Assembly (NCBI GenBank): GCA_038087875.1
Contig: CM075989.1
Coordinates: 13,456,001-13,520,000 of the forward strand
Reading direction: 5' to 3'
Source: Malacoraja senta
Taxonomy: Eukaryota
Length of the DNA: 64,000 nt
Position numbers and translations under genes: made by a program. Below the pieces are notes generated by a model. It searched no databases. It was given only the letters and a program-made list of their open reading frames with translations, and had not been told where the DNA came from. Shown in pieces: positions 1-64,000 of the stretch; within the stretch, counting starts at the first letter, position 1, and every line of letters starts with the position of its first letter.

Positions 1-3000
1 ACGGAAATGTTTTCTTCTCTCCCACATCTTCCTCAACTTCTCCCGCTCCTGGGTTCTCCTGCCACCCACATGCACCAGGGGTAATTTGGAACGCTTTTGT
101 CTTTTTAATCTCTAGGCCTTGTCCACCCATTTGGCAATCAACGCCCTGTCCACCCACATTCATCCATCACTTGCCAAGCTTTGTTCTGCTCCCCACCTCT
201 TCCCATTTTCTCCCCTCCCCACTACAATTACTCCAAAGAAGGATCGCCTATGCATGTCTTCCAGGGATGCTGCCTGACCCACTGAATTACTCTAGCACCT
301 TTTGTGTTCTATGTAAGATTCCAGTATCTGCAGTTCCTAGTGTCTCCAGGGGTAATTTGCGGTATCTAGTTAACCTACCACTCGGTGCATCTTTGGCAAG
401 TGGGAGAAAACAGAGCTCCCAAGGTCTGGATTAATCGGGGGTGTCTGACTGCATGAACCACTTCTCATTGTGCCATCCTGAATTAAAGCATTGTTGAGAG
501 CCACATAAAAATGATAGGCACGCAGCCAAGTACATGGGAAGCCACCAGCAAACGTGTGATTATTTTTGCAGCTCAAGATATTGTAATTTGTTAGTCTTTT
601 CCACTATTAGTTTCCAGTGACCTGCAGGCCTTTGGTATTCACTGTATTCCCTTATTAAAGCTAATACACTCTTTTGCTCAGACATTTTCAGACGAAGATA
701 TAATTTGTGTACAAATTACTGCAGACTTTTAAATTACTTCCTGTTTTATTTGTTGCTCCATATTCTCAGACACATTGGTCCTAAGCATGGTTTAATGGGA
801 ACAATAGCTTTCCAAATCTTCGTCCAGCTGATCCACAACACAGATATGAAGAGCATTGCACTCACCCCCTCCTGACCTTTCACCTCAAGAAAAAGGGATG
901 GCTTTGTTCACTTGTATAATGCTGCCATTGAGTGGGAGAAAGCTTCCCTCAGGGAGAATTTGGTTATTCACAAGGGCTGGGTTTCTAATTACTAGAACAC
1001 AAAAAAGACAATTGAGTCCTAGAAGCAGTTTGGAACATATTCAATCCTTTGGGTCAGAAGACTCGAGTAATTTTGGTATACACATTTTTAATATATGACT
1101 GAAATAGTAAATAAAGATCAAACTGCAGTATTAGAATTAGTGGAATTACTGTAAAACATGTAGAATGGAATGTCAGAAAACACTGAAATGAATGTCATAC
1201 TTTATGATGGGTGATCTCTTCCACCTGTATAAACCTGAGAAGTGTCAGCCCAGGAACTTCAACAAATTCTCCAGGATATGAGCCTGTAGCCTAGTGCCTT
1301 TGACCCGCAGCCTATGGTGTATTGATTCTTCTAAAACACTAGAATGATCTGAAGCTAGAAGTGGGAAAAGCATCCTGCTCTGGTCCCGGTTTGCTATACT
1401 TTTGGATCTACTTAAACTAGTTCTATAACTCTGAAGGTGTCTGCCTCACTTAGCATTGTACCTCAAGATAGTCATTGTGGGTGATGTACAGAGATAATTA
1501 TGATTGATGAATTAAGAAAGTATGTTTTGGAATTCTCAATTTAGGATAGAAGTGGGAAAAGGACACATCATTTTCTTTCTTGGAGTTGAGATCTTCTTGC
1601 CCATGGCATTTACAAACTGCCACCTTCTTGCCACCTTTAGCAAATGCATAATTTGTGACGCTTCCTTGCCTTTCCTATCTTAGTCCATATTCGACACCTG
1701 CAAAGCTTTCAATCTTTTACTTCAACATCATTGAATCAAAGTTTCATTATTCCCCTTTTTAAAGTTCTTTGAACTGTTTGGAGGAATTTACATGGTTTAC
1801 TTGTTCTCAAGGAGGGAAAAACTCAGCAGTTATCCAAAATTCACCTCTACTAACCATACCTGAAACAGCATGAGTATTTACATTAATTCTTTAACATTAA
1901 ACTTGGATTCCATTGACTCAAGATGTCATTTTCTTTTGGTAAATTGGCTTCCATTACCCGGTGTTTGGTATTTATCGTCCTATAATCTGAAGCTATTCTT
2001 TATATCCCAGTTGGTATCATTAGCCCGTGGACCTGAAAATAATGCAGATGTTCATGGAGTTAGAATTAGTTATACAGACAAATATTCTTCATGCAAAAAA
2101 AACACTTTCTCGAGCAGCATCTGTGAAGGCAAAGGGTTAGTCAACATTTCAATTCATTTCAGTTCATGCATCATGATGATCCTGCATGGTTGAATGGTGG
2201 AGTAGACTTGATGGGCCGAATGGCCTAATTCTGCTCCTATTGCTTATGACATGTTCCCAACCATTTGGAACATAGAATAGTACAGCACAGGAACAGGACC
2301 TTGTGACCAAAGATGTCTGTACAGATCATGATACCCATTTAAACTGCCTGTGGTCTATATCTCTCAATGCTCTGCCAGTTCATGTGATAAGGACTTCTTT
2401 GTTGTTTTTTGGTTACCTTTGCAGTCCTGATGGAGGATTGTGATCTAAAGTGTTGACCACAGATTCTGTTCAACCTGCTGAGTTTCTCCCAGCAGTTTGT
2501 TCCAGATTCCAGTATTTGCCGTCTTTTGCATCACAAACATTTGTTTCTACAGTCTGGCAGCTGTCCACTTACTTTTACGTGCAATACCAACTTTTCATTT
2601 TACAGCATTTTAATCAGGCTGGTGGTTTCATTTATGCCACAAAGACATCGTCTCACTCATTAGGCAAAGCTCCAGTGCTGGTAGTCTCAGTGTGAGTTTC
2701 CCATCCTTGCTGACTGTTGTGGTTTGGAACTGCTCCAACTAGGGCAGGGGTGACTGAACTAAGCCATTCAGTTCCTAGTTTCTCCGTTAGACTCTAGTTC
2801 ATTTACATCTCGTAGTCTGTGCACTTTTGTAATTTTACTCTCCCATCTGCACAACTTGATGTACCCACTAGTTTAATTTCATCTCAAACCTTAAGATAAT
2901 AGTTTCTTTTCCTATCTATCTTACTGCAGATGATGAAGTAAGTAAGTTTAGACCAAATATTCACGTACAAGGAATTTGCCTTGGTGCTCTGCCCACAAGT

Positions 3001-5022
3001 AACAACATGACATACAGTGATTCAGATTCCTGGAACCATTCTGATAATCAAATTAAAGTCTTTACCCCTGTTTTCTGTCTCCTGTCACCCAAACTATTAC
3101 CATTGGTCATGGATCAGTGCCTGTCTGTGTGATTGCATTTTCATTTAGAATCTCATTGTTCTGGGTGCCCTTAAGAGTCATAAACACTAATGGACAATTA
3201 GCCACAAGTCATTCATGAATTAGTCATAATATATGACAAAGAAGTCCACATTTTGGTCAGCTTGTGCAAGTCAGAAATATGTAATATAACTCTTAAATGC
3301 AGCAGGGTGACGAGACTCACCAATAGTTGAGGAAAATTCAGCACACCCTCAGCAGCCTGATCTCCCACAGAAATAAACGACCAAAAATCATTCAGCCATC
3401 AAGCTCAAATGATCATTCTCAGGCTTTCATTAGGTTTCAGTGATATAGAAATAAGTTGGTGTCTGTTGGGCATTCTATGGTACCCAAACTATTGGATTAT
3501 GAGCAGAGGCCAAGGTTAAAGGGTGGCTGTGCATCAGGTAGGTGAGCTGCTGTGTAGTTTAGATTCTTTCAACTTAGATTTCCTTCTGCAAATTAATCTT
3601 TCATTAACACGTGAAGTAGAAGATTAGATATGATCTTATTGAACAGCAGAACTGGTTTGAAGAGCTTGATAGCCTGCCCGTCTCTGTTTTTTATATTGTT
3701 AACAAGAAACCAAACTTTCACTGGAAGATGCAATGGGGCAGTGCTCTTGTCTTGCCTGTCTTTGACCATCTTCAGGGCAAATTAGAGGCTTGTTCAAGGT
3801 AATACCTAAATCTTGAACTGAGACTCTTTAGGCATAAAGACCATACACAAACTGACCGTCCTGACTACCTACAACCTAGCTGGAATGACAGCTTTCTGGC
3901 TGTGGCTTTGTCAGAGGGGATAGAATGTGGGCAGTTTGAAGACCATAGTGAACCCAGTTATAACTCTCACAAGGGCAAGGCCAGCTGGTTACCAGTTGAA
4001 TAGCTGAAGATTGTGTCAAGTGTTTTCCTGAAGATATGGAATTGTTATTGATCCCCTCTGGTAGGAGGTGGTATCTGGAACTAATAAATGCTAGGGTATT
4101 AAAGGTAACAGGCAAATGGGAAATAATTTTATTCATGATTCCTATTTTATTTAACTGACTGTGGTGACATAGAATATAATACCAACTATGGTATTGATCA
4201 TAGTTGAAAGGGATATTGATTCATACCACTCTCCATATTAGGACATTGCATGGTCTAATTTTATTGGACATTAAACATGCTCATATCCAATAGTCTGGGT
4301 ACCATAGAATGTTCCACAGACACCAACTTATTTCAGGGCATTTGTACACTGAAGTGGGGTGAGCTTGACAGCAAATGTCGTGGTCTTATTCAGTGACTGA
4401 GGAAGTGGAATCAGAGCCATGTGACATGGGTTAGTGTCAGTAAGATCTTGGAACACTCAGTTATCCTGGACTTTTCTCTGAATTTATCTAGTTTGTCTCA
4501 GACCAAGAATCAATAATTGAACCTTCTGCTCCAAATAACGAGAACTAAAGTTAATCCCAACACCACCAAATAAAATAAAATGACTTAAGTGCATGTTAGA
4601 AAATTACAGACACATTTGGATGCATGTTGGCCAAATATCTGCTTAAATAAATAATGAATATTTTGGTATGTCTGGATTTTCCTGAACCAAAATCTGTAAA
4701 TGGACTAACTGACTGGGGATATTAGAGGGGACTCCAATGGAGAAGTAGAAGATCATCCTGTTTCAATCTGAGAAGCCTGGAGCAGGAGTTTTGAGAGGAA
4801 TTAATACGTTGAGGAATTCATGTGCACTGATCAGAGAAGGTAACCAACAGTCCAAAGAGTTGGTGAACACTTGTTAAAGGTGGCAAAGTTTGAAATGCCA
4901 GTTTGTAAATTTCATTAATAAGAAGATCTCAACCCCAATTAATAGAACGAAAAGTCTCCTTTTCCCACAGTGGAATATGAAGATAAACAATGTTGAGTAT
5001 GGTCTAACCCATCAAGATGTCA

Positions 5023-5208
5023 GGTACACAAAAATGCTGGAGAAACTCAGCGGGTGCAGCAGCATCTATGGAGCAAGGAAATAGGCAACGTTTCGGGCCG
5101 AAACGTTGCCTATTTCCTTCGCTCCATAGATGCTGCTGCACCCGCTGAGTTTCTCCAGCATTTTTGTGTACCTTCGATTTTCCAGCATCTGCAGTTCCTT
5201 CTTTAACA
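5023..5208. mobile_element. Palindromic Penelope-derived mini-element with 14-bp target-site duplication
   Basis: ~72-bp inverted arms around gggc; flanked by ccatcaagatgtca at 5009-5022 and 5209-5222; sequence resembles the Penelope 3' ends elsewhere in the window. Confidence 0.85.
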
Positions 5209-5814
5209 CCATCAAGATGTCATGTCCATTCTGGGTTCATGTCTAAGGTTCACAAAACAAATTCATCAGAATATCACCAAGGATTAAAGGAAAAATGACA
5301 AGGCCAAGATATATAACCTTATATTTGGAGAGTTGAGGAAAGTGGATCAAATTATGCAATGATTTGTTGCAGAGACCCATGTACTCTGCTGGAGGAATTC
5401 AAAAGGATAGGGGCAGATATTTAAATTGGAACCGAGTTATATTGAAGTGAAAGTCAGTATATATTTCAATAGAGGTCCGACACACTTCCTCAAAAGACTT
5501 CCTTCCTCGTGTCCGGCCATCTTCTATATCACGTCTTTCCGGTCGGTCAGTGACGGTTGACGGTCGGTGGTTGCAGAATTGGCTTCTTCAGTCAGTCGCT
5601 GGTACAGTTTCTGTCGTCAGCATTGCCCGGGATGCGCCACGTGGAGGCTTCTGCTTGCATCCCCTCAAAAGACTGAAAGCAGCAGTCATTTGATGGGAAT
5701 GGGAGGATTTGTAAAGTGAGGGAATCTAACCACAGTTTCTGAGCAAGCTGAGTGTTCAGTCTTGGTTGTGTTCCCATCGCAAGCCTAGCTACCAGCACCA
5801 GTTTACAGTTTTAG

Positions 5815-6440
5815 GTATCGGTATTGTATTGCCTTATTATTGTCATGTACACTGAAATACAGGAAAAATCTTTGTTTTGCATGCCATCCAAGCAAATGAT
5901 ACCACACATGAATACAGTCAAACAAGACCATGAGTATTTCAGGTAGTGGAAAAAGAGGACGGAAATAGTGCAGAATATTTGATGAATGTTACAGCGAAAG
6001 TGTAAATAAAAGAAAGGTGCAAGGGCTGAAATGAGGTAGACTGGAATATCAGAAATACATCCTTAGTATAAGAGGTCCATTCCAGTGTCTGATAACAGTG
6101 GGGAAGAAGATGTTCCTGAATTTGGTGGTACGTATTTCCAAACTTTAGTATCTTCTGCCCGACAGTAAAGAAGGGAAGAGAGTGTGAGTGGTCCTTGATT
6201 ATGTTTGCTGCTTTCTCAAGGCAGCATGAAGTGTAGTTGGAGTCAAGAGAGGAGGGGCGGGGGCGGGGGGGCTGGTTGGTGTAATGGACAGGGCTACATC
6301 CACAATTCTGCAATTCCATTCAGTCTTCTGCAGAGCTTTTGCCAAACCATGCTGTGATGCATCTGAAAGGATGCTTTCTATGGTGCGTTTGTGGAAATTG
6401 ATGAGAGTCATTGGAGAAATGTTGAATTTCCTTATTCTGT
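5815..6440 (-). mobile_element. Degenerate Rex1/Babar-type LINE 3' fragment
   Basis: Minus-strand remnants TLINFHKRTIESILS and KAANIIKD, plus a 3' tail with gacaataata and short tandem repeats. Confidence 0.65.
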
Positions 6441-7264
6441 TGCTTAATAACGAGTTATTAGCCTGACATCTGGGGCTAATAACTGGATAAAAGAGTTAGA
6501 AATCACATGCTAGGAGAGTGGAAATAATAAAACAGAGGAGCATTGGAGCATTATTACCAATAACTCTTTGCAAGATGAACCCAAGTCGCCACATATTGCG
6601 AAAAATAATATATTAACAAACAACGGGAGTAAACATGTTGTTTTCCATTATTGTACATGTGTTTTTATGTAAATCATAAAAACAACAAGAATTTATAATC
6701 TTTTGCTTTTGTATTCCTGCCGATTAGATACAAGAGAGTTCTGTGCCAGAAACTTGCACCCTGGACACTGTGGAATTCTCAGAGGTAATCACTGAAATAG
6801 TTATAGATGAAATATCTCAAGGGGCATAACTTCATATCCCGTGTCCTCCCTCACTTGCGCCACTCGCTTTTAACAGCTGGAAATATGCAGTAAATAATGT
6901 GTACCTTCATTGTATGTCACTTCACTGGATGTCACACAAAGCAACGTTTTTCACTGCATGTGACCATAATAAAACAATACCAACAATTGCAGCCTGGAGT
7001 TACAACTGGGGTGGGGTTAAAGGATCGGTGGCAAAGAGAAATCTGCTGCGAATCAGCTCATTCTCCAGAAGCAGAAAAGGCTCAGATCTAACTGGTCTAA
7101 TGCCATGATGTCTTGGGCAAGGGTCAAGGGCTGAGAGAAACCTGTGTATTCCCAGGATAAAACAGTTGAGAGTATCAGATATTTTTGTAAGATGATAGTA
7201 CAGAATGCCACTCCTTCGCCAAGATATTTATTGCATATTATCAGATCAAACTCAAGTGTATTGA

Positions 7265-7453
7265 AGGTAGACAAAAATGCTGTAGAAACTCAGCGGGTGC
7301 GGCAGCATCTATGGAGCGAAGGAAATAGGCGACGTTTCGGGCCGAAACGTTGCCTATTTCCTTCGCTCCATTGATGTTGCCGCACCCGCTGAGTTTCTAC
7401 AGCATTTTTGTCTACCTTCGATTTTCCAGCATCTGCAGTTCCTTCTTGAACAC
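7265..7453. mobile_element. Palindromic Penelope-derived mini-element with 14-bp target-site duplication
   Basis: Same architecture as 5023..5208; flanked by ctcaagtgtattga at 7251-7264 and 7454-7467. Confidence 0.85.
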
Positions 7454-8331
7454 CTCAAGTGTATTGAGTGTCATATGTATCGAAAAACTAGATAATTAAA
7501 TTCTTACTTGCAGCAGCATAACAGAGTACTCATATAATATAACCAAAAAAGGTTCAATAAATTAAACAAAAATAATATTAGTGCAAAGAGAAAACACAAA
7601 GTCCCTAGCTGCAACCAAGACAGATTGTAGTTTAGTTGGTGATTATAGTGTTCTGGAGACTGATGGTTGTTAGGAAGAAAATGTTCCTGAACTATTTTAA
7701 ATTCAGTTAGTAAATATTTTTTAATGAATTGGTAACAACCATTACACTTTATGGAGCGAGAGAATCTACATAAAATCATGGAAGTTACTTGTTTGAACAG
7801 TTCCTCCTGCTTTTTGGGATTGTACTCGCCTCCATGTAAGATTTTATTTGGTTGGATTTTATTCTGCTTTATAATAGGACAGCCATTTAGGAAGAACTAG
7901 AAGTGAGCTGCCTCCCTGATCCAGCTGTCTGTCTGAGAGCCACTGAATAACGGACACCAACGGAACTTGGGAGCAGTCTGCAAACTGCTTGTTATACTCA
8001 AGGAAAGCACCAGTGAGAGCACATTCACTCTTTATTACTTGGTGAATTCCTTTGCTGAGAAAAAAAACTTTCTAAACCTGAGGTGATTGTCAGAATGAAT
8101 CCTGGCAGATTTTTCTCCACTTTCCCTCCTGGATATAATACAGCATTGGGAACAGCTCCCTTGCTTTTACACCGCTCCAGGGTTGTTGGTCTCAGTCTTA
8201 TCCCGACTTTGTGATTGGTTTCTGCCTTCAGAGCACCTCTGAGTTGATGATAATTGATAGAGTAATACACACTGCAGGCTGACAATGGATCTGTTGTATT
8301 TTGGTGTTGATCTGTTGTATTTTGGTTCTAG

Positions 8332-8484
8332 GAGAAGGAGGTGTTGCAGAAACAGCTGGAAGAAGCTAATCGCGAGGCCCAGAAGTATAGGCAGCAGCTC
8401 TTTGAGAAGGAGCAGGAGGCAGAGGCCTATCGGCAGAAGCTGGAAGCCTTTGGGCATCTGCCCTCAAATAAGCAGTTGCTCTAA
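8332..8484 (+). CDS. GABPB1: GA-binding protein beta 1, last coding exon (C-terminal coiled coil); upstream exons not identified in this window
   Basis: Acceptor ttctag at 8326-8331. Translates [50 protein letters not shown], stop TAA 8482-8484. Matches the recalled human C-terminus ([39 protein letters not shown]). Adjacency to HDC favours GABPB1 over GABPB2. Confidence 0.92.
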
Positions 8485-10341
8485 ATTGTCAGGTGGACAT
8501 TAAGAGGCAAACACTTCACTCAAACACTCAGCGGTTCCAGATCCTACAAGAAGGGCAGCCTTCTCGATCACTGTGACACAAAATGGCACGGCAACATCCA
8601 GGCATAAAGGGTGCTGAAGACAGAGCATGGCTCGGTAAATTGTGCTTTTTGGTCAATTTGAAATCTTAAGTGATTGAACTGCATTCGAAGGATGTACAGA
8701 CGTACAGGTTGGAGGAAGAGAAGAAATAAGGCAGTGAGCAATCTGCTGCATCCATAATATTCCACAAGGACTGAATCTGTCCGAAGAGCACAGTCCCTCG
8801 GACCTTACTCATTCACACCCCTCCTCTCTGAGGTCCTAGGTAGTTCTTTTATTACATTGAAATGCTCTGGCTCTTGTGAGCTTATCATTGCATATTGTTT
8901 TTATCTATTGATTACTCGATTGCCTCTGTGATATGTTGCGAGTATGAAATATTGTCTGGACAATAGTAGAACGAAGTTGTGCAGGTGATTAGTAAAACGT
9001 GGTGGAGCCTTCTTTGCGCACTGTGTAGGCAGGGAACTGCCCACTCCTGTGAGGGTAATTGAGGCTTTTAATATTTAAATGTAACTGTGCAAAATGAGCC
9101 ATTGGGTTGCTATGGACTGTTTGCCTTCCCAAAATCATTTAAAATGTTGAGTTACAGAAGTTTAATAATGTCTCAATGGTATTTTTAGAAATCTTTGAAG
9201 GAGTACTCGCAACATCAGGAACTAAGTTAAGACCTAGTTTCAAAAAGCATATTTGAAGTCTAAATAAAATAATCAAGCTTCAATGTCATTAACCAAAATC
9301 AAATAGTAAAAAGTAGAGTCTTGTTGTTTGTAATACTTGTGTCTGATTTTCCTCTTGGGTTCAACTCGGACTTACCGAAAAAGGCTATGCATCTGCGGAC
9401 CGATACTGCTTTAGAAATCCAATGAGCCACACCGTACTGGACATGTTCCTGGAATGGATTATTCACTTACTGGGAAAGCCAGTAGTGTTTGGAGACAGGG
9501 CATCAATCAGGTAATGGCAGTAGGTGATGTTTTACACGTACTGTTGCTCATCCTGATACAAAAAAACATTCAATCCGTACCCCTCAATTATCTCCTAACA
9601 ACAAGACTTTAGTTTGACACATTGAGCTGAGCTTGAAAATGACATTCAGAATTTTGAACTCTATTAATTTATACCATGCAAGTGCGACAGAGCTCGCCCA
9701 TCAATATTAAATGTCATTATGAAAGGTAACGTTTGCAAAGGTCCATTGGTGGGCAGAGAGTTTGGCTGAGCTGACACAGGGTTATATTATTTAAAGTGTT
9801 ACTATTATGGCAATGTTGCAAACACCAGCAGCTGGAAGTGTGAGAGAATGGTGCTGGTGACCGGATCGCAGAGAACAGCTGCTGGTGTCTGCTGGCTGTG
9901 CAACATTCGGATGTTGTTTTTAATGTATTATGTTGTAGCTCGTTTATATTCCTTGTTCAGCCAGTCTTGTCCCTTTCATCGTTCCTGGAGAGCTGTTATT
10001 TGTCCTGCCATCTGATCCATGCTGAGTGTCCTTTAACTGCCTGGCTGATGATTTTATTTAGTATTTAGTTCTGACTTTTCCACCGAGGGGCTGCTGCAGT
10101 GACCACCCTTAGACTGAGAGTGCTGGCATCCCGTTAAACAGCAGCACTCATTTGAGTGTGAAAGAGAAGACTGTTTGTTCCAGCTAGTCAGCTCCTGACT
10201 TAATGTAAATTGAACTACAGTTTATTATAAGCTGCAGTGAATTCAGAGCATTTCCTCATAGATTTTTTTTCCATTCAGCCTATCCTTGTAATTGTATAAA
10301 CTAAGATGATTACAAATCTTCCACTGTATAATTTTGTATCA

Positions 10342-10347
10342 AATAAA
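10342..10347 (+). promoter_or_regulatory. GABPB1: Candidate polyadenylation signal of GABPB1
   Basis: AATAAA preceded by several TGTA motifs and followed by a T-rich tract, ending a ~1.9 kb stretch with no recognised repeats after the stop codon. Confidence 0.55.
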
Positions 10348-11504
10348 AACTTTCTTAAGCAATGATTTTCTTTAATTTCATTTCTGAAAGATAGTGGCTG
10401 TAATCAAAGAAACGTGGGAAAATACTGCACATGGCTTTTGTCCAGTCGTGTTGTATCTGCTGGCCAAACGTGAAACCCAGGTGAAGGTTGCCCCATGCCT
10501 CAGAATTCAGCTGCCGTTCACGTGTGACAGATGGCTTTCATCCCATCACACTTTGAAAACCCCACATCAGTCCCCATCTAATTCTTCCACTCTCAACTAG
10601 TTACTGACCTCTGCTGAAGGAAAAAGTCATTTTCAATATCTAGGTTTCTCATACTTTTGTGTAGTGTAATTAATCTTCAATTTGGTCTTTATTCCAACAA
10701 AAGCCCCGTCTCATACTCTGCAGATCTGGGAATGTGCAGTATATTCCCATTGCACCTTCAACAAGACCCCCCCCCCCAATGGTGACCAGATTTGTAAGTT
10801 GCCCTCCCTCTTTAGCCCAATTAATGCTCTAAGTAAATATATGGCTTATCAAAACAATGTCCACAAGCCTTCTGAACACCTTCCCTACCTATCTGTTACC
10901 TCCAGGCACCCATCTCAACCCTCTGTTCCTCTTCAACTCTCAGCATCATATCATGAATACCATGATCCCTCCCTAGTATGTCCTGTTAAATGCATCACCT
11001 CACATTCTGGGTTGATTGTTTCCAGTTCTATATTCAGACTGATGAAAGGTCATCTATCTCCTCTTCCAACACATGCTGATTGATCTGCAGAGTGTTCCCT
11101 GCATGTTTCTGGTTTTCCAGCAGCTACAGTGTTTTTTAAACTTTCCATTCCATTTGCTATTATTTTGCCCTCCTAAATAGTATGTTGAGATCCTTGTGCA
11201 ACTGAAGCTTCATTGCTGTCTTTCTGTGTGGAGGTTCCATGTTGTCCCTGTAACCATGTGGGTTACCTCTAGATGCTCCAGTTTCCTCGCACACACCCTA
11301 GTTGGTAGGCAATTGTTCACAGTAAGTTGTCCCTGGTGGGATAATGGGGGTAGAATTTGCCGACAGTTGATTGGAAGTAGGGAGAATAAAACGAGACTAG
11401 TGTGAAATGGGTGCTCGATGTTCAGCGTTGACTTGGTGAGCCTAAGATCATTTATTTGTACTATGATACACAAACTTTCTTTCGCACCAACCAAATAAGT
11501 CATT

Positions 11505-11822
11505 CACACAAAAGGACGCAAAGTGCTGAAGAACATGGATAGGTGACGTTTTGGGTCGGAATCCTTCTTCAGACTATCTTCAGTCTGAAGAAGGGTCCCG
11601 ACCCAAAACATTGCCGATCCCATGTTCTCCAGAGATGCTGACCCGTTGAGTTATTCCAGCGCTTTGTGACCTTTTGTGTAAACCAAAGATCTTTGGTGTA
11701 AACCGGCATCTGAAGAAGGGTCTCGACCCGAAACATCACCCGTTCCTTCTCTCCAGTGATGCTGCCTATCCCGCTGAGTTACTCCAGCATTTTGTGTCTA
11801 CCTGCGGTTCCTTGTTTCTACA
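11505..11822. mobile_element. Penelope-derived terminal fragments (inverted pair plus extra copy)
   Basis: ccttcttcagac / gtctgaagaaggg inverted motifs and agatgctg...gagttactccagcattttgtgtctacc tail. Confidence 0.7.
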
Positions 11823-12604
11823 ATGTCTAACCGTAACCACTCCGCAACCCGAATCTCTGGACTGACAAGAACGGGACCCATTTATTTCTATACCTCTCTT
11901 TGGCCATCTATCATGTAACGAGTGCCGAAGATTTATTCTTTTCAGTTTTTTATTCACCATTCACCCTGCGTCGACTCGAGTTGAAGGTCTAGCCCCCTGT
12001 GATAGACTCCGGTCACCGTTACCCATTTCACAAAATTGTAATATCACATCGTTCCCTTTCTCTACCTTTCCAAATTGCCCTCTGCTCGGTTTAAAGCAGA
12101 GTCTTACTGCTTCTAACAGCCGGGGCGCTCCCGGGGGTTGTTGTGGCTGGGAACACCACTGGGTCTCATATTTCCACCGACACACTTGTTGATATGCGTG
12201 GGATATTTATGCGCCGGTTCATTCCCACCATCTCCTGCTTCGTTCCCGGCTCCTGTTTACGGTTCAATTTCCGATGGTTCAGATACCGACCGAGCGACCA
12301 GTTGTTCATTTATAAAAGCGATGTTCAACTTCCATTTAAGCAGTTGATTCCCGTCAGAAACACCTGAAGATGTTCTCACCTCTTGCGTCAGTCGGACTGC
12401 CTCGACAAAGGGATTTAAATAGGGTAAGCTGCCTCATTAAAACCGTTTCCGGATACCGGTTGTCACTTCGAGATTCTGATCGCTCGTATTTCACCGGTGC
12501 CAAGGAAGAGAAACTCTTGGGGAAGTAAGTGCCCAGTAACCCTGGACAATTCCCCTGGACGAGTTGGCCGGCTTCCCAATAGGGGGGTTGCACGTAAGGT
12601 CACT

Positions 12605-13456
12605 GGGTCATAGGGCTTGACGCACGGAGTCGCTCAATCCATCTGGAGGACATCCGTAACTTCCGGTATATGTTATTAATGCAAGAAACACGTACTTTCC
12701 TACCTGTTAAAAACCGCCAACATTTTGAATTTTTTCGCTGTAAAAAATTGTGGAAGTCGGGGTAAGTGTGAGAGACATGTACCCAACTTCAGAATTCCAA
12801 AAGTGAAGCGAAATGAAGGTAAAGAGAAGCGACAGCTGAAGGGACAACAGCAGCTAAAGTGCTTGGCGAACATTGGCTGTGCAGATATCGGAATTGGAAA
12901 TATTGGGATTTATCGCGTTTGCTCACTGCATTTCATCAACAGTAAGGCATTATTTGTGGTTTTTCTTGATTCCTTTGGTATCTAAAAAGTCTCAGAAGTG
13001 ATAAATCTGGTTGTAAATGTTGCTTCAGAGGCGTTTTCTTTTTGTATGTAAAAACCCACGAGAACCATGGGCGATTTTAAAATTTTACAGCCAGATTTAT
13101 CCCTTCTGAAACTTTTTAGATGCCAAAGGAATAAAGAAAAAACACAAATAATGCCTTAGTTGATGAAATGCAGTGAGCAAACGGCCAATGTTCGCCAAGC
13201 ACTCTGGCTGTTGTTGTCCTTCAGCTCTCGCTTCTATCTACCGTCATTTCTCCTCACTTTTTGAATTCTGAAGTAGGCTAAATGTCTCCCACGCTTATCC
13301 CGATTTCCATAATTATTTACAGCCCAAAAATTGACAATTTCGGCGGGTTTTAACGGGCCCGCTACGCTGGAAACAATGGTAAGTACTTACTGCAGTTCAT
13401 CGCGTGTAATCCATTTGGCGTAGCGTAGCAACAGTACGGGTCATGGGTCGTGACCC
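12605..13456. mobile_element. Foldback/MITE-like DNA element with long internal inverted repeats
   Basis: ~12704..13017 is an imperfect reverse complement of ~13084..13356; outer ends GGGTCA...TGACCC; no TSD identified. Confidence 0.6.
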
Positions 13457-14221
13457 TCGAGTTAAAGCATTGCAGGTTGGATGAAGACTGATCAATCTGA
13501 AGAAGGGTCCTGACCAGAAAGTCACCTATCCTTGTTCCCAATGGTACTTTGTTGTCACATGTGTCTAAGTACAGTGGAAATCTTTTGTTTTGTAGTCTAG
13601 TAACAATCTCCAGAGATGCTGCCTGTCCCGCTGAGTAAAACTCCAGCATTTTGTGTCTACCTTCGATTTAAACCAGCATCTGCAGTTGTTTCCGACACAT
13701 AAATGTAGAGATCAAGTGTCTTTAATTGTGATATGTACCCGCTACGGAACAATGACATTTCCTAAACAAATGAACAAAATTGGCTACTCTCTACTCTACT
13801 GGGACATTGCCAATAGTCTCAACCTCCTTCTTGATCTCAACATGCTCTGGAATATTACGGTACACCACACTTGATCTCACTATCCCTTGTGTCATTCTCC
13901 CTGGTGAATACCATTGCAAAGTACCTCACCCATTTCACTGGCTCCAGCCATAAATTACAAGTCCTACCCTCTCCCTAACTATCCCTTTATTAGAATAATC
14001 TGAAGAAGGGTCTCGGCCGGAAACGTTACCCATTCCTTCTATGCTGAGATGCTGCCCGTCCCGCTGAGTTACTCCAGCATTTTGTGAATATCCCTTGTTA
14101 GAATATATGTACACAATGTTCTGGAATATTTCTTAAATCTTATTACGGACATTTCATGTCTCCTTTTGTTCTTGCATTCCCAGAATGAGTGCTTTCTATC
14201 TTCCTTTATATTCTTTAAAAT

Positions 14222-14822
14222 GGGCGGCACGGTGGTGCAACGGTGCAGTTGCTACCTTGCAGCGCCAGAGACCCGGGTTCGATCCTGACTGCGAGCAACA
14301 CCGTAAATTGGAGGAAATGCACCTCATATTCCGCTTGGGCAGTCTACATCCTGGTGGCCTGAACGTTGAATTCTCCCAATTCTGCTAGCCCTGGCTGTCC
14401 CCTCCCCTTCATCAGCCATCTGGTTGTCTCCTCCCCTCCCCCAGCCCTCGGGCTCCTCCTCCGCCTTTTCCTTTTTTCCTTTCTTCTCCCCACCCCCTAT
14501 CAGTCTGAAGAAGGGTTTCGGCCCGAAACGTTACCTATTTCCTTCGCTCCATAGATGCTGCTGCACCCGCTGAGTTTCTCCAGCATTTTTGTGTACCTTC
14601 GATCCTGACTACTTGTGCTCTCTGTACAGAGTTTGTACGTTCTCTTCGCAACCTGCGTGGGTTTGTTCCGGGTACCCCAGTTTCCTCCCACACTCCAAAG
14701 ACGTACACGTTTGTAGGTTAATTGGCTTGGTGAAATTGTACATTGTGTAGGATAGTGTGAGTGTGCGGGAACGGGAATCACTGGGCTGTGCGGACTTGGT
14801 GGGTCGAAGGGCTAGTTTCCAC
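14222..14822 (+). mobile_element. tRNA-derived V-SINE interrupted by a Penelope fragment (14291..14597)
   Basis: A-box-like ggtggtgcaacgg, B-box ggttcgatcc, central tttcctcccacactccaaagac domain; ttcgatcctgact duplicated at 14278-14290 and 14598-14610. Confidence 0.8.
14503..14534 (+). ncRNA. Putative minimal type I hammerhead ribozyme motif of a Penelope terminal repeat
   Basis: CTGAAGA (14505-14511), stem II gggt-ttcg-gccc, GAAAC-GTT. Related motifs at 11710, 14000, 30904, 35489, 39995 and 62059. Confidence 0.55.
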
Positions 14823-14825
14823 GTA

Positions 14826-16617
14826 GGGTAAGCTGCCCAAGAATATAAAGAAGGATAGTAAAAGCTTCTTCAAGTATATTAAGAGAAAACGATTAGTAAA
14901 GACAAATGTGGGTCCCTTGAAGGCAGAAACAGGTGAAATTATTATGGGGAACAAGGAAATGGCAGAAGAGTTGAACAGGTACTTTGGTTCTATCTTCACT
15001 AAGGAAGACACAAACAATCTCCCAGATGTACTAGAGGACAGAGGATCCAGGGAGAGATGAACTGAAAGAAATTTGCATTAGGCGAGAAATAGTATTGGGT
15101 AGACTGATGGAACTGAAGGCTGATAAATCCCCAGTGATCATTTTCCAATGTTCTATAGATTCAGGATCAGTTCCTGTGGAGTGGAGGGTAGCTAATGTTA
15201 TCCAACTTTTCAAGAAAAGAGCGAGAGAGAAAAAGTGGAATTATAGACCAGTTAGCCTGGCATCGGTGGTGGGGAAGATGCTGGAGTTAATTATTAAAGA
15301 AGTAATAAAGGTGCATTTTGATAGCAGTAAAAGGATTGGTCCAAGTCAGCATGGATTTATGAAGGGGAAATCCTGCTTGACTGATCTTCTGGAATTATTT
15401 GAGGATGTGACAAGTAAAATGGGATGAAGGAGAGCCAGTGGATGTAGTTTATCTGGACTTTCAGAAAACCTTTGATATGGTCCCACACAAGACATTAGTG
15501 GGCAAAATTAGAGCACATGGTTTTGGGGGTAGGGTATTGACATGGATAGAGAATTGGTTGGCAGACAGGAAACAAAGAGTAGGAATAAATGGGTCCCTGT
15601 CAGAATGGCAGGCAGTGGCGAGTGCAGTGCCGCAAGGCTCGGTGCAGGGGCCGCAACTATTTACAATATATATTAATGATTTAGATGATGGAATTAAAAG
15701 CAAATTTGCAGATGACACAAAGCTGCGTGGCAGTGTGAACTGCGAAGAGGATGCTAGGAGATTGCAGGGTGAGTTGGACAGGTTGAGTGAGTGGGCAGAT
15801 GTGTGGCAGATGCAGTATAATGTAGATAAATGTGAGGTTATCCACTTTGGCGGCAAGTACAAGGAGGCAGGTTATTATCTCAATGGTGTCAGATTAGGAA
15901 AAAGGGAAGTGCAACGAGTCCTGGGTGTCCTTGTACACCAGTCACTGAAAGTAAACATGCAGGTACAGCAGGCAGTGAAGAAAGCTGATGGCATGTTGGC
16001 CTTCATAACGAGAGGATTTGAGTATAGGAGTAAAGAGGTCCTTCTGCAGTTGTACAGGGCCTTAATGAGACCACATCTGGAGTATTGTGTGCAGTTTAAT
16101 CTCCTAATTTGAGGAAGGACATCCTTGCTATTGAGGCTGTGCAGCGTAGGTTCACGAGGTTAATCCCCGGGATGGCAGGACTGTCATATGAGGAAAGATT
16201 GGAACGACTGGGCTTGTATTCACTGGAATTTAGAAGGATGAGAGGATATCTTATAGAATCATATAAAATTATATGTAGTTATATTTTTCCTGCTAGATGC
16301 AGGAAAAATGTTCCCAATGTTGGGGGAGTCTAGAACCAGGGGCCACAGTCTAAGAACAAAGGGGAGGCCATTTAAAACTGAGATGAGAAAAAACCTTTTC
16401 ACCCAGAGAGTTGTGAATTTGTGGAATTCTCTGCCACAGTAGAGACCAATTCACTGGATGAATTTAAAAGAGTTAGATAGAGCTCTAGGGCCTAACGGAA
16501 TCAAGGGACATGGGGAGAAGGCAGGCACAGGTTATTGATTCTGGATGATCAGCCATGATCACAATGAATGAGGGGCCAAATGGCCTCCTCCTGCACCTAT
16601 TTTCTATGTTTCTATAT
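14826..16617 (+). mobile_element. CR1 LINE, 5'-truncated, degenerate reverse transcriptase
   Basis: NYRPVSL, QHGFMKGKSCLT, VYLDFQKTFD, VPQGSV, YINDLD, KFADDTK, RPHLEYCVQF; 3' ttctatgt repeat tail. Confidence 0.92.
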
Positions 16618-16975
16618 GCTTCAATTTTTTGTCTGAATTTACACTATCTCTTGTCATCCAAGATTTGCCAGATCTTGGCATCAGTGGAACACGCTGGTCC
16701 TGAATACCAATCAATTGGTCTGTAAATAGTTCTCACAGGCCCAGTATGGACTTATCCAGAAATAGTGGTAGTGAAAGTGCTGGAATCCAATGAATAGAAA
16801 ATAATAAAATTGAATATAGTCAACGTGAATTTGTGAAAAGAAAATCGTCTGACTAATACTATAATGACTGAGTTATAGAGACGTAGAATCAGACCATTCG
16901 GCTCTCCATGTCCAATCTGGCCAATGGGCATTCACCCATATTAATGCACCTTCCAGCTTGTCTACACACTTCCTA

Positions 16976-17245
16976 AGGCATTACAGTGGTGCAGCGGTAG
17001 AGATGTCTTACAGCGCCAGAGTCCTGACTTCAGGTGCTGTCTGTACGGAGTTTGTATGTTCTTTCTGTGACCGCCTGGGTTTTCTCCGGGTGCTCCAGTT
17101 TCCTCCCACATCCCTAAGTTGTGCAGGTTTATAGGTTAATTGGCTTCTGTAAATCATTTCTAGTCTGTAGGATAGAACTAGTGATCGTTGAGTAGTGAAT
17201 GCACAGTGTGCCGAAGGGCCTATTTCTGTGTTGTATCTCTAAAAC
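16976..17245 (+). mobile_element. V-SINE copy
   Basis: gtggtgcagcggtagag...cagcgccaga head and ctccagtttcctcccacatcc core. Confidence 0.75.
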
Positions 17246-18167
17246 AAAAATGCTGTCCGTGACTGCAGGCTACTAATTCTTACTCTTAGATCTTTCACCA
17301 GCCCCACCCAAACCTCCAACCCATCACCTTTATCTCCATTCATCGCCCACCAACTTGATTCCATATTTCCAATCCCAGCTCGCACAGTTTCCATAATATG
17401 CACCAGGATGCAGGACAGAACGCCACAGGAGATCCTTCTTCCCTGTGAAACTGTACATCTCCTTCCCCTTCTGTCGTGGGGCAGACTGAGACTGAGACTG
17501 ACCCCCTCCCCAACCCCCTCCCCAATCTTTGCACATCCCCAATACTTTCCACTCGTCACTTTAATTTCATGTTTCATGTATTTTGAGTTCTTGTGTTTTT
17601 ATGACTGTTGGCAGATCCTGGGATAAATAAAGTTACATCGTATCGCATCGTATCTGGTCATTCCTCCGACCACCCCACCGCCCGTGACTTCAAATCCCAC
17701 TCCTGGCGTCAGTTCCTGGTTCGTTCACAGCTCTACGGCTTCAAATCATCTTGCCTTCGCCATGAAAGAATTGTGAAGGTTCTCTTGACCCAAACTCAAC
17801 CACCCACCCCCCCCCCCCAGCAACTCTCCCATCCCATCTATCTCTCCCATCCCAACTATCCCCTCCGTCCTAATTATCTCCCCATCACATCTATCCACTC
17901 CCATCGCCATCAGCCCCTCCCACCCCAAACAGTTCCTTCATCCCAACCAGCCCCACACAACCCCTCATGACACAACGCCAATACTGTGTGATCCATCCAC
18001 AAATCACCCCTCCCCTCCCCGGACCCATCTCAGCATCATCATCCCTCACCTCCAGCCCCCACTCTGCCCCTCACCTCATTCAATGGGACGAGGCTTTGCA
18101 TTCCGGGAAAACCCAAGGAGCAAAGCCACCCTCCTTGGCGCCACCGGCCCCTCCCCAATCTCCCCGA

Positions 18168-18222
18168 GGCGGGCGGGCGGAGCCTATCGGAGATGGGAGG
18201 TGGTCATTGGGGATTTATAGAG
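18168..18222 (+). promoter_or_regulatory. HDC: HDC proximal promoter: GC box plus TATA-like box
   Basis: GGCGGGCGGGCGGAG at ~18168-18182 and TTTATAGAG at 18214-18222, about 40 nt upstream of the ATG, in a CpG-rich segment. Confidence 0.6.
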
Positions 18223-18259
18223 GGCGATGTCGCCGCAGCCGGGGCGAGTGAAGAAGGCG

Positions 18260-18287
18260 ATGGAGCTGGACGAGTACCGGCGTCGTG
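18260..18287 (+). CDS. HDC: HDC exon 1 ([10 protein letters not shown])
   Basis: ATG in GGCGATGG context, donor GTGAGT at 18288, phase 1 matches exon 2. Similar to human MMEPEEYRERG. Confidence 0.9.
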
Positions 18288-21200
18288 GTGAGTGAGTCCC
18301 CGGCTCATGCTCCCCGACCCCCGTCTCCTGCCCTGTTCCACCCAGAGGACCGCGGCCACTCTGCCCTGCGGTGCTGTCCCAGGACTCCGGAAAACCTGGT
18401 AGCGCGGCGCTCCCTCGGTACCGTCCGTCCGACCGCGCGGCGCTCCCTCGGTACCGTCGGCGAAGCCTCGTTGAGGAGGGAGGTTGTCGGTGAAGGTGGG
18501 ATGTCCGTGAAGGTGAAGTATTGGCGCCAATGTCCCGGGGGTGTGACTGCGCGTTTGTAAACTCCGTTCCCCATCTGCTTCACCCTTTTATTTAACTCAT
18601 TGAGTCTAGTCTAGTTGAGAGATACAGCGCGGAAATAGGTCACCCGCACATTAACACAATCCATACATTCGGGACAATTTACATTTCTACCAAACCAATT
18701 CACCTAGCGTGGAAGGAAAACTGAAGACCTCGGAGGTGACCCACGCAGTCTCGGGGAGAACGGACAAACTCCTGTAGTCGGGATCGAACCCGGGTCTCTG
18801 GCGCTGTGAGACTGCAGCTCTATCTTTGCGCCACCGTGCCTCCCTCAACTCACCTCTTTGCCTTTTCGTGGATGAGCCAGAGATGGCGACGGAGAGAAGT
18901 CAATTATATTCCGCGGTTGTGTTGCGGGAGTTCACTCGCAAACCTGCTGGGACCCCAGACTCCTTGTCCATTCCTGTCGTCATTCTATCTTCAACCCTCA
19001 CACCCCTCTTGGCCAGAGTCCGTCAGGGTGGTTGGTGGCTCGGATGGCGGGGGTGTTCTCATGCACCTGCTGCCCTTGTACCTGCTTCCAAGCAGGATGT
19101 TGCTTTGGGAAATGAGCCATGACCACAAGAATCCCTGCATCTGACCTCTTCCTCGTGTGGGTGGCATCCATGCAGCCAGTCCATTGAGTTTCTGGTCAAT
19201 GGTAACCCCAGAATATTGATTGTTAATGCAGAAAGAATTTCATTGTTCTCTCTTAAACATATGACAGTAAAACACTCTTGACTCTTGATGAGTTGCACTT
19301 GCTGATGGTGGTTAGACTTTCTCTTTTTGGAGTTAGTTATTGCCTGGCAATTTTGTGTGAAACCTGCCTGTCTGTCCAGCCTGAATGTTGTTTGAGTTTT
19401 GCTGCATGCAATCACAGATACTCTCTTGGTGTGTGTTAGATAAATCAACAGATTCAGCCAACAGAGTTTGATTCACAAAGTAATATATTACACTACCAAA
19501 TAAGTAAGTAAGTTTATTGGCCAAGTATTCACATACAAGGAATTTGCATTGGTGCTCCGCCCACAAGTAACAACATGACATACAGCGACAGTTACGAATG
19601 ACTCAGAAAACACTAAACATTAATAATAATAAAACATTAATGATAAAACACCATTGATCAAGCATGTGAACCAACAAAATACCAGATCAAATGGAGGCTA
19701 CAGATTGTTGGCTGTTGAGTAGAGCAACTACTCGTGGATAAAAACTGTTTTTATGTCTGGCTGTGGCAGCTTTGACAGTCCGGAGTCGCCTTCCAGAGGG
19801 AAGTGATTCAAAGAGTTTGTGGCCAGGGTGACAGGGGTCAGAGATGATCTTGCCCGCTCGCTTTCTGGCCCTTCCAGTGTACAGTTCATCAATGGAGGGA
19901 AGGTTGCAGCCAATAATCTTCTCTGCTGATCGGACGATTCGCTGCAGCCTCCAGGTGTCGTGCTTGGTGGCTGAGCCAAACCAGACCATGATGGAGAAGG
20001 TGAGAACAGACTCTACGATGGCCGTGTAGAATTGGACCATCATTGCCTGTGGCAGATTGTGCTTCCTCAGCAGCTGCAGGAAGTACATCCTCTGTTGTGC
20101 CTTTTTGACCGTGGAGTCAATGGTAGCCCCCCACTTAAGGTCCTTGGAGATGATGGTCCCCAGGAACTTAAAAGACTCCACAGATGTGACTGTGGTGTCG
20201 TTGATGGTGAGTGGGGTGAGGGGAGGGGGAGCTCTCCTAAAGTCTACAATCAATTCCACTGTCTTAAGAGCATTGAGCTCTAGGTTGTTGCAACGGCACC
20301 AGGATGCCAGCTGTGACACTTCCTGTCTGTAGGCAGATTCCTCCCCATCCTGGATCAGTCCAATCAGGGTTGTGTCGTCCGCAAACTTGAGAAGCTATAC
20401 AGAGGTGTCTGTGGAGGTGCAGTCGTTGGTGTAGAGAGAGGAGAGGAGAGGAGAGAGTACACAGCCTTGCGGTGCTCCTATGCTGAGTATTTGCGGGTCC
20501 GAGATGTGCTTTCCCAGCCTCATATGCTGCTTCCTGTCTGTCAGGAAGTTGGTGATCCACTGACAGAGGGGTTCAGGCACAGTCAACTCGGAAAGTTTGG
20601 AGTGTAGTAGCTCTGGCACAATGGTGTTGAATGCAGAGCTAAAATCAACAAACAGGATCCTCGCATAGGTCCTCTGGCAGTCTAGGTGCTGCAGGATGAA
20701 GTGCAGGCCCAGGTTGACTGCATCATCCACAGATCTATTGGCCCGATATGCAAACTGCAGAGGGTCCAGCAGGGAGTTTGTGATATTTTTCAGCTTGGCC
20801 AGCACAAGCCTTTCGAGTGTCTTCATGATTACAGAGGTCAGTGCGACACATACACTCACTTAAAGGGTTGCGGTGGATATGCAAATGGCATATTTAAATA
20901 TCGCATGGATGAATTATTACAATTATTCATCCCTATCTGGCGTAAAAAATAAAACAGGGAAGGCGGCTCAACCGTGGCTAATGAGGGAAATTAGGTAAAG
21001 TGTTAAATCCAAGGAAGAGGCATATAAATTGGCCAGAGGAAGCAGCAAACCAGAGGACTGGGAGAAATGTAGAATTCAACAGATGAGGACAAATGGGGTT
21101 AATTAAGAGGAAAATAGAGCATGAAAGAAAGCTTGCAAGGAATGTAAAAACTGACTGTAAAAGTTTTTTTAGATATGTGAAGAGGAAAAGATTAGTGAAG

Positions 21201-24200
21201 ACAAATGTAGGTCCATTACAGTCAGAAACAGGTGAATTTATAATGGGGAAACAAGAAAATGGCAGACCAGTTAAACAAGTACTTTGATTCTGTCTTCACT
21301 AAGGAAGACACAATCTCCCAGAAATACTAGGGGACCAAAGATCTAGCGTGACGGAGGAACTGAAGGAAATTCACAATAGTCATGAAATGGTGTTGGGTAA
21401 ACTGTTGGGACTGAAGGTAGATAAATCCCCAGGGCCTGATGGTCTGCATCCCAGGGTACTCAAGGAGGTAGCCCTAGAAATCGTGGATGCATTGGTGATC
21501 ATTTTCCAATGTTCTATAGACTGGATCAGTTCCTGTAGACTGGAGAGCAGCTAATGTAACCCCACTTTTTAAGAAAGGAGGGAGAGAGAAAACGGAATTA
21601 TAGACCAGTTAACCGGACATTGGTAGTGGGGAAGATGCTTGTCGATTATTAAAGATGTAATAGCAACGCATTGGGAACGCAGTGACAGGATTGGTCAAAG
21701 TCAACATGGATTTAAGAAAGGGAAATCATGCTTGACTAATCTTTTGGAATGTTTTTAGGCTGTAACAAGTAGAATGGATAAGGGAGAGCCAGTGGATGTG
21801 GTGTATCTGGACTTTCAAAAAGCCTTTGACAAGGTCCCACACAAGAGATTGATATGCACATGGTATTGGGGGTTGTGCATTGACATGGATAGAGAACTGG
21901 TTGGCAGGCAGGAAGTAAAGAGTAGGAATTAATGGGTCCTTTTCAGAATGGTAGGCAGTGACTAGTGGGGTGCTGCAAGGTTCAGTGCTGGGATCGCAGT
22001 TATTTACAATATATATATTAACAATTTAGACAAAGGACACAAAGCTAGGTGGCAGAGTGAGCTGCGAGGAGAATGCCATGAGGCTGGAGGGTGACTTGGT
22101 GAGTGGGCAGATGCATGGCAGATGCAGTATAATGTGGATAAATGTGAGGTTATCCACTACGGTGGCAAGAACAAGAAGACGGATTATTATCTGAATGGTG
22201 TCAGATTAGGAAAAGGGGAGGTGCAATGAAACCTAGGTGTCCTTGTACACCAGGCACTGAAAGTAAGCATGCAGGTACAGCAGGCAGTGAAGAAAGCTAA
22301 TGGGATGTTGGCCTTCATAGCGAGAGGATTTTAGTGGAGGAGCAAGGAGGTCCTACTGCAGTTATACAGGGCCCTGGTGAGACCGCATCTGCAGTATTGT
22401 GTGCAGTTTACTTCTCCTAATTTGAGGAAGGACATTCTTGCTATTGAGGGAGTGCAGCATAGGTTCATCAGGTTAATTCCCGGGATGGTAGGACTGACAT
22501 ATGATGAAAGAATGGAGCAACTGGGCCTATATTCACTAGGATTTCAAAGGATGTGAGAGGATCTTATAGAAACATATAACATTCTTAAGGGATTGGACAG
22601 GCTAGATGCAGGAATTTTTTCCCCGATGTTGGGGGAGTCTAGAACCAGGGATCACAGTTTAAGAATAAGGTGTAGGCCATTTAGGACTGAGATGAGAATA
22701 TGCTATTTCAGCCAGAGAGTTGTGAATCTGTGGAATTCTCTGCCACAGAAGGCAGTGGAGGCCAATTCACTGTGTATTCAAGAGAGCGATAGATATAGCT
22801 CTTAGGGCTAACGGAATCAAGGGATATGGGGAAAAGCAGGAACAGGGTACTGATTCTGGATAATCAGCCATTATCATATTGAATGGCGGTGTTGGCTCAA
22901 AAGGCCGAATGTTCTTCAAACATGATCTTGTCAAAGATCTTATTGAGGTCTACCTAGACTGCATTGTTCTCATCAATATACTTAGTTACCTATTCAAAAA
23001 AATTCAATCAAACAAAGCAGGATCTCTTAACAAAGACACCTTTGATTATTCCCTGGAAGTGTAGATTAATCCTGTTCCATGTTTTTCAGTAACTTTCTTA
23101 CCCCCGACGTGAGACTCATTGCCTGTAATTACTTGGCTCCTTCCTGCTGCCCTTCTCGAATAAAGGCAGCATATCAGTGGTCCTCAATTTAAGTTTCTCT
23201 TTATTTTTAAAAGATTTTGCATTCCTGCCCTTACTGTCACAATGAACCACCTCACATTTCCCACCCTGCCTTTCTTTCCCAGATCTTTGACTACCCATGT
23301 CCCCATGCAGACTCTTTACATCCCCCTCCTCCCCAATACCTCATGTCCCACACACTCTGCAGATACTCCCCATCTGTAGGTTCAACATGGTCATGTGTTT
23401 ATAGGGTTGGGTGGCTGTTGGCAAGGGTGGAGGATTGGAAAAGTTTGGATGGGGGGGTATAATTGATGGGTATGGAGGAGAGGATGGGTGCAGGAAGGAG
23501 GTTTGGGTGCGGGAGGGTTCAAAGAGAAGGGGTGGAAGGGGTGGGTGTAGATGGGGATGGGTGGGGGGTGGCGGATTGGAGGTTTGAGGGTTTAGATGGG
23601 GAGAGGTTGAGTAGAGGTACAGATGATTGGGAAGGGTGGAGATAGAGGTTGGGAAATTGTATGAGAGATTGGGTTTGGATAGTGGTGTGGGGGAGAAGTG
23701 GACTGGTAATGGGATTAGGGAGTGAGTGTGTTGGGGAGAATAGGTTGGAGTCGTTATCTGGGGTAGGAGGGGTGAGGAGGGTTGGTGATAGGTGTGGCAG
23801 TGGTGGTCGAGTGACCCTGTGAAGTGTTCCGGTCTCTCCCCAGGGAAGGAGCTGGTGGATTACATCGCGGAGTATCTGAGCACGGTGAGGGAGCGGCGCG
23901 TCTGTCCCGATGTGAAGCCTGGCTACCTGTCCCTGCTGCTCCCGACCTCCCCACCCCAGGAGCCTGAGGCTTGGAGCAGCATCTTCAATGACGTCGAGAG
24001 GCTTATCATGCCCGGGGTAGAGCACTCTTTTCTCACTTCCCCACCCCCAGCACACCTCTTCCTGCCCAGTAACTCACCCAATCCCCACTGTCCTGTTCCC
24101 ACCCCCAGCATCCCACCCCCAGCATCCCACCCCCAGCATCCCACCCCCAGCATCCCACCCCCGGCACCCCACTCCGGCACCCCACCCCCAGCACCCCACC

Positions 24201-27200
24201 CCCAGCACCCCACCCCCAGCACCCCAGCACCCAGCACCCAGCACCCCACCCCCAGAACCACACCCCCAGCACCCCATTCCAGCACTCCAGCACCCCACCC
24301 CCAGCAGCCCACTCCAGCACCCCACCTCCGGCACCCCACCCCCAGCACCCCACTCGAGCACCCCACCCGCAGCAGCCCATCCCCAGCACCCCAGCACCCA
24401 GCACCCCACTCCAGCACCCCACTCCAGCACCCAGCACCCCACCCCCAGCACCCCACTCCAGGTCCCCACCCCCAGCACCCCACTCCAGCACCCAGCACCC
24501 CACCCCTACCACACCCCCCCCCACAACAGTCACAAAGCCCACTCCACGTTTCAGCACCACCAGCACCCCTCCCACAGCCCAGCCACCCATCCCCCACCCT
24601 TCCACACACGGTTCTTTGTGTCAGGGACGAGGATCTGGGGGAGGTCGGTGCCTGGGGATGTGGATGGGGATAGGGGCGTCAGGCTCCCAGCGGGAGGTGG
24701 TGTCTGGGGGCGAGGGTAGGGTGGCTGATGTTGGGGATGGGACTGAGGGTGGTCAGTGTTTGGAGGCGGCTGGTGTCTCGGGATGGGGATGGGAACGGTC
24801 ATTGTCTGGGTCTGAGGACTGTATGTGGGGATGGCCAGGCTCCCAGTGGGAGGTGGCGTCTGGGGGTGAGGGTGGGGACGGATGATGTCTGGGGATGTGG
24901 CAGCTGGTGCCCTGGGGTGGGCAAGTTCAGAGCAGGTCTCTAACTCTGCCTCTCTCTCCTGCTGCAGCTGGTCCACTGGCAGAGCCCACACATGCACGCC
25001 TACTTTCCCGCTCTCACCTCCTGGCCCTCGCTGCTCGGCGACATGCTGGCAGATGCCACCAACTGCCTGGGCTTCACTTGGGTAAGAATCACTCCGAGCT
25101 GGAGAGGACGGTCAGTGAAAAGGTGATGAGGGAAAGAAAGCATTGGTAGGAGTAGTGCTCTGTCCCCAAATAATGGCACACTGTAGGAAAGAGCAGTACT
25201 CATCAGTCGTGGGGTTTTTCAAAAGAGCAGGACAATAATTAAAGGCAATGGAGGTCTTTAATCTTTCTGTAGATGTATTAATCAAGTTGGAAATGGTAGC
25301 CCTAAGAATGATTTCATACTCAGGATAGTTTCCTAGAGCAATTCATTCTGGAGAATGAAGCAGAAAAAACAGTCTTGGGAAATCAACATGTTTTCATATA
25401 ACCTCCCTATAGTAATCAGGACCAATATCTGTTAAGAGATCAGTGACACTTGAGATCAGTGTAGGGCCTTTTTGGAGAGGGTGGTGAATCTCTGGGAATC
25501 TCTGCCCTGAATATTCGTGGAATCACTGATGGACTGTTTTTGATTTGCAGGCCTCGAGCCCCGCCTGTACGGAGCTGGAGATAAGCATGATGGACTGGCT
25601 GGCGGTGATGCTGGGGCTCCCTGATCACTTCCTACACCATCACCCCAACAGCCGTGGGGGTGGAGTGCTGCAGGTACCACGCGACCCCTCCCAGTGTTCA
25701 GCTCTCAGTCCTGACATACTCTGCTCAGTCGACGATACATCTCTGCCTTTCTCCCTGATTTTCTCCCACTCAGTGGCCGGACGTGACTGTTCTAGTACAC
25801 ACCCAGGCACTGACTAACTACAATGAGCTTTCAACAATCCCTCTTGGGAATAATTGAACCAAACTGTTAGTAATTTGTGCAAAGAATAGATTGAGGGAAA
25901 GTTGGGGAAGGAATTCTTTGGGGGGAATGTACCTTCTCAGCTGGCCTTGGCTTCCATCTTTTGCAAATGTGACTGGACATTGGCTTCTTGCTGCTGCCCC
26001 AAACCCTCTGCTGGTGGGACCTGAGTTGGTGCAGCCATGAGCAGCACAGGGCCTGGCTCAGGGTGGACTGCCCATCTCCCCAACAAAGGGACTTCCCATA
26101 GCTGGCATCAATCATAGGACACGATGGGAACTTTCCATTAACCTGAAATAACTGCCTCTGGTTAGATATTGAACAAAATTATCCCAAATGTCTTTCATTA
26201 TGAAAACTTATGAAGACAGAAGGAGACAATTCAGCCAATTGTGCCGATCTAACATAAAATGGGCTATTCCCACTTCCCGAGTCTTCGCCCACTTACCCGC
26301 CGAGCATGGCTGTTCTAGTACACATCCAGGCACTGTCTAAGCTTGGGATGGCATCTGTTCTCCCTCCTCGCAGTAAGTGGGTTCCAGACCCTAACCTTTC
26401 TCTGCATGAAAAAAACATTACTCTACATCGTATACTTCCCATTCCAAGGTTGGAAATGATCTAATCCCAACAACATCCTTGTAAACCTTCTTTGTAGCGT
26501 CATCACACTCTTGCCGTATGGTAACCAGAACTCTGCACTGTGCTCCACCAGTGGTCTAACTGGAGCTTTATTAACATCTGCAGGTTCTTGTATTTTATGA
26601 CTGTCCCACAAGAGCAAATCTCCTGTTTGCCTTCCTTCTCTCCCTAACCCTCACACGCTGGGTGCATGTGGAGTTTTGTAGTGGGATCCCTTAGTTTCTC
26701 CATTTATCAGTATCCCATTTATCATGTTTCCCCAACATTGTTTGTCCTCCCCAAATGCACCCTCACACTTCTCCAAACTACCACCCAGTGTCCATCTAGC
26801 CAGTCTGTCAATATCTTCCTGCAGATAAGAAACTATTTCCTCGCTCTCAGTGACATGGCCAAATTTAGTGCAAGAAAACAAGCTGCCAGCCTGCTCTAGA
26901 TCCCAGATGCCCTAACCTTTTGGACCAGCCCACCATGCAGTAACTCTGTCAAGTGCTTTACTAAGGTCACTGAGCTGATTTCTATTCAAATCTGTTCATT
27001 TCCCATTGGGATTCTGCTGCCTTTCACTTTGCTGAGCATTCCGTCACGTGGGACCTTGCCAACGTGGCAGAAATCTATGTAGAATACCATCCTTATCAAA
27101 TCTTTTCCCTCTTTCCCCAGAAAATCCAACTGGGATGTAATTTGGCCTGTTGAATGTTGAGCATCTCTGACTTTGATTTGATCCATGGAAACCAATAATT

Positions 27201-30200
27201 GGGGGGTGAGAACGGGCAAAAGCTACTGAGACGTGTGGCTTATCTGAGATCTCTACTGTAATCTAGTCACTAAATGTGAGAGTTGAGAGGCCATGTGTTA
27301 ACTTGGATTGTATATGCGACAGAGCACAGTCAGTGAGTCAACATTGATCGCCATGCTGGCTGCGAGAAAAGCCAAGATCGCGGAGCTGAAATCCAGTGAC
27401 CCTGGTGCGGATGATGCTGTGCTCGCCTCCCGACTTGTCGCATATGCCTCTGACCAGGTAAGCCTTCCCTCCACTACTCTTCTGATCTTTCTGCTCCCTA
27501 TTTAAACTCAGTAAAGATTCATTTCCAGATCATCAATTCCACTCGATACTACAGCAGTCTGATGTGTCATCAACAAATTTGATGCAGTTATTCCAACTTC
27601 ACTTAGAGGTAATGCTCAAATCCATAATCGCTTCCTCTTTGCTACTCATAACAACAATGGTAGGAGTGACCATTGCATATCCCTTAAAGAGACAAAAGCC
27701 ATCTTGACACCACAGACACTGCATCTTGTTCTGTGGCATTACTGTTGTGTTTGATGGGATAAACTCAGGACTGATTTGGTAGCTCAAAACGAGGCTTCCA
27801 TGAGGTCTTATGTACCATCAGCAGTGGGGAAAATTGTAGTTGCAACAATCTACAATCTCATGGCTCAGTTACCTGTGTTCTGTGAAACTGTTACCTGCGT
27901 CACATGGAGTTAAGGAGGAGCCAGGAGCAGTGCACCAGAAAATGAGGTGGATGCATGTGAAACAACTAAAGCAGCTTGCTGTAGACAGAGTGGAGCCATG
28001 TGAATCTCCATGTAATCTTCGAGGAAGACGTCACAAACCACTGCCAAAAATATGAGAGAGCCAAGACCCTGGTGGGGTGAGGGGAAACCATGTATCTGAT
28101 GGGCTTAGAGTTTCAATCATCCCTGTGCTTGCACATTTGCATCCGCTTTTCTTTAAACAAAATGTCCATATCACTGTGATCCCCTTCTGATCTACAACCC
28201 TCTGAGATCTCTACTTTAAATTTGGACTGTGTTGCTCATCCCGAATTTCATTGCAGTGCTATTGGCAGCCAAGCCTTTCACTGACTGGGCCTTTAACTCT
28301 GGAATCCCCCCTCTACCTTCTTCTTTCCTCTTTCATCAGTGTTTTGATCACCTGCTCTTATTGTCTCCTGTTCAAATTTGTTTGATAATTCCTGCTAAGA
28401 TGCACTTTGGAGTGTTTCACAGAACACAAAGCAGTGGTAAGGCTGTACTTGTATTGTGTTTAGTTTTGGTTACCCTGCCATAGGAAAGATGCCATTAAGG
28501 TGGAAATGGGGCAGAGAAGATTTATGGGGATGCTGGCAGAACTCGAGGGCTGAGCTATAATGAGAGGTTGGGCAGGCGGGACTCATTTCCTTGAAATGCA
28601 GGTGACTGAATGGTGATTTTATAAAGTTATTTAAATCATGAGAGGAATACAGAGGGTAAATGCACAGTCTTTCTCCTAGAGAAGGATAATCAAGAACTAG
28701 AGGGAACAGGTTTAATGTGAGGGGGACCTAAGGGCAACATTTTCACACATGGGTGTATAGAATGAGCTGCCAGGGGGAATAGTTAAGGCATGTATAATAA
28801 TAACAGCTAAAGAACATTTGGGTAGGTTTGGGGGGATACGAGCCAAACACGGACAAATGCAACTATCTTAGATGAAGTATCTTAGTCTGCATTCACAAGT
28901 TGGGCTGAAGGGCCTGTTTCCATGCTCTATCACTGACAGATCATGTAACTATTTTTTTGGAAGGCTCACTCTTCGATAGAGAAAGGAAGATTGATCACTT
29001 TGGTAAAACTCCGCTTACTAGAGACTGATGAAGACTTCTCTCTACGAGCTAAGGCCCTGATCCAAGCGTTGGAAGCAGATCGAAAATGTGGACTTGTTCC
29101 GTTCTTTGTAGGTTGGAAAATATTCCTGTTATTTTGTTGCTCCGTGAGATTTCTCTATTCTAAACTGTTCCAATAGGCCGCAGTAACATAATCTGCTCTG
29201 TACTCCAGTGAAGTAGTGAATTGTGACCAATATTTCCTCATGTGAAACATTGATTCTTGCTCACGGTCAAAGACAAACTAACTAAACAAATACTGCTAGT
29301 TGTCTGTGAATAAACTTCTGAAAAGACTGAGTTTGTGGAGTTGATCTGGGTGCACAGCCGAACACATCTAAACCCTGGGTGGACACAAAATGGAGAATGG
29401 AGCAGCTGGGCTTGTACACTCTGGAGTTTAGAAGGATGAGAGGGTGTCTCATTGAAACATATAAGATTGTTAAGGGCTTGGACACACTAGAGGCAGGAAA
29501 CATGTTCCTGATGTTGGGGGAGTCCAGAACCAGGGGCCACAGTTTAAGAATAAGGAGTAAGCCATTTAGAACGGAGACGAGGAAACACTTTTTCTCACAG
29601 AGAGTGGTGAGTCTGTGGAATTCTCTGCCTCAGAGGGCGGTGGAGGCAGGTTCTCTGGATGCTTTCAAGAGAGAGTTAGATAGGGCTCTTAAAAATAGCG
29701 GATTCAGGAATATGGGGAGAAGGCAAGAACTTGGAAAGAGTCGAGGGCAGAGGTAAAGGGACAGGTGTTGCATCTCCTGAAGTTGCAGGGATAAGTATCT
29801 GGGGAAGGGGTGGTTTGGGCGGGAAGGGACAAGTTGACCAGAGAGTTTCGGAGGGAACGGTCACTGTGGAAAGCAGAAAGGGGTGGAGATGGGAAGATGT
29901 GGCCAGTAGTGGGATCCCGTTGGAAGTGGCGAAAATGTTGGTGGATTATATGTGTATGTAACGGTTGATGTGGTGGAAGGTGAGGATAAGGGGGAGTCTG
30001 CATTGTTATGAATGGGGGGAGGGGGAGTAAGAGTGAAGCTGCGAGGAGACCCAAGTGAGAGCCTCATCTATAATGGAAGAGGGGAACCCCGTTTCCTAAA
30101 GAATGAGGACATCTCCGATGCCCTGGTATGGAACACCTCATCGTGGGTGCAGATGTGGCGTAGACGGAGGAATTGGGAGTAGGGGATAGAGTCTTTACAG

Positions 30201-33200
30201 GAAGCAGAGTGGGAAGAAATGTTCTCAAGATAGCTATGGGAGTCAGTGGGTTTGTAGTAGATGTCGATCAATAGTTTGTTACCTGTAGTGGAGACGGTGA
30301 GATCTAGAAACGATAGGGAAATGTCAGAGATTGTCCAAGTGGATTTGAATGTAGTTAGTGGTGAATTAGAATGGAAATTAGTGGTGAAGTTTGCAGTATG
30401 GAAATTATTGAAGTTTGTAAGATGGAAATTAGCGATGAAGTTTGCAGGTTGGAAATTAGTGACATTTGTAAGTTGGAAATTAGTGGTGAAGTTTGCATGA
30501 TGGAAATTTGCGGGATGGAAATCCCTGTTCTATGCATACACTGGCCCTATCCCCGAACTCTACCTCTGCTACATTGACGATTGCCTTGGTGCTACCTCCT
30601 GCACCCATGCCAAACTCACTGACCTCATCAACTCCTGGTGGCTCAGCACTTCAACTCCCCCTCCCATTCCCAGTCAGACCTTTCTCTCCTGGGCCTCCTC
30701 CATTGTCAGAGTGAGGCCCAGCGCAAATTAGAGGAACATATTTCATTTGGGTAGTTTACACCTCAGCGGCATGAATATTGACTTCTCTAACTTCAGATAG
30801 CCCTTGCTTTCTCTCCATCCCCTTCCCCTTCCCAGTTCTCCCACTATTCTTACTGTCTCCGCCTACATTCTATCTTTGTCCCACCCCCTCCCCTGACATC
30901 AGTCTGAAGAAGGGTCGCGACCCGAAACATCGGCCATTCCTTCTCTCCAGAGATGCTGCCTCACCCGCTGAGTTTCTCCAGTATTTTGTGTCTTCAATTG
31001 ATTTATACCAGCATCTGCAGTTCTTTCTTACACATTTTACCAACCCTGGGTGGAATTGTCTATCCATTGATAATCCAGGTTTGGAGATATTTTTAGGGGA
31101 GTCTCCAGACTTCAGCACCTTTGACTCAGAACCATGGGCCTGCACTCAAGGGTAGCTGATTTGGGGAACTTTGCCTGTAACTGTGACCAGTAGTACTCAG
31201 ACTCTCTGGCTGTCCCAGTTGTGGGTCACTGACGTGAAGTGATGAACACCTCCCACATCACTGCATCAGAATCAGTCGGTGTCCAGCGGTCCTTGTCTGA
31301 TGCCAGCCTTGCTTTGTTTTTCAGCTCTGTGCCACATTGGGAACAACTGGTGTGTGTGCCTTTGATTGCCTAAGCGAGTTTGGACCCCTCTGTGAGTTGC
31401 TGTTAGCTGAATTGGTCATAGTTTGTACATTTTTGGAAGCTTGGTTGTATTGGGATTTCATTCCTGCAGTGCAGTGACTGGAACTGTACTGAGAAAATCA
31501 TTGCCAGGATTCCCCTCAACCATCTTGTGATTCAAAGCTGCTGCTCAGCTCACACCATCCACCTGGAAGCCCAGTTGACATGATCACCAACTACAAGAGG
31601 AATGGAGGGATGCCACAAGAGAAACTGGAGTCAATTCAGTTACAGGAGGAGTGTGCAGACCATCTCCCAATCTTTACCAAGAAAACCAGAATGCCGCCTG
31701 GATCAGTGGGTATTAGCCATAATGAAAGATTGGACAAACTTGGGTTGATTTCTCTGGAATGTTTGAGGCTGAGGGGAAAGCTGATAGAAGTATTTAAAGT
31801 TATGATTGATAGGGTAGACAGAACCTTTTTTCTCTGGGTGGAATGGTCAAAGACTAGAGGGCACAGCATTGAGGTCAGGGAAAGAAAATTTAAAGGAGAT
31901 GTGCGGGGCACGTTTATTTACACAAAAAGTGGTTGGTGCTTGGAAGATGTTGCCTGGGATAGTGGTGAAGGCACATACGATAGTAATGCTTAAGAACTGT
32001 TTAGATATGCAAATGTATATGCACTGAATGGGTGGATATGAATCACGTGCAGGCAGAGAAGATTAGTCTAACTTGGCATCTTGTTCGGCACAGATATTGT
32101 GAGCCGAAGGGCCTGTTCCTTTGCTGTACAGATTTAAGTTCTATGATGGACACAAAAAGCTGGAATAACTCAGCGGGACAGCCAGCATCACTGGTGCGAA
32201 GGAATGGGTGACGTTTTTGGTCGAGACCCTTCTTCAGACTGGTTCGGGATAAGGGAAACGGTGATGTGGAGAGATAAACAACAACGAATGAAAGATATGC
32301 AAAAAAAGTAACGATGATAAAGGAAACAGGCCATTGTAAGCTGTTAGTAGGGTGAAAATGAGAAGCTAGTGCAACTTTGGTGGGGGAGGGATAGAGAGAG
32401 AGGAAATGCCGGGGCTACCTGAAGTGAGAGAAATCAATATACCACTGGGCTGTAAGCTGCCCAAGTGAAATATGAGACGCTGTTCCTCCAATTTGCGTTG
32501 AGCCTCACTCTGACAATGGAGGACACCGAGGACAGAAAGGTCTGAGTAGGAATGGGAAGAAGAATTAAAGTGTCCAGCAACCCGGAGATCAGGTTGGTTC
32601 ATGCGGGCTAAGCAAAGGTCTTTCGTCCAGTCTGTTTGGTCTCGCCGATGTATAAGAGTCCACATCTTGAACATCTATGAACTCTGCAACCACCCGTCTC
32701 ATCAGGCACTTCCTGCCCCACCGATGGTAGAGTCTACACATCTCACATTGGCCTCCTCAGCCACCACTGAAGTGAGTGGAATCAGATCATCATAGAACCA
32801 GAGAGACTGCCCAGTGAAACAGTGCTGTGGCCAAACTAGTGTGTTACATGGTTCTAGCATAATCTCGGCGATTTTCTATTCCTGGCCTATAAAACACACA
32901 GCTCAAATGTCTGTTTAACCATTTTTTCTGTCAGCTGCCTTTGGGGACTAGTGCAGACGGAATCCAAGTTCTCTCTGCTCCTGAATACCTTCTAGCTGAA
33001 TTAAATCAGGATTCAAGAGTGTTTTATTGTCCTACTAGACCAAGTGGGACCTGTGGGGTCCCTGTCACACGGGAGGCCTGGTCCCCCAACGCAACCCGTT
33101 CCCCAAGACAATATTCTCTCTCTCTATCTCTTTCTATGTCTCTTGGCCTAGCCCCTCCCCCCAACACACTGCCATTGTGACGCCTGCAACTGTAAGAAAC

Positions 33201-33700
33201 CTCTCATAGCACAGTAACAGTTATTCTGAAAATTTGGCCTTTTGAAACGTTTAAATATCAATAACGTGAAATACAACTTCAAATCTGAAGGAAACTTGAT
33301 AGGAACGACCACGGGACAAAGGTGCATAAGGTGATGCAAAAATGTAGGCGCTATCGTGTCCTGTTTTGGCGTAGGTCCCCCCTTTATTCACAAATCTTGA
33401 GTTTTTAAGTTTAAAAATGTAACATTTCTTGTAAAATATAGCCTCAAATGTGAAGAAACTTGATACGAACGACCATGGAAATAAGCTGAGTAAGATTCTG
33501 TAAAAAATGTAGCGCTATTGTGTACCGTTTTGGCGTAGTTCCTTGATCTCACAGACAGACAAACAAACAAGACGAGACTTTTAATAGTACATAGATGTCC
33601 TGAAATGGAACAATGAAATAATGAAATTCTTACTTGCAGCAGCACAACTGAAATGTAAACATAGTACTCTGTAAATACCATAGTAAACAACAAAAACAAA

Positions 33701-33742
<42 letters not shown>

Positions 33743-36700
33743 AAACAAATAGTGCAAAGACAAAAACAATGCCCCCAAGTCTATGTAGTTTGAAAATTAT
33801 TTTGCAGTTGTGTTTAATAGGCGGATGGTTGTTGGGAAGAAGCTGCTCCTGAACTTGGACATTACAGTTTTCAGGCTCCGATACCTTCTTCCCGATGGCA
33901 GCAGTGAAATGAGAGTGTCCTGGTTTATGGAAGGACAGTTATACCAGAATGCTTCTCTCCCTCTGTTGGGATGGGTAGTACATGCATAGGATACGTTTAG
34001 AGGGATATGGGCCAAACGCAGGCAGCTGGAACTAGTACAGATGGGGCATGTTGGTCGGTGTGGGCAAGTCGGACTGAAGGGGTTGTTTCCACGCTGTGTG
34101 ACTCTGACTCTGGTCCCCAGGCGCCCGGGAGGGGATCTGGCTTCACGTGGATGCTGCGTACGCGGGGTCCGCCTTCTTGTGCCCCGAGTTCCGCACACAC
34201 CTGCGGGGCGTGGAGTGGGCCGACTCCTTCACCTTTAATCCTGCCAAGTGGATGATGGTTCACTTCGACTGCGCGGCCTTCTGGTGAGGCCATCACCCCG
34301 CAAGTGACCCTTCGGCCTCTCGACCACTCTGCTGATCAGCCTGCTCCCCGCCCGTCCCCGCATCGCAAAGTCCCTCCACTTCAGCTCTTCATACGTCCGG
34401 CAATGGGCACTGTTCTCCGGAGCAGAGAACCGCCGACCCCACCAACACCACCACTACACCATGCTCCCCGCCCGTCCCCGCATCACCACCCGGCCAATCC
34501 ATCCCCGTCGCCTCCCCCTAGCTGCCATCCCCGGCCACTCCCCCGTCGCTGCTATCCCAATGCGGTCTCTCCCTCCGCTGCTATCCACCTGCGTCCATTC
34601 CACCCCCTCCCACCGTTGCTATCCCAAGACTCCTCTGTTCCACAGGGTCAAAGACAAGTGGAAACTGCAGCAGACTTTCGGGGTGAACGCCGTGTACCTC
34701 CAGCACCCCAATTCGGGAGCGACCGTGGACTTCATGGTGAGACTGGTGGGTGAGCGAGGGTGGGGGGCCCGGGACCGCGGGCGGGGCTGTTGTCTGCGTT
34801 GCTGTATCTTCTGCAACCAGCGGGTCCAAGGCTTCCGATTTCTCAATGGCGCTGGGACCGGGCGCCCACTGTATTCCCGGGACTTGGGACCCATCACCCA
34901 TGGTATTCCCGGGACAGTGGAACAAGGTGCCCGCGGTATTCCCAGCTAAACAGATTTGCTTTGCGCGCCGTGGTTTGTGTGAGCCCCGCCTTGTCTGAAA
35001 GCTCCTCTTATTCCCACAGAACTGGCAAATCCCGCTGAGCCGCCGATTCCGATCGCTGAAACTCTGGTTTGTGATCCGCTCGTTCGGGGTGCTCGGGCTA
35101 CAGGCACACGTCAGGCATGTGAGTGTTGGCGGATCCCCAGCAAACCCGCCGCTGTTTAGGGGAGGCGCGGGTCCGCGCTCCCACGACCCGACCCTTGTTC
35201 AACCCGCTGCCCCAGTCAACAGCGCCGTTAGGCGTTTCTGCTTCCGGCTCTCGAACAAACACGAGCCTTGTTTATCCAATATCTATTTCTGAAAGACTTT
35301 GTGATTAAGGGTTGTGGGATGATTGGGCATTAGTGACAGACGCCCTTTCATCTGTAGGAAGAAACTGCAGATGCTGGTTTAAACCGAAGATAGACAGTAA
35401 ATGCTGGAGTAACTCAGCGGGACAGGCAGCATCTCTAAAGAAAATGAATGGGTGACATTTCGGGTCGAGGCCCTTCTAATCAATCAGTCTGAAGAAGGGT
35501 CTCGACCAGAAACGTCAGTCATTCCTTCTCTCCAGAGATGCTGCCTGTCCCGCTGAGTTACTCCAGCATTTTGGGTCTCCTTCTCCACAGTGAATGAAGG
35601 AAAGGCGCAGAGAGGGGAGCTGGAGCACAACTCTTTTCTTGTCTTCGCAGTTAATATTTTAGAGCTTACATTGGTGGCTCTCTGAACCTGGGAGCTGGGC
35701 TTGGACGCATTCAGTGGCAATCCGAAGGAATGCTTTAAAGTGCCAGAGAATTCAAATCTCTGACTGTTTAACGTTTCCAGGGTTCTTGCACCTTTCAGGA
35801 AGAGAATATATTTTCGCCTCCAAGTGAGAGTTGGTTCTCGTCTTGGTCTTTTACTTTCCTGCAATCCGTTCTAATTCCCACTGACTATTGGAAGATGTAG
35901 TATAACCATAGAAAAGTATCCAGTAGAACGTAGAAATTAGAGATGGACCAGTGATGGTCTTCAAGGCCCCTGTCCATCCAGTGGTACAGACTAAGACCCA
36001 CATTAAAGCAAACATGCTGCCTCATTATTGCTTCCCACACGAAATCCAAGGCAATTTGGATCTGTTAATGCAGCCTTTCAGGAATACCATCCAGTCACTT
36101 ACCCATGGTGTCTGTCAATAAGACTAGCCCCTAACGTGTAAAACTTCCAATAACCTGCCCATCCACTTTCCTCAAAGTCCCATTGCCTTCCTTTGCCCCT
36201 CCACATAAATTTTTGTCTTGCTGAATTTTAACGGATCAACAGCACTAACAGACGAATCTTCTCGATGAACAGGGTACAGAGATGGCAAAGTACTTCGAGT
36301 CCTTGGTTAGAAGTGATTCACGTTTTGAAATCCCAGCCAAGAGACACCTTGGGTTGGTGACTTTTCGTTTAGAGGTGAGGAAATTTATTACATATTAGTG
36401 AAAACCATTCAATGATGCGTCACTGCCTCTTGTATCTATGGTCATCAGCTGCAGCCTACTTTAGAGGTATTGTAGTATCAGTTGCTCACTGCAGGATACA
36501 ATGCCAGACCTGCCCTGTGGTCGTGGGATTTACATGGCTGGTCCAGTTGAATTTCTAATCAGCTCACTTTCTACATCAATGCATCTAAGAGTCCTTCCAT
36601 TTATTGTATACTTTCCTCTTACATCTGACCTCCAAAAGTGCAACACTTCACACTTGTTTAGATTAAACTCTATCTGCCACCTCTCTGCCCATATGGCCTT

Positions 36701-38107
36701 GGTAAACAGAAAGTGATTCAAAGATTCTGTTGGAGCATCCCAGAACAATTTCAAGATTTTCACACACCACTGGGAACAAGCATTGGGTCATCCTGTTGGT
36801 ATATCCGCATAAAACATGTTGCTCCTTCGTACAAGGAAGGTAGAATGGAGGAAGCAAAGAGGAAAAGAGAATATCAAAATCAAGAACTAGTGTTGCTACG
36901 GATGCTACAACATCCTTATCCATCTGTTAAGGGATATGGAGAGAAGGCAGGAACGGGGTACTGATTGTGGCTGATCAGCCATGATCACATTGAATGGCGG
37001 TACTGACTCGAAGGGCCGAATGGCCTACTCCTGCACCTATTGTCACTGTGAACTGAACCTTTGAGCCTATTTGATCTATATCCCAATTTGATCTATATCC
37101 TGCTGCATCCTGACAATCTTCCTCACTATCCACAACTCCAATTTTTATGTCGTCTACAGACATACTAATCAGCCAATACTATATTTTTATCCACGTGCAT
37201 CTTACTGCACCTTTTCTAGCTTTATGACTTCCTTCCTATAACTGCACACAATATGCCATGTTGTCTCACCAACATCTTATATAGCTACTAGACTAAATGG
37301 GACCTGTTGGGTCCCAGTCACAGGGGAGGCCTGGTACCCCAACGCAACCCGTTCCCCAATGCAATATTCCACCACTCACGCCTATCACCTCCCATCAAAT
37401 ACACCCCTCCCTGCACTTGTTTCCCAATGTCTCCCTTTTCAATAACACTTTCCAATTCCTTACCATTTATTGTAAAGTTCTGCCCTGGTTTAATTTACCA
37501 AAATGCATCACCTCACACTTGTTCAAATTAAGTTCCAGATGGTGAGAGCTGTGTCCTCATTATTGCACGGCAGGGGTGGTATGTGTTAAGTGTAGCTTTG
37601 TGTGCTAAATGGGATCAGTTCCAAGCACCACTGAGTCCAATCTGCTGGGTTTGCTCGTCAGTTAAAAAATAATGCTGCTAATTAAATGAGTGGTAGAGAG
37701 TTGCTACAGAGAGCTATCAGTGGACACCATTCTCCTTGCTTGTGGGTTTGGGAATTGTCACACAGAAGGAGATGGCTTGCGACCCAGTGAAATTGCAAAG
37801 TGAGCCGAGTAGATACGTCCCCACATATCGAAGTTGAATGTGACGTTTTCTGCATTGATTGCCGAGATAATCGACAACCATTAATATTTGTTTGTATATA
37901 CAGGGAACAAACAGTCTGACTGAAGAACTCCTGCAAGAACTCATCCAATCGGGCACCATGTACTTAGGCCCAGCCACCATCAACAAGCTCTTTATCATCC
38001 GCTTTACCGTCACTTCTCAATACACCACCAGCGGAGACATTCTGCGGGATTGGAATATCATCCAGCAAAGTGCAGACAAAGTCCTAACAAGAAGTCCCCA
38101 ACATTAG
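18260..38107 (+). CDS. HDC: Histidine decarboxylase (group II PLP-dependent decarboxylase), complete 12-exon CDS, 1443 nt = 480 aa + stop
   Basis: join(18260..18287,23844..24016,24968..25081,25551..25673,27323..27457,28964..29107,31325..31391,34121..34283,34646..34736,35020..35118,36273..36374,37904..38107). All introns are GT-AG and the frame is open throughout. Motifs: [31 protein letters not shown] (PLP Lys), [10 protein letters not shown] (HDC-type Ser, where DDC has Gly). Syntenic with GABPB1 and SLC27A2. Confidence 0.96.
18620..18840 (-). mobile_element. V-SINE copy in HDC intron 1
   Basis: Reverse complement of ggcacggtggcgca...cagcgccagagacccgggttcgatccc. Confidence 0.75.
19501..20847 (-). 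mobile_element. Rex1/Babar LINE, 5'-truncated, RT nearly intact with one in-frame stop
   Basis: [38 protein letters not shown], stop then [24 protein letters not shown]; (TTAC)n tail. A short 3' copy also lies at ~2936..3020. Confidence 0.9.
20955..22912 (+). mobile_element. CR1 LINE, degenerate
   Basis: [42 protein letters not shown]; multiple frameshifts and stops. Confidence 0.9.
23844..24016 (+). CDS. HDC: HDC exon 2
   Basis: ccccag acceptor; [28 protein letters not shown]...[11 protein letters not shown] donor at 24017; 173 nt. Confidence 0.95.
24090..24510. repeat. C-rich degenerate minisatellite (CCCCAGCA/CCCCAC units) in HDC intron 2
   Basis: Direct inspection; source of spurious Pro-rich and Gly-rich ORFs. 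Confidence 0.9.
24968..25081 (+). CDS. HDC: HDC exon 3
   Basis: ctgcag acceptor; [44 protein letters not shown] donor; 114 nt. Confidence 0.96.
25551..25673 (+). CDS. HDC: HDC exon 4
   Basis: ttgcag acceptor; [43 protein letters not shown] donor; 123 nt. Confidence 0.96.
27323..27457 (+). CDS. HDC: HDC exon 5
   Basis: [19 protein letters not shown]...[16 protein letters not shown] donor; 135 nt. Confidence 0.95.
28964..29107 (+). CDS. HDC: HDC exon 6
   Basis: [48 protein letters not shown]; aag acceptor and GTAGGT donor; 144 nt. Confidence 0.94.
29393..29728 (+). mobile_element. CR1 3' fragment inserted into a Penelope element
   Basis: [16 protein letters not shown]...[14 protein letters not shown]; absent from the duplicated copy at 61724..62140. 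Confidence 0.85.
29729..31032. mobile_element. Rearranged Penelope-like element (minus-strand RT/GIY-YIG part plus an inverted plus-strand part)
   Basis: Minus: [38 protein letters not shown]. Plus 30540..30632: [13 protein letters not shown], followed by the 3' terminal repeat. Confidence 0.85.
30352..30524. repeat. Minisatellite of alternating 27/24-bp units (tggaaattag...aagtttgc) inside the Penelope RT
   Basis: About seven tggaaat-anchored units; inverted copy at ~60928..61100. Confidence 0.85.
31325..31391 (+). CDS. HDC: HDC exon 7
   Basis: tttcag acceptor; [28 protein letters not shown] donor; 67 nt. Confidence 0.95.
32146..32675 (-). mobile_element. Penelope 3' fragment (GIY-YIG end plus terminal repeat)
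   Basis: VAGHFNS...[19 protein letters not shown] on minus, followed by the terminal-repeat motif. Confidence 0.8.
33035..33595 (-). mobile_element. Non-autonomous Helitron in HDC intron 7
   Basis: Minus strand begins TCTATGTACTATTAAAAG and ends gggaccccacaggtccc hairpin + CTAG; inserted between A and T without TSD inside a Rex1-like tail. Confidence 0.8.
34121..34283 (+). CDS. HDC: HDC exon 8 (PLP-binding lysine)
   Basis: [24 protein letters not shown]...[20 protein letters not shown]; Lys codon AAG at 34246-34248; 163 nt. Confidence 0.96.
34646..34736 (+). CDS. HDC: HDC exon 9 (catalytic loop Tyr)
   Basis: [30 protein letters not shown]; Tyr codon 34695-34697; 91 nt. Confidence 0.95.
35020..35118 (+). 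CDS. HDC: HDC exon 10
   Basis: [39 protein letters not shown] donor; 99 nt. Confidence 0.96.
35355..35578. mobile_element. Palindromic Penelope-derived mini-element
   Basis: Inverted arms atgctggagtaactcagcgggacaggcagcatct / agatgctgcctgtcccgctgagttactccagcat. Confidence 0.8.
36273..36374 (+). CDS. HDC: HDC exon 11
   Basis: [40 protein letters not shown] donor; 102 nt. Confidence 0.95.
37288..37405 (-). mobile_element. Helitron 3'-end fragment
   Basis: ctag-actaaat-gggacctgttgggtccc, same terminus family as 33035 and 54015. Confidence 0.7.
37904..38107 (+). CDS. HDC: HDC exon 12, coding part ending at TAG
   Basis: tacag acceptor; [67 protein letters not shown] then TAG at 38105-38107. Confidence 0.93.
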   Translation, partial: GTNSLTEELLQELIQSGTMYLGPATINKLFIIRFTVTSQYTTSGDILRDWNIIQQSADKVLTRSPQH

Positions 38108-39224
38108 ATGACCTCTTGAGCGATGGATCAGCCAAGTGCCAGATTTTGACAGCTTTATACAAGGAGCCACAAAAAAAGTAATTGCGTGTGAGGTTCAGGT
38201 TAATATATTGTCGTGGGTCGGGAGTGGTTTTAGGATAGAGGGGCAGGGTAAGTGGGTCAGAAGAACATAAGAAACAGGAGCCGGGCTATCTACTCCTTCA
38301 AGCCAGCTCCACCATTCGCCAAGATCACGGCTGATCTTCCACTTCCAGCGTCACACAGCACTGTCCCCCACATCCCCTGTTTCCTGTCAGATCCACAAAT
38401 CTATCAACCCGTCTACTGAGTGAACAGTGAATGAATTCCACTGCCCATCAGGACAGAACATACCAAAGATTTCTTAGCTATTAAGTAGTTCCTCCTTACC
38501 TCCTTACCTCAGTAGTTGTTCCCTTATTCTTAAACTGTGCTCGCTGACCTTAGACAGTTCACACAGGGAAATAAATGTTCTTAAATCTAGACAGAGAAGC
38601 TGACCCAATCGGCTCACAGCACCATGGATCCAGCATTACCAATGTCCGATACATTCACAATAAGACTTCGTCTCTTGCAATCAAATCCTCTCATTGTAAT
38701 GACCAACATATCATTTGCTCTTCCAGGCACTCGTGTTGGCCTTCAGCGACTTGTGTAAAAGTACACCTGCGGCTCTCTAAACATCAATGTACCCACCCTC
38801 TTGCTGTTCAACAACTATGCACTTTTACTGCTTGGTGCAACAGACTCTCATTTTCTACATTATATTCCATCTGCCATGTCCTCACCCATTGCCTCAGCTT
38901 ATCCATGTCCTGTTTTACATTTTCCTTTCTACTCAATTATGCCTAGTTTAATATCACCAGCAAACATGGAAACATGACATTTGATCACCTCAGCCAATTA
39001 CTGATAGATTGTGAACAGCTGCATCCCGAGCAGCAACTCCTCTTGTACCCATTGGTCACAGCAGCCAACTTGATTTATCTATTTATTTATTACCACTCTT
39101 TGCTTTCTGTCCGACATTAATTTTCAATCCATTGCAGTACACCAACCTGTTTTCCTGCGTGTGGGACTTTATTGAAAACCTTCTGAAGATCCAAATTCAC
39201 CATATCTACTGGTATCCCCATCTC

Positions 39225-39495
39225 TATGGAGATACAGCGTGGAAACAGCCCCTTCAGCCCATTGAGTCCACGCCAACCAGCAATCACCCATGCACTGGTT
39301 CTACCCTACACATTAGGGGCAATTTTACAGAAGTAATTTAACATCTTTGGAATGTGGGAGGAAACCAGACACCCGGAGAAAACCACACAGTTACAGGGAC
39401 AACATACACACTCCGTACGGACAGCACCTTTTGTCAGGATTGAATGCAGGTATCTGGCACTGTAAGGCAGCAACTGCTGCTCCACTGTGCTGCCA
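39225..39495 (-). mobile_element. V-SINE copy
   Basis: ctttggaatgtgggaggaaacc core and tRNA-like head on the minus strand. Confidence 0.7.
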
Positions 39496-40930
39496 CAATA
39501 CTGCGAGTCACATCCACAAATAACTCCAATAGATTTATCTTTCACAAATCTCTTTATTCCTTTCTAATAGAATTTCCTTCTATTACCCATTTCTTTATAG
39601 ATTATATTATTGTCCCCACTGGCATTGGGCTGACAGATCCGTTTTCTCTAACTCCTTTCTTAAATAATGAGGTTAAATTTGTTCCACTCCAAACCACAGG
39701 AATAAGCCCAGAATCCACAGAATCTTGCAAGATGATAACAAGAGCAACCACTCCTCCATAGCTGCCTCTTGCTATCCCAAGCCCTGGGATATAGATCATT
39801 GGTCCTTGGGATTTTCAAGCTTACCAACTTCTGTGCTTGAAAGCTTTGGGTGTTTTCTTCCACAAAGACAAAATACTTGGTTAATTCCTCTGCCATGCCC
39901 CTAACTGTAAGGGCTAAATTTGTCCTTGCTGCTCTTTCCAACGCCTGCAAATTTACAACTTACCTACATTTTTGTCCAAATCATCTGCATATATCTGAAG
40001 AAGGGTCTCGACCCGAAATGTCACCCATTCCTTCTGTCCAGAGATGCTGCCTGTCCCGCTGAGTTATTCCAGCATTTTGTGTCTACCTTTGATTTAAACC
40101 AGTATCTGCAGTTCTTTCCTATACATATAAACAACAGAGGTCCTAGCATTGATCCCTGTGGAAAACTATTGGTCCGAGACCTCCAATCACTAACCTCTGT
40201 CTTCTTTGGTCAAGCCAATCTTGAATCCATTCTACCAAGTCTTCATGGCTCACATTTGTCTTAATCCTGTGGATCAGCCTATGATGAGGGACCTTGTCAC
40301 ACGTTTCATGAAAGTCCATGCTGATAACATCTATTGCTCTACCTTCAATGATCCTCATTAATTTCCCCCCAAAACCCAAACATTTACAAGTCATGACCTC
40401 CCCAGCACACAACTATCCTTTGATTTAACATCATCTTCAATTTCTCTTGTCAGGCACAAATGAATAACTTTTTCTTTTGAGATTTTATGCCTTAAGGAAA
40501 ATTTATTTTGCAACTTATGCACCACTTCTTTAAATGCCGCCCATTACCTGTCCTGCCTCGCACCTTTTGATGTGCTTTCCCAGTTAACTGCAGTTAACTT
40601 TCTTCTTATACTTTAATTTGTCTGGATTTCAGATGCTAGGTTCACATTAAAATTACATCACTTTTGAATTTAAGATCAAATTCTATATATTATGGTAATT
40701 CTTCCTCAAAAGCCCCTTGACAAGAAGGTAATTAATCAACGCTTTTGCATTGCATAAAGATGCTAAACAGCATCCCTGGTTGGTTCTTTAACATTTTGAT
40801 AAAGAAGCACAACTCATATACATTCCACACATTTATCTACCTCTTTATTACAACAAATTTGATTCACCTGTATTTGATTCACCGCCTCTACATGTAGGCC
40901 AGTCTCCCATGATGACCCCTGTTCCATGTA

Positions 40931-41189
40931 CAGTGCTGTCCATAATGTTTGGGACAAAGACCCATCATTTATTTATTTGCCTCTGTACTCCACAATTTGA
41001 GATTTGTATAAACACAGCTGTAATTTCTACATGGTGAAACGAAAATGTATAAAAATGGCCTTTATTAAAATCTGACAAAGTGCACTTTAACCACATGTGA
41101 TTTTTTTCTATTACAAATCTAAAATTGTGGCGTACAGAGGCAAATAAATAAATGATGGGTCTTTGTCCCAAACATTATGGAGGGCACTG
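40931..41189. mobile_element. Tc1/mariner-type MITE
   Basis: TA|CAGTGC...GCACTG|TA, ~75-bp terminal inverted repeats, TA target duplication; partial copy at ~46137..46196. Confidence 0.9.
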
Positions 41190-42451
41190 TACCTTGTTTG
41201 CAGAATGGCAATCATTAACTAAAAGAGTGCTGCAGGCTCCATACTTATGATCTACAGTGAACCCTTGGAATGAACGGACCAGAAGCCAAACTTGTTGATG
41301 ATACAAAGACAGATTTGCAAGTTGTGATGAGGATAGAAGAGCCTGAAAATTATAGATGGATTAAGTGACCAGGCAAGATGTTTCCGTAGAAAGTGACTCA
41401 GAAAAATGTTTCCGTAGAAAGGGATGCGGGATCTCCACAATGAAACACAAAATGTAAGAATGCAGATGCAGCAAGGAATCTGGAAGGCAAATAGAATGGT
41501 GGCCTTTGTTGCAAAAATGACATGGATTATAAAAGTTGCCAAGTTTCTGATGCAACTTTAAAGGGCACTGGTGACACTACACCTGGAATATTGGGGCACT
41601 GTTTCAGTCTGGGTTTTTTAGAAAGGGCGTGCTTATTTTGGAGGCAATGCAGATACCGTTCTCCAGGTCGATTCTTACAATGAAGGATGAAAGATTAAGC
41701 AGGTTGGGCCTACGGTATGGAAAAATGAGAGGGGATCTTATTTAAACAGGTAAGATTTGAAGGGGATTGACAGGGTGGATTCAGTGAGATTGTTCCCCCT
41801 GTGGGGGCATCTACAACTAAGATGCACAGATTCAGAATAAGGGTCACCCATTTCAGTAGATGCAGAGCAATTTCTCTTTTCATATCACTGTGACACTTCG
41901 GCATACTGCAAGTTTTGTGGGGACAGACAATGAATATCTTCAAGGTGGAAAGTACAGATGCCCCTTATTTCATGGAGTCGAAGGGTAGGGAGAGCAAGCA
42001 GGGAGGTAGAGTTGATGCCTTGATCTTACTGAAAGGTGGCGCAGTCAGAGGGGCTGACTTGCCTACACCTGGTCTGGTCATTGTTGTTCTAATGTACTGT
42101 TAACTGGAGTAACTGTACCTGGAAAAAAGCAGATGTGTGCAAGTTAACCTGTGGCTACTTGAGGTCAATGTGGAAATAAAACAGTCAACCATACAATGAG
42201 CTGTCTTCATTTCAAAATGATTTCTAATCAACAAAAAATGGGTCTGTTTTCTGAATTTCCTGCCTGGGATACAATCCATTGAGTGAAGCTAGACCAGGAC
42301 ATGGTGGAGTTTATCGCCAGTGCTGGAAACATTTTGGGCCGGGACTTTTGTTTTAAAATATGAATCAGTGGGCAGCAAAGGCTCATCCCAAATTAAGCAA
42401 GTTTCTGGGACATGACATTCTGCGATTACAAAGGGTACAAGTTCAAAGGCC

Positions 42452-42457
42452 TTTATT
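42452..42457 (-). promoter_or_regulatory. SLC27A2: Candidate polyadenylation signal of SLC27A2
   Basis: AATAAA on the minus strand (tttatt on plus), about 240 nt after the stop, in an AT-rich UTR. Confidence 0.45.
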
Positions 42458-42694
42458 TAATACATCCTTTAATTTTTTTTTATAACTATTTCTATTTTCC
42501 TATCTTTTTACAAGAAACATGAATCTCCATTATTATTGAAACATTTCATCTCATGTCCCACAAAATACCTGCACAATGATCTTTCATATATCACCTCAGA
42601 GTCAGGAAATACCTTTATACAAACCACTAGAATTAAAATAGAACCGAAAGCCAGTACCATTTACCTAACTGTCTGCGTTGGAGCAGTTCTACAG

Positions 42695-42871
42695 TTACAG
42701 TTTGATCTGGTTACTGATAATAGTTTGATAGGACTCTTGATCCATTGGAACATAAGCTTTTTTCTTGTCATCAAGGATGAAGAGGCTGTCGTGGACAACA
42801 TCCGGATTAAAACCTTCCTTAACCAGAGTCACTTTATAATATTTAAAGGTCCCTGTGGTTTCTATCGCTTT
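42695..42871 (-). CDS. SLC27A2: Very long-chain acyl-CoA synthetase / FATP2, last coding exon
   Basis: Minus-strand tttcag acceptor; KAIETTGTFKYYKVTLVKEGFNPDVVHDSLFILDDKKKAYVPMDQESYQTIISNQIKL then TAA. SLC27-family C-terminus; the A2 assignment relies on synteny with HDC. Confidence 0.88.
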   Translation of the reverse strand, partial: KAIETTGTFKYYKVTLVKEGFNPDVVHDSLFILDDKKKAYVPMDQESYQTIISNQIKL

Positions 42872-43594
42872 CTGAAAGAAAACAAAGTTGGTTACTGACA
42901 CTGCCCCACCAATATTTCTCACCCCAAACATCAACTTTACTGAGCCCCCAACCTGCTCCTGCAAACAGCCTTTGCCCAATATTGCCCCATCACCACTACC
43001 TCACACTCACTACCTTGTCTTTCCTCACTGCTTCCACCTCAGACCCTAATAAATACCAGAAACCCATCATCTCATAGGTCCCCACTCTCTTCCAGAGACC
43101 AATTTCCTCAGCCCCTTCTCCCCTGTCCCCCCCCAGACCAGTTCTCTCACCCTTCCCAGACCAGTTCCCTCGTCTCCCAGACCTGTTCCCCGCCTTACTG
43201 CATCACCTCCCACAAAAAGTTGTAGACACCTCCCAAAAAAAGTTGCAGACCGCCCACCCTCCCTGCTCATGCTGAAGGGACAAGACTCCGTCAGCATGGG
43301 GTCACCCAAGGGTAAAATGTGCAAAATAATGGCACAGTGCAAGGCTGGGTGGTTGAGGCAGGAACTATGGGCAGGGTGCTAGGTGCGGGGGGCCAGGACA
43401 GGCCTTCCCCATCAGTGTGAAAACATTCACAACCAAGTTAGAGTGTGTAGAGGGAGATGTGGGTTCCATCAGAGCAGATGAGAAATCACAACTGATTGGG
43501 GTAGAGAGGTAAGTGGGTGAGGACAGATGTGGGATGAATTGGGGGATGGGAGGGTAAATGGGGCATGCTGTGTGGGGATGAGATCTGGGTCAAT

Positions 43595-43710
43595 AGGGTG
43601 GGATGAGATGGGGTGAGTGGGTGTAAGCTGTGGGGATGAGATGGGGTGAGTGGGTGTAAGCTGTGGGGATGAGATGGGTGAGTGGGTGTAAGCTGTGGGG
43701 ATGAGATGGT
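43595..43710. repeat. ~32-bp tandem repeat (ggggatgagatggggtgagtgggtgtaagctgt) in the last SLC27A2 intron
   Basis: Three near-perfect units within a longer G-rich tract. Confidence 0.85.
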
Positions 43711-44297
43711 GGTGAGGGGTGGGCTGTGTGAGGATGAGATGGGGGCAAGCAGGGTGGGATAAAATAAGGGGGTGAGTTGGTGTAGCTGTAGGGATGATAT
43801 GGGGGTGAGTAGGGTGGGCTGTGGTGGGAAGGGTGAGTGGGCGGTCTGTTTCATGGAGCAGGTGCAGACAAGGAGGACCATATTCACTGGAGAGCTGTAA
43901 AGAACAGCACAGGGAATGAGGAATTGGGATGTGCATCCGACAGGGATGTGCAACTGGCAGGCATGGACATTGAATCAATGGTCACCATGGTGTCTTATTC
44001 CAGTGTACACACTATAATTTCTCCACCCCAAAAAAATCTATTGATGGAACCAGGTAGGGATAGAGCTTTTGGAACAAGCCAATTACTCCAACATGGCTGA
44101 GTTGCAACAAGGTGCATCCTGGGCTTCGGTGTTTCACCTCTGAGTGCACATGACTTGTAACCTACCGGTCACAGCATCAGTGACTGCTGCAGACCCAGAG
44201 CTCAGGTTGGGGGGGGGGGGGTGGGGGAGCAATCAAACCAAACCCCCACAGCACCACACAGAACCATCGAGGATCTTTGATGTTGACTGAAGCTCAC

Positions 44298-44428
44298 CTG
44301 CATCCTCACGAAACGTGGACGGGCATAAACCGGGAGGTTGGCTACCACATATTCATACAGCTGTTCTCCATCCATGTCCATCCCAGAATGCAGCTGGATG
44401 GCAGCCATCCCAATTCTCCCCTCATGCC
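44298..44428 (-). CDS. SLC27A2: SLC27A2 penultimate coding exon
   Basis: ctgcag acceptor; GHEGRIGMAAIQLHSGMDMDGEQLYEYVVANLPVYARPRFVRMQ; GTGAG donor; 131 nt, in frame with the last exon. Confidence 0.9.
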
Positions 44429-46207
44429 CTGCAGGGAAAGGGATTCATATAAGTGTTTGGTTATGGCACCAGAATAAACAACCTGAAGCAGAAACACCTC
44501 TGGAGAAGCCAAAGCTTATTAATTCCCACCCCTTATATAAACACCTATTTCCATATGTACACCAAATTATTTACAGTTGTCAAATGGTGCCATAACCAAA
44601 AACTAATCAAATGTTTGCAAAGCCATACAAAAAAAAGAGAAAAAAAGAAAAAGATAAAACCCTCCTGTACTGTACAGTATCTCTTAGTCAGACAGTTAAC
44701 CCATCACCCTTCCCAATACAATCAGTATAACAAATATCCCACTCAAAATCACCTATCCTCATCCCAATATCCTTTAAAAAAAGTGTTTTTGTACATCTTT
44801 TTAAACTGAATTATGTTTGTGCTAAGTTTTATCTCCTGTTCCAAACCATTCCACAAATTCACCCCGCAGATTGCTATGTACATACTTTTAAGAGTTGTTC
44901 TGACATTGAGTTTTTTAAAATTAAGTTCCCCTGTCCTATCAAATTAAATTTGATAGGAGTAGACACAAGGATCAGACACTGAACGCCAGCACCCAGTTGG
45001 TCTGGTCTGCCATGACAAAAATCAAAGGGCCTTCAGTTGCGATGGCGACCATCACTTTGTGTGCTATTGATTACGTCAGGAATCTGACGGATGGAAATTT
45101 GACTGGAAAGACTGGGCAAGTGGGCCTGGATTTGGAAGTGGACTCTTCAAGGACAAAATTAAGGGTACTTAATATTCACAGTATTCATCACAAGGCAGAG
45201 TGACATACATTTACACAACCTATGGTCATTACAGAAACATGCTGCAGGCTGACTGAAGTTGGGATCGAATATCCAAGGATCTTCGACATTTAGGAATGTC
45301 TGGCAAAAAACAATGCTGTTAATATGGAAAGAGGTCAGCAGAGTGGAGTGAAATGATCTTGGTTTGATAGATCATATTAAGTTAGGATGAGCTATGAAAA
45401 GGCAAATGGCAGATAACGTGAGTGAGTGTTATTCATAGTCCACCAGCTGGAATATTGGGTGTGGTGTAAATAAGCACATTAGTGTACGTGGAACAGGGCC
45501 CATACTGTAAATTATGAGACTTTAACCTAGATACTGCTGCAATAGATGAATTCATGATCTACACAAAGCTTTTTTCTGATCAATACCATGATGCACAAGA
45601 GAAAGAGCTATTTTGAATCTAGTTTTGTGCAATGAGATTGGGCTAATGGATAACTGTTGTCAGAGGGTCTTTGGAGGAGAATGATGACTATGATGGAACT
45701 TGGCCATGAGTTTGAAATTATGTAGTTCTGTGCAAAGCTACGGTTTTAATTCTAAATAAAGGAAAGATAAAGATACATGGGCGTGGTTGATTGGGGGAAC
45801 TCGGGGGGTTAGGAGATGGTGGGTGGGCAATTGTTAGCATTTCAAGAAATTATGCATGTTGCAAAAAAAAAAAACTTTTTTCGAGGCACAAAATCCCAGC
45901 AGGAGTTGTCCATCTGTATCTGATTAATTAAAAATAAAATTGCCATAAATAGCAGCAAGCCTGAGGATTGGAAGCAATTTAGAACTTGGCAAAAGAGATC
46001 TAAGAAAATTAATAAGAAAAGTAAAATAGAACACGAGGAGTCTGGTGAGAAACAAATATGCACTGCAAGAGCTCTTACAGCTACTTGAGAAGGAAAAGAT
46101 CAACAAGGGCAAATGAGGATGTTCACAGACAGACGTTGCCCTCCAGAATGTTTGGGACAAAGACCCATCATTTATTTATTTGCCTTTGTACTCCAACTCT
46201 ACCGCTC

Positions 46208-46432
46208 CATGGTGATGCAGCGGTAGAGTTGCCGCCTTATAGCGAATGCAGCGCCAGAGACCCGGGGTCGATCCTGACTACGGGTGCTGTCTGGACGGAG
46301 TTTGTACGTTCTCCCCGTGACCTGCGTGAGTTTTCTCTGAGATCTTCGGTTTCCTCCCACACTCCAAAGACGTACAGTTTTGTAGGTTAATAGGCTTGGT
46401 AAATGTAAAAACTGTCCACTAGTGGGTGTAGT
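46208..46432 (+). mobile_element. V-SINE copy
   Basis: gcagcggtagagttgc...cagcgccagagacccgggg and ggtttcctcccacactccaaagacgtac. Confidence 0.75.
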
Positions 46433-46520
46433 TGATAGAAACATAGACAATAGGTGCAGGAGGCCATTCGGCCCTTCGAGCCAGCACCGCCATTCATTGT
46501 GATCATGGCTGATCGTCCCC

Positions 46521-46720
46521 NNNNNNNNNNNNNNNNNNNNNNNNNNNNNNNNNNNNNNNNNNNNNNNNNNNNNNNNNNNNNNNNNNNNNNNNNNNNNNNN
46601 NNNNNNNNNNNNNNNNNNNNNNNNNNNNNNNNNNNNNNNNNNNNNNNNNNNNNNNNNNNNNNNNNNNNNNNNNNNNNNNNNNNNNNNNNNNNNNNNNNNN
46701 NNNNNNNNNNNNNNNNNNNN
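46521..46720. other. Assembly gap (200 N)
   Basis: Run of exactly 200 n. Confidence 1.
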
Positions 46721-48246
46721 GCATATTTTTTGGATAGATAGGGTGGATGTGATAGGCAGTGTGGGTGGAAGGGCTTGTTTCTGTGTTATGCAACACTGTG
46801 ACTCTGACAGACAAGAATGTGGGTGACCGTGGGGTACCACCTGAGAGAAACGGAAAGATGTGAAACATGGGGGATTTCAGGTTCATTTGTCTAAAACCTA
46901 TTGATCTGTGACTTAAAAGAATAATCACCGACTAAACATTTACAGCCTCAAAGACAGGAAATCCTGACATTTAACAACCCCTGCTGAACGATTATTTTCT
47001 AATCTCTTACCTAAATGCGGACCCTTTCTCCTGATACACACCCCCACTTCCAGGTTCTCCTTTCAGAGGTGGAATTTGATATCTCAGTGAGAGCATCTCT
47101 GTTATTCTGAACTAAGATGAATTTCGGAAGAAGGGTTTCGGCCAGAAACGTTTCCTATTTCCTTTGCTCCATAGATGCTGCTGCACCCGCTGAGTTTCTC
47201 CAGCATTTTTGTCTACCTGACCAATCTTACTCAATGATTAAAGGAATAGCAACAGGAACTCGCCACACATCTTTTTTGTGGAATAAATTAAGCATTCATT
47301 ATTTCGGTTGCATTTGGAAATAGCTCCTCATCTTCCATCTAGGCATGTTGTAGCCTTCTGGACCCAATGTCAAATTCTATAAATTCAGGTAACTCATTTC
47401 CTCTCTATATTTAAGAACTGGCCACTTCTACTACAGGTTGTCTATCTGCAATATTGACTCAGATATTCTCTCTCTAAGCATTTCCCACAAGAATAAAGAG
47501 AGGGAACACAGAAGGCGAGGCCAAAAGAGCCATCACGGTTTCTAATAGTATAAGAGAAGTGAAGAGAGTAGATAAAATATACCCTGGCCCCTCAGAAGAT
47601 GAGAATGAGGAATTAATGGGAAAGGGAGGCATGTCAGAGATACAAAATCATTATTTTGAATTCATCTTCACAGTGCAAGATACAAAGAACATTCCAATAA
47701 TAAAGAAACAAGAGTTGTAAGATGACCAGAGATTTAGAAATTCTTAAAACAATCAGCAGAATCAACATGGTTTTAAGAAGGGAACTTGCAACTGATTATT
47801 TCCTAGAGTTCTTTGAGGAAATTAGTAATTGCAGTGTAATGGGGGAAATGTGAGGTTATGTTATCTGGAAGAAAGAATGAAAAGGCATTTTTTAAATATA
47901 AAAGGAATGAAACATAGAAAAAAAAATAGGTGCAGGAGTAGGCCATTCGGCCCTTTGATATGACCATTCAATATGATCATGGCTGATCATCTAAAATCAG
48001 TATCCCGTTCCTGATTTTTTCCCAATATCCCTTGATTTCTTTAGCCCTAAGAGCTAAATTTAACTCTCTCTTGAAAACATCCAGTGAATTGGCCTCCACT
48101 GCCTTCTGTGGCAGAGAATTCCACAGATTCACAACTCTCTGGCTTGAAACTCTTAGCATGCACAACATATAGTTTGGAATAGAAATGGAATTTGCAAGGG
48201 CTAAGACCTAGTGCCGGTGAGACTGCACCTGGAGTACTGCCTGTGA

Positions 48247-50800
48247 TGTGCAGGAAGGAACTGCAGATGATGGTTTAAATCGAAGATAGACACAATATAG
48301 GAGTAACTCAGCGGGACAGGCAGCATCTCTGGAGAGAAGAAATAGGTGACGTCTCGGGTCGAGACCCTTCTTCAGACTGATGTAGGGGAGTGGGCGGTAC
48401 ATAGATAAGGAAATGTATAGATAAGGAAGTGTAAGGTGTGAAAACAGAACAAAGGGAATGTAGATCAAGGCAAATGTAGAATAGATCATTGTTGGTTGGG
48501 AGAAGGTAACATCAAAGCAAACAGAGATAAAATGTAGTCGGAGACAGTAAGACTGGTCGGAGAACTGGGAAGGGGGAGGGGATGTAGAGAGAGGGAAAGC
48601 AAGGGTTACTTGAAGTTAGAGAAGTCAATATTCATTCCGCTGAGGTGTAGGCTTCCCAAGCAAAATATGAGGTACTGTTCCTCTAATTTGTGCCGGGCCT
48701 CACTCAGACAATGGCGAAGGCCGAGGACAGAAACATCAGTGTGGGAATGGTGGGGGGGGGGGGAGTTAAAGTGTTGAGCAACCGAGAGATCTGGTAGGTT
48801 TAGGCAGACTGAGAGGAGGTGTTCAGTGAAGCAATCTCCGAGCCTGCGCTTAGTCTTGCCGATGCACAGGAGTTCACACCTGGAACAGCGGATACAGGAG
48901 ATGAGGTTGGAGGAGGTGCATGTGAACCTCTGCCTCACCCGAAAAGACTGTTGTGGTCCTTGGACGGAGTCGAGGGGGAGGTATAGGGACAGGTGTTGCA
49001 TCTCCTGCTGTTGCAGGGGAAAGTACCTGGGGAGGTGGTGGGGTGGGTGGGAAGGGACGAGTTGACTAGGAGGGAACGATCTCTGCGGAAAGGGGTGGCG
49101 ATGGGAAGATGTGGCTAGTGGTGGGATCCCATTGGAGGTGGCGAAAATGTCGGATTATGTGCTGTATGTGAAGGCTGATGGGTTGGAAGGTGAGGACAAG
49201 GGGGACTCTGTCCTTGTTACGAATGGGGGAAGGTGGAGCAAGAGTGGAGCTGCGGGATATTGAGGAGACCCTTGTGAGAGCCTCATCTATAATGGAAGAG
49301 GGGAACCCCCGTTTGCTAAAGAATTAGGACATCTCCGATGACCTGGTATGGAACACCTCATCCTGGGCGCAGATGCGGAGTAGACTGAGGAATTGGGAGT
49401 AGGGGATAGAGTCTTTACAGGAAGCAGGGTGGAAAGAAGTGTAGTCTAAATAGTTATGGGAGTCAGTGGGTTTGTAGTAGATGTCAGTTGATAGTTTGTC
49501 TCCTGTGATGGTGACGGTGAGATTAAGAAACGGTAGGGAGATGTCCAAGTGAATATGAGTGCAGGATGGAAATTAGTAGTAAAGTTAATTAAGTCAGTGA
49601 GTTCTGCATGGGTGCAGGAGGTAGCACCGATGCCGTCGTCAATGTAGCGGAGGTGGAGTTCAGGGATAGGGCCAGTGTACTCCTGGATCAGTGATTGTTC
49701 GACATACCCTACAAAGAGCAGGCATAGCTGGGGCCCAAGCCAGTGCCCATAGCTACGCCTTGGATTTGGAGGATGTGGGAGGAGTCGAAGGAGAAGTTGT
49801 TAAGGGTAAGGACCAGCACTGCTTGAAAAAGAGAAGAGTGTTAGTAGACGGCAATTGGCTGTTTCTGTGGTCGAGGGAGAAACAAAGGGCTTTAAGACCT
49901 TCCTGGTGTAGAGTGACTGAACATCCAGAATAAAGATGAGGTAGTGAGGGCCTGGAAAACGGAAGTCATCGAAGAGACGAAGAGCGCGTGAGGTGTCTTG
50001 GACATAGGTAGGGAGGGATTGGACAAGGGGGGATAGGATGGAGTCGAGGTATGTGGAAATTAATTCAGTGGGACATGAACAAGCAGAAACAATGTGTCTG
50101 CCAGGGCCATTCTGTTTGTGGATTTTGGGGAGAAGATAAAATCGGGCCGTGCGGGACTGGGGGAATGATAAGGCTTTGGAGGGCAGACAGCCAGAAGTAA
50201 TGAAATCTGGAATAGTGTGTCAGATTAAGGCCTGATGCTCGTCTGTGTTATCATGGTCCAAGGATATGTAGGAGGAGGTGTCTGAGAGTTGTCGCTTGGC
50301 CTCAGAAGTCAGCGCGCCAGACTACCATAGCACCTCCCTTGTCAGCGGGTTTGATTATAATGTTGGGTTTGCTGCAGAGTGAGCGGAGGCCTGTACGTTC
50401 AGAGGGGGAAAGATTAGAGTAGGTAAGGGGAGTGAAAAGGTTGAGATGGTTGATGTCATGCAGTTGGAAATAAAAAGGTCTAAAGTAGAGTAGAGGGCCA
50501 TCCGGGGGAATCCAAGAGGAGGGGGACCGGTGGAGATGGGAGAAGGGGTCAGCACTGGGTGGTGAGGACTCCTTCCCTTAAGGGAAGAAAAAGACACAGA
50601 GACGGAGGCGACGGGAAAAAAGCACTACATCATCCCGGGGAACTCGTTGAGTGTGGGGTCCGGGAGGGGAACAAAAGTGAGGACCTTTGTTTGAGGACAA
50701 GGACCATTCTGTATCGGGAAAGCAGGAGGGATGGTGAAACACAAGGGTGGGGGTTGGGTCGGTGGAGGGCAGGTGAGTAGACGAAGGCCGGGTTGGGGGA
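48247..50800 (-). mobile_element. Long degenerate Penelope-like element (RT + GIY-YIG endonuclease)
   Basis: [87 protein letters not shown]; 5' boundary uncertain. Confidence 0.88.
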
Positions 50801-52861
50801 TGGTGGGTGTTCAAAGAGAGGGGGAGGGGGCATGAGGACTATTGTATGGGGTTAGGAGTAGCTGGGGCCACCTGGTTAAAAGAGGGGGAAGGGGAAGAAC
50901 CAGTGGAAACCCCACTTATGTTCCCTGTAGGAGGGGGGGGAGCAGTAGGCCATGTGGTATTGGGTCTGCATCGTGGAGGCTGTAGTCCTGGTGCTGAGCC
51001 TGGAGCTTGAGTAAGGCATGGCTGAGGTCCACTGGTGGTGGTGGTGTGCCGAGAGTCAGTGAGTCGCTGGTGGAGGCCTGCGGGGAGCTGGAGTCCGGGT
51101 CAACGGACAAAGCGTCAGTCGGTGGAATCCCTGGTGGAAGGCCGCGGGGGGCGGGGAGTCTGGGTCAGACGGACAAAGCATAAGCGTACTGGCTATGATT
51201 TTGCTTTCTGTCTTTAAGGAAAGGTGTGCCTGCATTAGAGACCATGCAAAGGAAGTTCACTGCTCTATTTCCTGAAGGGGATTAAAAATGAAAATAGATT
51301 GAACAGATTGCTCTAATGCCCATTGGAGGTTTAAAGAAAGCAGAGTAATCGATAAATAGACACGGGTCTGAGGAGGACAGACTGGTGGAGGTTGAGAGGT
51401 GTTTCTATGTGTTTACTAGTTTATCTGAGCAAATGTAAGGAAGCTACCTCGATACAGATTTTTGGTACAATTTAAAAAATCTCGTATAGCAGGGTAGTCA
51501 AAACCGGGACATAATCTCAAAACAAGAAGGCTTCCCTATTACAGTTGGAAATAGGTAGGAACAGGAGGGCATGGCACATGAATACGTAGCTGGAGATGAG
51601 GGACTTCAGCTGCTTGAACCAGTGGGATGTCTTCTGGGGCAGAGGTGATGTGAACAAGAGGGGATGGGTTGCCATCTGAACTGGAGGGGAACCAATGTCC
51701 CTGCAGGAATGTTTGCTGGTGCAACAGCGGATGGTTTAAAGTAGTCTGGCAGGCGGTTGGGTCCCAAAATAGTAAATAATATGGTAGATGAGAAAGATTA
51801 AATACATGTACAGATTAAAGTAAGCAGGTCCAGTAGACAGGACAGCCTGGGACAAGAAGGTCCATGGAAAGTCAGATGCGCTAAACGGCATTTACCTTCA
51901 TGTAAGAAATCTCACAATTAACGCAGATGAACTCAGAACACGGATCACACGTGGGATTGTGATATTAAAGTTATAATAGAAACATGGTTCAGGGATAGGG
52001 GAGGACTGCCCAATTCAATGTTCTGTGAAATTGATACTTCCAGTGAGACAAGGAGGAGGGAAGAAGGGGAGGCGAGGTTGCATTATTGATAAGGGAAAAC
52101 ATCAAGGGCAGTATTTAAGGGTTATCCTTGGGAGAACATCCAGCAAGTCCAATGGGTAGAACATAGAATGTAAAGGGGGAGAACACTTTGATTGAGCCCC
52201 CATAGTGGAAATTAGAGGAGCAATTATGGAGTGAAATCACAGATCATTGAAGGAATGATGGGGGTTGTTATTACTAGGTTATTTTTAAGTTCCCGATTAT
52301 TGACCGGGACTTCATTAGTGCTCAGGGAATACTTTCTCATACATGTATATGTGATGACAGGTTTATAGACATGGTCTTTAAGGACTTTAGCAAGGTTTCC
52401 CATGATAAGTTGGTCCGGAAAGTTAGAACATGTGGGGTCCACAGTGACTCAGTAAATTGGATACAAAATTGTTTAGTGGTACGTGTTGAATTCTCGAACC
52501 CGAAGTAAGAACTCAGAGTTTTGTTACATTAACTTTATTTATTTAATTTTTTTGTTTTATTTTAATTGCTGTCAGGGAAAACGTCTCGATCAAGAGCTGA
52601 GGTCACAACTCCAATGATCATTGTAATGTGCAGGTATTTGTACAGAGAACTAAGCAAGTTTCTTATCATGGCATGTGAAGGTTCTAGCAAACTGTCAAAA
52701 CAAGCAGTTAATTCTGCATTGTGCACCAACTGATTGCAGCAGAAATATTTTTGTAATATCCTTGCGAAAAAGGACGTGGTTAATTTCCTTCATGGACTAA
52801 TGGGGGAGACTGACCAGTGGTGTACCGTAGGGATCAATGCTGGATACCATATTATTTGTCA

Positions 52862-54015
52862 TCTATATAACATAAAAGTCTCATCTTGACCACTTACTGT
52901 CTGCGCTTGTATGTGATTTAGAAAAAGCGCTTCCTGTATCGCTGTGATTTTTGGCCATCTATCTCACAGTCCTCCTCCGCTGAGCCAGCCCCGAGGATAT
53001 ATCCCATCGATGAAAAATAAAAAAGTTATGAGTGTTTAAAAAACCTTGAGATCAGCTGACTGGTCCCCTCGCCTGTCAATCACCGCGATGAAGGTAACGC
53101 CCCTTCCGGGGGGGGGGGGGCAGGACTATAAAATCCCAGATGCCTGGACGTGATTCAGTCACTCTGCAAGATCGCGAGGGAGAGGCCACGACTGTCATTC
53201 TAAGCTGTGAATCAACTGAACTGTGAGTCTGGAATGTATTTGCAATAAATGAATTTGTTAACCCTTAATGACAATGGCCATGCCTGTGCTTGAAAGTGCA
53301 GATGCTTAATTGGAAATGAAATGAAATGAAATGACAATGCCATGAGTTGTTTGGCCTGCTGCCCTGCCTAGTGCTTGAAAGTACAATGCTTAATTGGAAA
53401 ATGAAATGAAATGAAATGACAATGCCATGAGTTGTTTGGCCGCTGCCCTGCTGTGCTTGAAACTGCAATGCTTTATTAGGTCCAACTGTGTTTAGTCCAA
53501 AAGTCGCGTTCATTTCGTGACTTCCGCTTAGTGGGACAGTCGCGCTGATTGCTTAATTTCCGGTGAGTGCAGAGGTCACACAGATTGCGAAAGTGCCGTG
53601 TGAGTAGATTCAAGAAAGTTCACTATCATATATATGGTGTGTGAGTCGGTGTGTGTGTATGTGTGTGTGTGAGTCTGTGTATGTTTGTGAGTATGTGTGA
53701 GTGTATGTGTGTGTGAGTGTATGTGTGTGTGAGTCTGTGTGTGTGTATGTGTGAGTGTGTGTGGGTGTGAGTGTATGTGTGAGTCTGTGTGATTGTATGT
53801 GTGAGTGAGTAAGTGTGTGAATGAGTGTGTATGTGTGAGTGATTGTATGTGTGTGAGTGTGTGTGTGTGTGAGGTGGAGGGTGTGTGAGTATGTGTGTGT
53901 GAGTCTGTGTGTGTGTGTGTGTGTGTGTATATTGGAATTGGTGAGAGGTGAAATATTGCATTGGGGGACCAGCCCTCCCGTGTGAAGCTGGGACCCAACG
54001 GGTCCCACAGTCTAG
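52862..54015 (+). mobile_element. Complete non-autonomous Helitron inserted in a CR1 RT remnant
   Basis: 5' a|TCTATATAAC; 3' hairpin TGGGACCC-AAC-GGGTCCCA then CTAG|t. Removing it restores TTATTTGTCATATATATTAACGATTTGGAT (LFVIYINDLD). Contains a (GT)n tract at 53637..53928. Confidence 0.9.
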
Positions 54016-55231
54016 TATATATTAACGATTTGGATACTCACCATTTAGATACACGCACTCATGTAGATGGGGGTGATACACACATTGGTGTTGTAGTGGA
54101 CAGTGAGGAAGGTTGTCATAGTTACAACAAGATCTAGATTAATTGGGAATGTGGGCTTGGGAATGACAGGTGGAATTTAACAGATGCATTTGGGGAAGTT
54201 AAACCAGGACAGGACATGCATGGTGAATGGCAAGGCTCTGGAGAAGGTTATTGATTGGAAATCTTAGGGTATAAGTCCATAGTTCTCTTAAAGTGGACAG
54301 AGTAGTGAAGAAGTAGAGGGAAAAGGAAAGATTCTCAAGAATGTTGTTGAATTCTGCTTCTTCTTTTCGTGTCCATCTTGTTACAAATGTTGACCTCGCT
54401 GTCATCGTTCGTCCTGAAAAGGACGCAAGCTTCCGGCGACAATCAGTGTAAGCCACTGCAGTAGATGATGGTGGTAGCAGAATTAGCTCAGGATACTTCC
54501 AGTTTCCAGCCCCGCGACGTGGACGCTTCTGCTATGGGGCGGTTGCTGGATTAAGTTATAAGGAGACATTGGATAGGTTGGGACAGTTTTACCTGGAATG
54601 AAGGAGGCTGAGATGTTACAGGATAATGCTATATATAATGCTAGAATCCTAGATAGAGTAGATGGACAGAGTCATTTTCCATTGCAGAGGTGTCTACAAT
54701 TGGAGGGCATACAATTAAGGTAAGATGGAGGAGTTTTTAAAGGGTGACTGGGGGTAATATATTTCTGGAAGCTGGAATGAGTTCCGGGAGGAGATGATGG
54801 AGGAAGAAACATTAAAAAACATTTAAAAGGCATTGGAACAGGTACTTGGATGATCAGAGTGTAGTGAGCTGTGTAATTAAAACAGGTAAGTTGGATCAGT
54901 ATGGATAGTCACAATGTTGGGATAGATAGGATGGATGTGATAGGCAGTGTGGGTGGAAGGGCTTGTTTCTGTGCTATGCAACTCTGTGACTCTGACTAAA
55001 AGAGAGTCGAGAATGTGGGTGACCGTGGGTACCACCTGAGAGAGACGGGAAGATGAGAAACATGGGGGATTTCAGGTTCATTTGTCTAAAACCTATTGAA
55101 TATTCACCGACTAAACATTTACAGCCTCAAGGGCAGGGAAGCCTGACATTTAACAACCACCTGCTGAACGTTTATTTTCCTAATCTCTTACCTAATTGCT
55201 GATCCTCTCTCCTGATACACACCCCTAATCC

Positions 55232-56023
55232 GAGTGGTGGCGCCATTGCGTGTGGCAGCCTCGCCAGCAGCTGTCTGCCGTTTCATCCTTTTTGTTATTT
55301 TAGTCTGTCTAAAAGTTTGTTTTTGGAGGTCTTTTAGTCTTTTTTATGTGGGGGGGTGGAAACCGTTTTTCTCAGTCACTACCTGGTCGAGGATACGTCT
55401 CTCCTCCAAGCTGCATCTTCGCCCCCTCCTCACGGCCTACCATCTGGATTGGCGTGGCCTTTCCTGCTGGAGACCGGCCGGAGCTTCAGCAGCGGCGCAC
55501 CACCGCATTCCATCGCGGAGGGGGCGATTCCTTACCTGGATCGCCATGTTGGAGCTCCGGAGTGTTGGGACTTCCAGCCGCGGGCGGCGCTGACTTCAAC
55601 ATCGCGGAGGCTGGGATCTTTGCCGAGGATCGCCAGTGTTGGAGCTCCATCCAGCTCGGCCTGTGGACTTCAGGAGCTGCAGTCTCCGGTAGGAAGTGGC
55701 CGATTCGGAAACTCCAAGCCGCTGAGAGTGTTCTCCGTTCCGACGCCGGAGCTCCATCATCCCGGCGAGAGGGTCTGAAACATCGGGCTGCCATTGCGGT
55801 GACTGCGGAGGCCTCAATAGGCCCCGACCACGGGTGAACAAAGAGGAAGAGGACTGAACTTTGTTGCCTTCCCTCACAGTGGGAAACGTTGATTCCGCTG
55901 TGGAGGGATGTTTTTATGTTTTATGTTAAATTCTATAGTGTTGTGTTTATTTTATTTGTGTGCTGCATGGTAACTCAAATTTCACTGCACCAATTGGTGC
56001 ATGTGACAATAAATGTCCTTTGT
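55232..56023 (+). mobile_element. ~790-bp non-coding retroelement-like insertion with 8-bp TSD
   Basis: cctaatcc at 55224-55231 and 56024-56031; empty site in the paralogous copy at ~47041-47055; Rex1-like tail gtgacaataaa-tgtcctttgtcc. Confidence 0.8.
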
Positions 56024-57706
56024 CCTAATCCCAGGTTCTCCTTTCAGAGGTGATCCCTCTTGGAATTTGATATCTCAGTGACAGTGTCTCTGTTATTCTG
56101 AACTAAGATGAATGTTGACCAATCTTACTCAATGATTGAAGGTATTGCAACAGGAACTCGCACGCATCTATTTTGTGGAATAAATTACGCATTCATTTGG
56201 ATTGCATTTGGAAATAGCTTAACTTCCATCTGGGCATGTTGCAGCCTTCTGGACCCAATGTCAAATCTAATAAATTCAGGTAACTCATTTCCTCTCTATA
56301 TTTAAGAACTGGCCACTTCTACTACAGGTTGTCTATCTGCAATATTGACTCAGATATTCTCTCTCTAAGCAGTTCCCACAAGAATAAAGAAAGGGAACAC
56401 AGAAGGCGAGGCCAAAAGAGCCATCAGGGTTTCTAATAGTATAAGAGAAATGAAGAGAATAGATAAAATAAACCCTGGCCCCTCAGAAGATGAGAATGAG
56501 GAATTAATGGGAAAGGGAGGCATGTCAGAGATACAAAATCATTATTTTGAATTCATCTTCACAGTGCAAGATACAAAGAACATTCCAATAATAAAGAAAC
56601 AATGGTTGTAAGAAGGCCAGAGATTTAGAAATTCTTAAAACAATCAGCAGAATCAACATGGTTTTAATGCAACTGATTATTTCCTAGAGTTCTTTGAGGA
56701 AATAAATAATTGCAGTGTAATGGGGGGAATGTGAGGTTATGTTTTCTGGAGGAAAGAATGAAAAGGCATTTTTTAAATTTAAATGGAATCAAACATGGAA
56801 GCATATAAAAAAAATAGGTGCAGGAGTAGGCCATTTGGCTCCTTGAGCCAGCACCGCCATTCAATATGATCGTGGCTGATCATCTAAAATCAGTACCCCG
56901 TTCCTGATTTTTCCCCATATCCCTTGATTCCTTTAATGCTAAGAGCTAAATCTAACTCTCTCTTGAAAACATCCAGTGAATTGGCCTCCACTGCCTTTTG
57001 TGGCAGAGATTCATAACTCTCTGGGTTGAAACTACAAATGTTGCATGGATTCTCCAACAGAAAAACATGAAACGTTAGCATGCACAGCACATAGTTTGGA
57101 ATAGAAATGATTTAAACCACTACAGATGATGATTTAAATCAAAGATCAACACAAAATATTAAAGTAACTCAGCGAGACAGGCAGCATCTCTGGAGAGAAG
57201 AAATGGGTGATGTTTCAGGTCAAGACCCTTCTTCAGACTGATGTCAGGGGAGTGGGCGGTACAGAGATAAGGAAGTGTATAGATAAGGAAGTGTAAGATG
57301 TGAAAACAGAACAAAGGGAATTGACACTGTTGGTTGGGAGAAGATAACAACAAAGCAAACAGATAAAATGTTGTCGGAGACAGTAAGACTGCTTGGAGAA
57401 CTAGGAAGGAGGAGTGGATGGAGTGAGAGGGAAAGCAAGGGTTACTTAAAGTTAGAGAAGTCAATGTTCATTAACAGAAACAGTAAAAACATACAAGGTG
57501 AATGGTAAGGCTCTGGAGAGGGTTATTGATTGGAAACCTTGGGGTATAAGTCCACAGTTAAAGTGGACAGAGTAGTGAAGAAGTAGACAGGGCGCAGAAA
57601 AGATTCCCAAGGATGTTGCTGGATTAAGTTATAAAGAGACATTGGATAGGCTGGGTCTGTTTTACCTGGAGTGAAGGAGGCTGAGATGTTACATTATAAT
57701 GGTATA

Positions 57707-60105
57707 TCTACATACTATTAACAGTTTCATCTTGTTTCTATGAATGCGTCTGTCTGTGTGAGTGTATTTTCGCCAAAACGGTACACGGTAGCGCTAAAAT
57801 TTTTGCAGAACCTTACTCAGCTTTTTCTCGTCGTCGCACTAATCAAGTTTCCTTCAGATTTGCTGATATATTTCACAACTTATTAATATTTAAAGGTTTA
57901 TAAATGCCAACTTTAACAATATTTTTACTGTTAAAATCCTTCCTGCCAGCTTCCTACAAACTTCAATAAAAAGTTGCAATACAGGAACACTCTGTGCTTC
58001 CAGCAACTTTTCACCTGAATGGGATATCACAGTCTTCCACCGGACATTTGCAACAATGTTGCCATCATGCAACACTTACTCCAGCTTCTGGCAGGACACG
58101 AGGGGGAGGGTGAATTGGTATTGCAATTGGGGAAGTGCAATTGGAATTTTTTTTAAAGTCGGGCAGTGCTGGAATCTTACGTTCGGCAACGGGATGAGTT
58201 GGGGGACCACGTCTCCCATGGGGGCTACGGGTTAGTGGTGCAATATTGTGTTGGGGAACGGGTTGCATTGGGGGACCAGGCCTCCCATGTGACAGGGGGT
58301 CCCAGTTGGTCTTGTCTATCTTCTATACTATTACTAAAACACTCATCTTGTCCTCTTCCGGTTTGCATTGTTTTTAAATTTGCGCAAAAATGGTACCCTA
58401 TATCGCTAGGATTACTCCCCACCGTACTCACCGTTCTCCTCTGCTCCAAGCGCTCCAAGTTTTATTCTGATCAGTGGAAGATTACAAAGTTATGAAGGTT
58501 TAAAAAAACATGAGATTAGCAGATTGATCTTCTCGCCTGTCAGTCACCATGAAGGTAACTTCCGGCACCCGCTTTAATCACCGGGCGGGGCGAGGTGAAT
58601 AAAACCCCGGAGGCGGGGCTGAGTCCACAAGCCTTGCTGAGTGAGTCCGCGAGCCGTGCGGAGAATGACCAGTGAAGCGCCCAGCGCCCGCTGTGAGTCC
58701 CCTTTGCACCCCCAACCCCTTCCCCTCTGGTCCCCCTCGCTGGCTCCTGCCCCCCTCCCCCGTAATACTGCACTCTCCCCCATGGTTCTTCCCCGTCTTT
58801 TCTCCGAGCTCTCACCCCCCCTGTCCCCCCCCTTCCCTCCACACACCCCTCCCTCCCACACACTCCTCTCTTCCACACACCCCTCACAACCCTCCCCCTG
58901 CCCACACGCACCCCGAGCTCTCTCCCCCCTGCATCTTTACTGCAGCTGCGGGAGCTCTGGGTGGCCCGACCTGGCCTGACTCATCCCAGCCAGCGGCGAG
59001 TCTGAGATGGCACCGATGTCGCCAAACAGAGCAGAGACTCCCGGCAAAGTAGAACGACCAGCGAAGCGACCAGCAAAGCGACCAGCGCCCGCTATGAATC
59101 CCCATCGCACCTCCAACCCCTTCCCCTCTGGTCCCCCTTGCTGGCTCCTGCCCCCTACCCCATAATACCGCACTCTCCCCATCGCTCTTCCACCGTCTTT
59201 TATCCGAGCTCTCTCCCCCCCTGCCCCCACACCCATCCACCCCCGCCCACACACCCCTCTCCCCGGCAACCCCCCTCTCCCCGGCAACCCCCCTCTCCCC
59301 GCAACCCCCCCTCCCCTTACAAACCCCCCTCCCCCACAACCCCCCTCCCACTCACCCCCCACAATCCCTCCCTCCCCCACACAACCCCCCTACCCTCACA
59401 CAACCCCCACTACCCGCACACAACCCCCCTACCCCCACACAACCCACCCTATCCCCCACACAACCCACCCTATCCCCCACACAACCCCTCTACCCCCACA
59501 CAACCCCCCTACCCCCCACACAACGCCCCTTCCCCCCACACAACCCCCCCCACACACACCTCCCCACCCACAAACTCCTCCTCCACAACGCCCGTGTCCA
59601 CAACCCCCCTTTCCCCCACAAGCCTCCCCGCCCACACATACCCCCCGCCCACACACACGCCCCTCCCCTCCACACACCCCCGCCCACACACACCACTGCC
59701 CCAAACCACCCCATCCCCCTCCCACATCCTCCCTCCCCCTCACCTCCCACCCCCCTCCCCCCCACATCCCTCCTCCTCCCCACTCGCAAACACCTCCAGC
59801 CCAAATACACACTTCCTCTCCCACCCCACACACCCCTCCACCACCACACACCTTCCGTGGTGACTGGGAGCCAATGGGTCCCACTTAGTCTCGTATACTA
59901 TTAAAAGTATCGTCTTGTTTGTCTGTGATATCAAGGAACTACGCCAAAACGGTACAGAATAGCGCAAAATTTCTTGCAGAATCTTACTCAGCTTTTTCCC
60001 GTGGTCGTTCGTATCAAGTTTCTTCACATTTGATGTTATATTTTACAAGAAATTTAACATTTTTAAACTTACAAACTCAAGATTTGGGAATAAAGGGGGG
60101 ACCAG
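57707..60105 (+). mobile_element. Head-to-tail array of three non-autonomous Helitrons (57707..58314, 58322..59893, 59894..60105 truncated)
   Basis: 5' ends TCTACATACTATTAA, TCTATACTATTACTAAAA and TATACTATTAAAAG; degenerate 3' ends gggtccc..ggtCTTG and gggagccaatgggtccc..agtCTCG. Confidence 0.75.
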
Positions 60106-63100
60106 TTGTTCCCAATATGGCACAGAGCTGAAAAACAAAGCAAGGCTGGCATCAGACAAGGACCGCTGGACACCGACTGATTCTGATGCAGTGATGTGGG
60201 AGGTGTTCATCACTTCACGTCAGTGACCCACAACTGGGACAGCCAGAGAGTCTGAGTACTACTGGTCACAGTTACAGGCAAAGTTCCCCAAATCAGCTAC
60301 CCTTGAGTGCAGGCCCATGGTTCTGAGTCAAAGGTGCTGAAGTCTGGAGACTCCCCTAAAAATATCTCCAAACCTGGATTATCAATGGATAGACAATTCC
60401 ACCCAGGGTTGGTAAAATGTGTAAGAAAGAACTGCAGATGCTGGTATAAATCAATTGAAGACACAAAATACTGGAGAAACTCAGCGGGTGAGGCAGCATC
60501 TCTGGAGAGAAGGAATGGCCGATGTTTCGGGTCGCGACCCTTCTTCAGACTGATGTCAGGGGAGGGGGTGGGACAAAGATAGAATGTAGGCGGAGACAGT
60601 AAGAATAGTGGGAGAACTGGGAAGGGGAAGGGGATGGAGAGAAAGCAAGGGCTATCTGAAGTTAGAGAAGTCAATATTCATGCCGCTGAGGTGTAAACTA
60701 CCCAAATGAAATATGTTCCTCTAATTTGCGCTGGGCCTCACTCTGACAATGGAGGAGGCCCAGGAGAGAAAGGTTTGACTGGGAATGGGAGGGGGAGTTG
60801 AAGTGCTGAGCCACCAGGAGTTGATGAGGTCAGTGAGTTTGGCATGGGTGCAGGAGGTAGCACCAAGGCAATCGTCAATGTAGCAGAGGTAGAGTTCGGG
60901 GATAGGGCCAGTGTATGCATAGAACAGGGATTTCCATCCCGCAAATTTCCATCATGCAAACTTCACCACTAATTTCCAACTTACAAATGTCACTAATTTC
61001 CAACCTGCAAACTTCATCGCTAATTTCCATCTTACAAACTTCAATAATTTCCATACTGCAAACTTCACCACTAATTTCCATTCTAATTCACCACTAACTA
61101 CATTCAAATCCACTTGGACAATCTCTGACATTTCCCTATCGTTTCTAGATCTCACCGTCTCCACTACAGGTAACAAACTATTGATCGACATCTACTACAA
61201 ACCCACTGACTCCCATAGCTATCTTGAGAACATTTCTTCCCACTCTGCTTCCTGTAAAGACTCTATCCCCTACTCCCAATTCCTCCGTCTACGCCACATC
61301 TGCACCCACGATGAGGTGTTCCATACCAGGGCATCGGAGATGTCCTCATTCTTTAGGAAACGGGGTTCCCCTCTTCCATTATAGATGAGGCTCTCACTTG
61401 GGTCTCCTCGCAGCTTCACTCTTACTCCCCCTCCCCCCATTCATAACAATGCAGACTCCCCCTTATCCTCACCTTCCACCACATCAACCGTTACATACAC
61501 ATATAATCCACCAACATTTTCGCCACTTCCAACGGGATCCCACTACTGGCCACATCTTCCCATCTCCACCCCTTTCTGCTTTCCACAGTGACCGTTCCCT
61601 CCGAAACTCTCTGGTCAACTTGTCCCTTCCCGCCCAAACCACCCCTTCCCCAGATACTTATCCCTGCAACTTCAGGAGATGCAACACCTGTCCCTTTACC
61701 TCTGCCCTCGACTCTTTCCAAGTGAGGCAGAGGTTCACTTGCATCTCCTCCAACCTCATCTACTGTATCCGCTGTTCCAGGTGTCAACTACTCTACATCG
61801 GCGAGACCAAGCGCAGGCTCAGCGATCGTTTCACAGAACATCTCCGCTCAGTCCGTATTAACGTACCTGATCTCCCAGTGGCTCAGCACTTCAACTTCCC
61901 CTCCCATTCCCAATCTGACCTTTATGAACATTGACTTCTCTAACTTCAGATAACCCTTGCTTTCTCTCTCCATCCCCTTCCCCTTCCCAGTTCTCCCACT
62001 AGTCATACTGTCTCCGCCTACATTCCATCTTTGTCCCACCCCCTCTCCTGACATCAGTCTGAAGAAAGGTCTCAACCCGAAACGTCGCCCATTCCTTCTC
62101 TCCAGAGATGCTGCCTACCTGCCGAGTTACTCCAACATTTGGTGTCCACCCATGGTTTAGATGTGTTCGGCTGTGCACCCACATCAACTCCACAAACTCA
62201 GTCTTTTCAGAAGTTTATTCACAGACAACTAGAAGTAAAGTATTTGTTTAGTTAGTTTGTCTTTGACCACTTACTGTGAGGAGGGAGAACAGATGCCATC
62301 CCAAGTTTAGACATGCTCGGCGGGTAAGTGGGCGAAGACTCGGGAAGTGGGAATCGCCCATTTTATGTCAGGTCGGCACAATTGGCTGAATTGTCTCCTT
62401 TGTCCAGCAAAGTTTTCAAAATGAAAGACATTTGGGATAATTTTGTTCAATATCTAACCAGAGGCATAATTTCAGATTAATGGAAAGTTACCATCGTGTC
62501 CTATGAGTGATACCAGCTATAGGAAGTCCCTTTGTTGGGGAGATGGGCAGTCCACCCTGAGCCAGGCCCTGTGCTGCTCATGGCTGCACCAACTCAGGTC
62601 CCACCAGCAGAGGGTTTGGGGCAGCAGCAAGAAGCCAATGTTCAGTCACATTTGCAAAAGATGGAAGCCAAGGCCAGCTGAGAAGGTACATTCCCCCCAA
62701 AGAAATCCTTCCCCAACTTTCCCTCAATCTATTCTTTGCACAAATTACGGACAGTTTGGTTCAATTATTCCAAGATGGATTGTTGAAAGGTCATTGCAGT
62801 TAGTCAGTGCCTGGGTGTGTACTAGAACAGTCACGTCCGGCCACTGAGTGGGAGAAAATCAGGGAGAAAGGCAGAGATGTATCGTCGACCGAGCAGAGTA
62901 TGTCAGGTCTGAGAGCTGGACACTGGGAGGGGTCGCGTGGTACCTGCAGCACTCCACCCCCACGGCTGTTGGGGTGATGGTGTAGGAAGTGATCAGGGAG
63001 CCCCAGCATCACCGCCAGCCAGTCCATCATGCTTATCTCCAGCTCGATGCAGGCGCAGCTCGAGGCCTGCATATCAAAAACAGTCCATCAGTGATTCCAC

Positions 63101-63300
63101 GAATATTCAGGGCAGAGATTCCCAGAGATTTACCACCCTCTTCAAAAAGTCCCTACACTGATCTCAAGTGTCACTGATCTCTTAACAGATATTGGTCCTG
63201 ATTACTATAGGGAGGTTACATGAAAACAGTTGATTTCCCAAGACTGGAGTGGGGTGCTGGGTGCTGGGTGTGGGCTGCTGGGGGTGGGGTGCTGGGGGTG
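60101..63300 (-). pseudogene. HDC: Inverted, internally deleted partial duplicate of HDC (intron 2 repeat, intron 3, exon 4, intron 4, intron 6, first 27 nt of exon 7)
   Basis: 60101..61723 is the reverse complement of 29729..31351. ~62140..62268 matches 29265..29392, ~62267..63246 matches 25370..26380, and 63244..63300 matches the intron 2 C-rich repeat. Exon 4 copy at 62944..63066 reads [10 protein letters not shown] instead of [10 protein letters not shown]. Exons 3, 5 and 6 are missing. Confidence 0.92.
60420..62148. mobile_element. Penelope element with inverted terminal repeats within the HDC duplicate
   Basis: Plus ORF 61398..61934 carries GIY-YIG motif [30 protein letters not shown]; terminal repeat present on both strands. 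Confidence 0.85.
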
Positions 63301-63510
63301 TATTTTCCCAGATTACACCGCAGCGGTGGCTAAAAAGTGAGCGGCCTTCCATGAAGTTAAGCGGCTACTCCGGACCTGCCAGGGCATAAAGTTTGGAATC
63401 CTGTACCCTGCGACTCTCCGTATCTCTTGTCGACCGGCCAAGATAAGCGGTTTGGAGACCCGTCGGAGGCGGTGGACTACATCAGGAAGAATCTTAAGCC
63501 CCAAGACTGA
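63301..63510 (+). mobile_element. L1-clade LINE ORF1 C-terminal fragment, degenerate
   Basis: IFPDYTAAVAKK*AAFHEVKRLLRTCQGIKFGILYPATLRIS resembles the fish L1 ORF1 C-terminal domain; followed by an AT-rich spacer. Confidence 0.75.
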
Positions 63511-64000
63511 GATATCGACATACTCGTATTAGCGGCTAACTGGTGTTGGCTAACCAGCACTGATAGCCAAGTGCTGGCAGCTAGTGCAGCGGACTGGCAA
63601 AGAGTCGAGTTGTAGGGTAAAGTTATGTTTCGAGTTTGACTTTATTTCAGTATTCAACTATCATATTCCCAAATTTACATGTAATGTTGCCTTTATTGTT
63701 TAATACAGATGTGTTTCAATAATGACTAATCCATCTGAAAAATATTTATTTTATATTCTATAAGGACACTTATTGTTTGGAAATTATCCTGATGACCGAG
63801 TTTCACAGACCTATAAGGGGACTGCTATGATAACTGATGTACAGAGGTTAATGCACATATTTTTCAATCAGAAATATTGTAAGTTCATTGTAATATAATC
63901 TTTATAAGATTATAGTTCACCCTGTGTAGGGCTTATTGTTAGAGGTTTTTTTTAATATGGTTATTTGCTACGTTACATTGGCAGTGGGGAATGCGATCTC

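Follow-up and report, generated by a model that had tools for sequence, protein, structure and literature searches.

A skate histidine decarboxylase gene that ends at mature enzyme size: probable secondary loss of the proenzyme tail

Introduction

The locus described here raises the question of whether a vertebrate histidine decarboxylase (HDC) gene which stops after 480 codons encodes an enzyme that is active without processing, and whether such a gene has lost a tail or never had one. According to the literature, the active form is a 53-kDa dimer and 74-kDa HDC has little activity (PMC6019440, PMC6359378), and the 20-kDa tail is believed to be inhibitory and to drive translocation to the ER (PMC6019440, PMC6359378, PMC6164962); PMC5742104 gave nothing further on this. 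PMC6164962 describes the maturation of mammalian HDC in vivo as incompletely characterised and does not define which fragment exactly is the active one. A gene that directly encodes a mature-size HDC, together with relatives that have intermediate or full tails, would offer natural constructs to probe the role of the tail and the need for it. We analysed such a gene in a stretch of 64,000 nucleotides of Malacoraja senta (the whole of it is called the window below), following an original prediction, made from the letters alone, that the gene ends at residue 480 and lacks the inhibitory tail.

Results

The HDC gene and its surroundings

Twelve HDC exons were mapped between 18260 and 38107 of the window by tblastn with a skate HDC. 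All lie on the plus strand: the coding part of exon 1 (18260..18287, with the ATG at 18260), exon 2 (23844..24016), exon 3 (24968..25081), exon 4 (25551..25673), exon 5 (27323..27457), exon 6 (28964..29107), exon 7 (31325..31391), exon 8 (34121..34283), exon 9 (34646..34736), exon 10 (35020..35118), exon 11 (36273..36374) and the coding part of exon 12 (37904..38107), which holds residues 414-480 and has the stop codon TAG (38105-38107) at its end. GT-AG ends are found at 11/11 introns, and the weakest donor of the gene is that of exon 2 (GGG/GTAGAG, 4/9 consensus positions). The joined coding sequence has 1443 nt and a single stop, and encodes 480 aa (54.0 kDa). Exon joining thus confirmed the predicted length and the predicted stop, and the second in-frame stop that had been noted after it was found as TGA at 38117..38119 (plus strand). 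The first stop does not directly follow ...SADKVL as had been read, six residues (TRSPQH) standing between the two.

A related organism's contig, apparently spliced, runs without a gap along the 3′ UTR, which we place at 38108..38641 (plus strand); the UTR is repeat-derived from ~38262 (recognised by eye, with depth raised at 38300-38383) and has an AATAAA at 38570. The neighbouring gene is SLC27A2/FATP2, whose last coding exon (42695..42890, minus strand, upper bound approximate) lies tail-to-tail with HDC, an adjacency that is also that of the human genes. Between the HDC stop and SLC27A2 there are ~4.6 kb, which is the room for any further HDC exon. Rfam gave no match in 36000-46000, and Pfam gave no match for three single-exon queries. 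A decayed partial HDC copy was observed nearby.

The stop codon is genuine and common to skates

One contig of the same organism (run X1) is the same as the window over 37491-38700 with 0 differences; as it is possibly the assembly's own source, it is not counted as independent support. In contigs of three other organisms (runs X9, X15 and X22), base 38106 is missing and the stop falls at the same codon, now TGA. In the window and in three relatives, the first stop is backed by another one to four codons further on, and the end residue of HDC is the same in three named skate proteins and three contig proteins. The stop codon is genuine and is common to skates, and the concern that the TAG might be a sequence error is settled by contigs of four organisms. 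It had been conceded from the start that novelty would be lower if tail-less HDC were already the documented norm in this lineage; at database level it is, RefSeq already having 480-aa models of skate HDC.

The catalytic core is that of a true HDC

Identity with the human active site is found at 10/12 positions, including the PLP lysine (Lys304) and Asp272, both in exon 8, His193 (exon 6), Tyr333 (exon 9) and the specificity serine (Ser353 in exon 10, equivalent of human Ser354); Tyr79, Leu101 and Phe103 are carried by exon 3. The two differing positions, Phe80 and Ala303, show states that occur in 95 and 12 rows of a 153-row alignment. In human numbering, we take the active-site set of HDC to include Y80, L102, F104 and Y334, and the serine at position 354 is said, in the title of one paper, to have a role in HDC. 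The window protein is identical to human HDC at 350/474 positions and to that of Leucoraja at 461/480 (96%), and it was this Leucoraja protein which, as the query, matched PF00282 (E=1.8e-159). With K304, D272, H193 and the PF00282 match of its Leucoraja relative, the window protein is classed by sequence as a group II PLP-dependent decarboxylase.

In a tree of the core, made of HDC rows only with no DDC row, the window falls inside skates (100/99) and inside rays (100/100), and the elasmobranch base is left open. The AlphaFold model of the Leucoraja protein is poor (mean pLDDT 57); its best fold match is human HDC 4E1O, to which we gave no weight beyond the sequence match. Judged by residues, tree and gene structure, with 12 exons as in human and SLC27A2 as the neighbour, the predicted protein is a true HDC. 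Features of an HDC pseudogene are not seen, since the 1443-nt frame is open, all introns have GT-AG ends, weak as the donor of intron 2 is, and the catalytic residues are intact. The last residue aligns with human position 481, four residues past the end (477) of the crystallised human construct of the 4E1O type. The proposal that a mature-size HDC is encoded directly thus holds, in terms of mass, catalytic residues and an end just past the crystallised human construct.

No further tail is seen in the window or in apparent transcripts

A tail HMM of 141 long tails was run against six frames of the window with stops read through, and no tail motif is encoded anywhere in it, the best hit having an E of 2.7; as a control, a tail HMM built from bony vertebrates alone matches the Heptranchias tail at E=3e-36. 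No tail-coding exon was found before SLC27A2 (ends 42695, minus strand). In place of the mammalian-type proenzyme tail (~190 residues with RSLSC-like and KKLxKF motifs), the window has a tail of 6 residues. The original prediction that no remnant of the tail is left stands for the mammalian motifs, but it fails for the stretch across the stop (38087..38126, plus strand), which has homologues in the short sawfish and stingray/manta tails.

Two contigs from relatives bear on splicing. The X9 contig has 1032 nt, of which 739 nt lie on 37902-38641 and the other 292 nt are exons 9, 10 and 11 joined. In both it and the X15 contig, exons 11 and 12 are covered to equal depth and the unique intron bins 37544-37879 are empty, so that both look like spliced RNA. 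They run past the HDC stop, and the X9 contig continues unbroken to 38641, past the stop and past a strong donor-like site downstream of it (AGG/GTAAGT at 38248, 7/9 consensus positions), at which it is unspliced. Splicing from within exon 12 to a tail exon, named earlier as an observation that would overturn the short protein, was not seen in this contig.

Tail length is staggered across sharks and rays

Measured after the core, the HDC tail has 6 residues in skates, 10 in sawfish, 15 in three bamboo/epaulette sharks, 18 in three stingray/manta species (42 in one further model), 36 in Narcine, 42-45 in lamniforms, 88 in Mustelus, 90-93 in catsharks, 99 in sawshark, 129-130 in whale/zebra shark and 198 in Heptranchias. 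Elasmobranch HDC ends at nine or more different points, and the distal KKLxKF motif is absent in 20/21 of the named shark and ray species retrieved, Heptranchias alone having it. All these end points are those of predicted models, with one model each for Pristis, Narcine, Mustelus, Pristiophorus and Heptranchias; sister species agree in most lineages, and end points common to sister species argue against model errors.

The alignment of the 198-residue Heptranchias tail with that of human extends through the last cysteines to the end, and partial tails can be recognised in whale shark, zebra shark and sawshark (E 4e-7 to 0.009). Outside elasmobranchs, 141/143 matches with the anchor motif have tails of >=130 residues, the two exceptions being teleost models. 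Since a long tail is present both in Heptranchias and in bony vertebrates, the short form in skates is derived and not ancestral, and on these alignments the ancestor shared by sharks and bony vertebrates evidently had a long tail. A tail-only search with Heptranchias 475-672 returned only itself (1/746 candidates), a result that reflects a word-index limit and is no evidence of absence. No chimaera HDC is among the matches listed (best 120 of 1647 and 150 of 452).

HDC-like proteins of lampreys have tails of 34-42 aa in 14/15 listed members and of 11 aa in a fragment, with no tail-HMM match, and invertebrate tails gave no match to the vertebrate tail HMM either. The tail may be an invention of jawed vertebrates.

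The DNA after the skate stop resembles the short tails of other rays

With the skate DNA read in the frame of its gene, the sawfish tail aligns gap-free over 33 columns ending at 38119 (p=0.003; 0/300 shuffles), and the sawfish (Pristis) stop codon coincides with the second stop of the window (TGA 38117-38119), which is probably the older ray stop. The tails of stingrays/mantas match another frame, offset by 5 nt (p<=0.011 in 4/4; 0/300 shuffles in 3/3), and a third-frame match of Narcine is weak (p=0.90; 5/300 shuffles). One teleost tail, that of Albula, likewise scored above every one of the 300 shuffles, which shows that this test can give chance matches. Because ray DNA is read here in at least two frames, it would already have been free of coding constraint, with the skate TAG a later and small step. 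This suggests that early rays no longer had the tail, and we infer that a frameshift in the full-length tail began its loss.

We also considered whether the start of the shark tail is still recognisable in the skate 3′ UTR, and four tests left this idea unsupported. Shark tails against skate 3′ DNA gave 0/8 by the p-value test and 0/8 by the 300-shuffle test, a shark tail profile gave p-values of 0.94 (window), 0.24-0.54 (stingray/manta tails) and 0.004 (bamboo-shark control), and a post hoc pairwise test of skate 3′ DNA against shark tails had 2/18 below 0.05.

Discussion

The locus is probably an ordinary skate HDC gene, from whose last exon the ~190-residue regulatory tail of jawed vertebrates has been secondarily lost. 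The two origins first considered for the short protein fared differently. An ancestral short HDC fails for jawed vertebrates, in which Heptranchias and nearly all non-elasmobranch matches keep the long tail. A lineage-specific loss is upheld insofar as the tail was lost secondarily, but the loss is not special to this genome, being the norm in skates and in most of the sampled sharks and rays.

In the explanation that we prefer, selection would have ceased to maintain the tail at an early stage of ray evolution and, independently, in two lineages of sharks. With its distal inhibitory part missing, the remaining tail may have been eroded by frameshifts and nonsense changes, and skates would have gained a new stop four codons ahead of the older one of rays. 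To our knowledge, tail inhibition is known from mammals only, and deletion work in rat reportedly places the inhibitory element close to the distal end of the tail, which we use as a lead only. If that result is right, the first truncation would lift inhibition and the rest would erode neutrally, and the staggered ends would be explained. Skate HDC is expected to bind PLP at Lys304, to dimerise and, needing no protease, to turn histidine into histamine as soon as it has been translated. From the missing tail, proteolytic activation and ER translocation are presumed to be absent; without the ER-directing tail the enzyme would probably be cytosolic, and transcription and turnover would determine its output, as they do that of DOPA decarboxylase. 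We consider it likely that skate HDC is active as translated, cytosolic and controlled at these two levels.

Among the other explanations, decay survives best, although we regard it as unlikely: HDC would be under relaxed selection in skates, this copy would be weakened or poorly spliced, and the loss of the tail would be of little physiological effect. Four residues at conserved positions are private to the window HDC (T98 in exon 3, F258, I267 and G435), against 0-2 in three other skates, and these changes sit on a short branch (0.018); G435 is backed by the X1 contig, and 152/152 other sequences have Ile or Val there. The weak donor of intron 2, the decayed partial copy and the long stem branch of rays (0.11) fit this reading as well. 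Against it, as many as 7 private changes are counted in this way in taxa on long branches, the frame is intact over 12 exons with every catalytic residue kept and 96% identity to Leucoraja, and relatives appear to express spliced HDC.

Slightly less probable, and compatible with secondary loss as such, is that tail loss was positively selected for fast, protease-independent histamine, e.g. in gastric acid secretion. On the accepted species tree, at least three independent elasmobranch tail losses are needed, and this number stands against the retention of the tail in 141/143 non-elasmobranch matches. The staggered end points are equally compatible with neutral erosion, however, and nothing relevant was found in our literature search, which also gave no account of HDC tail loss in cartilaginous fishes, most subscription journals being outside its reach.

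It is very improbable that the gene still yields a tail, whether through alternative splicing from within exon 12 or through read-through of the stop. The donor-like site at 38248 lies past the stop and is unable by itself to add a tail, and although rare isoforms may have been dropped from contigs, tail-like sequence is seen in no frame of the window, the next gene is 4.6 kb away, a second stop follows the first within a few codons, and the X9 contig is unspliced through both the stop and this site. Equally improbable is an ancestral short HDC of DOPA-decarboxylase-like length in cartilaginous fishes that never had a tail, for which the short lamprey proteins speak, but which conflicts with the homology of the Heptranchias tail to the human tail (a single model), with the partial tails of three sharks and with the nesting of rays inside elasmobranchs in the core tree.

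Returning to secondary loss, the repeated loss across the group is more interesting than this single gene, whose reach is limited: the enzyme is well known, short skate proteins are in RefSeq and nothing points to new chemistry. We see an even chance that sharks and rays dropped the proenzyme control of HDC, which bony vertebrates nearly always retain, at least three times, leaving a natural deletion series (6 to 198 residues) and histamine made with no protease switch. If this is true, the tail series could map inhibitory and ER-targeting elements in vivo, and it would bear on differences in histamine signalling (stomach, brain, immune cells) in cartilaginous fishes.

Comparison with known systems

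DOPA decarboxylase shares the group II PLP fold with the window protein, has a similar length and is, according to PMC6164962, also without a tail. The window protein differs from it in having the HDC-type serine at 353 and in grouping with HDC, and its shortness is a secondary loss and not shared ancestry. The HDC-like proteins of lampreys (e.g. XP_061414378.1) are short and without the jawed-vertebrate tail, like the window, but more divergent: they are identical to human HDC at 292-296/477 positions and have Thr in place of Ser354 and Gly at 304.

Human HDC (662 aa; processed 53-55 kDa) has the 12 exons and the catalytic residues of the window gene, and the active human construct (4E1O) is of equal length within four residues. 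According to PMC6359378 and PMC6164962, what the window lacks with the human 187-residue tail is the proteolytic activation site and the tail-borne ER-targeting region. Heptranchias perlo HDC (XP_067827329.1, 672 aa) has an elasmobranch core, ~80% identical to the Leucoraja protein, and, unlike the window, keeps the full tail, its distal motif being KKLKKF in place of the usual KKLIKF/KKLTKF.

The closest systems are the skate HDC models of Leucoraja erinacea (XP_055517276.1), Amblyraja radiata (XP_032906412.1) and Rhinoraja longicauda (XP_078283303.1), which have the same C-terminal end point as the window. Those of Leucoraja erinacea and Amblyraja radiata have 480 aa, and the window is identical to them at 461 and 459 of 480 positions; it differs from the skate models in its four private residues, and from the contigs of three related organisms in ending with TAG where these, with one base fewer, end with TGA.

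An inverted partial copy of HDC and the neighbouring sequence

Comparison of the window with its histidine decarboxylase gene (HDC) revealed an inverted partial copy of HDC on the minus strand at 59896-63246. In this copy, the exon 4 region is 93% alike over 1011 nt, the stretch running from intron 6 into the first part of exon 7 is 99.9% alike over 1623 nt, and a piece of intron 7 is present at 89%, while exon 7 is shortened and the exons in between are absent. The copy looks like a recent duplication that has decayed; alternatively, the 99.9% block could have arisen by gene conversion or as an assembly artefact.

On the minus strand, the last two exons of SLC27A2 lie at 42695-44444, and they are the only exons of this gene recognised in the window; a short-motif scan within the window found none of the upstream ones. 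Due to the fact that a gap of 200 N bases (46521-46720) is located just upstream of the recognised exons, SLC27A2 may have long introns or may be broken in the assembly. ORF translation also identified three LINE reverse-transcriptase fragments, at 14830-16570, 19687-20859 and 21129-22885, two of which are 81% alike; these are ordinary repeats.

Splice-site signals and skate residues in HDC

The donor of HDC intron 2 (GGG/GTAGAG, 24014-24022) matches the consensus at only 4 of 9 positions, and the nearest better donor, which lies 52 nt further downstream, is not in frame. A strong donor-like site was found at 38245-38253, 140 nt past the HDC stop codon, and was unspliced in the one contig from a relative that fully crosses it. 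If this donor were used, the resulting intron in the 3′ UTR could expose HDC mRNA to nonsense-mediated decay.

In the 153-row alignment, two residues are common to skates: Arg at residue 200 in exon 6, where 140 of the 152 other rows have Gly, and Ala at residue 303 in exon 8, adjoining the PLP lysine, where Ser occupies 141 of the 152. It is possible that Arg200 and Ala303 affect the kinetics of skate HDC.

Comparison with HDC of other fishes

HDC of Hypanus (P0062/P0070) is annotated in two pieces split after residue 316, and that of Mobula hypostoma (P0064/P0004) is split likewise; the models of Hemitrygon and Mobula birostris are whole. Either an annotation split or a real break would account for the divided models. 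Among teleosts, the Symphorus model (P0019) has 489 aa with a C-terminal tail of 14 residues, and the Oreochromis model (P0056) has 499 aa with a tail of 21 residues; these short tails may stem from errors in the models or may represent additional losses. Lampreys carry several near-identical HDC-like copies in each species (P0270, P0342-P0355), in which the tails are short and Thr is found at the position of Ser354.
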